A stretch of 64,000 bases of DNA from a candidate division WWE3 bacterium RIFOXYC1_FULL_40_10. GTDB lineage: Bacteria > Patescibacteriota > WWE3 > UBA101185 > UBA10185. Made by a program: the position numbers and the translations under genes. A model generated the notes under the pieces. The model had not been told where the DNA came from, made no database searches, and worked only from the letters and a program-made list of their open reading frames with translations. Positions within the stretch are counted from its first letter, which is position 1. Every line of letters starts with the position of its first letter. Shown one piece after another: positions 1 through 64,000 of the stretch. The stretch covers positions 322,473 through 386,472 of the forward strand of contig MEWB01000001.1 in assembly GCA_001773215.1 (NCBI GenBank), given 5' to 3'.

Positions 1-225
1 CTCCGTAGGTGATATTATCTGCCGGCTTTGGGAACATGACAACTATAAAAAGCATTGGGAGAAGTGACAAGGCTACTACCAAAGCTATAAAGGATTTAGT
101 AATTTTGTGAGTGAAAACTCTTCTAAACTTACTCTTTTTGGGCATTAAAATAATTATAATGGTTTAGGCTAACTATTGCCAATGGCTGGGCGGTCCGAAG
201 ATCCGCCCAGCTTTTATGTTCGATT

Positions 226-633
226 CTATTGGGCAAAGTCGCACCACTCTTTGTGGTTTATTTGTCTTTGAGTCATACCCTGAATCCTTGATTCAATATC
301 TTCCTGTGTTAGTCCGTTTTCTTGCCATCTTTTAGTCATCCACACCCTCATAAACTCCTGCATTTGTTCGTATGTGATGTTTTTTTCTCTTGCAATCTCT
401 ACGATAGTCTTTGTTTTCAGCTGTTCTTTTAGTTCATCGGCCGATAACCCAAAGAGTTCAGCCTTGGCCTCAATGCCTGGTTGTCGTCCCCTGGGAAATT
501 CTTTACCATTTCCGAAATCTTTCATGAAGTTTGGCCTTTGGTTGTCTGAAAAAGCTTTGGCTTTATCTATTGATAACCCAACTACAGATGCAGCTAATAC
601 ACCAATCACAGCTAAGGTCAAAAATTTATTCAT
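226..633 (-). CDS. small secreted hypothetical protein (N-terminal signal peptide), downstream of the sigma/anti-sigma pair
   Basis: ORF track; hydrophobic N-terminus MNKFLTLAVIGVLAASVVG; 30-bp gap to the upstream gene on the same strand. Confidence 0.45.
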   Translation of the reverse strand: MNKFLTLAVIGVLAASVVGLSIDKAKAFSDNQRPNFMKDFGNGKEFPRGRQPGIEAKAELFGLSADELKEQLKTKTIVEIAREKNITYEQMQEFMRVWMTKRWQENGLTQEDIESRIQGMTQRQINHKEWCDFAQ

Positions 634-662
634 ATTTGTTCACCTCCTACATTGTTAAATAG

Positions 663-1196
663 CTACCGATAAGGTTGATACAACGGAAGAGGTGGTTTTC
701 TTTCATTGAACTTTTGGATACAGTTCTGAGGAGGACTCGTATCGCAAATGCGCATTCTTTTATAGAAATTTTTTAGTTGAGGTTTTTTTTCCAAGCGCTC
801 ATTTATACCTGTGATATCCAAAACCATGCCGGACAAGATTACCGCTACAATTATACCGGCAGCAAGAAAAAGTAAATTTTTCCGATAAGACAGCTCATAC
901 TTTGTGAGCAGGTTTATACCTACAATCACCAGGGTAATTGAGACAAGCAATACCCCCCACGGAAAGTGCTTTATAAAAAAAAGAGGAAAGGGCCTTTGTG
1001 GTCCGAAATCTGCCTGAAAAAAACTTGTTCTTATCCAAAATGAAATAAAATTTATCATAAAGGATGCAAAACTAAATGCTAGTAGAGTACCGGATATTAA
1101 TAAGGCTGTCCCAACAGTAAAAAATACTTTAGGCCTCATCTTTATTTGCCCGTTGCGGATTTTATTCATTATTGCTTGTTTCATTTGGTCTGACAT
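663..1196 (-). CDS. multi-pass membrane protein, putative anti-sigma factor partner of the ECF sigma
   Basis: Overlaps the 3' end of the sigma factor gene by 16 nt (co-transcribed); several predicted TM segments; no recognisable motif. Confidence 0.4.
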   Translation of the reverse strand: MSDQMKQAIMNKIRNGQIKMRPKVFFTVGTALLISGTLLAFSFASFMINFISFWIRTSFFQADFGPQRPFPLFFIKHFPWGVLLVSITLVIVGINLLTKYELSYRKNLLFLAAGIIVAVILSGMVLDITGINERLEKKPQLKNFYKRMRICDTSPPQNCIQKFNERKPPLPLYQPYR

Positions 1197-1720
1197 ATTG
1201 TTTTTAGGAGTTTTTTACCCCTGTTAATTCTTGTACCTACGGTACCAACAGGAATTCTTAAAATGGTACTAATCTCATCGTAGGATTTATCTTCCAAGTA
1301 GTAAAGCACTAACGGCTCCTTGTATTTAATATCTACTTTATCTAAGCACAGTGCAATCCAGTTTTTGATCTCCTCCTTTTCGAAGTGTTCTTCCACGCTA
1401 AGATCGGTTGAAAATAGTTCGAAATCAAAATTACTTATCCATTTTCTTTTTATTAGTTTGTTTACAGATTCGTTGTGTGCAATTCTATAAATCCAACTCG
1501 AAAATTTTTTAGATAGATTTAACGAATTTAGATTCATATAAGCCTTAATAAATGTATCCTGGACTACATCTTCGGCCTCAGTATTATCCTTAAGGAGGTA
1601 AGAAACATATCTTACTAGCTTAGCTTGATATCTTTCTATTATATTTTCATATGCGAGTTTATCCCCCGCTATAACTTTTTTTACTATTTCTTCATCCGAG
1701 TACACACACTTATAATACAA
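1181..1720 (-). CDS. RNA polymerase sigma-70 factor, ECF subfamily
   Basis: Region 2 motif EDVVQDTFIKAYMNL; region 4 HTH YDEISTILRIPVGTVGTRINRGKKLL; ~180 aa. Confidence 0.85.
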   Translation of the reverse strand: MYYKCVYSDEEIVKKVIAGDKLAYENIIERYQAKLVRYVSYLLKDNTEAEDVVQDTFIKAYMNLNSLNLSKKFSSWIYRIAHNESVNKLIKRKWISNFDFELFSTDLSVEEHFEKEEIKNWIALCLDKVDIKYKEPLVLYYLEDKSYDEISTILRIPVGTVGTRINRGKKLLKTICQTK

Positions 1721-1739
1721 CTAAAGAATGAGTATTATT

Positions 1740-2387
1740 TCAGCTAAACAAAGGATATGTGAATGATATGGGTTCATCATTATTTGGACGTGGAATGTGA
1801 ATATGTTGTAACCTTTCAAGCTCAAAAAACGTTTCGGCCTTATACCGTTCACCTGCTAGAGAAATAAACTTTAGCAGAATTTCAGCAGTGGCCAAGGCGT
1901 CTGGAAGTGCTCTATGCCGTCGGGAAATTTTGATACCATAAAAAGTGGATAGCGCGTCAAGGTGCACGTTTTGCATTTGGGGTAGCAATTTTCGAGCTAG
2001 TTTAACGGTACAAAGCTTGGGGCACTCAATAGCGATATCGGAATTTTTTAATTCGCTTTTTATAAAGCCATAGTCGAAGTCTACGTTGTGTGCTACAAAT
2101 ATCGTCTCACGCAGCAAGCCAGCAACTGTTTGTGAGTAGTGGCTAAACGGTTTTTCCTTGTCAACCATTTTTTGAGAAATATGTGTGTATTTGGCTACCC
2201 ATGGGTCAATCTCTTGTTTTGGGTTTACCAATGTCGTCCATGTTTTTCCTACTTTTCCCTTGCTCACTATTACGATGCCGATATCCGTAACCCTATTATA
2301 TCTCGAGTTCATACCTGTTGTTTCAACGTCGACAACAGCAAATTTCAGAGAGCTCAGGTTAGTTCTTTTTAGGTGTTCTATTGTCAC
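1740..2387 (-). CDS. DnaQ-like 3'-5' exonuclease (DNA polymerase III epsilon family, DEDDh)
   Basis: Exo I motif FAVVDVETTGMN; Exo II VAHNVDFDYGF; Exo III HRALPDALATAE. Confidence 0.8.
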   Translation of the reverse strand: MTIEHLKRTNLSSLKFAVVDVETTGMNSRYNRVTDIGIVIVSKGKVGKTWTTLVNPKQEIDPWVAKYTHISQKMVDKEKPFSHYSQTVAGLLRETIFVAHNVDFDYGFIKSELKNSDIAIECPKLCTVKLARKLLPQMQNVHLDALSTFYGIKISRRHRALPDALATAEILLKFISLAGERYKAETFFELERLQHIHIPRPNNDEPISFTYPLFS

Positions 2388-2408
2388 AATTTCACTATAT
2401 TAGCAGAA

Positions 2409-2432
2409 AAACCCCCGATTGGGGGTTTTCTC
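2409..2432. terminator. Rho-independent terminator hairpin (cccccgattggggg) flanked by A-run and T-run, usable on both strands
   Basis: aaaaacccccgattgggggttttc seen directly; lies downstream of the minus-strand Lys-rich mini-ORF. Confidence 0.5.
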
Positions 2433-2483
2433 TGATGAAGTATATATACCTGTGAGCTCACAGAATATATAGGGCAGGTATAA

Positions 2484-2579
2484 TTACTTCTTCTTTTTCT
2501 TAACAGCTTTTTTCTTTGTAGTTTTTTTCACTGTCTTTTTTGCTACTTTCTTAGCTTTTGCTTTCTTTTTTACTGGCAT
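2484..2579 (-). CDS. 31-aa lysine-rich peptide (MPVKKKAKAKKVAKKTVKKTTKKKAVKKKKK), not in the ORF track
   Basis: ATG preceded by a strong SD (GGAGGA 7 nt upstream, read on the minus strand) and followed by the terminator hairpin at 2409-2432; too short for the 60-aa ORF track. Confidence 0.35.
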   Translation of the reverse strand: MPVKKKAKAKKVAKKTVKKTTKKKAVKKKKK

Positions 2580-2632
2580 TATTATCATCCTCCTCTCGAC
2601 TGTAATTAATTACGGGCAGAACGTCTCAACAA

Positions 2633-2836
2633 TTAGTCGTCTTTATCATCTTCATCTGGTCCCAAATCATCCCCTAGATCTAACTCCCCTGATGCCTCCA
2701 TTTCGATGCAAACTTCTTCATACAACTCCCAGTCCTCGGGAGAAGCGTCTTCGGCTGGCTCCCAAGTTGGATCATTTTGCAGATTTTTTACTATCTGTTC
2801 TTTTGTGAGCATGTTAGATATTTGGCGCAGTGCCAT
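2633..2836 (-). CDS. small highly acidic hypothetical protein
   Basis: ORF track; C-terminal DLGDDLGPDEDDKDD; overlaps the start of the upstream L,D-transpeptidase gene by 23 nt. Confidence 0.4.
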   Translation of the reverse strand: MALRQISNMLTKEQIVKNLQNDPTWEPAEDASPEDWELYEEVCIEMEASGELDLGDDLGPDEDDKDD

Positions 2837-3500
2837 AAATAACTACTCTGGTTCCCTGATCGTCTTGTGAAGAATAAACACTGGAAGTGTCTTTTGGTAA
2901 GGTTGGGTTGGCCCACGAAAATAGTTGCTCGACCTCCTCGGTTTTCATGTTTACACATCCATGGCTCATTGGTTGCCCAAAATTGTCGTGCCAGTAGGTT
3001 CCGTGGATGCTATACCCCATTCCCTTGGAAATCTCATCATTTGAAAAAAACATTGTGTAGGGAACGTTGGGCAAATAATAATATGTTCCTGCTTCCTGTG
3101 ATCCACCGGACATAAGTACATATTTCAGTTTAGACCAGATTCTAAATTCTCCGACCGGAGTCCTACCCCACTTACCGGTTGAAACTAGGAACTCAAATAC
3201 TTTTTTATCACCTTCGTAGGCGTATAACTTTTGGGTAGACAAATCTACCTCAATTCTTTTCTTATCAGTGTTAGAACCTAATACTTGTTTCGTCTCGTTG
3301 TTGAAACTTAAGGTCTGATTGGGCATCGTAACTTTAGTTCCATGAAATTCAGCCTGTTTGGCATTTTCTAAAAAATCCCCCGAAAAAGTCACTTTGTTAA
3401 TATAAGCGTTTTCGATAATTTTCTTATAAATATTGCTTTGCCGAATTTGAAAAAACAAAACACTCGCGGAAACTAAAATGAGCAGTAATTTAAATTTCAT
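2814..3500 (-). CDS. L,D-transpeptidase (YkuD domain) with N-terminal membrane anchor
   Basis: Catalytic motif SIHGTYWHDNFGQPMSHGCVNM (His...SHGC). Confidence 0.8.
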   Translation of the reverse strand: MKFKLLLILVSASVLFFQIRQSNIYKKIIENAYINKVTFSGDFLENAKQAEFHGTKVTMPNQTLSFNNETKQVLGSNTDKKRIEVDLSTQKLYAYEGDKKVFEFLVSTGKWGRTPVGEFRIWSKLKYVLMSGGSQEAGTYYYLPNVPYTMFFSNDEISKGMGYSIHGTYWHDNFGQPMSHGCVNMKTEEVEQLFSWANPTLPKDTSSVYSSQDDQGTRVVIYGTAPNI

Positions 3501-3534
3501 ACCTTAAATATGATACCAAAGATTTTGAAATTAA

Positions 3535-4800
3535 TTAAACCTTGTATGTATATTTAATATATTTTGCTCCCAGATCAATCATGGGTTTTTCCATAAATCT
3601 GTAGCATAATTCTGCCGCTATAATAATCATTACCCAGGCAAATGAATGTTGAAAAAACAAATGCACAGTTGCGGGGTATGGCAAAAAGTTATCATAAAAC
3701 TTTGCCACTAATGGATTGTAGATATAAAAGAGGGCCGCTCTTAGACGAATAAACAAGAAATGAGAAAGATAGATAACATAAGATCTCGCTCCCACGTACT
3801 CCAACACTCTCCTAAGTCCTTTCATGTTGAGCACCCAGCCTTTTTCTTTGCTTGCTAAGAACACCAGTACAGTGGCGAAAACAGCTACCACAATGTAATT
3901 AAGATAGTATCTATAATTATCCTGGGTTAGAGAGGGTGTAATCCAAATAACGGCTAACAATGTTAGGCTCACCAAAAATTTGGAAGTACCCTCAAGAATG
4001 GTTACGATCCATCTAATAATTTTGGGATTGTTGATTACACGAGACAGTTTGTTGATCAAAGAAAATTCGAAATAATTGGGTTTTGTATCAGGTTTTTCTG
4101 CTTTAGTGGCCTTTAGTGTAAATAGCGCAAGTAGTACTCCAAAAACAATGGCGAAATATCTCTCCGCAAATACGTATTTCAAAACCGTCGATTTGAGGAG
4201 ATAGGAGCCGGCCGGAACTACAAGCGTTAAAAATAGTAATATTCTTAGTAGCATTTTTTTTCTGTTCTTAAGGTTAGTTGCTATCAAAAACAATATTGGC
4301 AGAGTGATATAGAATTGCTCCTCAACGCAAAGGCTCCAATATTGGCTTAGATTACCGCTAAGCCCGTAAGACACCATATAGTTATAAAAGCCGCTGAGAA
4401 TTCCAATCGCTTCCATGAAAATATACTCGGGCTTACTAAAATCCGAGGCAATTGTATTTTTAAAAAGCATCGAAAGGCACCAATAAGAAAACATCCAAAA
4501 AATTGCCATTGGTAGAATTCTAAAAGCTCTTTTAAGATAAAATATAGATAGTGCTTGTTTTGATTTTTCCAACTTTTCCTCGAAAGAAGAGTCCTCCTTT
4601 AAATCAGGTAATAGTCGGAGTAGTGATAATGTGACTACAAATCCCGATATTACAAAAAAAATATCGACGCCAGTGAACGTCTGTGTTAAATAAGGTGGTA
4701 ATAAGTCGGAAAATGAGCCGTGAGCGATAGCTGTCATAATGACAGCAACTCCGCGCAGCCTTTCAATTTCTAAGTTTTTGGTTTTGGCTTGATCTGGCAT
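3535..4800 (-). CDS. acyltransferase family 3 (AT3) integral membrane O-acyltransferase
   Basis: N-terminal RLRGVAVIMTAIAHG typical of AT3; ~10 TM helices; 421 aa. Confidence 0.7.
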   Translation of the reverse strand: MPDQAKTKNLEIERLRGVAVIMTAIAHGSFSDLLPPYLTQTFTGVDIFFVISGFVVTLSLLRLLPDLKEDSSFEEKLEKSKQALSIFYLKRAFRILPMAIFWMFSYWCLSMLFKNTIASDFSKPEYIFMEAIGILSGFYNYMVSYGLSGNLSQYWSLCVEEQFYITLPILFLIATNLKNRKKMLLRILLFLTLVVPAGSYLLKSTVLKYVFAERYFAIVFGVLLALFTLKATKAEKPDTKPNYFEFSLINKLSRVINNPKIIRWIVTILEGTSKFLVSLTLLAVIWITPSLTQDNYRYYLNYIVVAVFATVLVFLASKEKGWVLNMKGLRRVLEYVGARSYVIYLSHFLFIRLRAALFYIYNPLVAKFYDNFLPYPATVHLFFQHSFAWVMIIIAAELCYRFMEKPMIDLGAKYIKYTYKV

Positions 4801-4864
4801 ATAATACTAGAAGATTATACTACAGTGAGTATAATTCCAATACTATAGTCAAATAAAGGAGAGA

Positions 4865-5446
4865 ATGATGCACTGGATAAGCTATATCAGGGAAGTTTGG
4901 CCGGGTTTGCTCACGGCGGCGAATGTACTTCGTCTCCCGTTGGATAAGATATCACCCGAGATGCTGAGGACTTTACAAGACGCAGGGACGCTTTATGGGG
5001 TTATAATTGAAAACAGAGGGATCCTGGTTTGGCGGGCAAAGGAGCGTGGGAAACGCAAGTTTGGTACCAAAAAGTTTGTCGTTGAATATCAAGCCGGTGA
5101 TCTACTTGTGGCCACACCCTCGGAAGTGTTTCCAAGTGTATTAGCGCGCCATACTGAAAGCGAAAGGAAACTATGGTTCAGCTACCAAGAACTCCAGGGA
5201 CCCATTCCCGCCGACATACTAGGGATTCTTGTGATAAAGGACCTTTTATCCCTTCGCTGGGAATGGCACACAGCTATCGAGACGCACCCAAGATTAGGTT
5301 TGATCGTGCCACAGAGGTATGTGATCGAACTTTCGGGTCAGAATGGGGTCACTAAGTTGTTTCCGGGATCAGCTCTAATTGTTTCAGAACAGGGGCTTTC
5401 CGGAATTCCTCATCGTAAAATGATAGATTATTCATACCATAAATAA
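4865..5446 (+). CDS. hypothetical protein, noticeably higher GC than its neighbours
   Basis: ORF track; no recognisable motif; GC by eye ~48% versus ~35% flanks; perfect 8-bp inverted repeat upstream and a perfect hairpin terminator downstream. Confidence 0.5.
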   Translation: MMHWISYIREVWPGLLTAANVLRLPLDKISPEMLRTLQDAGTLYGVIIENRGILVWRAKERGKRKFGTKKFVVEYQAGDLLVATPSEVFPSVLARHTESERKLWFSYQELQGPIPADILGILVIKDLLSLRWEWHTAIETHPRLGLIVPQRYVIELSGQNGVTKLFPGSALIVSEQGLSGIPHRKMIDYSYHK

Positions 5447-5450
5447 CAGA

Positions 5451-5486
5451 AGCCCTCTTTTGATGTAAATGTATCAAAAGAGGGCT
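5451..5486 (+). terminator. Rho-independent terminator for 4865..5446
   Basis: Perfect inverted repeat agccctcttttgat...atcaaaagagggct followed by a T-rich tract. Confidence 0.55.
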
Positions 5487-5506
5487 ACTAGTTTTATAAT
5501 TAGGTA

Positions 5507-6367
5507 ATGCAAAACATAATTGACTGGATAAGAAATAATAAGCTTACAAGTGTGTTGTTCTTGATACTAGCTTTAGTACTCTTTCAAGGAACTACTAAAA
5601 ATAAATATGGCAATACAATTGTTTCAGACGCAGTAGTCTATCAGGAGGCTGCAGGTAAAAGAGGTTTGGAACAAGTTCCCGCTCAACAACGAAGAGTAAT
5701 CACCAGCTCCAGTTTTTCTTTGCTTGTTGAAAAGGTTGTAGACACAGCGGATGCAATAAAGCTTGAGGTTGAGAAATTAGGCGGGTACGTTATAAACACA
5801 AATATTTCACATCCGGAGTCAGGAGATTACGCTTATCTTAGTATTAGAGTACCCACAGATAAAGTACCATCTATCCAAAAGCTATTAAGAGACAAATCGG
5901 TAAAAGTAGTAAATGAAAATATTTCGGGGGATGATATTACGGATCAGTACATAGATATTCAGGAAAGACTGACAAAGTTGGAAAATACTAAGAGAAGACT
6001 TGAAGAAATTATGGTTCTAGCAAAGGATGTAGACGAAATAATGATGGTTCAGCAAAACATTTTCAATCTCCAGGACCAGATCGATAGTTATAAAGGCCAG
6101 TTAAAGTATATGAATGAGGCTACAGCTACCAGCTTGATCAGTATCGACTTATCTACTGACGAGTTAGCACTGCCCTATACTCCACTGGATGTTTGGAGAC
6201 CGGGTGTTGTATTTAAGTTGGCGGTGCGATCTATGTTGGGCACCTTGCAGCAGCTAGGTACTGCTGCGATCTGGCTAGCAGTTTACGCAGTACTACTAGT
6301 TCCAGTCCTAATAGCTGTTAAACTGGGATTAAACATAATTAGGAAACGTCAGTCAAAAGTTTTGTAA
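5507..6367 (+). CDS. membrane-anchored coiled-coil protein (N- and C-terminal TM helices, DUF4349-like architecture)
   Basis: N-terminal TM, central heptad-rich region (QERLTKLENTKRRLEEI...), C-terminal TM; architecture-only call. Confidence 0.4.
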   Translation: MQNIIDWIRNNKLTSVLFLILALVLFQGTTKNKYGNTIVSDAVVYQEAAGKRGLEQVPAQQRRVITSSSFSLLVEKVVDTADAIKLEVEKLGGYVINTNISHPESGDYAYLSIRVPTDKVPSIQKLLRDKSVKVVNENISGDDITDQYIDIQERLTKLENTKRRLEEIMVLAKDVDEIMMVQQNIFNLQDQIDSYKGQLKYMNEATATSLISIDLSTDELALPYTPLDVWRPGVVFKLAVRSMLGTLQQLGTAAIWLAVYAVLLVPVLIAVKLGLNIIRKRQSKVL

Positions 6368-7818
6368 ACTCTTGCTAGTTTCTTGCCATTGTTCTTAAAA
6401 GTGTAAACGGAATCTTTGCCGACTGTTTGCCCGAATATCTCACCGGTTCCTCGGATATTGAAAGGGCGGTCGATGTAGATAATATAATAGCAGTGTGTGT
6501 CATCCGAAATTCCGAATTGATCATCCATGTATATCTGTGAAATCTCTTTCCCTTCGTTGGTAAGATAGTTACACTTTTCCGGATCTAAAGAAACTACTCT
6601 GTTAATTTCTTTCCAATTTCTAAAATGGGGAAAACCGAAGGTTAAAATTTCTCCGTCTGTGAATTTTGGAGCCACTAAATTAATTCCCTTCCAGTTGAGC
6701 ACGACTTTTTCTTGCCAGGGGTACTCTCTGGTGTGGTCTATAAATAATATGTGAGATTGCCAAATCAAAAAGGCCAGGGACACGAAGATGGGCACAAAAA
6801 ATATACCGTAGAACACTTTCTTATATGCAAATATAGAGCTAATTCCAAGTGCGGCAACAAATATTGCGGGAATTACATAATTGTATATATGAGTACCTGG
6901 TTTATCCATCAAATACTTGATAGCCAGAAAATTTAGTAAGAACCACAGGATAAACACCAGGTTTCTCCTAAAATTAAACAACGACAGCATCATTAGGCTG
7001 AGAATAAAATACAACGCCAGGAAGGGATTATACAAGTCAAAAATAAACTTATGCCTTAGAAAACCTAGGCTATTCCAACCAAAACGGCGATCGAAGTAAA
7101 TTAGGTTCGCCGAATTTTTTATGGTAGAAATAACGTAAGGGATTAGAAATGGCAGAATAAGTAGCACAAGAACAGCCAGATTAGTAATTAGAAGGCGTTT
7201 TTTAAGTGAGTACTCAATATCGGTTCGTCGAAAAAATTCAATTACAAAATATATAGTGGGAACTAAGTAAAAGATTGCATCCCAATGAGAAAGTAACGAG
7301 ATGCTAAAAAATATTGAGCCCAGCGCAGAAAGTAAAACGTGCCTTGAGGTGGCTTTTCGCAGCTTTGCAAACATGAGCAAGGACAATAAGGAGAAGAATA
7401 TATTTAAATTTTGATACTGCGCAATCCTGCCAAACCCAACAATAAATCCATTCGATAGAAAAAGTACTGCTCCCATAAAGGAAACGAGCTCGGACTCGAT
7501 GAACTCCTTTAGGAGTAAGTAAAAAATTACTATCGAAAGATAACTCAGAATAGTAAAGGGCATCCGCAAGCTAATTTCGTCACGCGGATTTTCCGTAAAA
7601 AACAGCACTCCCGAAGTTACTAAAAATTGTATCGGTCCTTTACGTTGTTTCATGAAAAATTCAAAGTTTGACCCTCCTGGTTGATTTCTAATTAATGCTT
7701 TTTTTTCGTCGTCTTGAAATTCGGAATAGCCTAGATCAGGGAACTTTAAAAACCATCCCAGTATCAGCAGTAGGATAATAGGTAACACCTTTTTAAACAT
7801 ACTTTTTAAAGTATACAT
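6349..7818 (-). CDS. polytopic membrane protein, GT-C-like glycosyltransferase candidate (ArnT/PMT-like)
   Basis: ~12 TM helices; acidic DDE motif in the first predicted loop (EFQDDEKK); soluble C-terminal domain. Confidence 0.4.
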   Translation of the reverse strand: MYTLKSMFKKVLPIILLLILGWFLKFPDLGYSEFQDDEKKALIRNQPGGSNFEFFMKQRKGPIQFLVTSGVLFFTENPRDEISLRMPFTILSYLSIVIFYLLLKEFIESELVSFMGAVLFLSNGFIVGFGRIAQYQNLNIFFSLLSLLMFAKLRKATSRHVLLSALGSIFFSISLLSHWDAIFYLVPTIYFVIEFFRRTDIEYSLKKRLLITNLAVLVLLILPFLIPYVISTIKNSANLIYFDRRFGWNSLGFLRHKFIFDLYNPFLALYFILSLMMLSLFNFRRNLVFILWFLLNFLAIKYLMDKPGTHIYNYVIPAIFVAALGISSIFAYKKVFYGIFFVPIFVSLAFLIWQSHILFIDHTREYPWQEKVVLNWKGINLVAPKFTDGEILTFGFPHFRNWKEINRVVSLDPEKCNYLTNEGKEISQIYMDDQFGISDDTHCYYIIYIDRPFNIRGTGEIFGQTVGKDSVYTFKNNGKKLARVYKTFD

Positions 7819-7824
7819 TACGAC

Positions 7825-8994
7825 TTAGCCAAACAGATACAGTTCTTCTTGGGCACGCGTGACTCCTGTGTAAAGCCATTTCTTCCACGTCGAATCATCC
7901 ATTTTTGAAAAACGTTCTTCGAACAAAATTACCTTTTTGGCCTGACTTCCCTGAGCTTTGTGAACAGTTAGGGCATAGCCAAAATCAAACAGATCCCCTT
8001 TTAGTGCGAATTTTCTTTGTTCTGTAAAATTAATAGAATTTAATGCTCCAAACTGCAGGGCGTAAATAAGTCCAGTATATAAACTATCCGAATCATCCAT
8101 TAATATGGCTGCTTCAAACCAGTCCTTCTCTACTCTCTCTATGTTTTGAATTGTTCCAAGCATGCCATTGTAAACATTTTTCTTCTGGTTGTTTCTTAGG
8201 CAAATAACTCTATCTCCGGGTTCGGGTGTGGGGTGCTCATACCCTAAAACGGTTCGAATAAAGTTATTGATCCTGGCTCTTGTAGAGTTATAACCGCATA
8301 AAATTAGTGTATCTGTTGTATAGCCCTCCAAAAGTTCAGTTGACATGGCCTGAGAGAAAGGATCATCTTTAGAATACTTAATAACTTTAGCATTGTATTC
8401 CTTAGCAGGAATTACTCCGGTGTTTCTGGCGTGAATAGAAACTTGAATTATAGGGTTGTTCTTTGCCTGGCGGTGAATTTCAGTTAATAGTAATTGGGGG
8501 TTAGCCATGAGATTAAAATTTCCGTTTATTGGTGGAAGTTGGCCGTGATCACCCACCGCAACTATCGGGATTTTATAGGAGAGTAAATCCATCCATATAT
8601 TACTATCTACCATAGAAGCTTCGTCCACGATAATAAGGTCAGTATCCAGCTCATCCTTTCTTTCCCACCCCACAATCTCTTTATTGGTATTTTCAATTGG
8701 GTCATAGATTAAGCCATGTATTGTGCTAATAGTATCTCTCCAAGTAAGCGCGTTTTGCTCCACCAGCTTATTTTTTAGGTTTTGGGCGGCTCTGCCAGTA
8801 TAACTGCAAAAAGCTATTTTCATTTTTTTATCGGTTTTCGTCAGGTGAGTCTTAAAAACCGAAATAAGTGAAGTTTTGCCTGTTCCGGCATATCCCCCAA
8901 GTGTAATAAATTGCTCTCTTTTAGGATCTCCAAACCACTTTAGTAATGCACTCAATGCTTTTTGCTGGTCTGCTGATAATTCCATGGATATCAT
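7825..8994 (-). CDS. SF1 DNA helicase, RecD/Pif1-like
   Basis: Walker A GGYAGTGKTS; Walker B LIIVDEASMV; C-terminal motif TVHKAQGSQAKKVILF typical of RecD-like helicases. Confidence 0.7.
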   Translation of the reverse strand: MISMELSADQQKALSALLKWFGDPKREQFITLGGYAGTGKTSLISVFKTHLTKTDKKMKIAFCSYTGRAAQNLKNKLVEQNALTWRDTISTIHGLIYDPIENTNKEIVGWERKDELDTDLIIVDEASMVDSNIWMDLLSYKIPIVAVGDHGQLPPINGNFNLMANPQLLLTEIHRQAKNNPIIQVSIHARNTGVIPAKEYNAKVIKYSKDDPFSQAMSTELLEGYTTDTLILCGYNSTRARINNFIRTVLGYEHPTPEPGDRVICLRNNQKKNVYNGMLGTIQNIERVEKDWFEAAILMDDSDSLYTGLIYALQFGALNSINFTEQRKFALKGDLFDFGYALTVHKAQGSQAKKVILFEERFSKMDDSTWKKWLYTGVTRAQEELYLFG

Positions 8995-9046
8995 AATAAA
9001 TCTTTAACTGGCTAATACCTAATTGATCGAGTATAATCTCAAAGTC

Positions 9047-10861
9047 ATGAAAATAAGGAATATCGCGATAATTGCACACGTAGACCATGGAAAGACCACA
9101 ATAGTTGATGGGATGTTGAAGCAGTCAAAAACTTTTAGAGAAAACGAAGTTATGATGCAACAGGATCTGATAATGGATTCAAATGATCAAGAAAGGGAAC
9201 GGGGAATCACAATCCTGGCTAAGAATACCGCAGTTATTTACAAAGATACAAAAATTAATATTATCGATACCCCCGGACATGCTGATTTTGGCGGTGAAGT
9301 GGAAAGAACCTTGAATATGGCAGACGGAGCCTTGTTGGTGGTTGATGCGCAAGAAGGGCCCATGCCCCAAACGAAATTCGTTTTAAGAAAGGCGTTGGAT
9401 CTAGGATTAAAAATTATAGTGGTAGTAAACAAGATTGATAAGCCGAACTCACGCGTGTCGTGGACAATTTCTAAAATTAATGACTTATTTCTTGAACTTG
9501 CAACTCATGAAAGCCAGTTAGATTTTCCAATTGTTTTTGCCTCGGGAAAGTCAGGAAAATCATGGGAAAAAATGCCCCTAAATTTTGAAGAACCGGCAAC
9601 CTTAACTCCGGTATTTGATGCAATTTTAGAATATGTTCCAGCACCCAGCTGTGAGCCGGATAAGCCGTTTCAAATGCTTGTTTCTTCGCTTGATTGGGAA
9701 AGTTATATAGGTAAATACGTGATTGGAAAAATTCGAAGGGGAAAATTACTAACCGGCGAGAAAATTTCGATTCTAAAATCGGACGGTACTAGTGTGAGTG
9801 CACTTGCTGAAAAAATATTTACTTATCAGGGATTAAAACGAATCGAAACAGCCGAGGGTATTTCTGGAGATATTGTGGCTATCACCGGAATAAAGGAAGT
9901 TGAAATAGGAGATACACTTGTTGATCCTAAATTTCCTGATGCATTGCCTGCTATTAAGCTCGAGGAACCTACACTAAGAATTACGATAGGGCCAAATACT
10001 TCGCCATTAATGGGTAAAGAAGGGAAGTTTGTTACAAGTCGCCAACTATTGGAAAGAATAGAAAGAGAGCTCCACACAAATATTGCCATGAAATTTAGAA
10101 TTTCTGAAGAGGGTAAGTACGTTCTCTCGGGTCGTGGTGAACTCCACCTATCGGTATTTTTGGAAACACTTCGAAGAGAAGGTTATGAGATGGAGGTAAG
10201 TATGCCAAATGTTATAACCAAAGTCATTGATGGCATAGAGGTAGAGCCGATTGAAGAGCTAACCATTGATGTTGATAACCTATACGTTGGGGCTATAAAA
10301 AGCGAGGTAGGAAGGCGAAGGGGAATGCTAATCAATCAGGAGGATATTTCTACTGAGTCAACCAGGCTTGTATTTGAGATAACTACTCGCGGGATTTTGG
10401 GTCTTAGGGGAGCGTTGCTTACGTTAAGCAAGGGAACTTCGGTGATTAGTTCGGTGTTTTTGAGAAATGGCCCCATGGGTGCAGTTTTGGCAAAAACCCG
10501 AAAGGGAGTATTAATAGCCTCCCATTCAGGAAAAGCCGCCGCCTATGGATTGGTTTCTGCGCACGACAAAGGTCCGGTTTTTATTCCGCCTCAAACTATG
10601 GTTTATGCGGGAATGATTGTGGGCATAAACGGCCGGGACGAGGATTTGGAAATAAATGTATGTAAAGAAAAACAATTAACAAATAACCGGTCAGTAGGCG
10701 AGGAAGGTATAATTTTGCCTCCACCGCTCGTGTTAAGCCTTGAGCAATATATTGGTTTTTTGGAGGATGATGAATTACTGGAGATTACTCCAAATAGTCT
10801 TAGATTGAGAAAAAAGATTCTCGACTTTACAAAAAGAAAAAGAGCTTCTAAAGCTCAGTGA
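9047..10861 (+). CDS. typA: translational GTPase BipA/TypA
   Basis: NIAIIAHVDHGKTT (G1), DTPGHADFGGEVER (G2/G3), NKIDK (G4); ~600 aa. I chose the ATG at 9047 because MKIRNIAII matches the canonical BipA N-terminus; the track start at 9023 is a TTG. Confidence 0.9.
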   Translation: MKIRNIAIIAHVDHGKTTIVDGMLKQSKTFRENEVMMQQDLIMDSNDQERERGITILAKNTAVIYKDTKINIIDTPGHADFGGEVERTLNMADGALLVVDAQEGPMPQTKFVLRKALDLGLKIIVVVNKIDKPNSRVSWTISKINDLFLELATHESQLDFPIVFASGKSGKSWEKMPLNFEEPATLTPVFDAILEYVPAPSCEPDKPFQMLVSSLDWESYIGKYVIGKIRRGKLLTGEKISILKSDGTSVSALAEKIFTYQGLKRIETAEGISGDIVAITGIKEVEIGDTLVDPKFPDALPAIKLEEPTLRITIGPNTSPLMGKEGKFVTSRQLLERIERELHTNIAMKFRISEEGKYVLSGRGELHLSVFLETLRREGYEMEVSMPNVITKVIDGIEVEPIEELTIDVDNLYVGAIKSEVGRRRGMLINQEDISTESTRLVFEITTRGILGLRGALLTLSKGTSVISSVFLRNGPMGAVLAKTRKGVLIASHSGKAAAYGLVSAHDKGPVFIPPQTMVYAGMIVGINGRDEDLEINVCKEKQLTNNRSVGEEGIILPPPLVLSLEQYIGFLEDDELLEITPNSLRLRKKILDFTKRKRASKAQ

Positions 10862-11252
10862 TGGCTATAGACTCGATGGTTGTAGATTCTGCATAACCCC
10901 ATCCAAAATTGCCGGATACTTGTACGTGTTTACCAATAAAGTCTTCCAAGTTAAAAAAACCATCTGTAGGTTCGGCTATTTGTAGGCTGTTAACATAAAT
11001 AGGTCTGCCGACCGAACTTTCTTCTAACAAATAAGGCTCATCAAAGTAGAAGTTATACCAATAGTCCCCTAATTCCAATTCCGGGGGAATTAGATCCTTT
11101 TTAATAGTCCCTTTAAATGTGTGATACCTGAGGGCGGTATCAACTAATGGTTTCATGCATGTGAGGGATTTATAGTAGGCTCCTGCGGTAAAAGAAATGA
11201 CAGGAATGAAAACAGCGGCTAAGACTAAGATACCCTTACATTTGGAGCACAT
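10848..11252 (-). CDS. hypothetical protein with N-terminal TM/signal anchor
   Basis: ORF track only. Confidence 0.4.
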   Translation of the reverse strand: MCSKCKGILVLAAVFIPVISFTAGAYYKSLTCMKPLVDTALRYHTFKGTIKKDLIPPELELGDYWYNFYFDEPYLLEESSVGRPIYVNSLQIAEPTDGFFNLEDFIGKHVQVSGNFGWGYAESTTIESIAITEL

Positions 11253-11344
11253 GTATATATATTACTACTTTTCCGATGACTCGGGTATTAAGTTTGCGCT
11301 GAAGGTGTTGTCGAAAAGCCGAAAATGACCTAAAATATACTATT

Positions 11345-12412
11345 ATGCCCATTAAAACTTCCGTTTTTATACCTGTAGCTGCTGTATTACTTATTCCACT
11401 CAGTTTCCTGGTTCTATCTAAAAGCAGGCCAGATAAAAGTTCTACTGAATCAGAAAAAGCAATCACTTTGGAAGTGAATAATCAGTATGTGTCACCAATA
11501 AGTATTGATTATCTGAGATCACTCGATATTCAAGCTGATTCAGTGAAGATTGAAGATGAATTGACGGCGGGAACTAATTACAGAAAATACCTAGCAAGTT
11601 ACTATAGTGAAGGAAATAAGGTGTACGGCCTGTTAACAGTACCCACGGTGGCTACCCCCGAGGGTGGTTTTCCGGCCATAGTTTTTAACCATGGGTACAT
11701 TCCACCGGCACAATATAAAACAACTGAAGGCTATGTAGCTTATGTAGATAACCTTGCGAGGAACGGCTTTGTGGTTTTTAAAATCGATTATCGCGGAAAC
11801 GGGGAATCCGAAGGCGATCCATCAGGTTCCTACTTTTCTTCAGCCTATACAATAGATACAATCTCTGCGCTAAAGAGCTTACAAAAGTTTGAGACTGTTA
11901 ATCCTAATCGAATCGGAATGTGGGGACACAGTATGGCGGGCAATTTAGTGTTAAGAGCTATGTTGGTATCAAGTGAGATAAAAGCGGGGGTTATTTGGGC
12001 GGGTGCTGTGTATAGTTATCGGGATTTTGTTGCCTATAGGATTAATGATACAAGTTATGCGCACCGGCCATTTGAGACAAAAGAAGGAGAAGAGCAAAGA
12101 AACAGGGAAACCTCTCCTAATATTCAGAAAATTAGAGAGGACCCGGATTCCGTAGATTTTGCTGATCCCTTTTGGACCTCTATATCGCTAACCGCAAACC
12201 TTAAATACTTGGAAAATCCTATACAGATTCACCATGCACTAGATGACGCTGTAGTGGATGTTGGCTATTCAAGAGACCTGGTAGAGGTTCTTAAAACCGC
12301 TAACAAACTCTATGAGTTTTACGAATACGACGGAGGAGGCCATAATATAACATCTCCCTATTTCGAAACTGCAATGGAAAGAACAGTAGAGTTTTTTAGA
12401 AAAACGCTCTAG
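11345..12412 (+). CDS. secreted alpha/beta hydrolase, prolyl oligopeptidase (S9) / dienelactone hydrolase-like
   Basis: Nucleophile elbow GMWGHSMAG (GxSxG); N-terminal signal anchor; C-terminal His region. Confidence 0.7.
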   Translation: MPIKTSVFIPVAAVLLIPLSFLVLSKSRPDKSSTESEKAITLEVNNQYVSPISIDYLRSLDIQADSVKIEDELTAGTNYRKYLASYYSEGNKVYGLLTVPTVATPEGGFPAIVFNHGYIPPAQYKTTEGYVAYVDNLARNGFVVFKIDYRGNGESEGDPSGSYFSSAYTIDTISALKSLQKFETVNPNRIGMWGHSMAGNLVLRAMLVSSEIKAGVIWAGAVYSYRDFVAYRINDTSYAHRPFETKEGEEQRNRETSPNIQKIREDPDSVDFADPFWTSISLTANLKYLENPIQIHHALDDAVVDVGYSRDLVEVLKTANKLYEFYEYDGGGHNITSPYFETAMERTVEFFRKTL

Positions 12413-12604
12413 CCTATTCTTTTGGTAGGTGGATATTTGGCGCAATATTTATCAAATTGTTATTAGGCACAGGTTGCTTTATGACCAAAAATAAGGCGAT
12501 TAGAACAACCGACACTATAACAAGTAGTAGAAAGAGCCTCATATACCAATTGTGACATTAATTAGCAAGTAGTTCAAACAGCAGACACTTGATAGAATAA
12601 TTAT

Positions 12605-14122
12605 ATGAAACTTAGGCTGTTGATTTCGGCGTTACTATTTGGTGTTTGTTTTCCTTTAGTAAGTTCCGTCGACTTTAAGCAAAACGACGATTGGATATAT
12701 TACAGAAATGCTGTGTCGTTTCTGTCGGGGGATTTCACTTTAGATCCCTACATGGGGCCAACATTTTATACCCAAGGAATTTTAGGGGCAGGTTATATAT
12801 ATTTCTTTGGAGGAGATACCCTCCCTGTACTATCCCTTCTATTTTCCGTAGGTAGTTTTTATTTGTTTACAACTATTTTGAGCAGATTTTTAAAGCTTAC
12901 CTCGATAGATTCCGTAATGCTGGGTATGCTTCTATTTGTTAACCCACTAAACGTTCATTCCTTTTTGGGATTTATGACAGAGGCGTATTTTCTATTTTTG
13001 ATGCTTTTGTGTCTTTACCTGTTCTTATTCTACTTGGATAATCCGGATTTACGACAATACGTGCTCCTTGTATGTGCTATAGTGATCGCGTTTTTTTCGA
13101 GGCAGGTGGTTTTGTTTATGCCGCTGGGATTTGCAGTCTTTGGTGTACTCACTAAAAAACCCAAAACTGCATTACTTAGTTTTGCAACTTTCCTGGGACT
13201 TGCAGTTTATTATAAGTTTCTGTTTCCGGCTAGTCCTGCAATGCAAACTAAGGCTTTTTCACCTCACCACTTGCTTGAGTTCGACTACTCGTTTGCAATA
13301 TTTTACGGCATACTAATATTGTTGACGGCATTTGTTACGCCTTTGGTTGTAAACGCTATCATTCCCGATAACCGGCCTAATATAGCTAAAGCTCTCGTAC
13401 TGCTAATTTTCGCTGTCTTATTATATTTTGGTTCAGCCAAATTATTCAAACCTGACACTGTATCCTGGGGTGAATTTCCATATTTTGAGAATACTCTAGA
13501 AAGATCAGGTTTTTATCCCCGTGGTGTGTTTGGTACTAAATATCTATTTAAATGGAATTATGACCTGTACAGGTATTGGGATTTGGGTTCAAAACTGCTT
13601 GTCGGGTTGCTAGTGTCAAGCCTATTCGTTTTTAGAAGAAAAATCTTAAATTTATATTCGGTTTTAATAGTTACGTACATGTTAGTTATGATTGTTACCC
13701 AGCGTTTTTTTGATCGCTATCTGTTGGAGCTCATTCCCCTGTTTATCATGTTCTTATTAAAAATTAAAGAGCGCTTAAGATTTAGTTATCCTTATAGAAG
13801 TGTGATAGCGGGCTTCACACTGTTTTTAGCGTTTTACTCATACCAGTTTGGGATGGATTTTGTAGGTGTGAATAAATACATCTGGAATAAATCTGAAGAA
13901 ATTGTTGAACGCGAAAAGATAGAGCCCTCTAAAATTCAAGGTACTAACGCGTGGAAGTTAAGCTATCGCAATTATGTGGGAGATTACAAATACACCTTTT
14001 CGTACGATTCTCCGGATGTAAACCAAGGATTCAAAGATAACTGGACTCTTGTAGAAGAGCACCAAATTAACTACCCCCTTAATATTTTTATTGAACCAAA
14101 AATCTATCTCTATCGAAGGTAA
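12605..14122 (+). CDS. polytopic membrane protein, GT-C-like glycosyltransferase candidate
   Basis: ~12 TM helices; NDDW acidic motif in the first loop; resembles the architecture of 6349..7818. Confidence 0.4.
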   Translation: MKLRLLISALLFGVCFPLVSSVDFKQNDDWIYYRNAVSFLSGDFTLDPYMGPTFYTQGILGAGYIYFFGGDTLPVLSLLFSVGSFYLFTTILSRFLKLTSIDSVMLGMLLFVNPLNVHSFLGFMTEAYFLFLMLLCLYLFLFYLDNPDLRQYVLLVCAIVIAFFSRQVVLFMPLGFAVFGVLTKKPKTALLSFATFLGLAVYYKFLFPASPAMQTKAFSPHHLLEFDYSFAIFYGILILLTAFVTPLVVNAIIPDNRPNIAKALVLLIFAVLLYFGSAKLFKPDTVSWGEFPYFENTLERSGFYPRGVFGTKYLFKWNYDLYRYWDLGSKLLVGLLVSSLFVFRRKILNLYSVLIVTYMLVMIVTQRFFDRYLLELIPLFIMFLLKIKERLRFSYPYRSVIAGFTLFLAFYSYQFGMDFVGVNKYIWNKSEEIVEREKIEPSKIQGTNAWKLSYRNYVGDYKYTFSYDSPDVNQGFKDNWTLVEEHQINYPLNIFIEPKIYLYRR

Positions 14123-14155
14123 CAGGTAAACCGAGTTTGCGATATAATATCAAGA

Positions 14156-14884
14156 ATGAGAGCCGTTAAAATTATTACTGTATTTACGCTTGTGTTATGT
14201 TATTTGTATTTTTCTTACGCCAGATTTTATAACTATATTGGAGAGCTTGATCTTAGGAGCCCTTACACCACAAAGGCGTTTGATATTGATAACCCTTTGG
14301 GTAACGGCTTTGCTAAGTATGTAGCCCTCGGTGATAGCCTTAGTGCGGGCGTAGGAAGCTTGGATACTAAGAATACTTTTGTGTATGATTATGCTCTTAA
14401 ACTATCTTCGACTTATCAAAAGGTAAGTGTAGTAAACCTTGGGGAGCCAGGAGCGACTACTTACGACTTGATTAACAGACAGCTCCCTGAGGCAATTTTG
14501 GCACAGCCTGACTATATTACACTTCTTATTGGAACAAATGATATACATTGTAGAAGTAGTGCCGTCAATTTTGAGCGAAATTACAGCCAAATTTTACAAG
14601 AACTGCTAAGTAAAACTAACGCCCAAATTATTGTAATTAACCTACCCTACCTTGGCTCCGAAAAAATTGCGTATCCGCCTTATAATTTGGTTTTGGATTT
14701 TCGCACGAAACAATTTAATAGAATTATTAGTAGCTTAGTAGATTCAGACCGATTGAAACTGGTCGATTTGTATGAGGCCTCCTATGATTTTGCTAAAAAC
14801 TCACCCGACTTTTATTCAACAGACTTATTTCATCCGTCTGATACCGGTTATGCCCTTTGGGGGAAGTTAATTAATGCATATTAG
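14156..14884 (+). CDS. SGNH/GDSL hydrolase (esterase/acetylesterase)
   Basis: Block I VALGDSLSAGVG, block III GTNDI, block V DLFHPSDTGY (DxxH). Confidence 0.75.
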   Translation: MRAVKIITVFTLVLCYLYFSYARFYNYIGELDLRSPYTTKAFDIDNPLGNGFAKYVALGDSLSAGVGSLDTKNTFVYDYALKLSSTYQKVSVVNLGEPGATTYDLINRQLPEAILAQPDYITLLIGTNDIHCRSSAVNFERNYSQILQELLSKTNAQIIVINLPYLGSEKIAYPPYNLVLDFRTKQFNRIISSLVDSDRLKLVDLYEASYDFAKNSPDFYSTDLFHPSDTGYALWGKLINAY

Positions 14885-15920
14885 TTACTACCAAACTGTC
14901 TTAGTTATAGCCTTTTTAGTGGTGGCAATCATTTTAACGGCAAAAAGTGATTATAACTCCCACGGTTTGAGCCCTGCCCACACAAATGAGCTTAAGGGTG
15001 TAGCAATTTTGATGGTTCTGTTTTCGCATATAGGCTATTTTCTGTTTTCCGATCATACTTTTTTGTATCCTTTATCAGTGGCAGGTGGTGTGGGAGTTAA
15101 CATCTTCCTATTTTTGTCGGGATATGGACTAACCAGATCTGAGGCTAAGGTTCATCTTGGAATTATGCCCTTTTATGCCAAGAGGCTCGGTAAAATCTTC
15201 CTCCCGATGTGGTTTGTGCTAGTAGCAACCTTACTTTTGGACAAGTATTTAATTGGACTAACCTATCCTTCAAGTACAATCATTCCCAACCTATTGGGCT
15301 TTTTTCCTAACTCGGATTTGTATACTGCAGTCAATTCACCTCTATGGTATTTTTCTCTGATCCTTTTTTATTACTTACTATTTCCCGTGATATATAAAAA
15401 AAGATATGCCGGATTATCAGTGGTATTGGTTGCAGTTTTGGGGTATCTGGCTACCAGGTTACCGCTACCTGTAACTAAAGATGTGCTAAAGCTTTATCAG
15501 TTGCATTATTTGGCATTTCCTTTGGGGATGTTGTTTGCACATGTTCGAGTGTGTAGGGAGGGCGGATGTCATATTCCTGCGCTAGTGTCGTACCCGCTTG
15601 TTGTTTTACTTTGCGCGGGTTTCGCCTATACAGCTATAAACTCGGGAATCGGGGAAGAAGTTTGGCTTGAGCAGCTAATTAGCTTGGTATCCACTTGTCT
15701 GGTGGTACTTATTTTCATAGTTAAATCCTTCCGCATAGGTTTTCTTTCATTTTTAGGAAGATATTCTTATGAAATTTACCTAATTCAGTGGCCGCTTATG
15801 TATCGGCATGACTTTATATACAAGTACACGCCACCGTTTTTGGGCACCTTAATATATTTAGGTGTGCTAGTTTTGATAGGTTTTTCGATTAATAAAATAA
15901 TGAAACTGGCTAAAGTATAG
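14874..15920 (+). CDS. acyltransferase family 3 (AT3) membrane protein
   Basis: Polytopic; AT3-like N-terminus; overlaps the SGNH gene by 11 nt, forming a split OatA-like module. Confidence 0.7.
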   Translation: MHISYYQTVLVIAFLVVAIILTAKSDYNSHGLSPAHTNELKGVAILMVLFSHIGYFLFSDHTFLYPLSVAGGVGVNIFLFLSGYGLTRSEAKVHLGIMPFYAKRLGKIFLPMWFVLVATLLLDKYLIGLTYPSSTIIPNLLGFFPNSDLYTAVNSPLWYFSLILFYYLLFPVIYKKRYAGLSVVLVAVLGYLATRLPLPVTKDVLKLYQLHYLAFPLGMLFAHVRVCREGGCHIPALVSYPLVVLLCAGFAYTAINSGIGEEVWLEQLISLVSTCLVVLIFIVKSFRIGFLSFLGRYSYEIYLIQWPLMYRHDFIYKYTPPFLGTLIYLGVLVLIGFSINKIMKLAKV

Positions 15921-17589
15921 TGCTTATAGAACTATTGTTGAGATTTATGCCATCCTTGAAATGCACATTTGGCCAGTAGTGCTTGATTTGCTGTACTATA
16001 TAATCACCTGAAACTTTCTCGGGTAGAAGCACGTAATCCGCGCCCAATGTTTTAAAAACCCGAGCAGTTTCTGCATCGGTGGCTCTTAGAACGACCACAA
16101 TCTCCCTGTTTACCCGTTTTGCAGTACTTAATAATAGTTCGTTGTCGGAAACATCGGAAGCCGTGCAAATAACAAGTTTGGCTGACTCTATCTGCAAGGA
16201 TTCAAATATCTCAGGGTTGCCTATATCACCGTATATCGCATTGATACCTTGGTTCACTAGTTCTTGCACTAGTGTGGGATTGAAATCCATTGCAATAAAT
16301 GGAATTTGATTTTCCTGCAGGTAGTTAATAATGGGACCACCCACACGATGTGCGCCGATGATAACAATATGCTCAAACAGCTTGTCTTTATTCTTTCTTT
16401 CTAAATAATGGGACTTATCCGGCTTTTCTAACAAACTAATTAAGGGTAAGAGTGGTTTATATAATTTCTTTGATAAAGAGATACTGATTGACGAAAGCGT
16501 GATTGATAATACGGCAACAGCAGCCATAATCGAAAGTGTAATAGGATCGATTAAGTCTGCATTTACACCAACCATAAGGACTATTAGCGAAAACTCAGAT
16601 ACCTGTGATAAGTTTAATGCTGTTTGAAAAAGCGTGTGTTTCCTAAAACCAAATCTCCCAAGTAAAAACATATATATAATAGGTTTAAATATAAGTGCAT
16701 ATAACGTGAAAATAGCTATGATAGGAAGGGAGGAGACAAAATCTTTAAAATCAGCTGTGGACCCTAAATATATAAAGAATAAAGCCAGGAAAAAGTCCCT
16801 TGTCGGTTTTATTTTCGCCTGAATTTGTAGATGATAAGGGGAAGACGCAAGAGCTATCCCTGCAAGAAACGCGCCAATTTCTATGGAAAAACCTGCAAAA
16901 ATGGCTAGTGCTGTGAAAGAAAAACACCAAGCTATTGAAGTGATATAAAGTAGCTCGGCAGAGTGTGCCGTATATTCGAATAGCTTATTTAATAGGTGCT
17001 TTGATAGGAAAAAGGTTAAGATCAATAACCCAACAATTTTGAGTAGTGGAAGGCCGTTTTGTAAACTCAAGTCAAAGTTAGAGTTAATGACCGAAATAAA
17101 CATTAGCACGAAAATTGCTACTAAATCCTCTACTAGAAGTATTCCAATGGATAACTTTCCAAATAAGGATGATAAATCTCGGCTTTCCAAAAGCATTTTT
17201 ACAACCACAACTGTTGAGGAAAAAGATAGGCCAAGTCCTAAGTAAATTCCCTCAGCACTGCCAAAGCCCAATAATTTTGCTATTCCGAAACCGAGTAGTG
17301 TGGAAATTATTATCTGCCCCACTGCTGCAATAAAAATAGGCCTACCAAGTGATTTAAGTTCACTGAGCTTTAGTTCCATTCCAATTAAAAATAATACAAA
17401 AGCGATGCCGATTTTCGGCAGAACTTCGAAAACAGGCGAATTGCCTAGATCAAACAACCTTAGTACTGCTAGGATTAATCCCGAAAGCAGATAAGCTACT
17501 ACCAATGGAAGTTTAATCTTAAAAACAATAAGCCCAATGAAGGAAGAGAGAGCTAGGACAAGGGCAAGCTGATAAAAAATATTATCCAT
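15910..17589 (-). CDS. monovalent cation:proton antiporter-2 (CPA2/Kef-type) with C-terminal RCK/TrkA-N domain
   Basis: ~12 TM Na+/H+ exchanger domain followed by a Rossmann GxGxxG (VIIGAHRVGGPI). Confidence 0.8.
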   Translation of the reverse strand: MDNIFYQLALVLALSSFIGLIVFKIKLPLVVAYLLSGLILAVLRLFDLGNSPVFEVLPKIGIAFVLFLIGMELKLSELKSLGRPIFIAAVGQIIISTLLGFGIAKLLGFGSAEGIYLGLGLSFSSTVVVVKMLLESRDLSSLFGKLSIGILLVEDLVAIFVLMFISVINSNFDLSLQNGLPLLKIVGLLILTFFLSKHLLNKLFEYTAHSAELLYITSIAWCFSFTALAIFAGFSIEIGAFLAGIALASSPYHLQIQAKIKPTRDFFLALFFIYLGSTADFKDFVSSLPIIAIFTLYALIFKPIIYMFLLGRFGFRKHTLFQTALNLSQVSEFSLIVLMVGVNADLIDPITLSIMAAVAVLSITLSSISISLSKKLYKPLLPLISLLEKPDKSHYLERKNKDKLFEHIVIIGAHRVGGPIINYLQENQIPFIAMDFNPTLVQELVNQGINAIYGDIGNPEIFESLQIESAKLVICTASDVSDNELLLSTAKRVNREIVVVLRATDAETARVFKTLGADYVLLPEKVSGDYIVQQIKHYWPNVHFKDGINLNNSSISTIL

Positions 17590-17645
17590 GTGTTTTATTA
17601 TATGGCCTTAGATTGTTTACTACAATGTGAAGTCTACTGCTGGAT

Positions 17646-20405
17646 TCACTTTCTAACTGCTAGATCTACTGTATTGTACACACTACGCGCCTTGTTATCT
17701 TTGAATATGTTCTTGTTAAATTTGTTGGTTTCAGGGACAGTAAGTGAATAAATTCCGTACCGGTTTGCTTCTATAGTATTACCTGAAAATTCGTTGTACC
17801 CGCTTTTTATATAAATGCCTTTAGTGCTGCTACTAATATAGTTGTCTTTTACCAAATTGTTTTCGGCTCCTGAGTAAAGATAGAACCCGTATGCAAAATT
17901 ATCTCTCGTGGTGTTATTTATAAAAGCGTTATTTTTAGATTCGGCATTTACTCTTATTCCTTTATTATTCCTCTCTAAGTTGTTCTCCTTAATTAAATTG
18001 GAGTCTGAGTTGTAAATTGCAATTCCATCTTCGTTCCCGTAAACAGTGTTTCCGATAATGTAATTATTATTCGAGTCTTCGTGCAACATTATCCCGTGGA
18101 GCTTATTGTTATAGGAAGTGTTATTGACAATGTAATTGTTAAAACATCTCTTGGAAAAAATTATTCCGTGTGTTCCATTGTTATAAGATATATTGTTTTC
18201 GACTAAAAAGTTATTTGAATCATCGTGTGGATCCAAGCCATAGGCAATATTGTCATAAAACTGGTTATTTTTCCAAATCATCCCTGATGTTCCATATGTA
18301 TACGCCCCAAAGTAATTATCATGGAACTTGCTATTCATAATTTCCCCGGTCATAAAATTACTGCCGAATGATCTCGAAGGAATCCTCCAGGAGACCCCGT
18401 ATGTACCTCCTTCGGATATATCTTTAGCCTTGTATCCAAGATAGCTCAGTTCAGAATTATAGATATCGAATCTGCCGTTTCCTTTTGCTAATATATAGGC
18501 TCTTCCGTCTGAGTAATCGCTGTCGATTGTTCCGTTAACCTCGTCCCAAGATGTAATTTTTATGCCATCCATAGTTAATCTCCCGTTATTGGTTTCTAGC
18601 TTAACATATCCCTCCGCATCGCTTTTCAGTTTGATCCAGCTGGCTTCTGATAAGTTTATATCCAGGCTCACTCCGTTACCTATCATAATATTAGAAGTAA
18701 TGAGCCATGTTTTGGGATCAACTTCCTTGATGTGAGTGTATCCATCTAGTTCTGCGAGTCTTTTTAGAGTTAAACTCGACCCTCTACCAGCAACCGCCAG
18801 GCTATTTGATAGCTCACTATATGTTACCTGAGTGTAAGGAAAACGATAACTTTCAAAGTTAAAAATTCTAAGTGGAGTAAAGGCATTATCTTTTAAAGGT
18901 ATTGTAAGCGTTGTTCCAACATCAATACGGTTCCAATTAGGCAAAATGTTGAAATTGTATTTCACAATATCTTCCGGTGATGTGGCATACTTTTCTGCTA
19001 TTGTAGTAAGAGTTTCGCCCTTGGTAACAACATGCCTGGTCGCTATTGGAGCATACTCTTTTACCTCGGAAACATTTTGGAGCTGGCTTTCTAAAACCAG
19101 ATCAGAAGAAGCGGGCTCTCTTAGCAGATCTTGCTTATAAGCGGCAGTTCTTAGTATCACAGGGGTACTGACGAAAGAAATCAGGCATGTAGTTAAAAAT
19201 ATCTGGCTAAGGTTACTGAAAAAGCTAAATTTCTGCAGTCTGTGAGCATCCCATCTGGTAATCCACCCCTGCGTATTAAGTGATATTAATGCGTATATTT
19301 TAATAATTGCGCTAAAAAAGCTAAACGGGACATACAATGGCACTAACACAATGTCTGTTGGGCTTTTTTTAAGATGGGGCCACAACTTAATAGTTCTGCT
19401 AAACAGCCACCAAGCAGCTATTATACCTGCCGAGGTCCATGATTTAAGGTACAGGGCTGCGATAAAGAATAGTGGCGACAGCAGTAAAGTAAAGGGTTGG
19501 ATAGCACTATCGATAAAACCTATGAGAAATATCGGATTCTTTTGAACAAACTTGAGCTTGAAAAACGCATAAAGGTCCTCTCTCCAGGAGTTTCGTGTCC
19601 AACGAATTTTTTGCTTGATGAAGTTTGAGAAGTTTTTCATTCCGGGAGTGTATACCCTCGAGGTGCTCTGGTAGTATGTATGCCATCCTGCATTTTGTAA
19701 GGTATACGTTAGCCTTTTATCGTCTCCCGATATTACTTTTTGGCCAAAAAAGGTTTCCGACACTAAGTCATCTAGGAGGGGAAGTACTGCTTCTCTTCGA
19801 TAGAAGGCTGTTCTGCCTGATAAGCATCTTAGGTAGGGTCCTGATACCGACAAAAAAGGCATATCATCGTTGTATCGAAGGTCAAGAAGGATCGCAAAAG
19901 CCCTTTGCGCCAGTGTCAAAGGTTTTAATACAGCTTGATTAGTAGCTACTCCCCCAACGGTGGGATCATTAAACGGGCATAAACCGTTTTTTAAGACGTC
20001 TTCATCCCAAATAGTGTCGCAATCCACCAAGGCCACTATTTTACCCTTAGCTTTTCGTATCCCATCCGCTAAAGCCTCTCGTTTACCCGGGGTTTTCGTA
20101 ATTATTAATACCGACTTCTTAAACTGGGCAGAAAAGTTTTTAAATACATCAATACACTTGTAATCGGTGTAATCTATCACAGCAATTATTTCGCTGGGTT
20201 TATTCTTCACCCACGAGTTTAATGCAAGAGTAAAAACCTCGGGGGTTTCGTTATAAACGGGAGTAATTATTGAAACAGTATTCTTATAGGGATTGCTTTT
20301 GGGTCGATAAAACGAACTGACTACTTTCTTAATTAGCCATATACTCCATCTCCATATTCCTATAACTCCTATTGGAGCTATAAAGATAACATCGGCAAGA
20401 TTCAT
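17646..20405 (-). CDS. tripartite fusion: processive family-2 glycosyltransferase (membrane synthase) + LysM domain + C-terminal right-handed parallel beta-helix repeats
   Basis: GT2 DxD and QxxRW (QKIRW) motifs with flanking TM helices; LysM (TKGETLTTIAEKYATSPEDIVKYN...GTTLTIP); repeated NNxxYNNxxHGIxL units typical of pectate-lyase/NosD/AlgG-like beta-helices. Confidence 0.75.
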   Translation of the reverse strand: MNLADVIFIAPIGVIGIWRWSIWLIKKVVSSFYRPKSNPYKNTVSIITPVYNETPEVFTLALNSWVKNKPSEIIAVIDYTDYKCIDVFKNFSAQFKKSVLIITKTPGKREALADGIRKAKGKIVALVDCDTIWDEDVLKNGLCPFNDPTVGGVATNQAVLKPLTLAQRAFAILLDLRYNDDMPFLSVSGPYLRCLSGRTAFYRREAVLPLLDDLVSETFFGQKVISGDDKRLTYTLQNAGWHTYYQSTSRVYTPGMKNFSNFIKQKIRWTRNSWREDLYAFFKLKFVQKNPIFLIGFIDSAIQPFTLLLSPLFFIAALYLKSWTSAGIIAAWWLFSRTIKLWPHLKKSPTDIVLVPLYVPFSFFSAIIKIYALISLNTQGWITRWDAHRLQKFSFFSNLSQIFLTTCLISFVSTPVILRTAAYKQDLLREPASSDLVLESQLQNVSEVKEYAPIATRHVVTKGETLTTIAEKYATSPEDIVKYNFNILPNWNRIDVGTTLTIPLKDNAFTPLRIFNFESYRFPYTQVTYSELSNSLAVAGRGSSLTLKRLAELDGYTHIKEVDPKTWLITSNIMIGNGVSLDINLSEASWIKLKSDAEGYVKLETNNGRLTMDGIKITSWDEVNGTIDSDYSDGRAYILAKGNGRFDIYNSELSYLGYKAKDISEGGTYGVSWRIPSRSFGSNFMTGEIMNSKFHDNYFGAYTYGTSGMIWKNNQFYDNIAYGLDPHDDSNNFLVENNISYNNGTHGIIFSKRCFNNYIVNNTSYNNKLHGIMLHEDSNNNYIIGNTVYGNEDGIAIYNSDSNLIKENNLERNNKGIRVNAESKNNAFINNTTRDNFAYGFYLYSGAENNLVKDNYISSSTKGIYIKSGYNEFSGNTIEANRYGIYSLTVPETNKFNKNIFKDNKARSVYNTVDLAVRK

Positions 20406-21313
20406 TTCTTATTATTTTCTTTTGTATTTATACGGTCAATTAGTGTGTAATTTGCTTTTATAGTTGCCTCAAGCACCTTAGCGTCGTACCCTTTGGTTTT
20501 CGCGTAAGAAAGGAAAGCCTCGGTATCTTTTGGCAAACAACTACCCTTAAAAGGCCCAAAGTCTCGCACTCCATATGCAGGATTCCACATACCCTCACAG
20601 CTTTTAGCCACTAGATCAAGTATATTCTGAGTATTCAAATTTAAATCGTTGCAAATATCTCTAAACTCGTTGAAGTACGCAATTTTTACAGCATTAAACA
20701 GATTGTGAATATATTTTTGAATCTCTGCCTCTTCCAAAGTTACTCTATAAATTGGTGCATCGAAAACTGAGTATAGCGCTTCCAAAGTATCTCCCGATTT
20801 TTTGTCGTATTCTCCGATTACTATTATCCAGGGCTTTGTGAAATCACTCTCGGCTGTAGCCTCACGTAGATACTCTGGGTTCATACATACTCCGAAATCC
20901 TTCCCGGCTTTTTTACCAGAATACTCTTCAAGCGTTTTAATTATAAGATTTCTGGTTGTACCCGGAAGTAAAGTGCTTCGGTCGACGACCAGATGATATT
21001 TGTCACTATTTGCTAATCTCTTACCTAAATCCTTGCAGGCTTCTTTTAGATTAGTTAGATTGATTAAACCGTTAACTGTGGGAGTTGAAACACTAAGAAA
21101 AGAAATATCAAAATCGTTTTGCCCATTAAGTTCCGAGGTCACATAGGCCTTATAACCTTTGCTTCTTAAAAACGCGACTCTTTTGGGATCGATATCCAGA
21201 AAAGTAACATCCAAGTTTCTTTTAATAAAACCTAATCCGGAGGCGTAACCTACTACTCCTGATCCAATGATTGATAGTTTTAATTGGCTTGTTACTTTTT
21301 TTACTGCACGCAT
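20402..21313 (-). CDS. UDP-glucose/GDP-mannose dehydrogenase family protein, short form (303 aa, C-terminal substrate-binding domain apparently missing)
   Basis: Rossmann SIIGSGVVGYASG; catalytic-Cys motif GSCLPKD; ends ~45 aa after the Cys; overlaps the synthase start by 4 nt. Confidence 0.7.
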   Translation of the reverse strand: MRAVKKVTSQLKLSIIGSGVVGYASGLGFIKRNLDVTFLDIDPKRVAFLRSKGYKAYVTSELNGQNDFDISFLSVSTPTVNGLINLTNLKEACKDLGKRLANSDKYHLVVDRSTLLPGTTRNLIIKTLEEYSGKKAGKDFGVCMNPEYLREATAESDFTKPWIIVIGEYDKKSGDTLEALYSVFDAPIYRVTLEEAEIQKYIHNLFNAVKIAYFNEFRDICNDLNLNTQNILDLVAKSCEGMWNPAYGVRDFGPFKGSCLPKDTEAFLSYAKTKGYDAKVLEATIKANYTLIDRINTKENNKK

Positions 21314-21357
21314 ATAATTTGTATTTAGGCAGTAATGGGTTGCATGCTATCACTTTG

Positions 21358-22731
21358 TTATTTCGTAGTCAATCGGTTAAAGAATATTCTGTATGTTTCC
21401 CCTAATTCCTTTTCGTAAAACAAATAGTATTCCTCAGTTATACTCGAGGCTAGCTGGGGATAAAGCACATTGTCGGTACTTGATATAGATATAGGGCTGC
21501 TAAAGCCGGCAGTAGTCTCTTTGTAGTATGAGACGTAACCAAATGATGCTTCAGGGTCGTCTTTAGGAAAATCCGAGCTATCCCTGTTTTCCATCCACGA
21601 TACTGCAAATCCTGTTTTGCTACTGCCAACAACAGGGAACATTTGGTAATGGTCAGATTCTCGAATCACTCTCGGATTCGACCATTTGTCATTTTTATAA
21701 ATTGAGTAGAAAATTTGGGATGGTTTTCCTTCGTCGGGTTGCTGTCTCCATACCGCCATTAATTCTGAACCATTATACCCTACGCTCGCGTGCCTGGCGT
21801 CGAGGTTTGATTTCGATAAGTTGTCCCAGGTTGACCAACTATTGCCGTTGTCCGTAGATATGGAGTGCCATATCTGTTGGATTCCATCCTCCATACTTTG
21901 GCTCGAATACATAAACAAGTGAAGTCTGCCCCCTGAATCAACCACTAAGCTAGGCCTGGATTGAGTATTACTCGGTGTGGCCTGAACATTTTTCCACGGG
22001 CTAAAGTCTTTACCCTTATTTTTCGACAGACTGAATTTTATTTGTTGCTGACCATTATCGGAGTCCTTGCCCTCCCACACCACATAAACAAACTCTTTAT
22101 AAGTTGTTACTTGGGGATGCTCTTGCCAGTAGTCATCATCATCATAGCCGGATACTATGGCAATGTTTATCCAATTAGACCAGGAACGTCCTTTATCGAC
22201 GGATTTAGAATATTTAATTTGCCTTCCCAATTGCTCGTTATCCGGATCCAACCCGTACCAAACTACGTGAACTATGTCGTCTTCTGAAATTGTAAGTGAT
22301 GGAACTCTTTGAGTGGCTCCATTTCCGACCACTGAAACAGGTGTCTCATCTCCTGAGACGGCATACCTGCTGGGACCCAATTTTTCAAGCTTAGTTACAA
22401 AAATTTCCTCATTATCTTTATATATTTTTCTATATGCCGTATAGATACTACCCGTACTATCGAGAGCTATTTTATTTTGGCCGGTATACCCTAGTGCTTT
22501 ATAGTCCTCTACGGTATTTATCTCATACCCGACTTTAAGTTTATAACTTGGCTCTGTAGTTTGAGTTATGGTAGAAGTGGTTTCTGGTATTTCCGGTGGA
22601 GTGATATTTTGAACTGGTACCGTTACTGTTTTATAAACTTTTTTTGTGGTAGAAGACATAAGCAGATATATAAAGGCACAACTGACTATTAGTAAGATCG
22701 TGAAAAGCACCCACATAAGTTTCCTTGGCAT
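21358..22731 (-). CDS. BNR/Asp-box repeat protein (sialidase-like glycoside hydrolase fold) with N-terminal membrane anchor
   Basis: Multiple S-x-D-x-G-x-x-W boxes (SVDKGRSWSNW, SKNKGKDFSPW, STDNGNSWSTW). Confidence 0.7.
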   Translation of the reverse strand: MPRKLMWVLFTILLIVSCAFIYLLMSSTTKKVYKTVTVPVQNITPPEIPETTSTITQTTEPSYKLKVGYEINTVEDYKALGYTGQNKIALDSTGSIYTAYRKIYKDNEEIFVTKLEKLGPSRYAVSGDETPVSVVGNGATQRVPSLTISEDDIVHVVWYGLDPDNEQLGRQIKYSKSVDKGRSWSNWINIAIVSGYDDDDYWQEHPQVTTYKEFVYVVWEGKDSDNGQQQIKFSLSKNKGKDFSPWKNVQATPSNTQSRPSLVVDSGGRLHLFMYSSQSMEDGIQQIWHSISTDNGNSWSTWDNLSKSNLDARHASVGYNGSELMAVWRQQPDEGKPSQIFYSIYKNDKWSNPRVIRESDHYQMFPVVGSSKTGFAVSWMENRDSSDFPKDDPEASFGYVSYYKETTAGFSSPISISSTDNVLYPQLASSITEEYYLFYEKELGETYRIFFNRLTTK

Positions 22732-22892
22732 ATGGTCATTTTACCAGACTAAAGTAGTGTCCGTACACTCAGGCATTTGACTTATAGGATTTGGATTTCA
22801 AATATCTGCGTGTTATAATCCCACAAAGTTCTTTGCAAATTTAATAACTAACAGCCAAAGACAATTATATCCTATAGGAAAAGGAGCGTGAT

Positions 22893-23966
22893 ATGAGATC
22901 CACAGTTAAAGTATTTCTCGCCGTGGTTCTGGTGTTTTTACTAGCCAGCCCGGCGTTGGCCGAAGATTACATTACGGCGGCAGTTAATACGCTACAGAAT
23001 GCACGAGTATATGTATATCCCGGTACTGAAGGCACCGATTACTATACTTCTGCAAAGCTGGAAAGTTTGTTGCGGGATGGTGATGATCTGGTTCTTGTGA
23101 TGCTTCCGGCAGAGGCAGAAGCGGGAACAGATTTGCTCACCTTGGCTCGCAGTTTGTCCGAAGGTTTGGAAGACACTAAAATTATCGGACTTGCTGTTGG
23201 AAGAAAAGTTATTGGGTATGCTCCCAACCTACCTGTTGGAGTGGCCGCTGATCAAATGGAGCGCGCTAAGAGTGTTTCCAACGATTCTGTAACAGCTCTT
23301 GTTACTTTCTCGAGGAACATTCATCTGTGGCAAAAGGCGAATGTTAAGCAAACTCCCACACCACTTCCCACTATCACCCCTATTCCAAAGCCCACTTCTA
23401 CTCCCAGACCACCAATGTTACCAGAGGTAAAGAGAAAGCTATCTTGGTTAAGTGTAATATTCGTGATTTCACTAGTTGTTGTCGGGTTAGGTACACTAGT
23501 TGCCAGATCGCAACCGCTGTTTCTAATGAGTAAGCGGAAGCGAACTCTAAAACAAACCGAGCTTCAGATCAAAGGCATCCAAGAGGATGTGGGTTTGATT
23601 AGAGATTACAGAGTGAGAACTGAACTTTCTCATGCCTGTTTGGTTGCACTTGGCCTTGTGGAACTGCTTGAGATAGAAGGGAAGTCGCAAAGCTACACTG
23701 AACTGCAGCTACCTGTTTTGATAGGTAATATGGGAATTCAGGTTAAGTCCTTTCTAGGCCACGAGTCTAAAAGGCATCCAATTTCTCAGACGATGAATCA
23801 GAAATTAAGGGAGGTGTTGTTTAACTACGACGACTTGTTCACTAAGCTTCAGGAGGGTAATGAGAGTGCGACCGACTTACTCGCTTCGATAATCGAATCC
23901 AATAACGCAATGATTCAAGCCTTAGGCTATTTGCCCGAGGATCCTAATAAGAATGATCAGAGATAA
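22893..23966 (+). CDS. hypothetical bitopic protein: signal peptide, extracellular domain, Pro/Thr-rich linker, TM helix, cytoplasmic domain
   Basis: ORF track; PTPLPTITPIPKPTSTPRPP linker then a TM; GC higher than the genome background. Confidence 0.45.
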   Translation: MRSTVKVFLAVVLVFLLASPALAEDYITAAVNTLQNARVYVYPGTEGTDYYTSAKLESLLRDGDDLVLVMLPAEAEAGTDLLTLARSLSEGLEDTKIIGLAVGRKVIGYAPNLPVGVAADQMERAKSVSNDSVTALVTFSRNIHLWQKANVKQTPTPLPTITPIPKPTSTPRPPMLPEVKRKLSWLSVIFVISLVVVGLGTLVARSQPLFLMSKRKRTLKQTELQIKGIQEDVGLIRDYRVRTELSHACLVALGLVELLEIEGKSQSYTELQLPVLIGNMGIQVKSFLGHESKRHPISQTMNQKLREVLFNYDDLFTKLQEGNESATDLLASIIESNNAMIQALGYLPEDPNKNDQR

Positions 23967-24978
23967 GGAGATAGCTATGAAGAAACTGATTTGTCTGAGT
24001 TTGCTATTGGTTTTACTGGCCGGAATTCTGACGGCCTGCATATCGGCAGCATCTTCGACAGCAAGTTGTGCCTTTGTGGTCGGTAGTGGCTACAACGGCA
24101 ACGATTCCAAGTTGCACAAAGTAATCTTTCCCGGGCAGCAGGTCATTGTTGGTACGGACGAAGTTGTATCCTACTTTCCGTGTAACTCACGGAATTACAT
24201 CATCAACGATGGCAGCGTCAAGGATTTAAAAGGAAAGCCAGTGGGTGACCGAGCGCAATTGATTGAAGCTACGACTTCAACCGGTGTGCCGATTAAAATT
24301 GCAGCCAGGGCACTGTGGACCCTTAACCAGTCAGAGGATGCCATGGAGGCTTTCTACCAGGTATGTTTTAAATACAAGTGTGCCAGTGAGAAAGATCAAA
24401 GCGGCGACCAAAATTTCTCGACGGACGGTTGGAATGGCATGCTTGCCGAGAACATGGGTCCTGCAATGGAAACTGCTGCAAAGTACGCGGCATTCGAGGT
24501 TGATGATTCAATCTGGAATGTACAGGATCCTAAGCAGATAGAGGACCTCCAAGACAAGATGTCGGCGATTTTCGATGATGTAATGCGCGCGAATTTGGGG
24601 TACCCAGTGGATTTGTTCTGTGGATCAGGGAATTCGGCTTGGAGTGATCCTGAGCACCCTGGTGAAGGTGATTTTGTTTGTACACCTGTGCGTATTATTG
24701 TTGACTCAGTGCAGCGTGGTGATATTCAAAACGGGGAAAGTACGATGGGACTGATAGAATTGAACAAGCAGCGCCTCCAAAACGCTGTAGCTATCTATGG
24801 TTCCGTTGAAAATGCTGCATTCTGGCTTGCCTTGCAGGATTCGATCGAAAAGTGTAAAGGTTCTGGGGCGACCTGCGTTTTCAACATTGGGTTTCCGACA
24901 ACTTACCCGGTAGTTTTACCAGCGGGCGACAATGTAGCGTTACCTACTCCCGCTCCAACGGCTACAGCGCAACCTTAG
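23953..24978 (+). CDS. hypothetical lipoprotein
   Basis: Lipobox-like LLAGILTAC after a signal peptide; several Cys pairs. Confidence 0.45.
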   Translation: MIRDKEIAMKKLICLSLLLVLLAGILTACISAASSTASCAFVVGSGYNGNDSKLHKVIFPGQQVIVGTDEVVSYFPCNSRNYIINDGSVKDLKGKPVGDRAQLIEATTSTGVPIKIAARALWTLNQSEDAMEAFYQVCFKYKCASEKDQSGDQNFSTDGWNGMLAENMGPAMETAAKYAAFEVDDSIWNVQDPKQIEDLQDKMSAIFDDVMRANLGYPVDLFCGSGNSAWSDPEHPGEGDFVCTPVRIIVDSVQRGDIQNGESTMGLIELNKQRLQNAVAIYGSVENAAFWLALQDSIEKCKGSGATCVFNIGFPTTYPVVLPAGDNVALPTPAPTATAQP

Positions 24979-25004
24979 TAAATTGATCTTGTAAGTTTAT
25001 TCGT

Positions 25005-25040
25005 CCCCCGAGAGCAAATGTTTTCGGGGGATTTTCTTTT
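25005..25040 (+). terminator. Rho-independent terminator after the lipoprotein gene
   Basis: cccccgagagcaaatgttttcggggg followed by attttctttt. Confidence 0.5.
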
Positions 25041-25138
25041 GACTCAAGCTGTGATGTTACCTTGACAAACAGACCTATAACTATTAAAATTCTCAAGAAT
25101 CATCAGACTATAAGACCAATAGAACAAAGGAGTAAGGT

Positions 25139-26455
25139 ATGAATAAAGGTAAAATGCTTGACCCTAAGAATTTGTTTGCTGATATTGGAAACCCAGGGAA
25201 GCTTACAACTGCTCAGGATGGTGAGGAAGCTGCGGAGCAAGCAGGGGTAGCTGCCGAAATTAAGGCCATGAAGATTAAGAATGAGCTTGATAATCAGGAA
25301 GCCCAGATCGAACAAGCTACGGCTTTAATTGTGAGTCGTACACAAGCAATTCAAGAGAACCATGAGCTTTTTGATTTACACACTGTTATTTTCGGGTGGT
25401 TTCCCCCGGATGAAGTCAAAAAGGCAAACGCCTTGGTAGATGCTCGTAAAGCTACTGCATTGAATATCGATTCTGCAGCCAGCTATGGAGTTGTGCCTGA
25501 TAATGTAGTGGCACAATTCGTTAATTCTGCTGCTACCAGAGCTGCTGGACAGGCACGTTTGGAAGTTGCCAGGGTGCTTGATCAGGCTACTGGCGTTACT
25601 CGAAAAATTGCCGAAGACGAAAGCATCTCAGCTGACGAGGTCTCTAAGAAGGCGCAAAAGCTACTGGATAAATGGCACGACGCCCAGGTTCTAAATGCAC
25701 TGTTCAACCGCCTGTTTAAGCAGACACTGAACCGTGTGACCGATTACCAAAATCGGTTAGCGGGTGTTGGTAATGACTTAGCAAAGAAGCAAGTAACGCT
25801 GGAGACTATTTCTGCGTCCTTGTATGCTCGCCAGGAGTTGGTAAAGCGGTGTCTTTTTGACACCTGTGTTTCGGGTCTTGCTCTTGTGACAATCCTTGCT
25901 CAACAGCACGAAGTTCTTCATGACCTTGAGGTGAGCAAAAATAAGGACAGAAATTCTCCTCCTCAGGTATACGCCCAGAGGATTCAGGAGCAAGAAGCTT
26001 TGATCGAAATTACTACCAAGCGACTGGTGGACATTAAAGCGTTTGCAATTAAGCTAATCGGGTTGTACAGCGTGCTTGGTAACACACGGTTCAATGTTGC
26101 AATCATCAAGGCCGATGTTGTTTTCACCAGGACGAACCTGATGGCAACCCTAGGGTTACAGCTGGGTTTAGTTGTGGATATCATTTCCACTCTTCGAATT
26201 AGCAAAGCCGCTGGGGACATTCGCGAAGCCGAGGCCGAAGCAGCTGAAAAGGTGGGAGTGTCTACACAGGCTTTGGACGAGGCTGGCAATAAGGCTTTAA
26301 CAGACGTTCAGACTACAATCAGGAGTTTGAGGGCTACTGTTAATGCAGCGGTAGTAGGTATCAAGAATACGCACGCCAACCTCCAACGCGTCGCTGACAT
26401 GAATACTCAGGCAGAAAAGGAGTTTGCCGAGTTATTCGCAACGATGGCTGTGTAA
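25139..26455 (+). CDS. hypothetical all-alpha/coiled-coil protein (possible TelA/KlaA-like toxic-anion-resistance family; unverified)
   Basis: No signal peptide; long helical heptad regions; size and composition reminiscent of TelA-family proteins but I cannot confirm a motif. Confidence 0.45.
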   Translation: MNKGKMLDPKNLFADIGNPGKLTTAQDGEEAAEQAGVAAEIKAMKIKNELDNQEAQIEQATALIVSRTQAIQENHELFDLHTVIFGWFPPDEVKKANALVDARKATALNIDSAASYGVVPDNVVAQFVNSAATRAAGQARLEVARVLDQATGVTRKIAEDESISADEVSKKAQKLLDKWHDAQVLNALFNRLFKQTLNRVTDYQNRLAGVGNDLAKKQVTLETISASLYARQELVKRCLFDTCVSGLALVTILAQQHEVLHDLEVSKNKDRNSPPQVYAQRIQEQEALIEITTKRLVDIKAFAIKLIGLYSVLGNTRFNVAIIKADVVFTRTNLMATLGLQLGLVVDIISTLRISKAAGDIREAEAEAAEKVGVSTQALDEAGNKALTDVQTTIRSLRATVNAAVVGIKNTHANLQRVADMNTQAEKEFAELFATMAV

Positions 26456-26472
26456 TTTTTAAGGAAGAAGTT

Positions 26473-26507
26473 GCTCCCCGATAATAAAAATATCGGGGAG
26501 CTTTTAG
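26473..26507 (+). terminator. Rho-independent terminator
   Basis: gctccccgataataaaaatatcggggagc followed by ttttag. Confidence 0.55.
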
Positions 26508-26528
26508 TTCCTAATGGTATAATATAGT

Positions 26529-27101
26529 ATGCGGAAAAACTTCATTCCACTCATAATCATTTCTACTTTGCTCTTGGCGTTAGGATTGGCATATTCTCAG
26601 TATCAGTCTAGTCAAAGAAACAATGAGACTGCAAATTCCCTGAATACCCCTGATCTAGCGGGGGACAGAATTATAAACTTTAGCGGAAAAGGGTTAAAAA
26701 CAGTACCGGCAGACTTGCTAAATAATAATGCCTTACTTGAGCTTAATCTTAGTGCAAATGCAATTACTTCCTTGCCCTCGCAGATACAAGCTTGGGTAGA
26801 TTTGGAAGTATTTAATGTAGAAAAAAATCGATTGACGTCACTGCCGGCCGAAATAAGGTTCTTCACTAAATTAACTACTCTTGATGCAAGCGGAAATAGA
26901 CTCACAGGTTTACCCGCAGAAATTGGTCAACTAACCAATCTCATAGAGCTAGATCTGTCGGATAATGATATTACCGAGGTTCCAAACGAAATACTTACTC
27001 TTTTGGGTTTAGAGTCCCTGGATATTAGGGGAAATCCTATAAAGGCTGCTCACCTCAAGAGCTTACAGGATAGCCTACCTAATACAGACATCCAGTTCTA
27101 A
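26529..27101 (+). CDS. secreted leucine-rich repeat (LRR) protein
   Basis: Signal peptide; ~6 tandem 23-residue LxxLxLxxNxLTxLPxEI repeats. Confidence 0.75.
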   Translation: MRKNFIPLIIISTLLLALGLAYSQYQSSQRNNETANSLNTPDLAGDRIINFSGKGLKTVPADLLNNNALLELNLSANAITSLPSQIQAWVDLEVFNVEKNRLTSLPAEIRFFTKLTTLDASGNRLTGLPAEIGQLTNLIELDLSDNDITEVPNEILTLLGLESLDIRGNPIKAAHLKSLQDSLPNTDIQF

Positions 27102-27108
27102 TAAAGCT

Positions 27109-27537
27109 ATGTTTACAAATATTTCAGAGAAAATTGAAAAAAGATTAGCGTATCTTGAGAACCTAGATGATGAAATTAGATCTGGTAAGTCTTCCGAAAG
27201 AGGTTTATGGCAGATATCAAGGGATTCGGGTAAATTCCTCAGTTTACTTGTTTCGCTTGCACCTAAAGGTAATTATATAGAAATAGGGACAAGTGGAGGT
27301 TATTCCGGTCTTTGGATTAGCCTTGCTTGTATGCAAAAAAATAGTAAGTTTACTACACTCGAAACCAATCAGGTAAGTTACGAGAGGGCTGTGGAAACTT
27401 TTCAAACCGCAGGTGTTATGGATTTTGTTAATCCAATAAATGGAGATGCAAAAGACTTCATTGAGAACATAGAAGAAATAGCATTTTGTTATCTAGATGG
27501 TGGCGACGATTCCGACGATAGCGAAAGCGAACAGTAA
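27109..27537 (+). CDS. truncated class I SAM-dependent O-methyltransferase-like protein with an acidic tail
   Basis: Motif I-like IEIGTSGGYSGLWIS (family 3 O-MTase); only 142 aa, ends DGGDDSDDSESEQ. Confidence 0.45.
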   Translation: MFTNISEKIEKRLAYLENLDDEIRSGKSSERGLWQISRDSGKFLSLLVSLAPKGNYIEIGTSGGYSGLWISLACMQKNSKFTTLETNQVSYERAVETFQTAGVMDFVNPINGDAKDFIENIEEIAFCYLDGGDDSDDSESEQ

Positions 27538-27548
27538 TATTTTCGCTT

Positions 27549-28910
27549 TTGAGTCAATTTGACTGGAAAATCTATAAAGATTATATGTTTTCCAGTCTTC
27601 TCCTTTGTTTTATGAAAAATACTATTAAACTTTTGGATTTTCAAATAACATTACAACGCAAAAAATCACCGAAAGGTACTAAATTTGTACACTTTAAAAA
27701 ACCAAGCGCACCTATTGCCATAAAAATATGTTCTAGAAGTGGTTCTCGCTTTGATACGGCATCCAAATCTGGTTTGGCTCATTTTGTGGAACATATACTT
27801 CTGGATGGTACTGAAAAATACAAGAATAAAAAAGAACTTTCTCTTATTTTTGACGACTTGGGTGCTTCGTATTCTGCAAGCACAGGGCCTGAACATACGA
27901 GATTTGATTTTCTTATCGCAAAAAGGGGTCATCTTAGTTCTGTTGCGGATGTAGTAGATCAAATATTTAATAAGCCTTTAATTTCTGAAAAGAGTATTGA
28001 GTTAGAAAAAAAGATTATTAAGATAGAAATATCCTCCAAACTAGATAACAGCAAAAGAGTTCTATCTAATAATATGGAAAAACTCATCTACGGTGACAGT
28101 TCCCTTGCTTATAATATATCAGGTACGGAAGAAGCCTTAGAAACAATTTGTAGGGAGGATATTACCACACGCTTGAAAGATATTTTTTTCCAAGATGTTA
28201 CCGTTATTTCATGCGGAAGTTGCGATATTGAGGATATAAATACTTTATTTGAGCCCATACTTAACAATAAAGAGCAGAGCCTTTTTTTAGACACCCCGCA
28301 GGTATCAGAAGGTATTAAACACGGTTCATTTAAAATAGCTGATCAGAAACTGATCTATTGTATGTACGCTTTTCCAACTTGCGGAATTGCTTCAGAGGAT
28401 GGTGTAGCGTTAAATGTATTATCTACATACTTAGGTAAGGGAAGATCTTCGTTGCTAAGCGAGGTTCTAAGATACGACGAAGGGTTACTGTATTCTGTTA
28501 CATCTGGTCATAACAGATTTTCTGATACAGGATACTTTTATATTGAGATGGGTGTAAAAAAAGAAAACCTGACTGTAGTTTTTAATAAAGTCAAAGAAGT
28601 TCTAGAAACACTTCGGATAAATGGGATTAATCAAGAAGCCCTTGGCATTATTAAAAACAAGATAGTAAATGCCGGAATAATTTCTACACAAACAGTCCAA
28701 TTTTGGGTTGACACGCAATTTTATAGGGAATTGTTGGTAAGAGATAATGCGTATACTTATGTAGATTATCTAAATGATATCGATGTCATTTCTAAGAATG
28801 AGGTGGATAGCGTTGTAAACAAATATATCTCCTTTGACAACATGTTCTTTTATGCAGTTGGTAATGTTGAAGATAGCGAGATTGATGAATTATTTAACGC
28901 AAAAAACTAG
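27549..28910 (+). CDS. M16 family (pitrilysin/insulinase-like) zinc peptidase
   Basis: Inverted zinc motif HFVEH (HxxEH) with downstream Glu; ~450 aa; the true start may be a downstream Met. Confidence 0.7.
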   Translation: MSQFDWKIYKDYMFSSLLLCFMKNTIKLLDFQITLQRKKSPKGTKFVHFKKPSAPIAIKICSRSGSRFDTASKSGLAHFVEHILLDGTEKYKNKKELSLIFDDLGASYSASTGPEHTRFDFLIAKRGHLSSVADVVDQIFNKPLISEKSIELEKKIIKIEISSKLDNSKRVLSNNMEKLIYGDSSLAYNISGTEEALETICREDITTRLKDIFFQDVTVISCGSCDIEDINTLFEPILNNKEQSLFLDTPQVSEGIKHGSFKIADQKLIYCMYAFPTCGIASEDGVALNVLSTYLGKGRSSLLSEVLRYDEGLLYSVTSGHNRFSDTGYFYIEMGVKKENLTVVFNKVKEVLETLRINGINQEALGIIKNKIVNAGIISTQTVQFWVDTQFYRELLVRDNAYTYVDYLNDIDVISKNEVDSVVNKYISFDNMFFYAVGNVEDSEIDELFNAKN

Positions 28911-28986
28911 TTAAAATATATTCCCATAAATTTTATTAAACAGGATCAAACTTATAGTTTATGTTGTTATAACAATGGCAATATAC

Positions 28987-29060
28987 TGGCTGGGGAGCAG
29001 GGATTCGAACCCCAATAGGCGGGACCAAAACCCGCAGTCCTACCATTAGACGACTCCCCA
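28987..29060 (-). tRNA. tRNA-Gln (anticodon TTG)
   Basis: Hand-folded cloverleaf: acceptor TGGGGAG/CTCCCCA, anticodon stem GCGGG/CCCGC, loop TTTTGGT, TTCGAAT T-loop, 3' GCCA as in E. coli tRNA-Gln. Confidence 0.75.
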
Positions 29061-29170
29061 ACGTACACTAAAGCTACTTTGAACACTTAATTCTAAAAAA
29101 ACTACTCAGTTTGTTGTCTAATGGCAGCGTAGCGCCCACTTAGACGACTCCCCAACGTACACTAAAGCTA
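29047..29170. repeat. 30-bp perfect direct repeat (29047-29076 and 29141-29170) duplicating the 5'-terminal 14 nt of tRNA-Gln plus 16 nt of upstream flank; the 64-bp spacer contains a tRNA-like D-arm fragment as an inverted repeat
   Basis: tagacgactccccaacgtacactaaagcta occurs twice; spacer contains gtctaatgg...ccacttagac. Confidence 0.7.
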
Positions 29171-29220
29171 TACAACATCACTGGCCTGCCAGCCGAAACC
29201 GAGCGATGCGAGGTGTAGGC

Positions 29221-29297
29221 TGGTGGGCGGTAATGGACTCGAACCAATGACCCCCGCGATGTAAACGCGGTGCTCTAACCAACTGAGCTAACCGCCC
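29221..29297 (-). tRNA. tRNA-Val (anticodon TAC)
   Basis: Acceptor GGGCGGT/ACCGCCC, D-arm GCTCAGTTGGTTAGAGC, anticodon loop TTTACAT, TTCGAGT T-loop, encoded CCA. Confidence 0.8.
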
Positions 29298-29415
29298 ACG
29301 ATACCAAAAACCTTTACTTAGCTAACCTGCCAGCCCTCCTCCGGCGCGTAAACCGGCGGGCAGGCCGCCCAAATAGCTACCCTATTTTATCATACTAAAA
29401 GTGAGAAATGGAAAA

Positions 29416-29970
29416 TTACTCCGGATCAGAAACAGTGCGAGTTACAAAACCGTTGCGAGCCATCTCAGAAATATAATTCATAACAGTTTCAGGCTCGTCA
29501 ATATTTCTAATATTTAACTCCCCTCCCCCCATAAATTTAACGCTAACCGTTCCAAAGCCAAGCATTTTTGCCATAAAAGTTTGTTCGAGAGTCATTCCAA
29601 CCATCCCTTTTAAATTACTCGCTCGGTGTCTTTTACTCCACACACCATCCACTATTACAATTTGGTCGGGAGTAATAATGTACGACTTTCCACGCCACCT
29701 CATTTTGCATGTTGTAGCCGAAACAAATAACAGGCCGGTAAACAGTAGCAATAAAAGAAAAATTAAAATCACAGATAGATATAAGGGAAACAATTTTGGG
29801 ATAAAAAAAGCAAAAAACACTATAAAAATTGCAAGCAAAAGCGTAATTGGAAAACAAAGGTTTACTAATTCTAATGAAAGTGATTTGGGCGACTGCTTTA
29901 TATGAATTTCTTGTACTTTATTGGTTTCCACCGATACTTCGATTATAGTTCCTTTGTCAAGACACTGCAA
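29416..29970 (-). CDS. membrane protein with bacterial PH (bPH_2/YdbS-like) domain
   Basis: Two TM helices followed by a ~90-aa domain (RWRGKSYIITPDQIVIVDG...VSVKFMGGGE) resembling the bPH_2 fold; tentative. Confidence 0.45.
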   Translation of the reverse strand: MQCLDKGTIIEVSVETNKVQEIHIKQSPKSLSLELVNLCFPITLLLAIFIVFFAFFIPKLFPLYLSVILIFLLLLLFTGLLFVSATTCKMRWRGKSYIITPDQIVIVDGVWSKRHRASNLKGMVGMTLEQTFMAKMLGFGTVSVKFMGGGELNIRNIDEPETVMNYISEMARNGFVTRTVSDPE

Positions 29971-30653
29971 TGATAATACTCCTTTGTAAAGAGTACTAAG
30001 TGTTCTATACCGCTTATCAAACTGGATTTGTTGCTGTATTGGCTTTCGTATAGAGTAATAGCTTTCAACTTTTTAAAGTATTGTTTCACAGATAGTGGAA
30101 GTATAACGGTTGGAGTGAGGGGTTTTATTAATTTTGGATTTTTTGCCATCGCAAGCCCCGCCTGTGGTATTTTGTAGCTCCTTGGTACTGTGGAATAAAC
30201 TAGGGATGTTTGAGTATATTTGGAAATGCTTGTTAACAATTCGCTCAAATAGACATGGTCCGGATGGCCATAGATTCCACAAGGTTCGTAGGTGACAATA
30301 TGTGTTGCTTTAAACTCTCGCACTTCTTGAGTTAGAAAGTCCCCAAGATTCAGCTCATTTTCAAGGTGCTTGTCCTTATACCCTAGTATTTCGTAACTTG
30401 GGACTCCCAAGAACTGCATAACCGAATCAAATTCCTTTTCTCGCACATCGGACAAAACACCTTTATATCTTCCAAAATAGAGAGTTGACGCTTCCCCTTT
30501 TGTTAGCACCATTACCTTAAATTTAACTCCGGCTTCAGATAACTCCTGTATCAACCCGGCATTAGCGAAAGTTTCATCGTCGGGATGGGGATAAATTAAT
30601 AGTACAGAAGATGCTTTAGTTATACCTAATTTCTGAAGGTCCTTAGTTTGCAC
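29943..30653 (-). CDS. PIG-L/LmbE family N-acetylglucosaminyl deacetylase
   Basis: Signature LLIYPHPDDETFANAG (HPDDE) plus downstream His motif HPDHV. Confidence 0.75.
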   Translation of the reverse strand: MQTKDLQKLGITKASSVLLIYPHPDDETFANAGLIQELSEAGVKFKVMVLTKGEASTLYFGRYKGVLSDVREKEFDSVMQFLGVPSYEILGYKDKHLENELNLGDFLTQEVREFKATHIVTYEPCGIYGHPDHVYLSELLTSISKYTQTSLVYSTVPRSYKIPQAGLAMAKNPKLIKPLTPTVILPLSVKQYFKKLKAITLYESQYSNKSSLISGIEHLVLFTKEYYHCSVLTKEL

Positions 30654-30659
30654 AAAGCT

Positions 30660-30938
30660 TTATTCCAAATCCGATATATCTTCTTTTGGTGTTGAGTCTA
30701 TATTCTCTACTAATTGGTCGAGTTCCTCGATAGCCGAATTATCAGCCTCTTTTGGAGTCTTGCTATCATCGTTCAATTTTGTGAATTCCTCTTCCTGATC
30801 AGGGTTAACTTGTATAAACCCGGGTTTATCACGATTAACCGAAAAATAATATGATAAAGCCAGTACTGCAAGGCCGATTGCTATTAAAATTATCAGGGGT
30901 AAATTTCCTTTTTGCTTAATCATTATCTTCCTCCACAT
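30660..30938 (-). CDS. small TM-anchored acidic protein
   Basis: ORF track; single TM then a D/E-rich tail; overlaps the upstream coiled-coil gene. Confidence 0.4.
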   Translation of the reverse strand: MWRKIMIKQKGNLPLIILIAIGLAVLALSYYFSVNRDKPGFIQVNPDQEEEFTKLNDDSKTPKEADNSAIEELDQLVENIDSTPKEDISDLE

Positions 30939-31437
30939 CTTGGTTTCTTAAATCAATTAAACTCTGTCTTAATGTGTGTGCATAGTAACTTCGAATTTCT
31001 TGGCGCTTCTCTATTGTTTTCTTTAGCTGTTCTCGTGCTTCCTTAAGTACGCCTTTGAATTGAGCTTCTGGTCCGTCACAAGTTAATTCTTCCGTATAGT
31101 TTAGAGACTTAATAAACTCCCCATAGGAATTATTGTATTCTTCTACCATCTTGTCGAATTCCTCTACATTGGCTCTAACTTCTGCTACATCGTATCCCTT
31201 ATCATCTAACTTATCTGCTATTTCTGTAATTTTTGATGAGATTTTTTTATAGTTAGTAGTGTGAACCTGTATATTATCCTCATATTTTCTCAGCCTCTCT
31301 GTAACTCGCTCTTGTACTTTTATACAGAGTTTTTCTAAAAGTTCCTCTTTCTTTTGATTACCTTGTGCGAAAACTACTCCAGCTGAAATTAACGAAAAAA
31401 GCATCGAAAACATTACTATTTTGGGATTTATTCTCAT
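30916..31437 (-). CDS. secreted coiled-coil protein
   Basis: Signal peptide; heptad-rich K/E sequence. Confidence 0.45.
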   Translation of the reverse strand: MRINPKIVMFSMLFSLISAGVVFAQGNQKKEELLEKLCIKVQERVTERLRKYEDNIQVHTTNYKKISSKITEIADKLDDKGYDVAEVRANVEEFDKMVEEYNNSYGEFIKSLNYTEELTCDGPEAQFKGVLKEAREQLKKTIEKRQEIRSYYAHTLRQSLIDLRNQDVEEDND

Positions 31438-31506
31438 GGAACTATTTTACACCAGCTATTGTATTCTGTAAAAAAATAACTAATAATTAATTGTTAAATA
31501 ATCACA

Positions 31507-32523
31507 ATGGAATCTACTAACGGTCAAAGTATTATAGAATTTAAACTGCCCTCGAGAGTGGGTATAATTTACAGCGACGCCAAACCGGAATACTTCCCTA
31601 CTGAACAGCAATACTTAACCGAAAAAGATTCATTTACTAACGCACAAGTAATCGCTGATGAGTTGAAGATTTTAAATATCGACTCGATTTTATACCCCGG
31701 AAACGAGTCACTTACCGAGTCATTGAGACGCGATAAACCGGAAATGATATTTAACTTGGTTGATTCAGTTAGAGGAAATGAATATTTGTCTTCGACCATT
31801 CCCGGTATTCTCGAGATGCTTGATATACCTTATGCAGGCGCGGGAATAATCGGATTTGCCCTTTGCTACAACAAGTTTTTGACCAAACAGCTTCTAAAAG
31901 CCGCCGGAATTCCTGTGCCAAATTGCCAGCTATTTGTGACTCCAAACGATCAGATAGATCTGGGGTTACGATTTCCTATAATTTCCAAACTAAACGAAAT
32001 ACACGGTGCTGTAGAAATTACTAAGTCTGCTGTATCTGAAAATGAAAAGGAGCTAAGGGAAAGATTGAAATACCTAATAGATACATATAAGCAACCTGTT
32101 GTTGCTGAAGAATTTATCGTTGGCAGAGAAATCGCAATAATTGTTATTGAGGGGCAAAATCGCAAGGTATACATGGGAGAAAAGGTCTTTAATAAACCCG
32201 ATGACAAGTATGTTTTTGCTACTTTTGAGGATCAGTGGTACGAGTCAATTTCAGAGCCCTTTACCTACGCCAGATTCGACGATGAGAAACTTAGAAATTA
32301 TGCCAGGAGAGCCTTTGATTTAACCAAAATGGCAGATTACGGCAAGTTTGATGTTCGTATGGACGCATCGGGGAGATACTACTTTATAGATGTAAATGCT
32401 AATCCCGCTTTTGGCCCAAAAAGACTTCAAACGAGCATGGGATATATCGTACAGGATCTATATGGAGTTACTTTCTCGGATATCTTAAAAAGGCTGATGA
32501 TTAATACTCTTTACGGTAATTAG
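31507..32523 (+). CDS. ATP-grasp domain protein (D-alanine--D-alanine ligase family-like)
   Basis: C-terminal ATP-grasp motif RMDASGRYYFIDVNANPAFGP; central IISKLNEIHGAVEI; ~338 aa. Confidence 0.55.
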   Translation: MESTNGQSIIEFKLPSRVGIIYSDAKPEYFPTEQQYLTEKDSFTNAQVIADELKILNIDSILYPGNESLTESLRRDKPEMIFNLVDSVRGNEYLSSTIPGILEMLDIPYAGAGIIGFALCYNKFLTKQLLKAAGIPVPNCQLFVTPNDQIDLGLRFPIISKLNEIHGAVEITKSAVSENEKELRERLKYLIDTYKQPVVAEEFIVGREIAIIVIEGQNRKVYMGEKVFNKPDDKYVFATFEDQWYESISEPFTYARFDDEKLRNYARRAFDLTKMADYGKFDVRMDASGRYYFIDVNANPAFGPKRLQTSMGYIVQDLYGVTFSDILKRLMINTLYGN

Positions 32524-33089
32524 ATTACCAGTAAACTAAACACCGCAAAATAAATCATTATACTTAAAGAATCCTGAACTACAGTCGCAATAGGACCACT
32601 CGCCTCGGCGGGATCCTCGTGAAGTTTCCAAAAAAAGTATGGGATTATCGACCCCGATATAAGTGCCGTGAAAGATGATATAAATATCGAAATCCCAAGT
32701 CCCATGGAAACTTTATGCTGTTGGTATAACACGTATGAAGTGCCATAGGCTAATAAGGATAGAACCAGGCCTATTACAGATACTATTTGTGTCTGGCGGA
32801 TTAAAAATGGGAGAAGTCTGAATTTCTTTTGTTTTGCAAAGTCTCTAATGATAATGCTTTCCATTTGGGTTCCGATTGCGTCTGCAAGATACACAATCAT
32901 TGGTACAAAGGTTATCATGATGATGTTTTTCTCAAGTGTTTCTTCAAATACACTAATAAACTTGGAAAGTAGTACGCTGGTAACCAATCCTAGAATAAGC
33001 CACGAGAGTCGTTTTTTAATTACCGCGAATATGCTTTGAGTTTCAGTTTCCATATTACAGAAATGATACCATTTATTACTTCTTATCAA
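32520..33089 (-). CDS. MgtE-like divalent cation transporter, membrane domain only (no N-terminal CBS/cytosolic domain)
   Basis: PMIVYLADAIGTQMESIIIRDFA resembles the MgtE TM-domain signature; five TM helices; 189 aa. Confidence 0.5.
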   Translation of the reverse strand: MIRSNKWYHFCNMETETQSIFAVIKKRLSWLILGLVTSVLLSKFISVFEETLEKNIIMITFVPMIVYLADAIGTQMESIIIRDFAKQKKFRLLPFLIRQTQIVSVIGLVLSLLAYGTSYVLYQQHKVSMGLGISIFISSFTALISGSIIPYFFWKLHEDPAEASGPIATVVQDSLSIMIYFAVFSLLVI

Positions 33090-33363
33090 ACCTCAAAACT
33101 CGTACAAAGACATATATTACAAAGGCGATAATTAGAAAGTCGATTAAAGTAGCCGCAAAGTGACCCCAGGTTATTTCAACAGGTCCTAGTTTTAGTACTG
33201 CTTGGTTCAAGGTTCCTGTAAAACCGAAAAATATGCCTAAAATCGGGTTGACGATATCAGTAACCAAAGCGCTAACTACCTTACCTACCGATGTTGCCAA
33301 TAAAAAGCCTATTGTTAACCCTAAAATATTTTGGTCCTTAATAAACTTTAGAAAGTTTTTCAT
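33076..33363 (-). CDS. mscL: large-conductance mechanosensitive channel MscL
   Basis: 95 aa; LGLTIGFLLATSVGKVVSALVTDIVNPILG and FLIIAFVIYVFV parallel the MscL TM1/TM2 consensus. Confidence 0.8.
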   Translation of the reverse strand: MKNFLKFIKDQNILGLTIGFLLATSVGKVVSALVTDIVNPILGIFFGFTGTLNQAVLKLGPVEITWGHFAATLIDFLIIAFVIYVFVRVLRFDKK

Positions 33364-33368
33364 ATATT

Positions 33369-33444
33369 TGGTGGGGAGGGAGGGAATCGAACCCTCATAG
33401 CCGGTTTTTCAGACCGGTGCCGTGACCGCCTTGGCTACCGCCCC
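33369..33444 (-). tRNA. tRNA-Phe (anticodon GAA); one C-T mismatch in the acceptor stem and an unusual D-arm
   Basis: Anticodon stem CCGGT/ACCGG, loop CTGAAAA, T-arm GAGGG-TTCGATT-CCCTC, 3' ACCA. Confidence 0.65.
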
Positions 33445-33548
33445 AAACTAAGACTATGTCATTTTATCAAAGAGTAGTTTATCTTACCATGAGATCAAAA
33501 AATAGCCCGGCTTAGTATTTTACTACTTTGCCGGGACTTAACGGTTTT

Positions 33549-33899
33549 CTAGTGAAACCGGTAAGGGTTATGGGTTATAAGCTCAAGGGGAATCGCCTTA
33601 TCCAACTCTTTACCAGCAAGCTCCTGGGTAGAGTACCAGCCTTCAAGATAATTGCCCAAATCGGTAAGGCCATCATCTACCTTGGAAGTGGTGTCTCCAC
33701 TTGTAACACTTAACTCCCCGGAGTCGCTCAGGGCTACCCTATACCCCTGTAACTCTGTACCTGTAGCATCAAGTAGTGTCCCATTTTCAGAAACCCGGTA
33801 CCTTGACCAGAAACCGGTTGGGTTGCTAACAGTAACCCATACTCGAACCAGAAATAACTCTCCTGCAGCTTTATTGGCCATACTACCCTCCTCACTCAC
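33549..33899 (-). CDS. hypothetical protein (GC-rich island)
   Basis: ORF track; GC clearly above background. Confidence 0.4.
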   Translation of the reverse strand: MSEEGSMANKAAGELFLVRVWVTVSNPTGFWSRYRVSENGTLLDATGTELQGYRVALSDSGELSVTSGDTTSKVDDGLTDLGNYLEGWYSTQELAGKELDKAIPLELITHNPYRFH

Positions 33900-33999
33900 T
33901 TACTATTAGGAAAATGTCACTGGATTATAGCATTTTTGACCGCACAGGTATTAATTGGTATATTGATCTCCACCAAAAATACTACTAAAGGAGAGTTCT

Positions 34000-35379
34000 A
34001 TGAACATTTGTGTTATTGGCACGGGATATGTGGGGCTAGTAGGCTCCGCTGTTTTTGCAGGGTGGGGAAATCAGGTTGTGGGAGTCGATGTCGACCAAGC
34101 CAAGCTGGATATGATTCAGGCTGGAGTGATGCCAATCTATGAGCCCGGTCTGCCTGAATTGGTTGCTCAAGGTATTAGGAGAGGTAACCTGCGTTTCACT
34201 AATTCCACTGCAGAAGGAATCAAGGATGCCGAGGTTATTTTTATCTGTGTGGGCACTCCACAAGGAGCCGCTGGTAATGCAGATCTATCCTCTGTGTTGC
34301 AGGTCGCGCGACAGATTGGCCAGAGCCTCGACCATTACGCGGTAGTAGTTACCAAGAGCACAGTTCCTGTGGGAACAAATCAACGGGTTAAGGAAATACT
34401 GCAAGAAACAACACAACAGGGTGTTCTATTTGACGTCGCCTCCTGCCCGGAATTTCTGGCCCAAGGCACATCTGTCTATGATATGGATCATCCGTCTCGT
34501 ACTGTGATCGGATCCGATTCACCCGAAGCCATTGAGCTAGTAGCGGAAGTTTTCAAGCATTTGCCAGCGGCAATCATTCGCTGCGGTTTTGCCGAGGCTG
34601 AATTGATAAAGTACGCCTCAAACGCACTACTTGCTACGAAAATTACTTTCGCAGATTCAATGGCCAGCCTTTGTGATCTTGTAGGTGCCGATGTTGTACT
34701 GGTAATGGATGCGGTAGGAAAGGATCCGCGTATCGGGGCGATGTTTTTGAGAGCCGGTCTTGGGTGGGGAGGTTCGTGTTTTCCCAAAGATGTCGAGGCG
34801 CTAGCCTATCTTGCAAGTCAACTTTCCTTGCCACTTCCACAGCTGGATGGCACGAGAAACACTAATCGACGGGTCCATAAGCGTTTCGTACACAAAATTA
34901 GTCTGTACTTCGATGGTAAGCTGGATGGAAAGACGTTCGCAGTTTTGGGACTGGCATTCAAAGCGGGAACCGATGATACACGTGAGTCGCCCGCAAAGAA
35001 AGTAATCATGCGTTTGCGTGGTGCCGGGGCTCGAGTCCGCGCTTATGACCCCAAGGCTACTGAGAAAGCAATCTTAGACCTTGGCACAACGTCTCTTGAG
35101 TACTGTGACAATCCATACGAAACTATGGCTGGGGCAGATGCGCTGGTAATCTTAACCGACTGGCCTGAATTTAAAGGATTGGACCTGTCACGAGTAAATT
35201 CCTTGCTCAAGAATCCCGTAATTTTCGATGGCCGTAACATGCTAGATCCAGAAACGGTTGAAAGGGAAGGCTTTATCTATTTTGCAATGGGCCGACCCAC
35301 AAATGGGCAACGCATTATTAATGGTAAAGATACTACCTACGTTGCGAAACTAACCAATGGAGCAGGATTGAATAAGTAG
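34000..35379 (+). CDS. ugd: UDP-glucose 6-dehydrogenase, full-length
   Basis: Rossmann VIGTGYVGLVGSAVFAGWG; catalytic GGSCFPKDVEAL; complete C-terminal UDP-binding domain; ~50% GC. Confidence 0.85.
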   Translation: MNICVIGTGYVGLVGSAVFAGWGNQVVGVDVDQAKLDMIQAGVMPIYEPGLPELVAQGIRRGNLRFTNSTAEGIKDAEVIFICVGTPQGAAGNADLSSVLQVARQIGQSLDHYAVVVTKSTVPVGTNQRVKEILQETTQQGVLFDVASCPEFLAQGTSVYDMDHPSRTVIGSDSPEAIELVAEVFKHLPAAIIRCGFAEAELIKYASNALLATKITFADSMASLCDLVGADVVLVMDAVGKDPRIGAMFLRAGLGWGGSCFPKDVEALAYLASQLSLPLPQLDGTRNTNRRVHKRFVHKISLYFDGKLDGKTFAVLGLAFKAGTDDTRESPAKKVIMRLRGAGARVRAYDPKATEKAILDLGTTSLEYCDNPYETMAGADALVILTDWPEFKGLDLSRVNSLLKNPVIFDGRNMLDPETVEREGFIYFAMGRPTNGQRIINGKDTTYVAKLTNGAGLNK

Positions 35380-35446
35380 CTTTAGGCAGCTTACAGATAT
35401 GAATAAGCCTCATGCATAAAAAACATGAGGCTATTATTTTTTCGTC

Positions 35447-36118
35447 TTATCCGGGGAATACTGCAAACCGTTCGTTCAAGGCCTTCCTCAAGTCACCATA
35501 AGTTTTGACTTTATGCGGGAAATACACACGAAGCCCGCATCTACGACATGAAAGAACATCTTGCTCTTTTGATGCTTGACGCCGATCTACCCACCCGTTA
35601 CAAAGGTCATGAACCCCCACGCAACAGGCGAGTTTAGCTTCGTCCGCGGTGTGTGTCACAAAGTATTCATAGCCGGCAAAAAGAGGTCGGGGCGGATATT
35701 CTCTGAGAAAATCTCCTTCCTCGGTAAGCTGAATGGGCATAAGAGGAACGCTTTTTAAGACCTGGGCGGTCACTTCCGCGATAAGTCTATCTCGATTTCT
35801 CAAAAAAGCTGTTGCAAGCCGAAATATATCGTTCAGCCATCCTGTTGCCATGTAATCTTCCCCATCCCTGCTAATTACTTTGTAAGGGAAATATCCGTTG
35901 ATACAGTACGTTTCTCCAGTCTTGCTTCCATCTTGATCTGTATAATGGCCGTAAAGCCGTCCAAGGGTGATAAGCTGAGGGTCAAATCCTGCAGCTTTAA
36001 CAATATCCTCCACAACTTTAAGCTCGGTATCTGACAAGTGCGTCTGATGTTCCCAACCTGTATCTTTATATTTCACTACCAAATCTGCAAAAGCGTTTAC
36101 AACAGAAGTAACTTCCAT
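35447..36118 (-). CDS. hypothetical protein with a C-terminal Cys cluster (CCVGVHDLC...SCRRCG); start re-set to MEVTSVV, which has an AAGGAG SD
   Basis: The track start at 36187 is a TTG that runs into tRNA-Gly; the internal ATG at 36116-36118 has a consensus RBS. Confidence 0.45.
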   Translation of the reverse strand: MEVTSVVNAFADLVVKYKDTGWEHQTHLSDTELKVVEDIVKAAGFDPQLITLGRLYGHYTDQDGSKTGETYCINGYFPYKVISRDGEDYMATGWLNDIFRLATAFLRNRDRLIAEVTAQVLKSVPLMPIQLTEEGDFLREYPPRPLFAGYEYFVTHTADEAKLACCVGVHDLCNGWVDRRQASKEQDVLSCRRCGLRVYFPHKVKTYGDLRKALNERFAVFPG

Positions 36119-36191
36119 TTCGATCTCCTTTCTTATATTAGTGTTCTGTGTTAAGGGATTTATACAAGTCAGTGGGAAGATAGTCAAATTT

Positions 36192-36266
36192 TGGAGCGGC
36201 GGACGGGGCTCGAACCCGCGACCTCTTCCTTGGCAAGGAAGCGTTCTACCACTGAACTACCACCGC
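36192..36266 (-). tRNA. tRNA-Gly (anticodon GCC)
   Basis: GCGGTGG acceptor, anticodon loop TTGCCAA, TTCGAGC T-loop, CCA encoded. Confidence 0.8.
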
Positions 36267-36289
36267 AAATTACCAAAATTATACCCTAT

Positions 36290-36364
36290 TGGAGGCCTGG
36301 GCGAGAATCGAACTCGCGTATAAGGGTTTTGCAGACCCTTGCCTTACCACTTGGCAACCAGGCC
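36290..36364 (-). tRNA. tRNA-Cys (anticodon GCA)
   Basis: GGCCTGG/CCAGGCC acceptor, anticodon loop CTGCAAA, TTCGATT T-loop. Confidence 0.8.
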
Positions 36365-36366
36365 GC

Positions 36367-36452
36367 TGGTGGGCGGGACAGGACTTGAACCTGCACGGGT
36401 TTTACCCCACAACGACCTCAACGTTGCGCGTATACCATTCCGCCACCCGCCC
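36367..36452 (-). tRNA. tRNA-Leu (anticodon GAG), long variable arm
   Basis: GGGCGGG/CCCGCCC acceptor, anticodon loop TTGAGGT, variable stem-loop GGGGTAAAACCC, TTCAAGT T-loop. Confidence 0.75.
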
Positions 36453-36478
36453 GAAACATAAGGTATTATACTATAGTT

Positions 36479-37294
36479 GTGCGACCAAAAGAACATATAG
36501 AACTAATAAAAGGCCGTGCCTATAAATATTTCGACTACGGAGGTGACAAACCAGTGGTAATTTTGTTGCATGGTATGTATGTCACCAAAAGTAATATGGA
36601 AGATATTGCCCAGGATTTATCGACAAAATTTAGGTGTGTGGCACTAGATCTCCCCGGTCACAACAAGGTATCACTCAAAAAGATAACAAAATTTGATGAC
36701 CTGGCTGACTACGTACTCATGTTCATCAAGAAAAAGCAATTTAAAGAAGTATATTTAGTTGGCTACTCCTTAGGAGGGCTAATTTCCTTAAAAATTGCCG
36801 AGAAAGCGGATAATACAAAAATGGTAAAAGGATTAGTTGTTTGGTCGGCACCGATTCTAGGTTTCCAGCACGGACTTACCAGAGTTGCAAAGCTAGCCAT
36901 TCCAATATCAAAAATCATTCCGGAAAAAGTTTACCTAGCAGTTGTAACCAACGATATTCTAAATAAGCTTATAGCCTCGGTTTATAGTAAAGCAGATCTA
37001 TTTATAAAGCCTATGAAGGGCACTCTTTCGGCATTATCGTTAAGGGACGCCGTGAAATTAATTGATATTAGTGTAAACGTTAGCTTCGATTTTCCGAAAA
37101 GTGTCCCTACCCTATTTGTATTCGACAAACGAGATCCCCTAGTAAGCTACAAAAACTATCGGCACTCAAAAGAACATTTTGAGAGCGGGAGTTTGATTGT
37201 GGCTACAATTCATAAATCCGGCCATTTTAGGGATTACGAAGGTTACTCAAGTTTGAGGAAGGAGATTCAAAGGTTCTTGACTGAAAACCTGTAG
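36479..37294 (+). CDS. alpha/beta-fold hydrolase
   Basis: Nucleophile elbow VGYSLGG; HGMYV oxyanion region; C-terminal His. Confidence 0.7.
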   Translation: MRPKEHIELIKGRAYKYFDYGGDKPVVILLHGMYVTKSNMEDIAQDLSTKFRCVALDLPGHNKVSLKKITKFDDLADYVLMFIKKKQFKEVYLVGYSLGGLISLKIAEKADNTKMVKGLVVWSAPILGFQHGLTRVAKLAIPISKIIPEKVYLAVVTNDILNKLIASVYSKADLFIKPMKGTLSALSLRDAVKLIDISVNVSFDFPKSVPTLFVFDKRDPLVSYKNYRHSKEHFESGSLIVATIHKSGHFRDYEGYSSLRKEIQRFLTENL

Positions 37295-37295
37295 A

Positions 37296-37405
37296 TGGTG
37301 CCGAGAGAGGGACTTGGTCACCGGTTCTCGCCTGGAGGCGATCCCGTCGACCCCACCTCGCCGCCGTCGCGGCTGCGGCATTCAAGTCCGTTAAATTTCC
37401 ACTTA
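37296..37405. mobile_element. miniature GC-rich element: a 21-bp copy of the tRNA-Leu(CAG) 3' end (37296-37316) plus an 87-bp GC-rich segment homologous to the left arm of the tRNA-Lys serine-recombinase element, immediately before the intact tRNA
   Basis: tggtgccgagagagggacttg occurs at 37296 and again as the tRNA 3' end at 37406; the following gtcaccggttctcgcctg...cccgtcgacccc...ggcattc aligns with 39744-39830. Confidence 0.6.
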
Positions 37406-37491
37406 TGGTGCCGAGAGAGGGACTTGAACCCTCACGTCCGTTAGGACACTGCCACCTGAAGACAGCGCGTCTGCCATTTCGCCATCTCGGC
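37406..37491 (-). tRNA. tRNA-Leu (anticodon CAG), long variable arm
   Basis: GCCGAGA/TCTCGGC acceptor, anticodon stem CTGTC/GGCAG with loop TTCAGGT, TTCAAGT T-loop, CCA encoded. Confidence 0.75.
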
Positions 37492-38148
37492 TTACTCTAC
37501 AGCTACTATTTTAACACTAACTATTTTAACCGGGTTTACAGGCTTGGACTTTTCACCCATTGGACCAAAAGCCACCTCGGCTTCAGCTATTTTGTCTACA
37601 GTGTCCATGCCCTCGACAACTTTTCCGAATATAACATAATTCTTGGGTAGAGGGTTATCACGATGCATTATAAAAAACTGACTTCCGTTTGTGTCCGGTC
37701 CGCTATTTGCCATCGCAACAGTTCCTTTAACATATTCCCCTTCAAAAACCTCGTCCTCAAAGGTATATCCCGGACCCCCCGAACCATTTCCCATCGGATC
37801 GCCGCCCTGGATCATAAAATCCCTAATTACTCTATGAAAAATTGTGCCGTTATAAAACCCCTTTTCTGCCAACTTAACAAAATTGTTTGCAGTAATAGGT
37901 GTATCCTTTGCATTTAATAGAATTCTCATGTTGCCTGCCGTGGTTTCTAAATCTGCGTAGTAATTTTTTACATCTTTATTTTCTTCTGGTTGTGGACTCA
38001 TGGTTGTCTCCTGTGAATTTTCTACTTCAGTTATACTACTGGTGGTTTCGCTAACCTGCGTGACGGGTTTGCTTTTGGAATAGTAAACAAGTACCAAGGC
38101 TAATAAAATTGGTGAAATTATAAGGGCCAGCCATATTCTATCTTTCAT
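37492..38148 (-). CDS. cyclophilin-type peptidyl-prolyl cis-trans isomerase with N-terminal TM anchor and low-complexity linker
   Basis: FHRVIRDFMIQGGDP and GSQFFI cyclophilin signatures. Confidence 0.85.
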   Translation of the reverse strand: MKDRIWLALIISPILLALVLVYYSKSKPVTQVSETTSSITEVENSQETTMSPQPEENKDVKNYYADLETTAGNMRILLNAKDTPITANNFVKLAEKGFYNGTIFHRVIRDFMIQGGDPMGNGSGGPGYTFEDEVFEGEYVKGTVAMANSGPDTNGSQFFIMHRDNPLPKNYVIFGKVVEGMDTVDKIAEAEVAFGPMGEKSKPVNPVKIVSVKIVAVE

Positions 38149-38204
38149 AGGTGTTTATGATATCATATATTTAAATCTGTCTATATAAGTGATATTATAT
38201 AAAT

Positions 38205-38885
38205 ATGGATAAAAAAACAATTTTGATCCCTATAGCGTTGTTAGTTATCTCGTCAGCATTTGTTTATTTCAGCGTACTAAAACCAAAAGACACCCCATGT
38301 ACTCCCGACACTTGTCCGGTTGTACAACAAACAGCAGTAGTTCCTTCAGAGACGTTGGGTGCTACTACCGGCTTGATGGAGTACCAAATCTCAAAAGAGT
38401 CCACAGTCTCATATACTGTTCAAAAAGTATTTGTAAATCAGCCCCTACTTATGGTTACAGGCCAAACAGACCAAATTACAGGTAGCGGTTGGTATAATCC
38501 TGAAACTAAAGAGTATGAGCTAATAGCCAACATTTCTTTGGACACATTAAAATCCGACAACTCTACAAGGGACAGTGATGTAATTAAGTTATTCAATCCA
38601 AGCATCGGCACGGTAAAAGTAGCTAGTAGTGACAACCAAATCAAGCCTGAGTATGCGATAGAGTATAAAGAGAAAGTAAATATTGAGGTCTCAATAAATG
38701 GAATTGCCAAAACAATACCGTTTGATGTCACTGCCCTATTCGATGAAAACACTGTATCTGCAAAAGGCAATGCTACTATTGATATGAAGGATTTTGGAAT
38801 AACACCCCCGTCATTACTTGGAATATACACAGTGGATCCAGTAACTACGATTTCCTTTGATGTTAAGGGTTTCAGAGCTAATTGA
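38205..38885 (+). CDS. YceI-like periplasmic protein (polyisoprenoid-binding fold)
   Basis: Signal anchor; SLDTLKSDNSTRDSDV and C-terminal IDMKDFGI resemble YceI-domain motifs; tentative. Confidence 0.5.
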   Translation: MDKKTILIPIALLVISSAFVYFSVLKPKDTPCTPDTCPVVQQTAVVPSETLGATTGLMEYQISKESTVSYTVQKVFVNQPLLMVTGQTDQITGSGWYNPETKEYELIANISLDTLKSDNSTRDSDVIKLFNPSIGTVKVASSDNQIKPEYAIEYKEKVNIEVSINGIAKTIPFDVTALFDENTVSAKGNATIDMKDFGITPPSLLGIYTVDPVTTISFDVKGFRAN

Positions 38886-39289
38886 TGGCGTCACTAAGTA
38901 TATTACTCATAATTATAGGATTTACTGATGCGTCGTACCTTTTGTACAAATATATCACTAAGTCCCCTATTGCTTGCCCTCTCAAAGGTGACTGTAACGC
39001 TGTTTTAGACAGTGAGTACAGCCGATTGTTAGGCGTAAAAAACGAGGTTTGGGGTTTTCTTTACTACGGTTTTTTGCTATGCGTTATACTTGCTCAAGTA
39101 CTGTTTCCAAGCCTTTTGTTGCCTACACAAAAGGTTATTGTACTTACTAGCGGATTTGGGGTTATCTATTCCACGTATTTGATGTATGTAATGGCCTTTA
39201 AAATTAGTCACTGGTGTGCTTACTGTTTAACCTCAGCTCTAACCACAACGGCTATATTCATAGTTTCACTAATTGCTCTAATTGGTTAA
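38882..39289 (+). CDS. vitamin K epoxide reductase (VKOR) family membrane oxidoreductase
   Basis: Loop Cys pair CPLKGDC and TM active site HWCAYC (CxxC); 4 TM helices. Confidence 0.65.
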   Translation: MMASLSILLIIIGFTDASYLLYKYITKSPIACPLKGDCNAVLDSEYSRLLGVKNEVWGFLYYGFLLCVILAQVLFPSLLLPTQKVIVLTSGFGVIYSTYLMYVMAFKISHWCAYCLTSALTTTAIFIVSLIALIG

Positions 39290-39332
39290 ATTGTGGTAAA
39301 TTAACGATAATTCTGCCTAAAAGGAGTGGAGA

Positions 39333-39668
39333 GTGGCTATTTTACCTAACGAGATTTCCCTTGAACCAAGAGATTCGTGTGAACATGCATTTGGAGGTTT
39401 CTTCGGAAAGTTCGAAATGGATTGGGTTGCGCAGTTTATCGTTACCTTGTGTACCAAGAGTAACACTTGGCGTAAGTTTACACTAAGTGAAGTTCTTTCC
39501 GTTGGCCGGCAGTCGACCCCTCGGATTGACGACGATTACATTATCGAGGGTGTCAGGTTGTTGTGGTACTACGGCTGGATAGAGCTTGTCGACGTCCTGG
39601 AGTTCGAAGCGAAGGATATCTTCATTACGCGGTGTGTGGAAAAAACAAAGGAATACAGCTCAAAGTAG
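39333..39668 (+). CDS. hypothetical protein
   Basis: ORF track; followed by a strong terminator. Confidence 0.4.
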   Translation: MAILPNEISLEPRDSCEHAFGGFFGKFEMDWVAQFIVTLCTKSNTWRKFTLSEVLSVGRQSTPRIDDDYIIEGVRLLWYYGWIELVDVLEFEAKDIFITRCVEKTKEYSSK

Positions 39669-39683
39669 CTAATATATCTCACA

Positions 39684-39717
39684 GACAAGTGCCGTAAAAA
39701 GTACTTGTCTTTTTTTT
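39684..39717 (+). terminator. Rho-independent terminator
   Basis: gacaagtgccgtaaaaagtacttgtc followed by tttttttt. Confidence 0.6.
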
Positions 39718-39929
39718 GGTGATGGTGAGGACGGTGGGATTCGGTCACCGGTTCTCGCCTGCTGGCTCGCCCGTCGACCCCGCCTCCTTCGCCTTCGCCC
39801 AGTCCGGCATTCTCACCCACCTCTTCTGCCAGTTGGTGTATCTGTTTGCCTGGTGGGATAACATTACGTTCCCCGAAGTGAATTATACAACAAAGTACCC
39901 TTTAACCCTTACCTACGAGGATATAGACA

Positions 39930-40247
39930 GTGCAATGGTCAGAATTGGAAGTAGAGTCTATGTGTAGGCTGTATAATAACTTTATGCAGGGTATACAGAC
40001 AAAAGACGCACAAGAGTTTGACCCCAATGTGTTGGAGGAAATTGTAGTAGTAGATTATTCGGAACCGGATGTAATTAAGTCCATATACTCACCAACGCTA
40101 TTTCCGCACCTTAAATTGACTACCAATGCCGTTAGCAGAGACATTGAAGTTGTTGTTGTATCAACGGAAAACGAAGATAAGCAATTACTCCACAAACTTC
40201 TGACGGAAACAAGAACGGCTCGTAATTATGTTTTGAATAAGTGCTGA
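39930..40247 (+). CDS. hypothetical protein (element cargo)
   Basis: ORF track only. Confidence 0.35.
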   Translation: MQWSELEVESMCRLYNNFMQGIQTKDAQEFDPNVLEEIVVVDYSEPDVIKSIYSPTLFPHLKLTTNAVSRDIEVVVVSTENEDKQLLHKLLTETRTARNYVLNKC

Positions 40248-40249
40248 AA

Positions 40250-40381
40250 ATCCACGATTTTCCATTATTCTCCATTAAAGTTACCTGTATTCGCGACCTA
40301 CTTAAAACCCAGTATTTCCACCATATTCCACCATTTTGTTTTCCACCAAAGTCCACCAAAGTTGCCACCATTAGCCATCAT
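40250..40381. repeat. iteron-like array of about nine TCCAYYA heptamers (TCCACCA x4 core) at ~9-15 bp spacing in a convergent intergenic region of the element
   Basis: tccacga, tccatta, tccatta, tccacca, tccacca, tccacca, tccacca, gccacca, gccatca read directly. Confidence 0.55.
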
Positions 40382-40423
40382 TTTGTATTTAAGTATTTTT
40401 TTGCAAGTATTAGTCTTTTGAAG

Positions 40424-40810
40424 TTAAATATGTTCTTGTTCTTTGACGGTGTTTTCGGTTTCAACATTACCTGTGTTTAAGGTTGTTCGTGGCTCAATAA
40501 GCACGATTTGGACTTCCTCCGGTGCTTCCGGTTTATGTTCAACTAATTTTGGTATGATTACGAATTCCCCTTCATTTACCTCCACCGTTCTATCTCTAAA
40601 ATGTATCAGTAACTTTCCAGTTATAACCCAAAACAGTTCTTCCTCTTTTTCGTGGTGGTGCCAATGAAACTCTCCTTTTAGTTTTACAACTTGAACTTTG
40701 TCGTCATTTAGTTCACCCACTATCTTTGGATTCCAGTGTTCGGTAAATTTGTTAAGTTTTTCTTTTATGTTTACAACTTTTACGTTTTTGGAGTTACTTA
40801 TAGGTTCCAT
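40424..40810 (-). CDS. cupin domain protein
   Basis: Cupin motifs GEFHWHHHEKEEELFWVITG ... GEFVIIPKLVEHKP. Confidence 0.7.
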   Translation of the reverse strand: MEPISNSKNVKVVNIKEKLNKFTEHWNPKIVGELNDDKVQVVKLKGEFHWHHHEKEEELFWVITGKLLIHFRDRTVEVNEGEFVIIPKLVEHKPEAPEEVQIVLIEPRTTLNTGNVETENTVKEQEHI

Positions 40811-40835
40811 AGTAAGGTTATTATAGAATATCTAT

Positions 40836-41228
40836 ATGTCTTTTGAAATAACTGGAATACATCATATTGAATTTACAGTTACCGACTTGGAACAATCTAA
40901 AAGATTTTATTCCAAATTTCCGGGATTTAAGGTAGTTGCGGAGTATCCAAATTTCGTAATGTTTCAAGCAAACGAGTTTTATTTAGGGTTGACCGACCAT
41001 AAAGGTTGTGTTACAAACGACAAATTTAGTGAATTTAACGTGGGTTTAGACCATTTAGCATTTGGGGTTAGTTCTTTGGAAGATTTACGTGAGGTAGCAA
41101 GTTTTTTAGATTCTCAAAAAATCCCTCATTCGGAGATAAATGTACTTTCAAATGGCACCCACATTTTTACTTTTCGGGACCCGGACAATATACAGTTGGA
41201 ATTTGCTTATAAGCCCGGAATATTTTAA
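40836..41228 (+). CDS. VOC/glyoxalase/bleomycin-resistance family protein
   Basis: ITGIHHIEFTVTDLEQSKRFYSKFPGFKVV, a typical VOC beta-alpha-beta-beta-beta module. Confidence 0.7.
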   Translation: MSFEITGIHHIEFTVTDLEQSKRFYSKFPGFKVVAEYPNFVMFQANEFYLGLTDHKGCVTNDKFSEFNVGLDHLAFGVSSLEDLREVASFLDSQKIPHSEINVLSNGTHIFTFRDPDNIQLEFAYKPGIF

Positions 41229-41278
41229 GACTTACCACCTACTATTGATTGTACAAAAAATGTTAGGTTTTATCAGGT

Positions 41279-41650
41279 TCAGATGCTGCTTTTTAGTAAC
41301 TCGTGAAGCCATTTGAATAGTCTGCTAGGTAGTTGGTCAAGACTATCTACAATGAGTTTAACTTTGTCAGTCTCACCCATTTTTTCCAACTGTTCTGCCT
41401 CGCGTTGAAGCACCTCTTTTAATACATTAAAGGCTCCGTGGATAAGGTTTGCCCGTGTTTCGTGCTGTTTTTCTTTGTGGTAAAGCCAAACTGCTGTCAA
41501 TATAAGCAATACGCCCAGTCCGTTGTTAACAAAGTATTGCCAGTTGTCCGGTGCAGTCTTTAATGAGGTTGACGCAATAACTATGTTACCTCCAACTGCA
41601 CAGGCAAGTTCTAACACATTACTAATTTTTATGTTCATGGGTATGTTCAT
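41279..41650 (-). CDS. small membrane protein, hypothetical
   Basis: ORF track; two TM helices. Confidence 0.4.
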   Translation of the reverse strand: MNIPMNIKISNVLELACAVGGNIVIASTSLKTAPDNWQYFVNNGLGVLLILTAVWLYHKEKQHETRANLIHGAFNVLKEVLQREAEQLEKMGETDKVKLIVDSLDQLPSRLFKWLHELLKSSI

Positions 41651-41712
41651 CTACTGCATTATACCGCAATAAGTTACCGCAGGTAGGGTATTACTTACAA
41701 AAAGGGGAAAGG

Positions 41713-42090
41713 TTATTTATCGCCAAAAAACTGTAAGATGTTCCCTTCCGGGTCTGCAATAGTCATACACCAAAAACCGCCGGGAGGACCTTCAAAAGGC
41801 TCTGCAATAATATTTACGTCCTTGTCTTTAAGTTCGTTGTAAATACCACTGACACTATCAACATTGAGATTTATCATGATTCTGTAAGGGTCCTTGCTTT
41901 TCCCGTGTACTTTATCGTGTTTGCCTACATAAAAGTATGAAGGCTCAAATTTGAAATCCACACCAGTATCATCTGGTAAAGTAAGCCTTTGTGAAACAGT
42001 AAAACCAAGAACGTCTTCGTACCACTTTGCCAGTTTTTCGTAATCATCTGACCAAATACAAACAGAAATAATATTGTCTTTGAGTTTCAT
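41713..42090 (-). CDS. VOC/glyoxalase family protein
   Basis: ISVCIWSDDYEKLAKWYEDVLGFTV; 125 aa. Confidence 0.7.
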   Translation of the reverse strand: MKLKDNIISVCIWSDDYEKLAKWYEDVLGFTVSQRLTLPDDTGVDFKFEPSYFYVGKHDKVHGKSKDPYRIMINLNVDSVSGIYNELKDKDVNIIAEPFEGPPGGFWCMTIADPEGNILQFFGDK

Positions 42091-42252
42091 ATAGTAATAT
42101 TATACGAGAATGTAAGTTTCTTGCATAGACTTAACAATCAGGTCAGTGTATTCTAACCCGACTACAGTGTGGAAGGAAAGGTTGTTTATCTTGCGGAGCG
42201 TACCGGACTTTTTTGTTTCAATACAACTTACGATATATTATAATCATCTTAT

Positions 42253-42462
42253 ATGGGCATAAAATTTGGCGAAATAGATGCAACTCAAATTCTTGATAAC
42301 GAGTTTCGTGTTAAATTCACAGCGTTTCTTGTTGAATGGCTATTTGATAACAATCCCCAATTAAAAAAACCCACACCCGAGGAAATTAAAGCATTACAAG
42401 AAGCCGTCATTAAGGAACTCCAAAAAAAGTATCCAAATTCTGGGATTAAACTTCAACAATGA
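42253..42462 (+). CDS. small hypothetical protein upstream of the recombinase (possible directionality/accessory factor)
   Basis: ORF track; 4-nt overlap with the next ORF. Confidence 0.3.
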   Translation: MGIKFGEIDATQILDNEFRVKFTAFLVEWLFDNNPQLKKPTPEEIKALQEAVIKELQKKYPNSGIKLQQ

Positions 42463-42827
42463 AACCAAATGAATCCAATGAACAACAAGAAAAAGTGAAA
42501 GGTATACTTGCTTCTGCAAAACGTGCTGAATTGTTAGATAGAGGGGTTACTGTTGAACACCGCACGGATTGGGAAAAGATTGGGCAACGGATTGGAATTA
42601 TTGTTTCGGTCATTACTATTTTAAGTTTTATATTTTCCTGTATGGTTTTTCTGTATACAATCCAAAAGGATATGCGTGATTATTACGACCAGCAACTCAA
42701 CCGTGTTATAGATTTAACAAACCGACAAACAAAAATGGAAACTCAAATAGAAACGCTACAAAAACAAATAACCAACGATTGTATAATTACACAGCCGAGT
42801 CAACCAAACCAGCCTCAAAGCAAATGA
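42459..42827 (+). CDS. small TM + coiled-coil protein
   Basis: ORF track; one TM helix then a heptad region. Confidence 0.35.
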   Translation: MKPNESNEQQEKVKGILASAKRAELLDRGVTVEHRTDWEKIGQRIGIIVSVITILSFIFSCMVFLYTIQKDMRDYYDQQLNRVIDLTNRQTKMETQIETLQKQITNDCIITQPSQPNQPQSK

Positions 42828-42908
42828 CACCGCATAAGCCGTAACCGAGTTTAAGTCTACTGTATCTAAACATCCCCGCCACTTCGTAGTAACATACTCT
42901 TATATCGT

Positions 42909-44717
42909 ATGCCGACATTAAACTCACAAGACAAACCAGTTAAAGTAGCCTATTACCTACGAGTAAGCACGGATGACCAGATTGACCGTTATGGTATTGC
43001 ACTTCAAAAAAGGTCATTGGATGCCATTGTAGCCTCTCGTGGGACTCTTGAAGATGGAAAGACGAACGCATTACAACTCGCCGGAGAACAATACATCTAC
43101 AAAGATGAAGGTGTCAGTGGAACCATACCACTGGAAGACAGACCGGCTTTTGCGAGACTTCAAGAAGATGTTGTAAATGCACCGGACGGAGAAAAACCGT
43201 TTGATATTGTTGCCGTTTACAAAATTGACCGTTTTGCCCGAAAATTAAAGATTTTACTTGACGTCATTGAGTTCTTTGAGAAATACGGGATTAAGTTCAT
43301 ATCCGTACATGAGAGTATTGACACTTCAACTCCATTTGGGAGGGCGATTTTAGGGATTGTTGGTGTGTTGTCAGAACTTGAAATGGAAACGATAGCAATG
43401 CGAACCAGAGCCGGCAAAGAGGAAGCGATTGCAAAAGGTGTTTTCATGGGGAAAGTACCTCCATACGGCTATATCAAAGATACTGAACGAAGGCTTAAAG
43501 TGCTACCAAAAGAGGCAGAAATTGTGAACGTGATATTTGAAAAGTTTGTGGTTGAAAGGTTGCCGTTACAGGCTATATGCCGGTATTTAGAAGATAACAA
43601 GATTGAATCACCCGGAGTAACAGCAGTAACCAATCAAAAGCGTAAAGGCGGTATATCAAAGAAAAGCAACCCGTTCTTTTGGGCGACACCAATGATAAAA
43701 AACATACTTGGAGATGAAATCTATCTTGGAAAATACTACTACAACAAGACAAAGGGTAGAAAACATTTACCGAAAGCGGAGTGGAAATTGTCTGTATACA
43801 GATACGAGGCGATAGTTGATACCATCACCTTTGCGAAAACTCAAACACTGCTTGAAAACAGAAAGATATTCAATGTGGTGAGACATGACGACAAGCATAT
43901 TTACCTTTTAAGCGGTTTACTGAAATGTGCCTGTTGTTACAACCCGGAAAGAGACAAAAACGAAGGTATGCAAACATTGCATGGTGAACCAAAAGAAATC
44001 CACAAAGGTAGCCAGCACTATACTTACTACTACAAATGCAGAAGGAAAACTACTGCAAAAACCTCAATCAGATGCGGTTCGCTTCCCTTACCGGCTGAAC
44101 AAATTGAGAAATATGTTATTGAGAGACTCCGGGAACTTCTCACTGACCCAAAAGCAGTGTTTAATTATCAACTAAAATTAAGGTCAACAGAACAGGAACT
44201 TAAAAGGCTAAATACGGATTATGATATGATTCGCCGATTAAAAAATGGTCTACCACAAAGAAAATCAAACCTAAAAGAACAGCAAGAATACAGCTATATT
44301 ACCTCAAAAGAACTTACCGAGAAACTCAATGCACTTGATTCACAAGAAAAAGAGTATGACGGGAAACTGGCAGAGTGGGAAGCAAAAATATCAGAAACTA
44401 AACTAGACGAAGGTTACATCAAGAGTTTTGAAATCTTTGAAAAACAATACAAGAAGGCTTTGGAAGACATAAATAGCAACAGAGAAACATTACAACAATT
44501 ACTTCGGATGATAGTTGACAAGATAGTTGTTCACTCCCGACCAGTTAAGGAAGGAGACATTATAGCCGGAAGAAAAACCGGAGACCAACAGGTGCCGTAT
44601 AAAATAGAAATGAAACTACATTTGCCACAAGAGTATCTCAAACTTTTAGAAGCAAAAGCCAACGAAGCATGGGTCAACAGACCGGAGGAGTTCGGGGATA
44701 AAAATGTTAACTGGTGA
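42909..44717 (+). CDS. large serine recombinase (resolvase N-domain + recombinase domain + zinc ribbon + coiled coil)
   Basis: Catalytic-serine motif YYLRVSTDDQ; resolvase-domain motif DRFAR; Cys cluster CACC...C...C; ~600 aa typical of LSR integrases. Confidence 0.85.
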   Translation: MPTLNSQDKPVKVAYYLRVSTDDQIDRYGIALQKRSLDAIVASRGTLEDGKTNALQLAGEQYIYKDEGVSGTIPLEDRPAFARLQEDVVNAPDGEKPFDIVAVYKIDRFARKLKILLDVIEFFEKYGIKFISVHESIDTSTPFGRAILGIVGVLSELEMETIAMRTRAGKEEAIAKGVFMGKVPPYGYIKDTERRLKVLPKEAEIVNVIFEKFVVERLPLQAICRYLEDNKIESPGVTAVTNQKRKGGISKKSNPFFWATPMIKNILGDEIYLGKYYYNKTKGRKHLPKAEWKLSVYRYEAIVDTITFAKTQTLLENRKIFNVVRHDDKHIYLLSGLLKCACCYNPERDKNEGMQTLHGEPKEIHKGSQHYTYYYKCRRKTTAKTSIRCGSLPLPAEQIEKYVIERLRELLTDPKAVFNYQLKLRSTEQELKRLNTDYDMIRRLKNGLPQRKSNLKEQQEYSYITSKELTEKLNALDSQEKEYDGKLAEWEAKISETKLDEGYIKSFEIFEKQYKKALEDINSNRETLQQLLRMIVDKIVVHSRPVKEGDIIAGRKTGDQQVPYKIEMKLHLPQEYLKLLEAKANEAWVNRPEEFGDKNVNW

Positions 44718-44786
44718 GGACGGTGGGATTCGAACCCACGACCAAGGGATTAAGAGTCCCCTGCTCTACCACTGAGCTACGTCCCC
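44712..44786 (-). tRNA. tRNA-Lys (anticodon CTT)
   Basis: GGGGACG acceptor, GCTCAGTGGTAGAGC D-arm, anticodon loop CTCTTAA, TTCGAAT T-loop, CCA encoded. Confidence 0.8.
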
Positions 44787-44901
44787 GCAGCAACAAGAGT
44801 ATTTTAGCAGAATTATTGCATTTTTACTCTATATTGTTGAGGAAGTCTTAAAACTATGAGATAATGGCCCGAGATTTTCTAGCACAGGTATAGGAGAGAA
44901 A

Positions 44902-45297
44902 ATGAACTATATAATAACTCATGCATGGAAAACTCTTCCGAGTAAACTCTTAGTGAAGTTTGAATTTATGTTAAGTGATTCCGTTCATTTCATGTCAGCA
45001 GAAAGCGTTAAGAATATGCTTAGCCAAGTACCGATGTGCGTGTTTGAGCATATTCCATACGAGATAACAGGTAAGAGCCCTTATGAATTGACAGTGCGGT
45101 TTATAGATTTTCTTACAAGGATAGAAATTAACTGCCCGCCATCATGTTTTAACGGCATGCCAGCTTTACCTGTTTTTATTCTCTGTTACCTGGAATTGTA
45201 TAAAAGCAGTTACGTTTACCCAGTGGGTATGAATAATTGGTTGTGTGATATGAAAAGTGCCGGGTACTTGGCAGAAAATGGAGTGAAAAATGGCTAG
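44902..45297 (+). CDS. hypothetical protein, first of a tandem paralogous pair
   Basis: C-terminal YPVGMNNWLCDMKSAGYL parallels YPMGLTQLLNFLVDKGYL of the next ORF. Confidence 0.4.
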   Translation: MNYIITHAWKTLPSKLLVKFEFMLSDSVHFMSAESVKNMLSQVPMCVFEHIPYEITGKSPYELTVRFIDFLTRIEINCPPSCFNGMPALPVFILCYLELYKSSYVYPVGMNNWLCDMKSAGYLAENGVKNG

Positions 45298-45691
45298 ATA
45301 CTCAATTACCGAAAAAGGCCTTAAAACAGAACGTTGCCCTGCCGGAGCTTTGACGTTATTCCAGCAAGTATTAAGAAATATACGGCAGATTAACACCAAA
45401 GAGGATTTTACCCTCTGGCTATCAGATAACAGCTCTTATTTCGTCAAGTTTATGGGGATCGACTGGGAGCTAATTGGGCCGCTGAATAGGAATGTCGGTG
45501 AGGTCATTACGCGGCTTGAAGAGGTTGAAGTATTGACCGGTTCCCGTACTGAAAGCGTACCTGCATGGTTATATTTTGTTCACCAGGTTGTATGTTACTA
45601 CGCTCTTAACAAAGCCGGTCTGTACCCAATGGGTCTCACCCAACTGTTGAACTTTCTGGTTGACAAGGGGTATCTACAGGCCTCAGATTAG
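45290..45691 (+). CDS. hypothetical protein, second paralog (C-terminal motif weakly reminiscent of BlaI/CopY winged-helix recognition helix)
   Basis: 8-nt overlap with the previous ORF; LTQLLNFLVDKGYL resembles TLLNRLVKKGFL of the BlaI/CopY family, but at the C-terminus rather than the N-terminus. Confidence 0.4.
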   Translation: MARYSITEKGLKTERCPAGALTLFQQVLRNIRQINTKEDFTLWLSDNSSYFVKFMGIDWELIGPLNRNVGEVITRLEEVEVLTGSRTESVPAWLYFVHQVVCYYALNKAGLYPMGLTQLLNFLVDKGYLQASD

Positions 45692-45725
45692 TATCTTTGG
45701 CAAGGTAGCGATAATTCACACTTCG

Positions 45726-47906
45726 CTATCTTGCTTCTCTTCCAAGCCTCAAACTATTTCCAACCACAGATACAGAGCTTAAAGCCATAGCTACACTTGC
45801 CATTACCGGCGATAACAATACTCCTATAAACGGATACAAAATCCCGGCTGCGACTGGAATTCCTAAAATATTATAGCCAAATGCCCAAACTAAGTTCTGC
45901 TTAATAATCGTTAACGTCCTTTTTGAAATCTGTATTGCCTCCAAAAACTTATCCAACGTCCCTTTAACTAATACAATGTCTCCCGCCTCGATAGCAACGT
46001 CGGTACCGGTTCCCATAGCAATACCTATATCGGCTTGAGCAAGAGCAGGTGCATCGTTAATACCATCACCTAACATGGCGATAACACTATTGGGATCACG
46101 GCTTTTAATGTTCTTAATTTCTTGAGCTTTTTGATCAGGTAGAACTTCCGCTATATACTCATCTACTCCCAACTCATGTGCAATAACATCTGCTGTAACT
46201 TTATTATCCCCGGTTAACATTATTGTTTTGATGCCCATGGCATTGAGTTTGTATATAACGTCCTTTGCATCTTCTTTTGGTGTATCAGCGAGGCTGAACA
46301 AACCCGCCAAATTGCCATCCCACGCTATATACGAAACCGTTTGGCCTTTTTGCTGTAACACGGCTGCTTTTTCAGTTATCATTGAATTTGTAACAATCCC
46401 TTGTTGTTCCATAAAGGCCTTAGTGCCAATCCATACCTTTTTCTCATCCACAATTCCAAAGATTCCAAAACCGGGGTAATCTACAAAACCCTCTACAGAT
46501 AAAGCCTCACTAAGTTTCTGTGCTTCATAATAGGCAGTCACTGCCTCGGCGAGCGGGTGTTGGGATAACTTCTCAAGCGAGTATAAAACTTTATTTGAAT
46601 ACTCAGCATCTAGCTTTTCCGAGAATTCTATTACTTGAACCTCAGGCTGGCCTTTTGTTAAAGTGCCGGTTTTATCAAAAACCACATGAGTAATCTTATG
46701 AGCTGTTTCTAATGCCCGGGCGTCCTTTATTAAAATGCCCTTTTTTGCAGACTTACCTGTGCCAACCATTACTGCAGTGGGAGTTGCCAAACCCAAAGCG
46801 CAAGGGCAGGCAATTACCAACACCGTAGTTGCAGTATAAATAGAAAATTGGGCACTTTTCCCCACCGCAAAAAACCAAAAAGAGAAGGAGGCAAGAGCTA
46901 TAGTAATCACGACAGGGACAAAAACTCCGGAAACTTTATCGGCAAGCCGTTGGATAGGAGCTTGTGTAGCTTGAGCCTGCTCGACCATTTTAATAATTTG
47001 AGCAAGAAGGGTATCAGACCCTACCTTTGTTGCTTTAAACTGGAAACTACCGGTTTTATTAAGAGTAGCTCCGATAACAGCGTCTCCAACCTTTTTTGAC
47101 ACCGGCATAGACTCTCCTGTTACCATCGACTCGTCTATATCGGTTGAGCCTTGAGTTATTTCTCCGTCGACAGGCACTTTCTGTCCGGGTTTTACTACTA
47201 CAATATCCCCTACCTTAACTTCTGAAATGGCAATTTTCAATTCCTTGCCATCACGTATTACAACTGCATCCTTAGCCTGAAGCTCAAATAATGCTTTTAT
47301 AGCCCCTTGAGCTTTCTTTTTGGCAGAAGCCTCAAGGTAACGCCCCAACATAATAAAAAATATTATAAAAACCGCGGCTTCAAAAAATACTTCTTCGGTT
47401 TCGAAAATGCTTGGTGCAAAAGTTACAACAGTAGAGTATCCCCAAGCAGTTAGCGTACCCATCGACACTAAAGTGTCCATGTTTGCCGTTTTGGATTTTA
47501 GGGCGATGAATGCACTTTTTAATATGTCCCAACCTCCTATAAAAAGATAAGGTGTGGCAATAATAAATTGGATAAGCGGTGGTCCCGACATCGTGAACAT
47601 GAAATACAAAAAAGGTGCTAGAGCAGCTCCCATAAATATAAGTTTCCCCTTCAATCTGTCCCGGAGCTGCTCCTGATGATGTGTGGTTTCATCCAGAAGC
47701 TTATATGCTCCTACACTGGCAACAGTTTGTTTCAATTTCTCCAGGCTTAAAATTTCATCATCGTAGGTAATATAAAGTTTTTCGGTTGCAAAATTTACAG
47801 TAAATTCATCAGTACCGGGTAATTCTGCTATCGACTTTTGAAGTAAAATTTTGCATGAGGCGCAGTGCATACCAACTATTGGATAGGTTTTTGTTATTTT
47901 GCTCAT
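45726..47906 (-). CDS. copA: copper-translocating P1B-type ATPase
   Basis: N-terminal HMA GMHCASC; CPC in TM6 (CPCALGLATP); DKTGTLT phosphorylation site; GDGINDAPAL hinge. Confidence 0.9.
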   Translation of the reverse strand: MSKITKTYPIVGMHCASCKILLQKSIAELPGTDEFTVNFATEKLYITYDDEILSLEKLKQTVASVGAYKLLDETTHHQEQLRDRLKGKLIFMGAALAPFLYFMFTMSGPPLIQFIIATPYLFIGGWDILKSAFIALKSKTANMDTLVSMGTLTAWGYSTVVTFAPSIFETEEVFFEAAVFIIFFIMLGRYLEASAKKKAQGAIKALFELQAKDAVVIRDGKELKIAISEVKVGDIVVVKPGQKVPVDGEITQGSTDIDESMVTGESMPVSKKVGDAVIGATLNKTGSFQFKATKVGSDTLLAQIIKMVEQAQATQAPIQRLADKVSGVFVPVVITIALASFSFWFFAVGKSAQFSIYTATTVLVIACPCALGLATPTAVMVGTGKSAKKGILIKDARALETAHKITHVVFDKTGTLTKGQPEVQVIEFSEKLDAEYSNKVLYSLEKLSQHPLAEAVTAYYEAQKLSEALSVEGFVDYPGFGIFGIVDEKKVWIGTKAFMEQQGIVTNSMITEKAAVLQQKGQTVSYIAWDGNLAGLFSLADTPKEDAKDVIYKLNAMGIKTIMLTGDNKVTADVIAHELGVDEYIAEVLPDQKAQEIKNIKSRDPNSVIAMLGDGINDAPALAQADIGIAMGTGTDVAIEAGDIVLVKGTLDKFLEAIQISKRTLTIIKQNLVWAFGYNILGIPVAAGILYPFIGVLLSPVMASVAMALSSVSVVGNSLRLGREAR

Positions 47907-49265
47907 TTAGTTAACTACAACCGTTACCGGCTGTACCATTCCCATTGAACAGGTGATTTTATAGGTACCGGGTGTTTTTGGTGTAAATTCAAACACATTC
48001 ATGCCCGGATTAAGCTGTATTATAGATGGGTAAAGACCACGCGCTGATACTGACCTAGAGCAGCCTACGGCTCCTTTGTTATTAAACTCCCATCTAACAG
48101 GGATCCCTGCCTTTAGTGTCACATTTTTAGGAGAATATTCAAACCCACTTGCTTCCATCCTTAAAATTTGGGTACCGCTACTATCAACATCCACCGCTTT
48201 GGTATCGCTGGTATTTACTGCGGTTTTGTCTACGGAGATTAAGTCGCTAAAACTTTTTAAACCCAGTACGTTTAGCTGGGAATTTAGCGTATTTATAGCA
48301 AAAAACACAACTAATGACCCCGCGATTACCCCAAATAGTTTTGACATACCTCTATGGTTATATAGCTTTAGGCTGGAAAAGCTCACAAAGGTTAGCATTG
48401 GGAGTGTTCCCAACGCGAAGGCTAATAATATCAGAGAGCCTGTGATAGGGTTTCCGCTGGCCAAAGCTATTGTTTGTGTAACTAAGGTGAATCCACAAGG
48501 AATAAAGAATGTTCCGGCTCCAATTAAAAATGGCACATACTTGCTTTTGATGGCAAAATCGTTTGAGACTAAGAAGGAAGCGAACTTGGGGGTTTTTATA
48601 TTAAATTTGTTTGCAAAATTAAACCCCATCATTTGTAAACCCAAAACTATCATAACCGCTGATACAGCTAGCGTCAGAAGGGCTGTAATACTAAGTGATA
48701 TCTGGAAGGTTTTGCCAATAAGGCCCAATAAAAATCCGAATGCGGCGTATGAAACCAGCCTGCCTATATTAAATAATACGAATGGAGTGTAACTTTTCTT
48801 TGAGTTAAGCCCGTATAGATCTTGCCACTTCTTGGATAAGGACAATAACAAACCGCCCACCAATGCGGCACAACTCGATACACCGGCTACCATTCCGAAG
48901 ATAAAAAAAGCACCCAATGAGGATGTTGAATTAACATTAAATGCCTTAAGTAATCCGGATCTCTCTACATATAGGAAACCGGTAATCAAAAATACAAATA
49001 TTACAAAAGCCTTAAACAGCTGAGCCTCGGTTATTTTAGGCTCCTCGGGCTTGTTCCTAGAAATCTTGTACCCGAGATCTCGGAGCTTGGAGTTTATACT
49101 ATCAACGTCAATTCGACCATCTAGGGTTACCTCGCATCTTGATAAAGATGCCTCAACTCCTTTGTAACCCTCTTCTTTTAGAGTTTTTTCTATTAGTAAT
49201 TCGCACGAGGGACAGTGCATCCCTTGAACATAGTACGTATTGGTATCTGTGGATTTATTGTTCAC
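47907..49265 (-). CDS. HMA-domain membrane protein with a C-terminal cupredoxin-like/Met-Cys domain, co-transcribed upstream of copA
   Basis: N-terminal GMHCPSCELL HMA motif; ~8 TM helices; C-terminal ~100-aa beta-rich domain with GCSRS and CSMGM. Confidence 0.6.
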   Translation of the reverse strand: MNNKSTDTNTYYVQGMHCPSCELLIEKTLKEEGYKGVEASLSRCEVTLDGRIDVDSINSKLRDLGYKISRNKPEEPKITEAQLFKAFVIFVFLITGFLYVERSGLLKAFNVNSTSSLGAFFIFGMVAGVSSCAALVGGLLLSLSKKWQDLYGLNSKKSYTPFVLFNIGRLVSYAAFGFLLGLIGKTFQISLSITALLTLAVSAVMIVLGLQMMGFNFANKFNIKTPKFASFLVSNDFAIKSKYVPFLIGAGTFFIPCGFTLVTQTIALASGNPITGSLILLAFALGTLPMLTFVSFSSLKLYNHRGMSKLFGVIAGSLVVFFAINTLNSQLNVLGLKSFSDLISVDKTAVNTSDTKAVDVDSSGTQILRMEASGFEYSPKNVTLKAGIPVRWEFNNKGAVGCSRSVSARGLYPSIIQLNPGMNVFEFTPKTPGTYKITCSMGMVQPVTVVVN

Positions 49266-49276
49266 AACATTATTGT

Positions 49277-49292
49277 ATAGATAGTTATCTAT
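49277..49292. promoter_or_regulatory. 7-bp inverted repeat (ATAGATA-gt-TATCTAT) upstream of the cop operon start, operator candidate
   Basis: Palindrome read directly, 12 nt upstream of the HMA-gene start codon. Confidence 0.3.
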
Positions 49293-49364
49293 GTATGCAA
49301 CCCCCTTGTTATTTCTAATTAATTAAATATAATCCATTGAAACAACGTATACAGGAGACTAGAG

Positions 49365-49793
49365 ATGACGCTATTTATAATTGCGGTTTTACTTTCAATC
49401 TTTTTCGGTCCATTCATTGTACCCATGCTTTTACCGGGGAAACTTGTGACAAGAATAGCTGTAAAGCTGTATAAGGCTAATAAACTTGAAAAATGGGCTT
49501 TTCTTTTTGGTAAAGTATATAAGAGTTATAGCCTTAAGGTAGGATCCCGCAACCCTAATTTCAGATTTTTTAGGGATAGGGTTTACGAAATTTGGTTTGA
49601 GAGCGATCACAACTCTTGGTTAAAGACTGAAATCTTCGACGACATCTATCCCACACAGAGTGTGCGAATGTTTAGCGAATGGACTAGAAACCCTCTGGTT
49701 AGGGGCCGTGAGATCAAGTACATCAAGACTCTCTGTATCCGCAGAGTTCCGTGTGCGTCGATGTTCAACCTTTTACTTGAGGTCAAGCTTTGA
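49365..49793 (+). CDS. hypothetical membrane-anchored protein (uncertain; overlaps an alternative frame)
   Basis: ORF track only. Confidence 0.3.
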   Translation: MTLFIIAVLLSIFFGPFIVPMLLPGKLVTRIAVKLYKANKLEKWAFLFGKVYKSYSLKVGSRNPNFRFFRDRVYEIWFESDHNSWLKTEIFDDIYPTQSVRMFSEWTRNPLVRGREIKYIKTLCIRRVPCASMFNLLLEVKL

Positions 49794-49887
49794 CTATAGG
49801 GTAGATTTGTGGTATACTGCCGTCACCGAACTTTCTTCATTAGCCCAAAGGAGGCCTATATGCTCTAACTTTAAAAAGGAGAGCAAA

Positions 49888-50091
49888 ATGAAGAAAAGCA
49901 GTTTCAGAACTATCCACCAAAAGCGCCACGGAAAGAACCACAAGTATAGCTCTACCTGGCCCGATTCAAAAGAACTATCCTTCATAAAGAGTCGGACAAA
50001 TAGGGTTATCAGACATACGAGCACAGATGTGGAAATTCCAAATGGCTGTTGTTATAAAAAACTGGTTAGCCACCTTTTTTACCGAGACTAG
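49888..50091 (+). CDS. 67-aa basic hypothetical protein (MKKSSFRTIHQKRHGKNHKYS...) with a good SD
   Basis: AAAGGAG 6 nt upstream of the ATG; lies in-frame inside track ORF 49660..50091; followed by a terminator. Confidence 0.35.
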   Translation: MKKSSFRTIHQKRHGKNHKYSSTWPDSKELSFIKSRTNRVIRHTSTDVEIPNGCCYKKLVSHLFYRD

Positions 50092-50099
50092 CCAAGGAT

Positions 50100-50133
50100 G
50101 GGAAGTTACATAATATGGACTTCCCTTTTTTTA
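50100..50133 (+). terminator. Rho-independent terminator
   Basis: gggaagttacataatatggacttccc followed by ttttttt. Confidence 0.55.
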
Positions 50134-51378
50134 TCCTAAAACTAGTTCTTTTACTCCGCCAAATGAAATTCGATCTAAAACTTTTTCCTTGGCGCTTAAC
50201 ATACGTGCAGGGGTAATAATAAAATCTCCCCAACGCCCTGTAACCAAATCTATAGCTTGTGCCAGATTTTCTTTTTTAGAAGAATTATCAAATATTCCTA
50301 GTTGAACCTCTGCTTTTTGGGTGAGCATACAGCAAGATACCGCCAAGGTATGTATCGGATATGAATAAGGGGATTTTCGTAAAATTTTGTAAGCGGCTTT
50401 ATAAATATCTTCAATGTTAAACAGAGGTTCCGCTGTTTTTCTTCCCATGTGCCAATGAAAACCATTGTTATACAAAATAGAAACGTGAACGTGCTGTGTC
50501 TTATAACCGGCTCTTCTCATGCGAATAGTAGATTTTTGTACCAGCTTTTGTAGTATGGGCGTAATTTGTTCGATTTTAGATGGTTGCTCTTTAATGGCAA
50601 AGGAATTACCAAAGCTTTTTCGCCCAAAATCGATGTCGTCAACCTCCCATCCGCGTAATCGCAAAAACCATCGGTATCCTACAATCGACTGGAAAGCACG
50701 TTGCAGTACTTCAGCAGGAGCGTTGTAGAAATCTGTAACTGTATGAATGCCTACTTTGTTGAGCCTTACTGCATTATTGTTGGCAATACCGCATAGGTCC
50801 GTTAAATCAAGCTTGGCAAAGATTCCAGAGAAGTTGTTCACATTAATTTCATCCAAACCATCAGGTTTCTTCAAACCGGCCGCAGTTTTAGCTAACAAAC
50901 GATTAGGTGCAATTCCTATTGAAACAGTCAACCACTCCCCTATTTCCGATTTTATACGTTTTTTAACTTCTATTGCGGTATTTATTATGCCGATTTTTTG
51001 AGCCGGAAATCCCTCTAAATCTAAAACAAACTCATCTATAGATTTAGGCTCCAAAACATTAGTATAACGGGCCAATAATTTTCTCAACTGTATGTGAACA
51101 GTTCTGTATTTCCAAGGATCGGGTTCTAAAACGATTAGATCCGGATATAGCATCTTTCCTTCTTGCACCTGCATACCGGTTTTAATCCCAAATCTTTTAG
51201 CCTCAATAGAAGGTGCCAGAATACATCCCCGGGGACTGGTGTAGGCCGCCACCGCAATGGGCTTACCTCGTAAGAAAGGATTAGCCTGCTGTTCTATAGT
51301 GGCAAAACAAGAGTTTAGATCGATATGCATTATCGTAGGCGGTTTGGGGTTAAAAGTTAAATTAGTCGGGTATTCCAT
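50131..51378 (-). CDS. Y-family DNA polymerase (DinB/Pol IV-like, catalytically intact)
   Basis: IDLNSCFATIEQ (Asp/Glu catalytic motif), SIDEFVLDLEG, SIGIAPNRLLAKTAAGLKKPDGL (little-finger/thumb region). Confidence 0.85.
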   Translation of the reverse strand: MEYPTNLTFNPKPPTIMHIDLNSCFATIEQQANPFLRGKPIAVAAYTSPRGCILAPSIEAKRFGIKTGMQVQEGKMLYPDLIVLEPDPWKYRTVHIQLRKLLARYTNVLEPKSIDEFVLDLEGFPAQKIGIINTAIEVKKRIKSEIGEWLTVSIGIAPNRLLAKTAAGLKKPDGLDEINVNNFSGIFAKLDLTDLCGIANNNAVRLNKVGIHTVTDFYNAPAEVLQRAFQSIVGYRWFLRLRGWEVDDIDFGRKSFGNSFAIKEQPSKIEQITPILQKLVQKSTIRMRRAGYKTQHVHVSILYNNGFHWHMGRKTAEPLFNIEDIYKAAYKILRKSPYSYPIHTLAVSCCMLTQKAEVQLGIFDNSSKKENLAQAIDLVTGRWGDFIITPARMLSAKEKVLDRISFGGVKELVLG

Positions 51379-51622
51379 CTGATATTTCCTCCAACTGCCA
51401 GGATAAGTTATCGGTATTTAGCAGCAGTTTAAAAAAAGCGGTATCTGATGAAACTGAAAAAACGTGATATCTGGTTGTTCCTTGTTTAAAGCTATGGCGA
51501 TAGCCCAATTTACTGATTTTATGAGTTTCCCCGTCCCACTTTAAGGCCAAAACGTTGTATTGACCACTTTTATGGTTATAGGCAGAAATTACTGTAACAG
51601 GAGCTTTTATTTTTTGTATCAT
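51362..51622 (-). CDS. small protein co-transcribed with and overlapping the Y-family polymerase (possible YolD/UmuD-like accessory factor)
   Basis: 17-nt overlap with the polymerase start; the operon logic mirrors umuD-umuC / yolD-uvrX; no motif confirmed. Confidence 0.4.
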   Translation of the reverse strand: MIQKIKAPVTVISAYNHKSGQYNVLALKWDGETHKISKLGYRHSFKQGTTRYHVFSVSSDTAFFKLLLNTDNLSWQLEEISDGIPD

Positions 51623-51704
51623 AGTACCGAATAAAACCCGAATAAGTATATTAAATAACTTTAGAGGGAAAATTGCAAGAGGTGTAGAATAGACTTAATA
51701 AAGT

Positions 51705-54700
51705 ATGGACAATAAAAACACGTTTTACACGCTTGGAAGAGACCTGGCTATAAAGAAGAAATTCCCGCCAAAAAGAATTTTCCCGCTTATTAGAAAACAT
51801 AGCGATTTAGACTACAAAACCTTATATTCCCGTTTCGGAAATTTATATGCGTACTTAGTTTCGGAATACGAAAAAAACCCTGAAATAGTGCCCCTGGCCG
51901 CCTCGTGGATACTTGATAACTACTACCTAGTCAGCCAACAGTATGTCTTATTTGAGAAAACCTTTAAGACTAAGTTATTAAAAAAACTACCGTTATCGGA
52001 ATACGATCGGGTATATTACCAGATACACTATATAGCCAAAAAATACCTGGAGGCTACAAATTGTAGTTTTTCCGAAGAAACACTAATCCCATTTTTGAGG
52101 GGGTATCAGAAAATATACCCGTTATCTAGCCTCGAAATATGGATTTTGCCAACTGTGATCAAATTCGAGCAGACCCTAACCCTACTGAATAAAGGCTACG
52201 AGATCAGGGATAAAATTCAGAACGCTAAGTTTGCTGATCAGGTGGTTCAAATAATAGCTAACGACTTAAGCAGAAAGAAAAACCCGGTAAAAAAGATGAA
52301 TAGGATATTAAGAAGCCCGAACATGAACCCACATGTTCTTCTGGCCGTTCTTGAGGACGTAAGGGAATTAGATTATAAGGTAGAAGAAACACTGGCTCTT
52401 GTGGAATCCAAAATTCACGAGGAAGATCTAAACCTCGAGGAATATACCCGTGCAAGTGTGTTAAGAGATATTAATCTAAAACAGACCCTAAGTAACACAG
52501 TTTTGTCAATCAAAAATTTCTTCTATATAAACTGGAACAAGTTCTATAACAAAGTAAGCATTGTTGAAAGTACGCTCAAACTGGATCCGGCAAATATCTA
52601 TGCGACCATGGACGATATAAGCAGAGACAGATACCGCCATATTATTAGCGATCTTAGCAATAATAGCAATTATAGCGAATCAGAAGTTGCCAGAAAGGTT
52701 GTGGAAACTGCCGCAGCCTCGAATATTGATATCCAACAACACGTGGGGTATCACTTGATAGATCATGGTTTTTTTAACTTTGCTGAAAAAATAGGCTATA
52801 AACCAACCTTTAAAGTATTTGTTATTAACTGGCTAAAAAAGTACCCTAACTTGGGTTACATGGGAGGCATCTTCTTAATAACAGTAGCTTTGTCAGCGCT
52901 TTCCTTTTTTACAGCAATAATAGTTTCCCATAACTTGCTTTTCACACTCCTGTTCTCGGTTGGTCAGCTGTTTATAGCTTCTAACCTGGCAACTCTGATT
53001 ATTAACAAGTTATTAGCCTACATTCTTCCTACAGCGCTTCCTCCCAAGATAGAGTTGAAGGACTTTATTCCCGAAAACTGCAAAACCATGATAGTTATTC
53101 CAAGTATGCTTTCGGGAATGGAAAAAGTAGATAAATTAGTATACGAATTGGAGAAAAGATTTCTGTGTAACAAATACAAGAATCTCTTTTATGCTCTTCT
53201 ATGTGACTATAAGGACTCCGACGTTGAAGAATCCGAGGGTGATTATCAACTTTTAGCCTATGCAAGGGAAAAAATAAGGGAGCTAAATGAAAAACATATG
53301 GATGAAGGCTTTAACGTGTTCTATTTTTTCCATAGGAAACGCCAATTTAGCCAAAAGGAAGGCGTTTGGATGGCATGGGAGAGAAAACGCGGAAAATTAC
53401 TTCAGCTGGTTGAATGGCTCACAAAAGAAGGTAACTTTTTCTCGGTTATAGATGGGGATTTAGATAAATTAACTGATATCAAGTATGTAATTACACTAGA
53501 CGAAGACACTATGCTGCCAGCCGATTCTGCTTTAAAGCTCATAGGTGCGATGGAGCACCCTCTTAATCGTCCAGTTGTAAACCCCGATACTAGAATAGTG
53601 ACAAGAGGTTATGGATTTATACAGCCCAGAGTAATACTGATGCCCGAAGCTGAGGGACTTTCGAACTTCACGCACATTTTTGTAACAGAAAGTGGGTATG
53701 ATTCCTATTCTAATGCCACCTCGGATATTTATCAGGATTTGTTTAATCGGTCTATCTTTTGGGGCAAAGGAATATTTGACGTACAGGCTATAAAGGAAAG
53801 CCTTGGAGATAGGTTCCCTGAAAACCGAATTCTTAGCCATGATTTGATTGAAAGCTGTTTTTCCAAAGCGGCCTACCTTTCGGATACAAGCATAATCGAA
53901 GACTACCCTCCAACCTTTAATAGCTATCTAATGCGGGATAGCAGGTGGATACGTGGAGATTGGCAATTAATACCCTGGCTGTTCCCGAATATTATGTCAA
54001 AAGGGAATACATTCGAGAAAAACCCTCTGGATTTCCTCTCGAAATGGTTAATATTCACAAATTTGAGAAGAAGCATGATTTTACCGCTTTTTCTTTTCTC
54101 ATATATGCTAAGCTGGCTTGTAATAAAATCCGACATATTAACAGCCTATCTATCGGTTCTATTCTTTTCCCAAATATTTATTGAGCTAGATGATATTTCA
54201 AGGCCAATTAGCCATAAAATGCCTCTCACTGAAAAACTTATCTTAATAGTTTCCTCAGTTAAAAAGAAAATTACTCTTGTAGGCGCATATTTTGTTGGGC
54301 TTAGTCTGCTAGCCCTAAATAAAACTCAGGCGATACTAATATCGCTATATAGATTGTTAACAAACAAACACCTGCTGGAGTGGACTACATTCGACGAAGC
54401 TCAGCAACTTGTTGATAAAAATGCCAGTCTGCGGAAACAGCTATTGTCTCCATTTACAATCGCAAACTTACTAATAATTTTATATCTGGTGCAATCGGGT
54501 AAGGCTACCGTTATCAACACGGCGATAATTGTTCTATGGTTACTCTCCCCTGCTATATACACGCATATTAGCCGTCCTTTGAAGACAAAAAAACTTCGGG
54601 AGTACATTACGGATAAGGAAAGGATGCTCTCGTACGCCAAAAAAATATGGCTATTTTTTGAGAGTTATACCAACGAGGAAAGTAATCACCTTCCTCCGGA

Positions 54701-57700
54701 TAACCTGCAGCTCATACCTACTACAAAAATCGCATTTAGAACATCTCCAACTAATATTGGTTTTTATCTATTGTCACTGCTATCAGCCTTTGACCTGGGC
54801 ATTGTCACGGCGGATAACTTTGTAGATAGACTTAAAAAGACACTTTCTACGATTGTGAAGCTAAAAAAGTATGAGGGCCAGCTATATAATTGGTATGACG
54901 TAAAAACGCTTGAACCTTTAAACACCTACATATCTACGGCCGATGCCGGAAATTATGTGGCTACGTTAATGCTTTTGGAATCAGCATGCGATGATTTAGT
55001 CAAAAACTCAACGAGTTTGAGTAAGGAAAACATCGAAGAGCTAATCTACGTGCGTAAAGCACTCAAAAGTTTGTATTTGGCCTCAGACTTTACCTTTCTA
55101 TACAACAAGAATATGGAAGTATTTTCGATAGGGTTTAATTCGGATACATGCGAAAAAGACTCCAGCCATTACGATTTTCTAGCATCTGAAGCTAGAATAA
55201 CAAGCTATGTTGCGATAGCTCTTGATCAGGTTGAAACGAAGCATTGGTTTAATATCTCAAGGCCCTATCAAGTAAGAAAAGGAAAGTTCTATCTTATGTC
55301 TTGGGGCGGAACAATGTTCGAATATCTCCTACCCACGTTACTTTTTAACGAAAAAGATAATACACTGCTGGGCCAAACTGCTAAAGAAATTTGTTCACTT
55401 CAAATAAAGTATGGACATGACAATGGTATACCGTGGGGGATTTCTGAATCTAATTTCGATTCGTTCGACCTTGATGCAAATTATCAATATAAAATGATGG
55501 GAGTTCCTAAGCTAGCTCTAAAAAGATACGATACTGAAGATTTAGTCATATCACCTTACTCGTCGTTCCTGGCGCTAATGGTAAATCCTGTAGCTGCTGA
55601 AAAAAACCTCAAACTTCTTGAAAAGCATAAAGCTCTGGGCTTGTACGGTTTCTTTGAGGCTATCCATTTCACCAGATCAAAGAAAGACGCTTTGGAAGAG
55701 CAGCTAGTTCAAATATACACGGCTCATCATCAAGGAATGTGTATGGTAGCAATTAACAACGTCCTAAATGATCGCCTCATGGTGAGAAGGATGCATAGTA
55801 ATAACTACGTCAAATCGTGTGAAATACTTTTGGACGAGCGAATCCCTGAGGTGGCGAACGTAGTGGACCCTAATCAGTACGGCTATGATAAAAGGGTCTC
55901 CTCAGTTAAGATTTACGAAAAGGATCGCGTTAGATTTTCGAGTACCCCAAACACATTGTTTCCTATCGCTCAGATTTTCGGAAACGGAAGATACTCTACT
56001 ATGATTACCAACTCGGGGGCAGGATACAGTAAATTTAAAGACATCTATTTGAATAGGTTTAGTGAAGATCTCTCTCTAGATAATTCCGGCAATCATATTT
56101 ACATTAAAGATGTAGACCTAGACTATTTTTGGTCGGCTACCTATCAACCTACCTTAAAACAAGCTGAAAAATATGAGGCTAAGTTCGATGATGAGCATGC
56201 TGAATTTCATAGGCTAGACAGGAACACAAACACCTCTCTAACAGTACTGGTCCCTCCTGAAAAGAATTTCGAACTAAGAATTCTAACACTTAAAAACTCA
56301 TCAGTATTTCCTAAGGAATACGAAATCACTACGTATAACGAAGTAATGCTGGACGACTTTAAGGCCGGGGTTACTCATCCTGCTTTTAATAAACTGTTTA
56401 TAGAAACAAGTTGCATCGACGAAATACTAATTGCAAAACGACGGAAGAGGAATCAAAAGGACCCGGATAGATATGCGTTCCATTTTGGATACTCCGAAAC
56501 AGAAGACTTCACACTGGATTCTTACGAAACATGCCGATCAAATTTTGTAGGACGAACTAAAACCCCACGAAATCCGGTTATGATGCACAAAGTATTAACC
56601 AACACCCTTGGAGCGGTATTAGATCCGATATTTAGCTTGAGATATAAAGTTAAGCTACTTCCCGGCGAAACGAAAAAGATATATTTCGTATATGGATATG
56701 CTACCAATCCGCATGAGATTAAAGCTACAAAAGACCTTATTCAAGCTAACGGGTCTATAAGTGAATTAAGTTATTTGAACGGGCACTATGTAGAAGCCCG
56801 CAGAACGCATTTGGGAATTACCGTTGGACAGGAGATAACCTTCCAAAGAGTTGCATCCCGACTAATCTACCCGGACTTTCGTCTTCAGGAACAGTCGGAT
56901 TTGCAGCACTACAAAGGAAAAAACGTGTTGTTTAGATTCGGTATATCGGGGGATAACAAAATATTAGTTCTAAAGGTTAATAGCACAAACATAGAGATGC
57001 TCAGGAACATGGTGTTGTTGCATAAATACCTTAGAATACTGCGCTTCCAGATAGACTTAGTGTTTCTAATTGACGAAACGATAAGCTATGAGGAAACGTT
57101 AGAAAGAGATGTAGCTTCCTTAGTTGGTCCAGAAGAAAAGAATTCTGGAATCTTCATCCTGAATGTTGTAAACATGTCTATTGAGGAAAAACATACTTTG
57201 CTGGCTTTAGCCAAAGCTGTATTTGATACTTCTCTTGGATCTCTCGATGAGCAAATTAGCATCGCCACAAGGTACTCGGAACCCGGAGTTGTTAAAGTTC
57301 CACCAACTCGCCGCTCTAATGTGATAGAAAGCATCGGCACAATTAAGGAGGAACTGGATGACTTGGAGTTCTACAATGGCTTGGGCGGTTTTTCTGATAA
57401 CGGCAGAAAGTATTCAATAAACTATAACCCTAATTACCCTACTCCTTTGCCCTGGACAAATGTTATCTCCAACGAAACATTTGGAACTGTTGTGTCAGAA
57501 GCGGGATTGGGGTACACCTGGAACATCAATAGCCAGATAAACAAAATCACTCCATGGTCGAATGATTATGTTTGCGATCCACAAGGCGAGGCGATTTATC
57601 TCAAGGATACACTAACCGGTGCCGTTTTTGGTGCAACTCCTCTGCCGTGCAATGACTCGGAATTCAGTGTAGTGCATGCCCCGGGTTATACGGATTATAT

Positions 57701-59732
57701 CGGTAGGTACGGTTTAGTCGAACACGCACTAAGGGTTTTTGTTGACAGTAATGATCCTGTCAAAATCCTAAAACTAACACTAACCAATAAAAGTAATTAC
57801 GACAAGAAATTTGAAGTTACCTATTACGTGGATTTTGTTTTGGGGGAATACAGCTGTCCCGATCAGGAAAACTTAAATATTCAATTTAACTCAGATAATC
57901 AGAGCATTACCGCCATGAATCCTTCTAACGAAGTTTTTAAGGATAAAACAGCTTTTATGGCAGCTAGTAATGTTTTAGTATCGGCTACTTCCGATCGTAA
58001 AAGGTTTTTTGGGATTGGGGGATCAATCGAATCTCCGCTATGGGTAACAGAAAGCAAGAGGAAAATAGTCGGTTTTAAAGACGTGTCAGATAAATGTGGT
58101 GTGATAACAATAGAGATGTGGGTGCCTAGGAACTCTCATGCATCTGCCGCTTTTATACTAGGCCAAACAGATAATCCCGAAAGTTGCGCTCCCTTAATAG
58201 ATACGTATACTAATTTGGACAATTTAGATCAGAAACTACAAAGAGTTATAGATAGTTGGCAAATACTTCAAAATAAGATTGTAATCCACACCCCTGATAC
58301 TAAACTCAATTACTTAGTAAATAATTGGCTTTTATACCAGGTAGTCTCCTCACGATTATATGGCAGGACATCTTTTTACCAAGCCTCGGGTGCATTCGGC
58401 TTCAGGGATCAGTTACAAGATGTAATGGCATTGGTGCACTCCGACACCGGTAAAATACGCAATCATATTATTTTATGTTGCTCCCATCAGTTTAAAGAGG
58501 GTGATGTACAACATTGGTGGCATAACCCATCAAATGTGGGCGTAAGAACTAGAATTAGTGATGATTTATTATGGCTTCCCTTTGTAGTTAGCTTTTATAT
58601 AGAAAAGACCGGAGATTTTAGTATTTTGTCGGAAACTGCTCCTTACCTTGACATGTCGCAAGTACCCCAGGATAGTGAAAGCTTATACGGGATTCCAACC
58701 ATATCAGAGGAGGTGGGCACTGTTTTAGATCATTGTATTAGGGCAATTGAAAGATCACTTCAATTTGGTGTACACGGCTTGCCATTGATAGGCTCCGGAG
58801 ACTGGAATGACGGTTTAAATAGTGTGGGGGACGAAGGTAAAGGAGAGAGTGTATGGCTTGGGTGGTTTTTGATCGCTGTTCTGGAGAATTTCTCAAAGCT
58901 ACCCGGAGATTTCGATAAAGAAAACTACCTAAAGAAAGCGGAAGAACTAAAAGAGAACATAAACAATACCGGCTGGGACGGTGAGTGGTTCGTTAGGGCT
59001 TTCTACGACGACGGTACCCCAGTGGGTTCTCACGTAAACAACGAGTGCAAGATTGATTCGATAACTCAATCATGGAGTATTATTTCTAAAGCTACAAGTC
59101 TGGATAAGATGTCTCGGGCTATGACTAGCCATAATTTGTATTTAGAGGATAGCAAGCACGGGCTGGTTAATCTACTTACTCCACCTTTTCATGATTCTGA
59201 GCCATTTCCCGGATACATTCAAGGGTATCCTGAGGGTGTTAGAGAAAATGGCGGACACTACACCCACGGAGCAGTTTGGGCGCTAAAAGCATATGCTCTG
59301 CAGAAAAATGCGGATAAAGTGCAGGAACTACTTAACGTATTAAACCCCATCTCCCGATCTTTAGATAAGGATAAAGTAAACGTGTATAAGTCGGAACCTT
59401 ATGTAATGGTAGGAGATATCTACTCAAATAGTCAACACATGGGTAGGGGTGGTTGGAGTTGGTATACGGGATCTGCCGGGTGGATGTACCAGGTATGTAT
59501 TGAGGATGTGTTGGGACTGAAAAAATTCGCTGAGTACTTTACGCTTGAACCGGTTATTCCAAAGAGCTGGAAAGGATTTGATATGCAGTACCATCACAAG
59601 GGTACCAACTACAACATAACTGTCAAAAGAGGCAGTCACAAAGGGTTATCACAAAACGGCAAAGTGCAGGAAGATAAAAAAATCAAGTTAATTGAAAACG
59701 CCGGGGAAGTAATCGTGGAACTAGTTATCTAA
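51705..59732 (+). CDS. cyclic beta-1,2-glucan synthase-like giant protein (2675 aa): N-terminal multi-TM region, GT84-like glycosyltransferase, C-terminal GH94 phosphorylase-like (alpha/alpha)6 domain
   Basis: Central DEDTML DxD with flanking TM helices; C-terminal GH94 signatures RDQLQDV, GSGDWNDGLN, GGWSWYTGSAGWMYQ; size matches NdvB/ChvB/Cgs. Confidence 0.8.
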   Translation: MDNKNTFYTLGRDLAIKKKFPPKRIFPLIRKHSDLDYKTLYSRFGNLYAYLVSEYEKNPEIVPLAASWILDNYYLVSQQYVLFEKTFKTKLLKKLPLSEYDRVYYQIHYIAKKYLEATNCSFSEETLIPFLRGYQKIYPLSSLEIWILPTVIKFEQTLTLLNKGYEIRDKIQNAKFADQVVQIIANDLSRKKNPVKKMNRILRSPNMNPHVLLAVLEDVRELDYKVEETLALVESKIHEEDLNLEEYTRASVLRDINLKQTLSNTVLSIKNFFYINWNKFYNKVSIVESTLKLDPANIYATMDDISRDRYRHIISDLSNNSNYSESEVARKVVETAAASNIDIQQHVGYHLIDHGFFNFAEKIGYKPTFKVFVINWLKKYPNLGYMGGIFLITVALSALSFFTAIIVSHNLLFTLLFSVGQLFIASNLATLIINKLLAYILPTALPPKIELKDFIPENCKTMIVIPSMLSGMEKVDKLVYELEKRFLCNKYKNLFYALLCDYKDSDVEESEGDYQLLAYAREKIRELNEKHMDEGFNVFYFFHRKRQFSQKEGVWMAWERKRGKLLQLVEWLTKEGNFFSVIDGDLDKLTDIKYVITLDEDTMLPADSALKLIGAMEHPLNRPVVNPDTRIVTRGYGFIQPRVILMPEAEGLSNFTHIFVTESGYDSYSNATSDIYQDLFNRSIFWGKGIFDVQAIKESLGDRFPENRILSHDLIESCFSKAAYLSDTSIIEDYPPTFNSYLMRDSRWIRGDWQLIPWLFPNIMSKGNTFEKNPLDFLSKWLIFTNLRRSMILPLFLFSYMLSWLVIKSDILTAYLSVLFFSQIFIELDDISRPISHKMPLTEKLILIVSSVKKKITLVGAYFVGLSLLALNKTQAILISLYRLLTNKHLLEWTTFDEAQQLVDKNASLRKQLLSPFTIANLLIILYLVQSGKATVINTAIIVLWLLSPAIYTHISRPLKTKKLREYITDKERMLSYAKKIWLFFESYTNEESNHLPPDNLQLIPTTKIAFRTSPTNIGFYLLSLLSAFDLGIVTADNFVDRLKKTLSTIVKLKKYEGQLYNWYDVKTLEPLNTYISTADAGNYVATLMLLESACDDLVKNSTSLSKENIEELIYVRKALKSLYLASDFTFLYNKNMEVFSIGFNSDTCEKDSSHYDFLASEARITSYVAIALDQVETKHWFNISRPYQVRKGKFYLMSWGGTMFEYLLPTLLFNEKDNTLLGQTAKEICSLQIKYGHDNGIPWGISESNFDSFDLDANYQYKMMGVPKLALKRYDTEDLVISPYSSFLALMVNPVAAEKNLKLLEKHKALGLYGFFEAIHFTRSKKDALEEQLVQIYTAHHQGMCMVAINNVLNDRLMVRRMHSNNYVKSCEILLDERIPEVANVVDPNQYGYDKRVSSVKIYEKDRVRFSSTPNTLFPIAQIFGNGRYSTMITNSGAGYSKFKDIYLNRFSEDLSLDNSGNHIYIKDVDLDYFWSATYQPTLKQAEKYEAKFDDEHAEFHRLDRNTNTSLTVLVPPEKNFELRILTLKNSSVFPKEYEITTYNEVMLDDFKAGVTHPAFNKLFIETSCIDEILIAKRRKRNQKDPDRYAFHFGYSETEDFTLDSYETCRSNFVGRTKTPRNPVMMHKVLTNTLGAVLDPIFSLRYKVKLLPGETKKIYFVYGYATNPHEIKATKDLIQANGSISELSYLNGHYVEARRTHLGITVGQEITFQRVASRLIYPDFRLQEQSDLQHYKGKNVLFRFGISGDNKILVLKVNSTNIEMLRNMVLLHKYLRILRFQIDLVFLIDETISYEETLERDVASLVGPEEKNSGIFILNVVNMSIEEKHTLLALAKAVFDTSLGSLDEQISIATRYSEPGVVKVPPTRRSNVIESIGTIKEELDDLEFYNGLGGFSDNGRKYSINYNPNYPTPLPWTNVISNETFGTVVSEAGLGYTWNINSQINKITPWSNDYVCDPQGEAIYLKDTLTGAVFGATPLPCNDSEFSVVHAPGYTDYIGRYGLVEHALRVFVDSNDPVKILKLTLTNKSNYDKKFEVTYYVDFVLGEYSCPDQENLNIQFNSDNQSITAMNPSNEVFKDKTAFMAASNVLVSATSDRKRFFGIGGSIESPLWVTESKRKIVGFKDVSDKCGVITIEMWVPRNSHASAAFILGQTDNPESCAPLIDTYTNLDNLDQKLQRVIDSWQILQNKIVIHTPDTKLNYLVNNWLLYQVVSSRLYGRTSFYQASGAFGFRDQLQDVMALVHSDTGKIRNHIILCCSHQFKEGDVQHWWHNPSNVGVRTRISDDLLWLPFVVSFYIEKTGDFSILSETAPYLDMSQVPQDSESLYGIPTISEEVGTVLDHCIRAIERSLQFGVHGLPLIGSGDWNDGLNSVGDEGKGESVWLGWFLIAVLENFSKLPGDFDKENYLKKAEELKENINNTGWDGEWFVRAFYDDGTPVGSHVNNECKIDSITQSWSIISKATSLDKMSRAMTSHNLYLEDSKHGLVNLLTPPFHDSEPFPGYIQGYPEGVRENGGHYTHGAVWALKAYALQKNADKVQELLNVLNPISRSLDKDKVNVYKSEPYVMVGDIYSNSQHMGRGGWSWYTGSAGWMYQVCIEDVLGLKKFAEYFTLEPVIPKSWKGFDMQYHHKGTNYNITVKRGSHKGLSQNGKVQEDKKIKLIENAGEVIVELVI

Positions 59733-59835
59733 TGGCGCCCCCAAGAGGATAATGGTCGAACTCTTTTTGAAAAGCTATATGGCTATTTCAGCAAAAGAGA
59801 TTTGCAAGTTTATACTTCCTAGAGATAAACAAAAA

Positions 59836-59866
59836 CCCCTGTCTGATCGCATATATCACACAGGGG
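59836..59866 (-). terminator. Rho-independent terminator for the minus-strand ORF 59886..60371
   Basis: cccctgtctgatcgcatatatcacacagggg flanked by aaaaa on the plus strand (a T-run on the minus strand). Confidence 0.55.
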
Positions 59867-59885
59867 TTTCGAATCTAGCTATGTA

Positions 59886-60371
59886 CTAAAACAACTGTCC
59901 ACGGCCTTGCCCCCAGCATGCAAAGTAATTTTTCTCAATTTGCCGGGCGGCCTTAAGCTGCTTCTTCGTTAGCAAGCCCAGCTGAGCATTTCCCGGTTGC
60001 TTTTCTTCATACATTGCTTTAAACAGGCTTTCAAAAAGGACATCCCGCAGCTGTTCGAATGTCAACTCGCCTCGATCCTCTGTCTCGTGATCGTACAGGT
60101 CTACGATGAAACTGTAGACGCAGTCACCGATCAACACGAGCCAACTCGTGAGTTCTGTTTCCGAATCGAGAGTAGCGAAAAAGTGCCATATTTTATTCTC
60201 CAAGTGAGAGTAATAATTTCCCCCATCGTACCTCGTGCAAAACCCGCTAATGTGGCCAAACCCTTCGTAGTTGCCATTCTCTGCCTTTTGAGCCCATGCC
60301 AAATAAGCAGAGTCGAAATGACTGCGGCAAGCTACAAGATCGAGATGACTTACTCTAGCATTTGTACTCAT
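59886..60371 (-). CDS. hypothetical protein (islet cargo)
   Basis: ORF track; GC higher than background. Confidence 0.45.
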   Translation of the reverse strand: MSTNARVSHLDLVACRSHFDSAYLAWAQKAENGNYEGFGHISGFCTRYDGGNYYSHLENKIWHFFATLDSETELTSWLVLIGDCVYSFIVDLYDHETEDRGELTFEQLRDVLFESLFKAMYEEKQPGNAQLGLLTKKQLKAARQIEKNYFACWGQGRGQLF

Positions 60372-60504
60372 TTTTTGTCTCCTTTAAGACAATTGTCACC
60401 CTTTGCCACAACAGCATTGGGTTAGAGGAATTACACGACACAACATCGTGTTATATATGTTGATATTATAACAGAAATCAGGATTTGTCAAACTATAGGA
60501 TATA

Positions 60505-60581
60505 TGGCGCCCCCAAGAGGATTCGAACCCCTAACCTCTTCGTCCGAAGCGAAGCGCTCTGATCCGTTGAGCTATGGAGGC
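60505..60581 (-). tRNA. tRNA-Arg (anticodon TCG)
   Basis: GCCTCCA/TGGGGGC acceptor, anticodon stem CTTCG/CGAAG with loop CTTCGGA, TTCGAAT T-loop, GCCA 3' end. Confidence 0.8.
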
Positions 60582-60632
60582 ACAGCACGCTTATTATACC
60601 CTACTATATCAATTTAGTGATAATATATACTA

Positions 60633-61076
60633 GTGAACTTTATAAAATCCCATAAGAACTGGATCATAGCAGGGTACATTTTATTGATGGTTTTCTCCTT
60701 TTTCTATGTACGTAAAGTATTATCAGAGGGCGATTTAAAAGTTACTACCAGAGAAAAATCCAGAGGCTTTGATGAAAAACCAGCAAAAGTAACCTTAATA
60801 ATAGCTGGACCCGGGATAGGAGTTAAATATACAGTAGACATGAAAAACACAGATACTGTTATGGATTTGTTGGATAAAGTTTCCGAGGAACAAGGCCTTG
60901 AATACGACATGACTTCTTATGTTAATAGAACGGAGTTTGAACATATCAACGGAATAAAAGCTCCCGAGGGCTACGTTTGGAAATTGCTTCAAGGTGATTC
61001 GGATCTTACTGAGTATATCCAAAATACCAAACTCCGAGACGAAAATATTTATAGAATAATATTGGTGGCAAATTAG
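60633..61076 (+). CDS. hypothetical membrane-anchored protein
   Basis: ORF track; N-terminal TM. Confidence 0.4.
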   Translation: MNFIKSHKNWIIAGYILLMVFSFFYVRKVLSEGDLKVTTREKSRGFDEKPAKVTLIIAGPGIGVKYTVDMKNTDTVMDLLDKVSEEQGLEYDMTSYVNRTEFEHINGIKAPEGYVWKLLQGDSDLTEYIQNTKLRDENIYRIILVAN

Positions 61077-62261
61077 TTATTCCCACCTTAACGATTCGAT
61101 AGGATCTTTTTTACTGGCTTGGATAGCAGGATACGTTCCGAATACAGCTCCCACAAAAACAGAAAAACCTAGAGAGACAAACACCGCCCACAAGGGAACT
61201 TCCGTCCTTATAAATTTACTGGCAACCTGGGATGCTATCCACCCAAGAAATAATCCTATTACACCTCCTCCTAAACTAAGCAACATGCTTTCGATAATAA
61301 ATTGAAAGCCTATTACAAATGAAGTGGCCCCAACGGCCTTCCTAAGACCAATTTCCTTGATCCTCTCGGTAACAGAAACTAGCATTATGTTCATAATACC
61401 GATACCCCCTACTAGCAACGAAATCCCCGCTACTGCCGCCAAACCAAGTGTAAGTATGTTTAATATGTCCTCGATACTTCTTAAGATATCCTTTTGGGAC
61501 ATTATGCTGAAATCCTCCTTATCTAGGTCAGCCAATAATGCCACTTCTAGTTGCTTTGAAGCAATGTCCATATCTACATTTGGTTTAACCTTCGCAGTAA
61601 TATAGCTAATACTTTCCACTCCTATAGAATCCTTTACAGCGTTAAAAGGAATGTAGACAAGCTCGTCGAAATCGGCTCCTCGTTCCCGTGTTACTCCAAT
61701 CACTTTGTATTTTTTGCTGTCAATTATTACCTTTTCACCAAGTGGATCTCTCTGAGAAAATAGCTCTTTAGCCACAGCAGGGCCTAAAACTATTACCCGC
61801 GCACCGGATTTATCTTCGCTAGTTGAAAAAAATCTCCCCTTAGACATAGCTAAATTTTCAACCCGATCGTACACTGAATAAACTCCGGAAATTGTTGAGA
61901 AAAACTTCCTGTTTTTATACTCCACTGTTTTTCCTACAAATATTAAAGGAGAAACAACATCAATATAATCTGCGGCACCCGACTCGATCAGTCGAACGTG
62001 TTCTTCCCTAATTTTGTTGTCGGTAAATGATAGTGCAGGATCTCCTGCTATCCCCGCTCTCCCTGGTGCAACAAATAATAAGTTTGAGCCTAAATTCTCA
62101 AATTGATCACGAACATAGTTTTCTACGCCCTTAACTAGCGACACCAATGTAACTACCGAAAATACGCCAATCACAACTCCGAGTATAGTTAGAAAAGACC
62201 TAACTTTATTAGAACTTAATGCTTTGGTGGCCGATAAAAATGCTTCCAAAAATTTACTCAT
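61077..62261 (-). CDS. ABC transporter permease, FtsX/MacB family (large periplasmic domain)
   Basis: N-terminal TM FLTILGVVIGVFSVVTLVSL, ~200-aa periplasmic domain, C-terminal 3-TM FtsX domain with VSVTERIKEIGLRKAVGA. Confidence 0.8.
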   Translation of the reverse strand: MSKFLEAFLSATKALSSNKVRSFLTILGVVIGVFSVVTLVSLVKGVENYVRDQFENLGSNLLFVAPGRAGIAGDPALSFTDNKIREEHVRLIESGAADYIDVVSPLIFVGKTVEYKNRKFFSTISGVYSVYDRVENLAMSKGRFFSTSEDKSGARVIVLGPAVAKELFSQRDPLGEKVIIDSKKYKVIGVTRERGADFDELVYIPFNAVKDSIGVESISYITAKVKPNVDMDIASKQLEVALLADLDKEDFSIMSQKDILRSIEDILNILTLGLAAVAGISLLVGGIGIMNIMLVSVTERIKEIGLRKAVGATSFVIGFQFIIESMLLSLGGGVIGLFLGWIASQVASKFIRTEVPLWAVFVSLGFSVFVGAVFGTYPAIQASKKDPIESLRWE

Positions 62262-63435
62262 ATCTTAAAGATTCAATTGGATCCTTTTTTCCTGCAGTAA
62301 TTGCAGGGTAAGTACCAAATAGTACGCCAACTCCAACAGAAAATCCTACTGAGATAATTAAAGCCCACCCAGGGATCTGTGCTCTAATCAAAGACGAAAT
62401 TCCAACAGTCAGTAACCAGCCAAGAGATATGCCGATAACGCCACCCATAAGACTAATAACAACAGCTTCCGATAAAAACTGCACTGCAATATTTGACGGC
62501 GTAGCCCCTAGCGCTTTCCTAAGACCAATCTCTTTAGTCCTTTCGGTAACTGATACCAGCATGATATTCATAATACCGATCCCCCCAACTACTAGTGATA
62601 TAGCTGCAACAGCCCCCAATCCTGCAGATAACACTCCTAGTATGTTGGAAACGGAGCTGAGAATATCTTTTTGCGATAAGACATCGAATTCGTCAGCCTT
62701 TAGATCGTGTAATAAGGCTAATTCAACTTGCCCCATTACGATGTCGATTTTTTGGCCGTCTTTTGCCTTAGTAGCAATCCCGGAAAACTTATCAATCCCC
62801 AGATATGTATCCAGTGATGTGTATGGGACCAAAATTCGATCATCCGAATTAAGTCCCTTCTTGTTGAGTACACCTATTACTTCAAACGCAATCCCTTCAA
62901 CCGTTACCTTCTTGCCTAGCGGGTCTATTTCTCCAAAAAGTTCATCGGAAACCTGAGGCCCGATAACAGTTACTCTAGCTTTGGAGGAAACTTCTCCTTC
63001 AGTAAAATTTCTTCCTGTTTCAGCAGATACATCTGTTATTTGAAACGCCTTTTCGTTCACTCCACTTACCGTTGCGGCAAATTGTTTATTTTTGTACTTT
63101 ACCGTTTTTCCAACTCTAATGCTGGGAGTTACTCCAACAATATAGTTACCTGCGTATTTTTCTATCAACTCAATGTGTTTAGCCCTAAGTTTGTTATTTG
63201 TGAATGTAACAGCAGGATCCTGATTAAACCCGGTTCTACCTGGCGCAACTAAAATCAAATTCGACCCCAAAGCGTTAAACTGGTCGGTGACGAAATTCTC
63301 CACCCCTTTAACTAAAGATACCAGGGAAATAACTGCAAAAACTCCTATGATTACACCCAGCATGGTTAAAAACGAACGCGTTTTATTCAAACTTAGTGAA
63401 ATAAAAGCGGCTTTTACTGCCTCAAGTATATTCAT
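62254..63435 (-). CDS. ABC transporter permease, FtsX/MacB family (paralog of the previous one)
   Basis: Same architecture and motifs (VSVTERTKEIGLRKALGA); overlaps the neighbour by 8 nt. Confidence 0.8.
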   Translation of the reverse strand: MNILEAVKAAFISLSLNKTRSFLTMLGVIIGVFAVISLVSLVKGVENFVTDQFNALGSNLILVAPGRTGFNQDPAVTFTNNKLRAKHIELIEKYAGNYIVGVTPSIRVGKTVKYKNKQFAATVSGVNEKAFQITDVSAETGRNFTEGEVSSKARVTVIGPQVSDELFGEIDPLGKKVTVEGIAFEVIGVLNKKGLNSDDRILVPYTSLDTYLGIDKFSGIATKAKDGQKIDIVMGQVELALLHDLKADEFDVLSQKDILSSVSNILGVLSAGLGAVAAISLVVGGIGIMNIMLVSVTERTKEIGLRKALGATPSNIAVQFLSEAVVISLMGGVIGISLGWLLTVGISSLIRAQIPGWALIISVGFSVGVGVLFGTYPAITAGKKDPIESLRYE

Positions 63436-64000
63436 ACAATGATACCGTCGCGTAAAACTATTTTCCGTTCGGCAATTTTAGCCAAATCATCGTCGTGAGT
63501 AACAATAATAATGGTTTTACCTTGTGAGTGGAGCTTTTTGAACAGCGCAACAATTTCATCCCCGGTTTTTGAGTCTAAATTACCGGTGGGCTCATCCGCA
63601 AATATTATAGCAGGGTCGTTAACTAAAGCTCTAGCTATAGCCACACGTTGCTTTTGACCTCCCGACAACTCATTCGACTTGTTTTGCAGCCTATCCCCCA
63701 GATCCACTATTTCGAGCATTTTTTTAGCCTTATCTTCCCATTGGTTTTTTGGCACATGACTGTACTTTAAGGGCAAAATTACGTTATCCAAGGTCGATGT
63801 CCTTTGTAGTAAGTTAAAAAACTGAAACACAAAACCTATCTCCTCGTTTCGAATATGAGCCAGCTGATTAGGGGTATATTTCGTTACATTCTTATCCTTT
63901 AATATAAGCTCGCCGGATGTAGGAGTATCTAGAAGGCCTAATATGTGCATAAGGGTTGACTTACCTGATCCAGACTTTCCTACTATAGCTAGGAAATCGT
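63432..64000 (-). CDS. ABC transporter ATP-binding protein (MacB/LolD-like), 5'-truncated by the window edge
   Basis: ABC signature LSGGQKQRVAIARAL, Walker B IIFADEPTGNLD; Walker A GKSGSGKST is visible upstream of the track start, so the gene continues past nt 64000. Confidence 0.85.
   Translation of the reverse strand, partial: DFLAIVGKSGSGKSTLMHILGLLDTPTSGELILKDKNVTKYTPNQLAHIRNEEIGFVFQFFNLLQRTSTLDNVILPLKYSHVPKNQWEDKAKKMLEIVDLGDRLQNKSNELSGGQKQRVAIARALVNDPAIIFADEPTGNLDSKTGDEIVALFKKLHSQGKTIIIVTHDDDLAKIAERKIVLRDGIIV

Follow-up and report, generated by a model that had tools for sequence, protein, structure and literature searches.

The window, a stretch of 64,000 nucleotides from a tiny groundwater bacterium of candidate division WWE3 (CPR), carries an intact tRNA-Lys gene adjoined by a gene for a large serine recombinase (LSR), several small genes and a displaced copy of the tRNA end. 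The features are the following (window coordinates).

39683–39718, plus strand: intrinsic terminator of the left-flank gene (111-aa ORF, 39333–39668), a stem-loop plus T-run found by terminator scan; host DNA
39723–39743, minus strand: displaced copy, 21 bp long, of the tRNA-Lys 3' end from T-loop to CCA, assigned to the GC-arm mini-insertion
39744–39850, no strand: GC-rich arm, 107 bp (blastn and alignment)
39851–39878, plus strand: putative attL and true left end of the LSR element, with core TGGTG(G) at 39851–39856 and P' arm GATAACATTACGTTCCCCGAAG at 39857–39878
39851–39967, plus strand: 'tail' reading frame WWDNITFPEVNYTTKYPLTLTYEDIDSAMVRIGSRVYV followed by a stop, in frame with the LSR in the reconstructed circle
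39930–40247, plus strand: core ORF conserved in the subfamily, 105 aa or, counted from the ATG at 39984, 87 aa (alignment; ORF 3205–3480 in L099)
40262–40395, plus strand: TCCACCA(W) direct-repeat cluster downstream of the core ORF, with four exact copies at 40317, 40327, 40342 and 40352
40424–40810, minus strand: cupin-fold protein, 128 aa, cargo (Pfam Cupin_2, 2.5e-11)
40836–41228, plus strand: VOC/glyoxalase-fold protein, 130 aa, cargo (Pfam Glyoxalase, 1.3e-11)
41279–41650, minus strand: hydrophobic protein, 123 aa, cargo (ORF list)
41713–42090, minus strand: second VOC/glyoxalase-fold protein, 125 aa, cargo (Pfam Glyoxalase, 2.1e-13)
42253–42827, plus strand: two small overlapping ORFs of 69 aa and 122 aa, the latter with one hydrophobic segment (ORF list)
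42909–44717, plus strand: LSR, short (integrated) form, 602 aa (Pfam, phrog_95, family alignment, AF2 model of a homologue)
44690–44716, plus strand: putative attR and right end of the element, with P arm GTTCGGGGATAAAAATGTTAAC at 44690–44711 (LSR codons FGDKNVN) and core TGGTG at 44712–44716
44712–44786, minus strand: tRNA-Lys(CTT), intact (ARAGORN and sequence)

The original prediction had named this tRNA, the 602-aa serine recombinase with its motif YYLRVSTDDQ and its stop inside the tRNA, the GC-rich arm, the cupin, the two VOC genes and the remaining small ORFs, all of which are present. The recombinase matches Pfam Resolvase (9.3e-30), Recombinase (1.8e-17) and Zn_ribbon_recom (9.1e-07) as well as the integrase family phrog_95 (2.8e-98), so that its assignment as an LSR is upheld by HMM search. 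The nucleophile Ser20 lies within YLRVSTDDQ, and R18, S20, D107, R108, R111 and four cysteines are conserved in the family alignment. The TGA stop (44715–44717) falls within the tRNA gene, whose end ...TCACCA supplies the final Trp codon and the stop (TGG-TGA). Identity to any phage or plasmid LSR is at most 24–29%. Among 12 loci of this CPR-wide clade that show the 3' end of the gene, the window included, all adjoin a tRNA except L012, and the LSR gene runs into the tRNA at 7/7 reference-genome loci as well as in L011, L095 and L100. The C-terminus of many homologues is a translation of antisense tRNA and shows a DSNP or GFEPW motif.

Homology between the window and five related loci (L011, L012, L094, L096 and L100) begins exactly at TGGTGG (39851), behind four different left flanks. 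The elements of these loci lie in genomic contexts other than that of the window. Furthermore, the L097 contig consists of exactly one element, from ATAACATT... to ...AATGTTAAC, and is cut near the core at both ends. L099 is an apparently circular relative of 4,435 bp: its ends overlap by 26 bp, and one ORF continues through the junction. It carries no tRNA, and its LSR, TGGTGG, tail and core ORF are contiguous. From the shared start at TGGTGG, together with L097 and L099, the integrative element is therefore read from sequence as window 39851–44716 (4,861 bp, 5-bp core), the core TGGTG being the complement of tRNA C72-A73-CCA. We give a probability of about 0.8 to the reading that an LSR element occupies this interval at the tRNA-Lys end, with attP inside the LSR frame and the 21-bp repeat a separate insertion. 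Of the original prediction, an integrative element borne by an LSR and inserted at tRNA-Lys(CTT) is retained, but its ends lie elsewhere than at the 21-bp repeats, as homology begins at 39851 and not at 39723. The left flank of the window was found in all contigs of the same species, and the terminator at 39683–39718 marks where chromosomal sequence ends.

The repeat itself is exact, as had been described: TGGTGAGGACGGTGGGATTCG occurs twice in the window (39723–39743 and 44712–44732; 0 expected from shuffles) and corresponds to tRNA positions ~56–76, that is, part of the T-loop, the 3' strand of the T-stem, the 3' strand of the acceptor, A73 and the encoded CCA. Duplication from T-loop to CCA is the classical signature of tRNA-integrating islands, and a perfect 21/21 repeat of this extent, not due to chance, favours taking the whole of 39723–44732 as the element, with the repeats as attL and attR, crossover in the T-loop and the GC arm as the left arm. 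Excision would then give a circle with the GC arm and an empty site ...TTTTGGTGA-TGGTGAGGACGGTGGGATTCGAACCC. The GC arm is likewise found directly left of the element in L012, the LSR of which shows 90% identity. However, L011, L094, L096 and L100 lack the arm and are homologous only from TGGTGG, L097 and L099 place the ends at the TGGTG(G) core, and, when the window is compared with L012, unrelated sequence of 36–48 bp stands between TGGTGG and the conserved portion of the arm. The same arm also accompanies a 22-bp duplication at tRNA-Leu(CAG) (37295–37316 and 37405–37426, copies 110 bp apart), where there is no recombinase. Long sequence identity, moreover, is neither required nor generated by serine recombinases. 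Ends at the 21-bp repeats are thus very unlikely.

The 21-bp copy and GC arm (39723–39850) are instead best read, from their sequence, as a mini-insertion into this tRNA that is older than the LSR element and unrelated to it. GC content is ~0.5 at 39400–39800 against ~0.37 nearby, and the first ~70 bp of the arm are conserved with window 37317–37385 and with L012:1–70 (blastn and alignment). The arm had no match in Rfam, its folding z-scores were −0.85 and −1.45, and a few compensatory pairs were seen among the only three copies compared. A long copy of its own tRNA end was looked for in L011 and is absent there. In L012 the GC arm adjoins an element whose other end lies at a non-tRNA site, an arrangement that the preferred reading does not fully explain.

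With ends at the TGGTG core, the LSR would have placed the element right at the 3' terminus of tRNA-Lys(CTT). Rebuilt, attP reads GTTCGGGGATAAAAATGTTAAC-TGGTGG-GATAACATTACGTTCCCCGAAG, an imperfect palindrome of ~50 bp whose P' and P arms show mirror symmetry at 14/20 positions by palindrome scan and 16/22 by manual count; it is the best-scoring palindrome across 12 kb (14/20 against 12 for the runner-up). By manual count an outer motif GTTC(G/C)GGG stands 25 nt from the centre in both arms, and L014 and L015 show the same geometry. The left arm of attP consists of the LSR gene's final eight sense codons, the right arm lying at the opposite end of the linear integrated map. In the proposed attB, B' would be the tRNA acceptor and T-arm, and B whatever sequence follows the tRNA downstream, which in the window would be the right end of the GC-rich arm. 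Exchange would take place inside the shared TGGTG, probably at the central GT as crossover dinucleotide. Since attP and attB share only C72-A73-CCA, the tRNA is kept intact and no long repeat is created.

The position of the crossover site within the reading frame of the recombinase had escaped the original prediction. On the reconstructed sequence, attP sits within the LSR frame, so that insertion exchanges the tail of the enzyme: the product of the circular form would be 639 aa long and end in a conserved tail of 37 aa (...WDNITFPEV..LTYEDIDSAMVRIG...), and integration would cut this tail off, TGG-TGA from the tRNA yielding the 602-aa form. Only a single natural fused protein was recovered, the 657-aa P0009 encoded on L099. 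Tail homologues occur in frame in L014, L015 and L017, with others in P0129 and P0130, and the peptide shares its frame with the LSR in five divergent subfamilies (for L017 the frame was read manually on the joined sequences). The tail codons of the window and of L012 differ by 8 synonymous and 4 non-synonymous changes.

It could be argued that the tail lies outside the recombinase, as an independent small gene or as conserved DNA (P' arm plus promoter of the next ORF) with an incidental frame. The first ~9 tail codons overlap the P' arm and so are under constraint as DNA, the tail shares its end with an extended -10-like TGTATAAT, and the window frame is open back to an ATG at 39722, giving an 81-aa frame called as P0121. 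A tail outside the recombinase is nevertheless quite improbable in view of the frame kept across the five subfamilies and of the fused P0009. The motif LTY.DID.AMVRIG also persists where the DNA has diverged, as well as in L012, which lacks the following promoter, and in L094 and L100 a stop lies 4 codons upstream of TGGTGG with no start codon between.

The tail carries no ssrA-like degradation tag. In the AF2 model it lacks structure (pLDDT below 40, shallow alignment), and no structural role can therefore be argued. The 602-aa and 639-aa isoforms are proposed to have different activity or directionality: integration would be carried out by the long form, and the short form would be inert or prone to excision, possibly aided by the 87/105-aa ORF. 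If so, the isoform switch would control direction in a very small element without a classical, separately regulated directionality factor.

Neither the circular form nor the empty attB of the window copy, the experiment-like signs originally proposed, was found. All 49 contigs retrieved by exact-protein look-ups with the LSR and two flanking ORFs were occupied, and the exact attP junction was absent from JGI metagenome contigs and IMG/VR. This may mean that the copy is fixed or seldom excised. Taken further, these results, along with an in-frame stop in the LSR of the close relative L011, fit an immobile relic, once integrated and now fixed and domesticated in the WWE3 lineage, with the tail as a functionless leftover. 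We consider this unlikely, since the window LSR has its full length and retains every catalytic and zinc-binding residue, the two att arms are undamaged and symmetric, and the tail is still conserved at the protein level across subfamilies. Elements with 79–96% identical LSRs also occur, with differing cargo, at tRNA-Lys, tRNA-Leu(TAG) and a site other than a tRNA, which implies recent mobility of the subfamily.

The core ORF is found in every element of the subfamily and in L099. It has only 4 database homologues and no match in Pfam, PHROG, NCBIfam or PADLOC, and we regard it as a candidate regulator or directionality factor; no recognisable directionality factor was seen in the window element. 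Repeats similar to TCCACCA(W) occur in L011, L012 and L097 and are possibly protein-binding sites or iterons.

The cupin, the two VOC genes and the small membrane ORFs are interchangeable cargo. In relatives with 79–96% identical LSRs, which lie in different contexts, their place is taken by an ABC-2 transporter, radical-SAM/SPASM genes or almost nothing, in agreement with the view that these genes are accessory and not core. The 69- and 122-aa ORFs are not conserved, other genes occupying their position in related elements, and they are therefore classed as cargo. The suggested role in detoxification or resistance was not borne out, as all NCBIfam Fos and glyoxalase matches are far below cut-off; for the 130-aa VOC protein the best are YaeR-like (43.5 bits against 140) and Fos (37 against 180), which leaves family-level VOC and cupin membership. 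The cupin has no specific NCBIfam assignment, and the 123-aa hydrophobic protein gave weak, sub-threshold profile matches only. Candidate His/His/Glu metal ligands were noted by eye in the unaligned 130-aa VOC sequence.

The window LSR has the same three-domain architecture as the large serine integrases of phages and ICEs (SPbeta SprA, Bxb1, PhiC31, Listeria A118, TP901-1), namely a resolvase catalytic domain, a recombinase domain and a zinc ribbon with inserted coiled coil. The AF2 model of P0009 matches the SPbeta, Bxb1, PhiC31 and A118 integrases, and the top Foldseek matches were 9dxd/9y66, 9iu2, 9rah and 4kis. Those integrases likewise use short, imperfectly palindromic att sites around a central dinucleotide. 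A register shift between attB and attP is known from the A118 and Bxb1 models, and the spacing here resembles it, GTTCG standing 21 nt from the centre in attB' and 25 nt from it in the attP arms, a difference of 4 nt (manual count). In contrast, the targets here are tRNA 3' ends, attP is embedded in the coding sequence of the enzyme, and the elements are tiny (possibly from 1.8 kb, up to 9 kb) and lack phage or conjugation genes.

Integrases of the SSV1 type are tyrosine recombinases of archaeal viruses and plasmids with attP within the int gene and a tRNA target, and their integration splits the gene into two large non-functional parts. Here, too, the recombinase gene spans attP, a tRNA gene is targeted and integration would partition the gene; only the last 37 codons are detached, however, and an intact catalytic protein remains. 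Integration-dependent immunity of the cluster G/N/P mycobacteriophages BPs and Brujita (Broussard et al., 2013, as outlined in PMC9262239) is similar in that attP lies within a reading frame, integration into a tRNA gene removes the C-terminal part, the host supplies the stop and a directionality factor is not encoded. According to the same account, those phages use a tyrosine integrase, cut the repressor gene, have a ~35 bp common core and lose an ssrA-like degradation tag, whereas in the window element the serine recombinase gene itself would be cut, with a 5-bp core and a tail that has no such tag.

Small cargo-carrying elements at tRNA genes also include tRNA-targeting genomic islands and tycheposons. 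There the tRNA is regenerated via a long duplicated segment, in contrast to the CCA-end crossover with 5 shared bases proposed here, and they offer no parallel to a whole LSR clade of CPR bacteria dedicated to tRNA ends. LSRs are carried by a minority of tycheposon-like elements (27/937). Serine-integrase elements lie at t(m)RNA genes in 14/297 cases, against 44.5% for tyrosine integrases, and were 'not reported previously' there (PMC7192596), which accords with the earlier remark that LSRs rarely use tRNA genes. The best NCBIfam models for the LSR are the SCCmec Ccr recombinases and XisF (98–108 bits against equivalog cut-offs of 375–900), likewise LSRs whose elements are not phages and integrate at a conserved gene's 3' end, their targets being rlmH and fdxN and not a tRNA.

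The large serine recombinase (LSR) elements described here are an undescribed CPR clade that targets the ends of tRNA genes and has an unusual arrangement of gene and att site. The window copy is hosted by candidate division WWE3 bacterium RIFOXYC1_FULL_40_10 and its close relatives, in which it sits on contigs as long as ~0.9 Mb. The relevant features of the window are as follows.

39723–39743: 21-bp copy of the 3' end of tRNA-Lys
39744–39850: GC arm, a 107-bp GC-rich segment
39851–39967: reading frame called the tail
39930–40247: core ORF, a conserved 87/105-aa ORF
40262–40395: TCCACCA(W) direct-repeat cluster downstream of the core ORF, with exact copies at 40317, 40327, 40342 and 40352 and degenerate ones
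42909–44717, plus strand: LSR gene, 602 aa
44712–44786, minus strand: tRNA-Lys(CTT)

The original prediction of a serine recombinase was borne out by Pfam, which found the Resolvase (PF00239, 104 bits, with the motif YYLRVSTDDQ), Recombinase (PF07508, 63.9 bits against a cut-off of 21.1) and Zn_ribbon_recom (PF13408, 29.6 bits against 25.3) domains. Residues R18, S20, T21, Q24, D107, R108 and R111 are invariant in an alignment of 25 LSR homologues, as are C340, C343, C377 and C389 in the family alignment. The structure was modelled with AF2 on P0009, a 48%-identical homologue, not on the window protein itself. This model has coiled-coil helices at 430–465 and 471–503 between beta elements and gave full-length Foldseek matches to the SPbeta, Bxb1 and PhiC31 integrases, with A118 integrase also matched; it is confident to about residue 578, and its tail (pLDDT <40) carries no structural information. 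The catalytic domain, the Recombinase domain, the Cys4 zinc ribbon and the short dyad att sites are thus all those of a large serine recombinase. The first search returned 427 homologues, mostly 45–50% identical, and the named ones belong to CPR lineages (WWE3, Levybacteria and Minisyncoccia). No known phage or plasmid LSR exceeds 24–29% identity.

As first noted, the LSR stop codon lies inside the tRNA, the last two codons (TGG-TGA) falling within tRNA-Lys. Scanning of reference-genome contigs gave at least seven true family loci, and in 7 of the 7 listed the LSR gene runs into an opposite-strand tRNA (Lys-CTT twice, Lys-TTT, Gly-TCC, Gly-CCC and Val-TAC twice), as it also does in the related loci L011, L095 and L100. 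In many homologues, the C-terminus is formed by translated antisense tRNA. The working rule is that serine integrases avoid tRNA genes, and this clade contradicts it. In the literature, tRNA genes as serine-integrase targets were called previously unreported, with 14 of 297 computational cases (PMC7192596); among tycheposon-like elements, 27 of 937 have an LSR, and a large LSR survey makes no mention of tRNA at all (PMC10083194).

The element had been predicted to span about 5 kb between two 21-bp repeats, at 39723–44786. The window does contain exactly two copies of the 21-mer TGGTGAGGACGGTGGGATTCG, one starting at 39723 and one at 44712, against zero expected by chance, and the copy at 44712 is the 3' end of tRNA-Lys(CTT), comprising part of the T-loop, the T-stem, the acceptor strand, A73 and the encoded CCA. 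The reading as an integrative element holds, and the boundaries and the meaning given to the repeat do not, as seen from the junctions in relatives and from a tRNA-Leu copy of the GC arm. In L011, which comes from another genome and adjoins a different tRNA-Lys(CTT), the LSR is 96% identical with an internal stop, homology begins exactly at TGGTGGGATAACATT (window 39851), and a long copy of its own tRNA end was not found. The same junction is present behind a third, unrelated flank in L094, L096 and L100 (LSR 79% identical, P0003 on L094; radical-SAM cargo), of which L094 belongs to the WWE3 RBG_16_37_10 lineage and L100 is inserted at tRNA-Leu(TAG). Behind a fourth flank, L012 (LSR 90%; ABC-transporter cargo) has an identical left junction. 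Finally, the 4,556-bp contig L097 starts with ATAACATTACG... and finishes with ...AAAAATGTTAAC, being a single element whose two ends are broken close to the core; it is the element of L094, with which it has the 87-aa core-ORF protein P0128 and the cargo in common.

When the end of the LSR gene is joined to the left end, the rebuilt attP reads GTTCGGGGATAAAAATGTTAAC-TGGTGG-GATAACATTACGTTCCCCGAAG. This is the best dyad of a 12-kb scan, at 14/20 against 12 for the next best (16/22 by manual count), and the dyads of two distant relatives, L015 (14/20) and L014 (12/21), are symmetric in the same register. From the shared start of homology at 39851, the one-element contig and the best attP dyad, the element is therefore placed at 39851–44716, with a length of 4,861 bp and the core TGGTG. 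Its excised form would carry the junction ...AAAAATGTTAAC-TGGTGG-GATAACATTACG..., and the empty site would keep the GC arm, as ...ATCTGTTTGCC-TGGTGA-GGACGGTGGG.... The boundaries first proposed predict instead an empty site without the arm (...TTTTTGGTGA-TGGTGAGGACGG...TTCGAACCC) and an attP containing it (...GTTAAC-21 bp-GTCACCGG...); they are disfavoured, since homology in the relatives starts at 39851 and the repeat belongs to the GC-arm insertion. By Islander-type reasoning, the integrase gene does adjoin an intact tRNA gene, and no displaced tRNA 3' fragment is found at the distal end of the same element, because the 21-bp fragment is part of the GC-arm insertion and the LSR element ends at the 5-bp core at 39851.

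In the established LSR model, attB half-sites are shifted inward relative to attP. An outer motif GTTC(G/C)GGG lies 25 nt from the centre in both arms of L014 and L015 (manual count), and in the target tRNA the T-loop GTTCGAA is 21 nt away from the att centre; this 4-nt inward shift would fit the expected attB half-site. Only TGGTG is common to attB and attP.

Some related loci show further att-like arrangements. At L012:5930–5990 (also in L013), the 90%-identical LSR element ends at TGGTGAGAGACCGTTCAAATTTGGTCACC, where ARAGORN called no tRNA, and this end site, perhaps a pseudo-attB used as a secondary site or else part of a nested arrangement, is followed by the heptamer GGTCACC that also starts the GC arm. 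L014 has a P'-like half-site, AAGGGTAAGTTACCCAGAAC, at 9953–9976, 48 bp before the start codon of the LSR; it may be bound for autoregulation or be the relic of an att site. An LSR-only 1.8-kb element taking this palindrome as attL was considered and dropped, as the tail HMM put the true attL at 5662. In L020:863–4773, the tRNA-Val 3'-terminal core (ATGGTGGA(CGA)) occurs four times upstream of the LSR, which suggests that several elements or relics accreted in tandem at one tRNA. In one Rifle scaffold (L005:4880–5000), tRNA-Lys is interrupted by an N-gap, and the half nearer the LSR continues into a variant tRNA 5' end (GGGGGCG...) with another upstream flank; this could reflect either a second host context of the identical element or an artefact of scaffolding.

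The repeat itself is explained by other duplications in the window. A second copy of the GC arm lies at tRNA-Leu(CAG) (37295–37426), where a 22-bp copy of the tRNA's own 3' end, ATGGTGCCGAGAGAGGGACTTG (37295–37316), is followed by GTCACCGGTTCTCGCC...GGCATTC... and, 110 bp further on, by the intact tRNA. The 88-bp GC-rich segment between copy and gene is homologous to the tRNA-Lys GC arm and to L012:1–70. A duplication of the same type is present at tRNA-Arg(TCG) (59732–60522), where a 19-bp 3'-end copy ATGGCGCCCCCAAGAGGAT, which overlaps the last stop-codon base of a 2,675-aa GH94 gene, lies 772 bp downstream; the 754 bp bracketed hold a 161-aa ORF (59886–60371, minus strand) with no Pfam match. 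No recombinase is present at the tRNA-Leu(CAG) duplication or between the two tRNA-Arg(TCG) copies, and therefore the T-loop-to-CCA repeat is taken as the mark of another kind of insertion. The GC segment of tRNA-Leu(CAG) and tRNA-Lys is a repeated, hairpin-rich mini-insertion, and at tRNA-Lys the LSR element sits between the GC-arm relic and the tRNA. Among the three GC-arm copies available, RNAalifold gave candidate hairpins with 3–4 compensatory pairs. Single-strand folding of the arm was not significant on either strand (z-scores −0.85 and −1.45), an Rfam scan of 39400–40500 at E up to 10 gave only noise, and a GC-arm 20-mer had 0 matches in IMG/VR. Candidate origins are a relic of a tyrosine-integrase island, a MITE-like mini-element or a structured RNA.

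The placement of attP has a consequence for the recombinase gene. After TGGTGG, the LSR frame continues for ~37–38 codons (WWDNITFPEVNYTTKYPLTLTYEDIDSAMVRIGSRVYV*), and therefore the circular element would encode 639 aa by reconstruction, as against 602 aa in the integrated form. Several observations show that the tail is more than a mere open frame. Between the window and L012, its codon changes are 8 synonymous and 4 non-synonymous, and in L094 and L100 the stretch from the preceding stop to TGGTGG contains no start codon. A tail HMM found a homologue in L014, a locus not used in the HMM, beside a core matching the L014 attR and in frame by reconstruction; a weaker, non-significant match in L017 (E = 0.04) lies beside the inferred attL and is in frame by manual reading. 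Two more tails, P0129 and P0130, came from a profile search of 1.84 billion proteins. A word-based protein search with a chimera of LSR C-terminus and tail found no fused protein, and the fused form was recognised by inspecting homologue C-termini: P0009 (657 aa) ends in ...NWWDKSFDCEVSPLGIVLTYDDVDVSLVRIGNRYSN. The two ends of its contig L099 overlap by 26 bp; on closure the contig measures 4,435 bp and the ORF stays open across the join. L099 bears no tRNA and has the order LSR-TGGTGG-tail-core ORF. The tails end in ..RVYV, ..RACV, ..RYSN, ..SSRF or ..RVSV, with no ssrA-like (LAA-like) degradation tag.

Serine integrases recombine attP with attB in one direction, and excision requires a directionality factor. 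With attP located 37 codons from the 3' end of the LSR gene, the long enzyme with its tail would be made from the free circle alone, and this form is proposed to be competent for integration. An integrated copy would yield an LSR that lacks the tail and ends in residues encoded by antisense tRNA, a form proposed to be either inert or competent for excision. Which isoform exists would then depend on the state of the DNA, in place of a separately regulated directionality factor. That CPR tRNA-end recombinases carry their own directionality switch in this way is a tentative, testable reading, to which we give a probability of roughly 0.3, with state-dependent isoforms as the possible functional consequence of the att-in-gene layout. 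If true, this mechanism has not been described for serine integrases, and we found no description in the literature of an LSR whose own gene spans attP. The nearest conceptual parallel is mycobacteriophage integration-dependent immunity, in which attP lies within the gene of the repressor, so that the protein is truncated when the phage integrates at a tRNA (PMC9262239).

A clade with att in its own gene and two state-specific isoforms would offer a simple alternative to a separate directionality factor. Serine integrases are major genome-engineering tools, and the choice of direction is a central question of the field; to our knowledge, CPR/Patescibacteria have almost no genetic tools. Conservation of the targeted T-arm and acceptor suggests that the host range within CPR/Patescibacteria is wide, and an attP/attB pair of ~50 bp aimed at the tRNA end could become such a tool. 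For annotation, a perfect tRNA-fragment repeat beside a recombinase need not bound that recombinase's element.

We infer that the window copy is mobile because its enzyme and att arms are intact and the subfamily occurs in different contexts, at least four, at two different tRNAs; the 48%-identical relative on L099 is an apparently circular contig. Exact look-ups with the LSR and with the ORFs that flank the element on its left (111 aa) and right (131 aa) returned only occupied sites, and the exact attP junction GTTAACTGGTGGGATAACAT had 0 matches in JGI metagenome contigs and 0 in IMG/VR, so that these searches gave neither an empty site nor a circular junction of this copy.

Between the repeats, the cupin, two VOC genes, a 123-aa hydrophobic ORF and two small ORFs were all found. 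Their proposed role in detoxification or resistance was not supported: Pfam, NCBIfam and PADLOC reach only the fold-family level, and among the VOC proteins no Fos, Ble or GloA equivalog passes the curated NCBIfam cut-off (best Fos model 37.4 bits, cut-off 180; YaeR-like model 43.5 bits, cut-off 140; best match of the second VOC protein 19.6 bits). PADLOC assigned no gene to a defence system. The cargo of related elements consists of an ABC-2 transporter, a radical-SAM/SPASM enzyme or a type I restriction-modification system, or is almost absent; what lies between the LSR and the core ORF plus repeats is therefore an interchangeable module and not conserved core content. The complete type I system (HsdR/S/M) is found, together with DUF2806 and DUF4268, at L095:432–7093, beside an LSR 56% identical, so that defence genes are among the cargo of these elements. 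The subfamily core has four parts: LSR, tail, 87/105-aa ORF and TCCACCA repeat cluster. The core ORF has no known relatives, and a locus search with its 87-aa form returned 3 loci only. The TCCACCA(W) cluster, also present in L011, L012 and L097, may represent iterons or operator sites.

Directly right of tRNA-Lys, two ORFs of 131 and 133 aa (44902–45691), without family assignment, are weak paralogues (26% identity, E = 6e-4); a small left-flank ORF was rejected as a further paralogue (E = 4). Seven more tRNA genes (Gln, Val, Phe, Gly, Cys, Leu-GAG and Leu-CAG) lie on the minus strand at 28987–37491, within 8.5 kb upstream of the element, and all nine tRNAs of the window are on that strand.

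Follow-up and report, generated by a model that had tools for sequence, protein, structure and literature searches.

The analyzed window is a 64 kb stretch of DNA with a GC content of 39.9%, in which, according to the ORF list, the plus-strand open reading frame cgs occupies 51705..59732, with an ATG start and a product of 2675 aa. The initial annotation had described an 8 kb ORF encoding a 2675-aa homologue of cyclic β-1,2-glucan synthase (Cgs/NdvB/ChvB). The same coordinates, strand and length were recovered here, and the four motifs quoted for it (ITLDEDTMLP, GSGDWNDGLN, GGWSWYTGSAGWMYQ and GFRDQLQDV) are all found in the translation. The source organism belongs to candidate division WWE3 (CPR/Patescibacteria) and comes from groundwater of the Rifle aquifer. 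Its genome is small and low in GC, as had been claimed; its longest contig has 903,723 bp and ∼40% GC, and the 8 kb cgs gene occupies ∼0.9% of the 0.90 Mb genome. The identical 2675-aa protein is deposited as OGC60591.1, annotated at NCBI as ‘hypothetical’, and in other records of candidate division WWE3, and the same Cgs sequence is present on 14 contigs from four NCBI accessions, including contigs of 486 and 904 kb. The alternative gene calls in ENA, made by one gene caller, consist of a 2469-aa call and a 152-aa out-of-frame call; however, residues 54-404 align to the N-terminal domain (NTD) of the Agrobacterium tumefaciens Cgs, which argues that the long gene model is the right one. Promoters and terminators were predicted around cgs at chance levels (23 vs 25.4 expected and 6 vs 7.6 expected, respectively). 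The literature search on cyclic glucan synthase combined with CPR, Patescibacteria or WWE3 returned nothing relevant, and apparently Cgs has no earlier description in candidate division WWE3.

The insertion islet that had been noted immediately after cgs is real. It comprises 772 bp with a perfect 19-nt direct repeat (ATGGCGCCCCCAAGAGGAT, 100% identity) at both ends, at 59732-59750 and 60504-60522; none of 100 shuffled sequences gave two matches. The left att-like copy (59732..59750) begins on the final base of the cgs stop codon, and the right copy forms the 3′ end of a minus-strand tRNA-Arg(tcg) gene at 60504..60581 (ARAGORN; Rfam tRNA, 64.7 bits). The repeat-bounded interior (59751..60503) encodes on the minus strand a single orphan ORF of 161 aa (59886-60371), whose GC content is 0.471 and GC3 is 0.525, vs 0.399 GC for the window. 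This ORF has no matches in Pfam, NCBIfam, PHROG or PADLOC, and five other small neighbour genes have no matches in PADLOC.

The WWE3 protein aligns over nearly its whole length to the A. tumefaciens Cgs (ChvB) chains 8RF0 and 8RF9 (phmmer, query residues 54-2642, 1501 bits), whose orthologues are Brucella abortus Cgs and Sinorhizobium NdvB. It has the same domain order in one polypeptide as the A. tumefaciens protein (Sedzicki et al. 2024): an NTD, two transmembrane (TM) helices, a GT84 glycosyltransferase, four TM helices, a cyclase (GH189), and a GH94 phosphorylase with an RFL insert. We regarded as Cgs a single chain of ∼2700-2900 aa with this domain order, and the WWE3 protein is such a chain. 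The cytoplasmic scaffold NTD (residues 1-385; 51705..52859, plus strand, as are all domains of the gene) aligns by its residues 54-404 to A. tumefaciens residues 79-431 (E=2.9e-22). It is followed by the first TM pair (residues ∼386-440; 52860..53024), the GT84 domain (residues ∼441-785; 53025..54059, supported by alignment to 8RF9/8RF0) and the second TM cluster (residues ∼786-952; 54060..54560). The cyclase domain (CY; residues ∼953-1400; 54561..55904) is supported by phmmer, AF2 and Foldseek, and the GH94-type GP region with its RFL subdomain (residues ∼1401-2675; 55905..59729) by Pfam and alignments to A. tumefaciens residues 1699-2270 (RFL/GP1-2) and 2260-2805 (catalytic). The Pfam matches include the GH94 supersandwich in two stretches (E=1.9e-123), the GH94 catalytic domain PF17167 (residues 2185-2604, E=2.4e-101), Glycoamylase (residues 1157-1366), DUF3131 (residues 977-1074) and a weak match to GT2_3 (residues 594-807).

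Kyte-Doolittle maxima over 19 residues (389-407, 415-440, 790-808, 913-931 and 934-952) agree with two helices ahead of the GT domain and a four-helix bundle behind it, as in the A. tumefaciens structure. Both TM clusters were also placed by alignment to the A. tumefaciens TM1-2 and TM3-6 regions; the number of four helices in the second cluster is taken from that structure and not from hydropathy alone, because the rest of the bundle lies under the hydropathy threshold and was placed by homology. The TM helices described as N-terminal do precede the GT domain as a pair, but they are preceded in turn by a soluble domain of ∼385 aa.

Twenty residues that were shown or proposed to be functional in the A. 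tumefaciens Cgs (Sedzicki 2024, PMC10901819) and in TiCGS of Thermoanaerobacter italicus (Tanaka 2024, PMC10834661) are all present in the WWE3 protein, and they are invariant across the 10 members of the Patescibacteria clade within a 48-sequence alignment. In the GT84 domain these are D501, R560, D599-x-D601, the catalytic base D713, R747-W748-x-R750 and Y668 of the IF1h loop, and their counterparts in A. tumefaciens include D527, R586, D624/D626, D739, R773, R776 and the primer Y694 (PMC10901819). The UDP-binding Asp, the DxD motif, the catalytic base, the RW motif and the IF1h Tyr are shared with A. tumefaciens, all of the GT84 residues listed are invariant in 48 of 48 sequences, and Y668 is the predicted autoglucosylated primer. 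The cyclase residues, likewise conserved throughout the alignment, include D1080, the acid/base E1162, the pKa-tuning Glu E1206, the nucleophile E1248 and H1341-H1342, of which the last five correspond to TiCGS E1356, E1400, E1442 and H1536/H1537. The GH94 residues R2234-D2235, D2366, the catalytic acid D2369 (GDWND) and the phosphate-site H2521 are each kept in 47 or all 48 of the aligned sequences; one row has a gap, and in one case D2369 is replaced by S. In A. tumefaciens, the counterparts of D2235 and D2369 are D2393 and D2528. The central domain did not align to a different GT family, and the GH94 catalytic residues are in place. On the level of sequence, the identity of the architecture, the functional residues and the predicted fold with those of Cgs is established, as had been proposed from the motifs: it is supported by the whole-length alignment, the domain order, three active sites with the Tyr primer, and the cyclase fold.

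The cyclase domain is most similar to that of TiCGS (TiCGSCy, 8WY1), the founding member of GH189, which also comes from a non-proteobacterial host and is the best match of residues ∼953-1400 in both sequence (phmmer, E=1.1e-104) and structure. An AF2 model of this domain (pLDDT 82, pTM 0.87) retrieved 8WY1 as the best Foldseek match (E=4.8e-33, TM 0.84), then the A. tumefaciens Cgs, then GH144/GH162 β-1,2-glucanases, which supports a predicted GH189-type (α/α)6 fold. The sole architectural difference from the A. tumefaciens Cgs is the absence of an insert of ∼120 residues, a four-helix motif that forms the dimer contact in that protein (PMC10901819); it mainly accounts for the WWE3 chain being ∼150 residues shorter (2675 vs 2818 aa). 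The spacing between D1080 and E1162 is 81 residues vs 133-302 in the long-type homologues of the 48-sequence alignment; counted from phmmer alignments, the matching spacing is ∼195 in A. tumefaciens and ∼230 in T. italicus, which keeps the long insert. Several non-CPR homologues also lack the insert, therefore it was not treated as a defining feature of Cgs. These homologues (P0015, P0073 from Vicinamibacterales, P0089, P0109 and Paenibacillus xanthanilyticus) have 2709-2741 aa and inserts of 81-103 residues, are 35-36% identical to the WWE3 Cgs, and fall outside the Patescibacteria clade in the tree; thus, the short form is either ancestral or of multiple origins. Stand-alone GH94 enzymes (cellobiose, chitobiose and 1,2-β-oligoglucan phosphorylases) have the fold and the GDWND Asp in common with the C-terminal 750 aa (E ∼1e-50 to 1e-70). 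However, they are soluble and catabolic, whereas the GH94 region of the WWE3 protein would control chain length as part of a synthase bound to the membrane.

The genomic context had been called unusual, which is a fair description: the gene resides in a CPR bacterium, and of the 150 best matches within 3048 related clusters only two are close, the representative of a 50%-identity cluster, which is 56% identical, and a fragment. The Patescibacteria Cgs form a small and isolated clade with 100% bootstrap support and ∼35% identity to all other Cgs, the proteobacterial homologues included, and comprise 13 clusters at 90% identity. A protein scan of genome and metagenome contigs yielded relatives of 28-45% identity from Bacillota, Acidobacteriota and Proteobacteria and no members of the Patescibacteria clade; therefore the gene context of the relatives was taken from exact look-ups.

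On sister-clade contigs, cgs is followed directly downstream on the same strand by a phosphoglucomutase/phosphomannomutase gene (PGM/PMM) in six of six cases, with gaps of 6-53 nt. Pgm is needed for cyclic β-1,2-glucan synthesis in Brucella (PMC2995898), and the cgs-pgm operon of the sister lineage is best explained as a link between cgs and the supply and recycling of glucose-1-phosphate. In the WWE3 genome of the window, pgm does not adjoin cgs, and the 74 kb made up of the window and its flank yielded no such gene; a UDP-glucose dehydrogenase gene at 34000-35379 indicates a UDP-glucose pool. Unlike in A. tumefaciens, no chvA/ndvA-type exporter gene adjoins cgs: type-I ABC exporters of the Cgt/ChvA/NdvA type were found neither among the scanned ORFs of the window and a 10 kb flank nor near cgs on the contigs of seven relatives. 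A MacB-type pump (61077-63950) was rejected as a partner of Cgs, since none of the relatives keeps it beside cgs. For a polytopic membrane protein of 505 aa (12605-14122), a 40% identical homologue adjoins cgs on contig L044; it was dropped as a conserved partner because the cgs-near proteins of L042 and L045, although similar in size, are unrelated to it. WWE3 also differs from A. tumefaciens in its envelope, as the published WWE3 genomes lack genes for LPS and the outer membrane. They also possess sortases (PMC3812714), and given both traits a classical periplasmic location of the product is not obviously applicable.

Taken as one explanation, a Cgs-type enzyme with the synthesis cycle outlined below, encoded by a resident gene, has in our estimate a probability of about 0.8. 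We infer the enzymatic activity and the ring size from the homology to the characterized enzymes. By analogy with the A. tumefaciens structure, six helices would anchor the protein in the cytoplasmic membrane, with all catalytic domains on the cytoplasmic side. The GT84 domain would use UDP-glucose to glucosylate Tyr668, and a β-1,2 chain would grow from this primer. The GH94 domain would then trim the non-reducing end with phosphate to glucose-1-phosphate and so control the chain length, and the GH189 domain, with E1248 as the nucleophile and E1162 as the acid/base, would close a ring of ∼17-25 glucoses by intramolecular transglycosylation and regenerate the primer. At the enzyme level, there is nothing new in this mechanism. 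Of the osmoprotective and host-association roles suggested initially, the former would be the likelier: once exported, the product would most probably be a non-reducing glucan with an osmotic or protective function, located on the cell surface or in the space of the wall or S-layer of an organism that inhabits dilute groundwater.

The same enzyme could instead supply a symbiosis factor that acts on the host cell, for example a cyclodextrin-like carrier that perturbs the envelope of the host or extracts lipids for a lipid-auxotrophic episymbiont. This is in line with the cyclodextrin-like action of the Brucella glucans, which pull cholesterol from membranes (PMC2995898), with the dominance of host interaction in the known biology of Cgs (PMC10901819), and with the large investment that an 8 kb gene represents in such a small genome. 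However, all of this support is by analogy, and the gene neighbourhood shows no link to secretion or export, so that we consider such a role unlikely. With 13 clusters at 90% identity and one close 50%-identity cluster among the best 150, Cgs is rare in Patescibacteria, and thus it is not a general strategy of CPR bacteria.

It is also improbable, slightly more so, that the product departs from the canonical ring with a degree of polymerization of 17-25, being a linear β-1,2-glucan or a ring of another size that may stay in the cytoplasm and serve as a reserve or a compatible solute. The short cyclase insert, the lack of the motif that makes the dimer contact in A. tumefaciens, and the absence of an exporter gene from the scanned ORFs of the window, the flank and the contigs of seven relatives would all fit such a product. 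However, dimers make up only a minor population of the A. tumefaciens protein, TiCGSCy cyclises unaided as an isolated domain, and the catalytic residues of the WWE3 cyclase are all conserved. The short insert recurs in several lineages that are not related to each other, and this suggests a viable variant.

The initial annotation had raised horizontal acquisition as a further possibility, and cgs could accordingly be a recently acquired cargo of a mobile island extending from tRNA-Lys to tRNA-Arg. Both flanking tRNA genes have att-type duplications, a serine recombinase is encoded 7 kb upstream of cgs, the neighbouring genes include copA and dinB, as is typical of the accessory genome, and the gene order is not kept in relatives. 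However, cgs is located outside both att-bounded elements (39744-44711 and 59751-60503), and the repeat search found no repeat pair bracketing the 44.8-59.7 kb region. Since the left att copy touches the cgs stop codon, cgs adjoined tRNA-Arg before the arrival of the islet. The gene has a GC content of 0.395 and a codon usage typical of the window, and its divergence matches that of a housekeeping gene, as the Cgs and Ddl proteins are 63% and 58.5% identical, respectively, to those of the P0002 contig. In addition, the clade is conserved and monophyletic with a long stem and has no identifiable donor. Acquisition as a recent event is thus without support and very unlikely, and cgs is best explained as a resident gene of a small Patescibacteria-specific clade. 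Finally, that cgs is a decaying relic or an artefact of assembly or binning, to which the split calls of one gene caller might point, is hardly credible given a frame unbroken over 8028 nt, the alignment of the first 400 aa to the A. tumefaciens NTD, the recurrence of the sequence on 14 contigs from four accessions and the intact catalytic residues.

In diderm Proteobacteria, cyclic β-1,2-glucans are well-known molecules of osmoadaptation and of the interaction with hosts, and CPR bacteria are host-dependent. On the preferred reading of a resident Cgs-type synthase, it can be speculated, with a low likelihood similar to that of a non-canonical product, that a small lineage of ultra-small CPR bacteria devoid of LPS uses a cyclic β-1,2-glucan outside a classical periplasm, made by a monomeric minimal Cgs and released by a non-Cgt exporter; the glucan would act like a cyclodextrin at the contact with the host, loosening the host envelope or shuttling host lipids. 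A complete synthase to which ∼0.9% of the chromosome is devoted, and which a small clade of Patescibacteria has conserved, extends Cgs to organisms that have no outer membrane. It provides enzymologists with a naturally shortened Cgs devoid of the dimerisation motif, and it makes cyclic β-1,2-glucan a concrete, testable candidate for the means by which certain CPR bacteria may withstand dilute groundwater or interact with their hosts.

The cgs gene (51705..59732, plus strand) is an uninterrupted ORF with an ATG start and a 2675-aa product, in whose translation all motifs quoted in the initial annotation were found. An identical 2675-aa sequence is present in NCBI under the label 'hypothetical protein' (OGC60591.1, OGC61650.1, OGC64407.1 and HLD51035.1) in records of candidate division WWE3 bacterium RIFOXYC1_FULL_40_10 and sister bins, on 14 contigs of up to 903,723 bp. 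The window also matches a 485,960-bp ENA scaffold from the Rifle aquifer data set, where the gene call is split (contig L041, 9412-10001; window 51705-52323) into a 152-aa out-of-frame ORF (window 51734-52192) and a 2469-aa product starting at 52323. Judging by sequence, the NCBI model is the correct one, since residues 54-404 align to the N-terminal domain of the Agrobacterium tumefaciens Cgs. Two minus-strand ORFs lying antisense within cgs (53532-53840 and 57086-57340) have tblastn matches in relatives; they are artefacts and not genes, as these matches arise only from their position opposite conserved coding sequence.

[quoted passage not shown] Pfam profiles detect a GH94 supersandwich in two stretches (E=1.9e-123), a GH94 catalytic domain (residues 2185-2604, E=2.4e-101), a 'glucoamylase' domain (1157-1366), DUF3131 (977-1074) and, weakly, GT2_3 (594-807). 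In a phmmer search against all PDB chains, residues 54-2642 match the A. tumefaciens Cgs cryo-EM chains 8RF0 and 8RF9 with 1501 bits; the search also retrieved the crystal structure of the cyclisation domain from Thermoanaerobacter italicus Cgs (8WY1), as well as GH94 phosphorylases. By segment-wise alignment, every module described for the A. tumefaciens enzyme (Sedzicki et al. 2024, PMC10901819) was found in the WWE3 protein: the N-terminal domain (54-404, aligned to 79-431), the GT84 domain with flanking helices, the cyclase domain, the Rossmann-fold-like insert between GP1 and GP2, and the GH94 catalytic subdomain. Hydropathy maxima (~389-440, 790-808 and 913-952) fit a helix pair before the GT domain and a four-helix bundle after it, as in the A. 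tumefaciens structure. The initial description is confirmed except that its N-terminal placing of the membrane helices was slightly inaccurate, the first pair following a soluble N-terminal domain of ~385 aa. An AlphaFold2 model of residues 955-1400 (pLDDT 82, pTM 0.87) retrieved 8WY1 as the top Foldseek match (E=4.8e-33, TM 0.84), followed by A. tumefaciens Cgs and then by GH144 and GH162 beta-1,2-glucanases.

We further mapped the residues for which a function has been demonstrated or proposed, those of the cyclase mostly by the T. italicus enzyme (TiCGS) numbering (PMC10834661). The GT84 domain has D501, R560, D599/D601 and R750 (A. tumefaciens D527, R586, D624/D626 and R776), the RW motif (R747-W748), the tyrosine bearing the covalently bound glucan primer (Y668; Y694) and the catalytic base (D713; D739). 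In the cyclase we located D1080 (A. tumefaciens D1104), the acid/base E1162 (TiCGS E1356), E1206 (E1400), the nucleophile E1248 (E1442) and H1341/H1342 (H1536/H1537), and in the GH94 module R2234-D2235 (A. tumefaciens D2393), the catalytic acid D2369 (D2528) and H2521 of the phosphate site. Across a MAFFT alignment of 48 sequences from the Patescibacteria clade, Bacillota, Acidobacteriota, Bacteroidota, Proteobacteria and others, none of these columns varies apart from one sequence with a gap and a single substitution at D2369. We looked for a different GT family together with a lack of GH94 catalytic residues, and found the GT84 domain aligned and these residues present; the alignments, the mapped catalytic residues and the Foldseek matches of the cyclase model therefore uphold the initial identification as Cgs.

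The main structural difference lies in the cyclase domain, where 81 residues separate D1080 from E1162, compared with ~195 in A. tumefaciens and ~230 in T. italicus (counted from alignments) and 133-302 in long-type homologues of the 48-sequence alignment. At this position the A. tumefaciens Cgs carries a ~120-residue four-helix motif, which protrudes from the cyclase domain and makes a back-to-back dimer; most of it is missing from the Patescibacteria proteins. Proteins outside this group also have the short form, with intervals of 73-103 residues in the homologues P0015, P0073 (Vicinamibacterales), P0089 and P0109, in a Paenibacillus and in some short Clostridia proteins, and thus we treat it as a variant and not as failure of a defining feature.

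The source organism is a CPR/Patescibacteria bacterium. Its genome was rightly described as small and low in GC: window GC is 0.399, the longest contig recorded for the protein is 903,723 bp, and a WWE3 genome closed from this site measures 878,109 bp (PMC3812714). Lipid A and LPS genes are absent from the four candidate-phylum genomes of that study, WWE3 among them, and the WWE3 genome encodes sortases and many glycosyltransferases (PMC3812714). A database search with Cgs returned 13 clusters at 48-100% identity (116 member sequences), one of which bears the name 'Patescibacteria group bacterium'; the remaining hits are at or below 39%. An exhaustive HMMER scan of the N-terminal 1200 aa against 1.84 billion 50%-identity representatives yielded 3048 proteins at E<=1e-30, and the best 150 of these include just two close matches, a full-length representative (56% identity) and a fragment, with the next at 41%. 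In a neighbour-joining tree (2621 columns), the protein and the homologues P0002-P0012 group together as a clade on a long stem, with 100% bootstrap support. A neighbour of P0003 shares a 90%-identity cluster with a Patescibacteria protein from a 460 kb contig. No donor can be named because all other groups in the tree lie at about the same distance from the clade (35% identity).

The suggested horizontal acquisition is unsupported as a recent event. The gene has native GC (0.395; GC3 0.404), its codon usage, taken in 1.5 kb chunks, gives distances (0.052-0.056) within the range of the other genes in the window, and Cgs has diverged from its homologue on the P0002 contig (63% identity) comparably to the D-Ala-D-Ala ligase (58.5%), which points to long residence in this lineage. 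The gene sits between two tRNA genes, each with an integration scar. The 'insertion islet' reported downstream is real: it spans 772 bp bounded by a perfect 19-nt direct repeat (59732-59750 and 60504-60522), the right copy being the 3' end of tRNA-Arg, and contains no integrase and just one orphan ORF (59886-60371, minus strand; 161 aa), whose composition is atypical (GC 0.471, GC3 0.525). The islet resembles a remnant or a miniature integrative element. The left copy starts with the final base of the cgs stop codon; therefore cgs abutted tRNA-Arg before the insertion. Upstream, an integrated element of ~5 kb (region 39723-44786) lies between two identical 21-nt copies of the tRNA-Lys(ctt) 3' end (39723-39743 and 44712-44732). 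It encodes a large serine recombinase of 602 aa (42909-44717) along with several small ORFs, among which the one at 40836-41228 matches PHROG 14937 (E=2.6e-8). The cgs gene lies outside both elements, and a repeat search of the window found no pair bracketing 44.8-59.7 kb.

Neighbours of cgs are a copper ATPase, an HMA-DsbD_2-cupredoxin protein and DinB, with a MacB-type ABC system beyond tRNA-Arg. The copper cluster (45726-49265) comprises a CopA-type P1B ATPase followed by a 452-aa fusion protein in which HMA and a DsbD_2 membrane domain are joined to a cupredoxin-like domain at the C-terminus. In all six sister-subclade contigs examined (L042, L045 and L083-L086), a phosphoglucomutase/phosphomannomutase gene (466-475 aa) follows cgs on the same strand after 6-53 nt. 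It is absent from this site in the window and in the P0012 contig (L044), and none was found within the 74 kb read. Pgm supplies the UDP-glucose needed for cyclic beta-1,2-glucan in Brucella (PMC2995898) and the GH94 step releases glucose-1-phosphate, thus a cgs-pgm operon fits the predicted chemistry. A full-length UDP-glucose 6-dehydrogenase is encoded at 34000-35379, with a GC (0.488) that clearly exceeds the window average; its presence shows UDP-glucose to be a metabolite here. In Paenibacillus xanthanilyticus, a divergent GalU-like NTP_transferase (nucleotidyl transferase) gene (L009, 8871-9833) just upstream of the cgs homologue is another link to UDP-glucose supply.

Elsewhere in the window, a 505-aa polytopic membrane protein (12605-14122) has no Pfam match, a GT-C-like appearance and an N-terminal DD motif; its 40% identical homologue is encoded divergently, directly beside cgs, on the P0012 contig (L044, 8204-9742). 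The proteins of comparable size encoded close to cgs in L042 and L045 are members of another family. At 17646-21313, a 919-aa protein with GT2, LysM and NosD/beta-helix regions adjoins a 303-aa UDP-glucose/GDP-mannose dehydrogenase-like ORF, in which the C-terminal domain match is absent. Three consecutive ORFs at 22893-26455 (357, 341 and 438 aa) have no Pfam match and a GC of 0.45-0.48, against 0.40 for the window.

By analogy with the A. tumefaciens model, from which we infer the mechanism, the GT84 domain would prime Tyr668 and lengthen a beta-1,2 chain in the cytoplasm, the chain would arrive at the GP surface and be trimmed by phosphorolysis, and the cyclase would transglycosylate it, freeing the ring and restoring the primer. 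In A. tumefaciens the transmembrane bundle forms no channel and export is carried out by a separate ABC transporter, Cgt; no Cgt-type transporter was found in the neighbourhood of cgs, either on this contig or on those of relatives. As to the role of the product in a cell that lacks an outer membrane, we rank osmoprotection or an envelope function first and host interaction second: it may buffer the cell osmotically beneath an S-layer in dilute groundwater, or may act on a host. Some relatives are automatically annotated as 'cyclic beta-1,2-glucan synthetase' or 'glucoamylase family protein', and the WWE3 protein as 'hypothetical'; within the literature searched, we found no paper linking Cgs with CPR, Patescibacteria or WWE3. 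The Cgs family, its fold and its mechanism are already known; what stands out here is the unexpected host and the shortened form.

Follow-up and report, generated by a model that had tools for sequence, protein, structure and literature searches.

A 754-bp integrase-less islet between tRNA-Arg-derived direct repeats in a WWE3 genome, probably a decayed integrative element

The 3' end of the tRNA-Arg(TCG) gene studied here, from a bacterium of the candidate phyla radiation (CPR; WWE3), is followed by an islet of 754 bp (59751-60504) that contains one credible open reading frame (ORF) and is bracketed by an exact direct repeat of 19 bp (59732-59750 and 60504-60522). All positions refer to the window, by which we mean the whole 64-kb stretch of DNA that was analyzed. 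We consider it likely that the islet is a foreign element that integrated site-specifically at the 3' end of tRNA-Arg and has decayed to attL, cargo, and attR. Its features, in the order of their coordinates, are as follows.

59732-59750, no strand assigned: distal direct repeat, attR-like; an exact 19-bp copy of the tRNA-Arg 3' end that abuts the stop codon of a GH94-type gene
59751-59831, no strand assigned: noncoding left arm between the distal repeat and the terminator; unlike the arm motif of the serine recombinase elements described below
59832-59870, minus strand: intrinsic terminator hairpin of the 161-amino-acid gene, with a stem of 11+4 bp and then a U-run
59886-60371, minus strand: ORF of 161 amino acids, the sole cargo, from a rare uncharacterized family
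60375-60385, minus strand: Shine-Dalgarno region, AAGGAG about 8 nt upstream of the ATG, read from the sequence
60463-60491, minus strand: σ70-like promoter, TTGACA-17-TAATAT, with 10 of 12 consensus positions
60504-60522, no strand assigned: proximal direct repeat, attL-like; 18 nt are the intact 3' end of tRNA-Arg, plus one flanking base
60505-60581, minus strand: tRNA-Arg(TCG), the integration target, identified with ARAGORN and Rfam; its 5'-side neighbors are common to the related loci L067, L068, and L069

A preliminary description of this DNA had placed an 18-bp direct repeat on both sides of a 754-bp islet at tRNA-Arg, with the upstream copy at the stop codon of a gene of 2,675 amino acids. 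Both statements hold, with the refinements that exact identity extends over 19 bp and that the distal copy starts within the stop codon itself, since the last A of the TAA of this GH94-type gene is the first base of the repeat. The 18-mer, TGGCGCCCCCAAGAGGAT, has two exact matches in the window (59733 and 60505), and allowing three mismatches adds none, compared with an expectation of 0.05 from shuffled sequences (none of 100 shuffles contained two matches); a search that allowed up to five mismatches gave no third copy of the repeat anywhere in the window. ARAGORN and the Rfam tRNA model (64.7 bits) both predict tRNA-Arg(TCG), of which the copy at 60505 forms the 3' end. Read in the sense of the tRNA, the repeat is composed of the last two bases of the T-loop (AT), CCTCT of the T-stem, TGGGGGC of the acceptor, the discriminator G, CCA, and one flanking base. 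Gapped local alignment revealed no likeness past either edge of the repeat, so that both edges are sharp. Anchored at the tRNA terminus and identical at 19 of 19 bp, the repeat has its distal copy 3' of the tRNA and in the same orientation. This arrangement is the one expected of tRNA-targeting elements, which are flanked on that side by a direct copy of the end of the tRNA gene. In this respect the distal 19-mer is like the displaced 3' tRNA fragments that integrative elements leave behind (PMC9897764; Islander/TIGER, PMC7192596).

The islet holds a complete expression unit on the minus strand, consisting of promoter, Shine-Dalgarno region, 161-amino-acid ORF, and terminator. The promoter begins 13 nt past the 3' end of the tRNA and is directed into the ORF. 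The terminator hairpin has a predicted ΔG of -25.2 kcal/mol (z = -4.0; 0 of 200 shuffles were as stable) and is situated ~100 nt past the stop codon of the convergent GH94 gene, so that this one hairpin could serve both genes. Its right arm and tail (59864-59875, GGGTTTCGAATC) match the T-arm/T-loop of tRNA-Arg at 11 of 12 positions in inverted orientation; we estimate that about 0.2 such matches are expected, which is close to chance, and the match is probably meaningless. No recombinase is encoded inside the islet, which therefore lacks the integrase expected of tRNA-targeting elements. The preliminary description had accordingly called the islet integrase-less, and it had reported the minus-strand ORF with its own terminator hairpin as well as a GC content above the background; each of these observations was reproduced, the single credible ORF having no recombinase domain and the GC excess being modest (42.8% in the islet versus 39.9% in the window). 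Among the 55 ORFs of 120 amino acids or more in the window, the cargo gene ranks fourth in GC content (47.1%) and first in GC content at the third codon position (GC3; 52.5%, z = 2.8). GC3 is the stronger signal of the two, as a GC content of 47% falls inside the range of a few native genes. The composition of the islet thus differs from that of its host.

Similar repeats recur at other tRNAs. Nine tRNA genes lie in the window, all of them on the minus strand, and three of the nine have an exact direct repeat on their 3' side that is anchored at the 3' terminus.

tRNA-Leu(CAG): repeat of 21 nt, 110 bp from the tRNA copy to the distal copy
tRNA-Lys(CTT): repeat of 21 nt, 4,989 bp from the tRNA copy to the distal copy
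tRNA-Arg(TCG): repeat of 18 nt, 772 bp from the tRNA copy to the distal copy

The element at tRNA-Lys(CTT) spans 5 kb (39723-44786) with 21-nt repeats at either end. Its last gene (42909-44717) encodes a large serine recombinase of 602 amino acids with Resolvase, Recombinase, and Zn_ribbon_recom domains, and the TGA stop of this gene falls inside the 3' end of tRNA-Lys; the cargo includes a cupin and two glyoxalase-family proteins. No relatives of the recombinase were found in IMG/VR. At tRNA-Leu(CAG), a stub of 88 bp (37317-37404; 37295-37426 with the repeats) lies between two exact copies (21/22 nt) of the tRNA 3' end. A 19-nt arm, GGTCACCGGTTCTCGCCTG, opens this stub and also adjoins the distal repeat of the tRNA-Lys element, and these two copies, at 37316 and 39743, are the only ones in the window. 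Stub and element have 66 nt in common at 80% identity, arm included. The genome demonstrably holds an intact tRNA-targeting element together with a tiny stub of a related one, the stub being what a near-total deletion left or, alternatively, a minimal att-only element.

The preliminary description had located the point of divergence at tRNA-Arg in the T-loop, within 3 nt of the breakpoint used by the other two elements, and this is where we find it: with a slash marking the start of the repeat, the junctions read TTCGA/AT for Arg, TT/CGAAT for Lys, and TT/CAAGT for Leu, which puts the Arg breakpoint 3 nt further 3'. Its further proposal was a recombinase acting on the islet in trans, with the serine recombinase at 42909 as an example; for this enzyme we find no support. 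The arm GGTCACCGGTTCTCGCCTG that marks the serine recombinase elements is absent from the Arg islet, including the region around 59751, with up to three mismatches; the repeat measures 18 to 19 nt, of which 18 nt belong to the tRNA, versus the 21 nt that start after the TT of the T-loop in the other two elements; and the breakpoint differs. The absence of the arm motif and the shifted breakpoint indicate that the Arg islet is the scar of a different element than those at tRNA-Lys and tRNA-Leu. An arm AATGGTCGAACTC at another repeat with a recombinase beside it would point to a cognate enzyme. A repeat of another kind was observed at tRNA-Gln(TTG), where an exact 31-nt duplication (29046-29076 and 29140-29170, 94 bp apart) comprises the first 15 nt of the tRNA and 16 nt of upstream flank; this is a 5'-side fragment, unlike the 3'-side scars.

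In the course of events that we favor, an integrative element would have entered the 3' end of tRNA-Arg(TCG) by a crossover in or beside the T-loop and would have brought its own copy of the last 18 to 19 nt of the tRNA. Integration would thereby have rebuilt an intact tRNA (60505-60581) and displaced the original 3' end to 59732-59750. The recombinase and most other genes would later have been deleted, leaving attL, one self-contained transcription unit, and attR. We infer the integration event, the later deletion, and the retention of the 161-amino-acid gene as useful cargo from this arrangement. That the islet is a remnant, as had been suggested at the outset, is well supported by the tRNA-derived repeat on the 3' side, the atypical cargo gene, the absence of a recombinase, and the two like scars in the window, and the 88-bp remnant at tRNA-Leu indicates that decay to tiny stubs bounded by repeats does occur in this genome. 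One point against a decayed element is that in the ancestral state the GH94 stop would have touched the 3' end of the tRNA without a spacer, which is a tight arrangement; the serine recombinase ORF that ends inside tRNA-Lys provides a parallel. The predicted empty attB site consists of GAACTAGTTATCTAA on the side of the GH94 stop, TGGCGCCCCCAAGAGGAT, and TCGAACCCCTAACC of the tRNA body, and the predicted circular attP site consists of CAAACTATAGGATATA, TGGCGCCCCCAAGAGGAT, and AATGGTCGAACTCTTTTTG.

Public data contain 23 to 24 contigs (ENA, JGI, and Logan) with an identical ORF or GH94 protein, and the two always occur together. Among the contigs retrieved as DNA, the only departure from 100% identity to the window is in L076, which has two single-base indels in a MacB permease gene. 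Absence of the distal repeat copy from independent assemblies had been named beforehand as an observation that would speak against the islet; the copy is present, and three assembly pipelines (ENA, JGI, and Logan contigs) give the distal junction with 100% identity. In the NCBI scaffold MEWH01000001.1 (L002), 27 Ns stand in place of the 117 bp (59641-59757) around the distal repeat, a stretch that is continuous in the MEGAHIT, JGI, and Logan contigs; the gap could stem from heterogeneity at the junction or from a local assembly problem, and this scaffold speaks neither for nor against the distal copy. Since all public assemblies represent one strain, gain of the islet cannot be polarized against its loss. 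The empty junction (GH94 stop, 18-mer, and tRNA body) gave 0 matches in metagenome and genome collections, where the organism is apparently absent, so that this search had low power: the scan with the 18-mer missed even the locus of the window itself, which shows that the organism is not in that collection and makes the negative result for the empty site a weak one. TGGCGCCCCCAAGAGGAT alone occurs at 19 metagenome loci, none of which has the flanks found in the window. Neither a circular junction nor a second copy of the islet was found in the collections searched, and nothing in IMG/VR or in the phage and plasmid collections combined an integrase with the att or cargo of the islet, as a parent element would. 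The single match of TGGCGCCCCCAAGAGGAT in IMG/VR is a phage tRNA-Arg(TCT) within a tRNA array and is irrelevant here; it lies on a 59-kb viral contig (L014, IMGVR_UViG_3300010885_034940) with at least nine tRNA genes in the array, and the 18-nt 3' end of this tRNA-Arg(TCT) is the same as that of the WWE3 tRNA-Arg(TCG).

Three of the 19 metagenome loci (L067, L068, and L069) have the same tRNA-Arg(TCG) and the same 5'-side neighbors as the window, namely, a homolog of a 147-amino-acid protein (60633-61076) followed by MacB-type permeases; a fourth locus (L059) contains only the 3' part of tRNA-Arg(TCG) and has its 3' flank in common with L067. The MacB-type permease pair is kept beside tRNA-Arg in relatives, and in the window it consists of two tandem paralogs of 394 and 393 amino acids (61077-63435), which have a stretch of 122 nt at 76% identity. 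On the other side of the tRNA, the 3' flanks differ among the related loci, and none contains the 161-amino-acid gene or a second repeat. The ORF is thus not syntenic beside tRNA-Arg in relatives; conserved synteny had been named beforehand as evidence against an islet. Short similarities between the islet ends and the flanks of L069 and L068 did not exceed those of shuffled controls and were discarded. Because the 3' flanks of tRNA-Arg are unrelated in relatives, the site is variable in this lineage. This variability is consistent with repeated integration, and one relative does not fix the direction of change.

The 3' side of tRNA-Arg differs from its relatives also at larger range. In the window, 15.7 kb (44787-60504) separate tRNA-Arg(TCG) from tRNA-Lys(CTT), and this interval contains the GH94 gene, a Y-family polymerase, a DsbD/cupredoxin protein, and a copper P-type ATPase. 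In L059 (1-1909), tRNA-Arg and tRNA-Lys(CTT) lie in the same orientation only 1.8 kb apart and enclose unrelated genes (by our reading, a NUDIX-like protein, a 138-amino-acid unassigned protein, and exonuclease III), none of which was found in the window. The GH94 gene (51705-59732; 2,675 amino acids) is of the cyclic β-1,2-glucan synthase type. Matches of its C-terminal 600 amino acids in GTDB species-representative genomes reach at most 47% identity and belong to Acidobacteria, Clostridia, and Bdellovibrio; no CPR relative and no syntenic relative was found in this search, which used few peptide words and could miss CPR relatives. Judging from these distant matches, horizontal acquisition of the gene is possible, although its composition resembles that of native genes.

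These observations allow a reading in which the distal 19-mer is the former tRNA-proximal att site of an older, larger island with the GH94, Y-family polymerase, and copper resistance genes, which was pushed outward when the islet came later, so that the 15.7 kb between tRNA-Arg and tRNA-Lys would be a composite island and not host flank. The contrast between 15.7 kb and 1.8 kb in L059, whose genes are absent from the window, speaks in its favor, as do the exact coincidence of the GH94 end with the repeat, which resembles that of the recombinase ORF at tRNA-Lys, and the low identity of the GH94 matches, all from other phyla. The last point is tempered by the relatives that a search on few peptide words could miss. 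Against this reading, the window contains no third copy of the repeat, Pfam models detected no recombinase between 44.8 and 59.7 kb, and the GH94 gene is outside the 14 ORFs of highest GC content in the window (all at least 40.6%) and so does not look recent. We regard this reading as unlikely, and it is in any case compatible with a decayed element, to which it adds without replacing it. Another possibility, which we hold to be rather unlikely, is that the 773-bp unit formed by the islet and one repeat is an active satellite or mini-cassette still moved by a recombinase encoded elsewhere, for example the 602-amino-acid serine recombinase (42909-44717) or an integrase specific for tRNA-Arg that was not seen. 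Both repeats are perfect, a recombinase that cuts in tRNA T-loops is encoded 15 kb away, the gap of the NCBI scaffold coincides exactly with the distal junction and could mean heterogeneity in the population, and in Dehalococcoides, integrase-less islands beside serine recombinase islands have been proposed to be mobilizable (PMC3146451). However, the arm motif of the Lys and Leu elements is missing even when three mismatches are tolerated, the breakpoint is 3 nt off at tRNA 3' ends of different sequence, no second copy, circular junction, or empty site turned up in the collections searched, and the occupied state is found in all of more than 20 assemblies. As for a cognate integrase, inspection covered the 64 kb of the window out of a genome of ~0.9 Mb.

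A further reading would dispense with a mobile element altogether, the 19-mer having arisen by partial tRNA duplication, template switching, chance, or misassembly next to a native ORF. Integrase, empty site, and parent element were indeed all not found, and the GC content of the ORF is inside the range of some native genes of the window, but chance is excluded by the shuffled expectation, and the junction is the same from three assembly pipelines. In addition, two other tRNA scars in the window show the same kind of terminus-anchored 3'-side direct repeat, one of them together with a recombinase, the GC3 of the ORF is the maximum of the window, and the flank is nonsyntenic in relatives; we therefore judge a native origin to be very improbable. 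Going beyond the islet itself, the three inserts of 88 bp (Leu), 754 bp (Arg), and 5 kb (Lys), with copies of 18 to 21 nt of the tRNA end and breaks in the T-loop, could be taken to mean that this CPR lineage runs a tRNA T-loop "cassette" system, in which recombinases acting in trans would move minimal units, each of one gene with a promoter and terminator of its own, from tRNA to tRNA and the 161-amino-acid family would be typical cargo. We consider this whole reading, the role of the family included, to be distinctly unlikely, and the decay of an integrated element is the account that we retain for the islet.

A decayed element of this kind has known counterparts. Elements that have decayed but keep attL and attR are known as CIMEs; they are regarded as decay products of integrated elements and can sit in tandem with others (PMC5704250). 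Like the Arg islet, the CIMEs of Streptococcus and other Firmicutes have attL and attR sites from the 3' end of a target gene and are without integration and transfer genes (PMC5704250). In the Arg islet, integration and transfer genes are lost and the identity blocks of attL and attR are intact, a statement that concerns the identity blocks and not the arms, and on these grounds the islet would be equivalent to a cis-mobilizable element as defined. CIMEs, however, are defined by descent from integrative conjugative or mobilizable elements (ICEs or IMEs) and their cis-mobilization has been shown experimentally, whereas the Arg islet is known from its sequence and searches gave no parent element; it also differs in its CPR (WWE3) host and its very small size, with one gene in 754 bp.

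The ssrA islands of Dehalococcoides, likewise a small-genome groundwater bacterium, have repeats of 20 bp with the insertion point in the T-loop, and 15 of them have no integration module (PMC3146451). They resemble the present case in that a tRNA-like 3' end of ~20 bp is repeated and integrase-less islands occur beside islands with a large serine recombinase, and the tRNA-Lys element parallels them by using a serine, not a tyrosine, recombinase at a tRNA T-loop in a CPR genome. They differ in having a common motif by the repeat and in forming tandem arrays at one locus (PMC3146451), whereas the Arg islet is without the arm of the Lys element and lies at a different tRNA. The microcin H47 island of Escherichia coli is also small, has short direct repeats, and lacks a site-specific recombinase of its own, but it measures ~13 kb, lies outside tRNA genes, and was shown to be excised between its repeats independently of RecA (PMC3191183, PMC5426353). 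Integron gene cassettes are similar in size (0.5 to 1 kb), in their single ORF, and in depending on a recombinase encoded elsewhere. The islet was rejected as an integron cassette, as it has no attC site (no R''/L''-L'/R' inverted repeats with GTTRRRY) and its only strong hairpin is terminator-like; it is further unlike such cassettes in having its own promoter and terminator and boundaries of tRNA sequence.

Integration scars as a phenomenon are already known, and what is new here is an instance in an understudied phylum with an uncharacterized protein family. To our knowledge, mobile elements have been little described in CPR bacteria, and the window documents turnover of integrative elements at several tRNA genes in a CPR (WWE3) genome of ~0.9 Mb. 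Such islets would be missed by island finders that depend on an integrase, and the standard callers, which need an integrase by the tRNA (PMC7192596), would miss the Arg islet.

In NCBI the cargo gene carries the annotation hypothetical protein. When 1.84 billion representative proteins were scanned exhaustively with HMMER, ten homologs with 26 to 38% identity emerged, and since these have invariant positions in common, the ORF is a real gene. Invariant in the family are A25, F44, D49-G50-G51, H63, and Q155-G156, while H18, Y23, and the C-terminal WGQG..F are nearly so; the conserved motifs are ACRSHF, DGG, WH, and WGQG. The ORF had no match in Pfam, NCBIfam, PHROGs, or PADLOC, and for all 11 family members nothing significant was found in Pfam and PADLOC. 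A profile search against PDB sequences gave only hits with E values above 0.5, and the protein, which is modeled with confidence, had no fold relative and a fold unrelated to recombinases. No match came from tblastn against phages and plasmids or from searching IMG/VR for the family. Given two conserved histidines and one aspartate, a small enzyme or a metal-binding protein may be imagined, which is only a guess. In nine look-ups of homolog contexts, no tRNA and no integrase was seen nearby; most of these contigs are shorter than 4 kb, hence uninformative on this point. The family is rare and patchily distributed, which speaks for a mobile origin of the gene. Its occurrence in the islet marks it as cargo of a mobile element, and a functional study may be merited. 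The homologs lie on short metagenome contigs, several of which come from the same ENA/SRA samples as the contigs of this organism.
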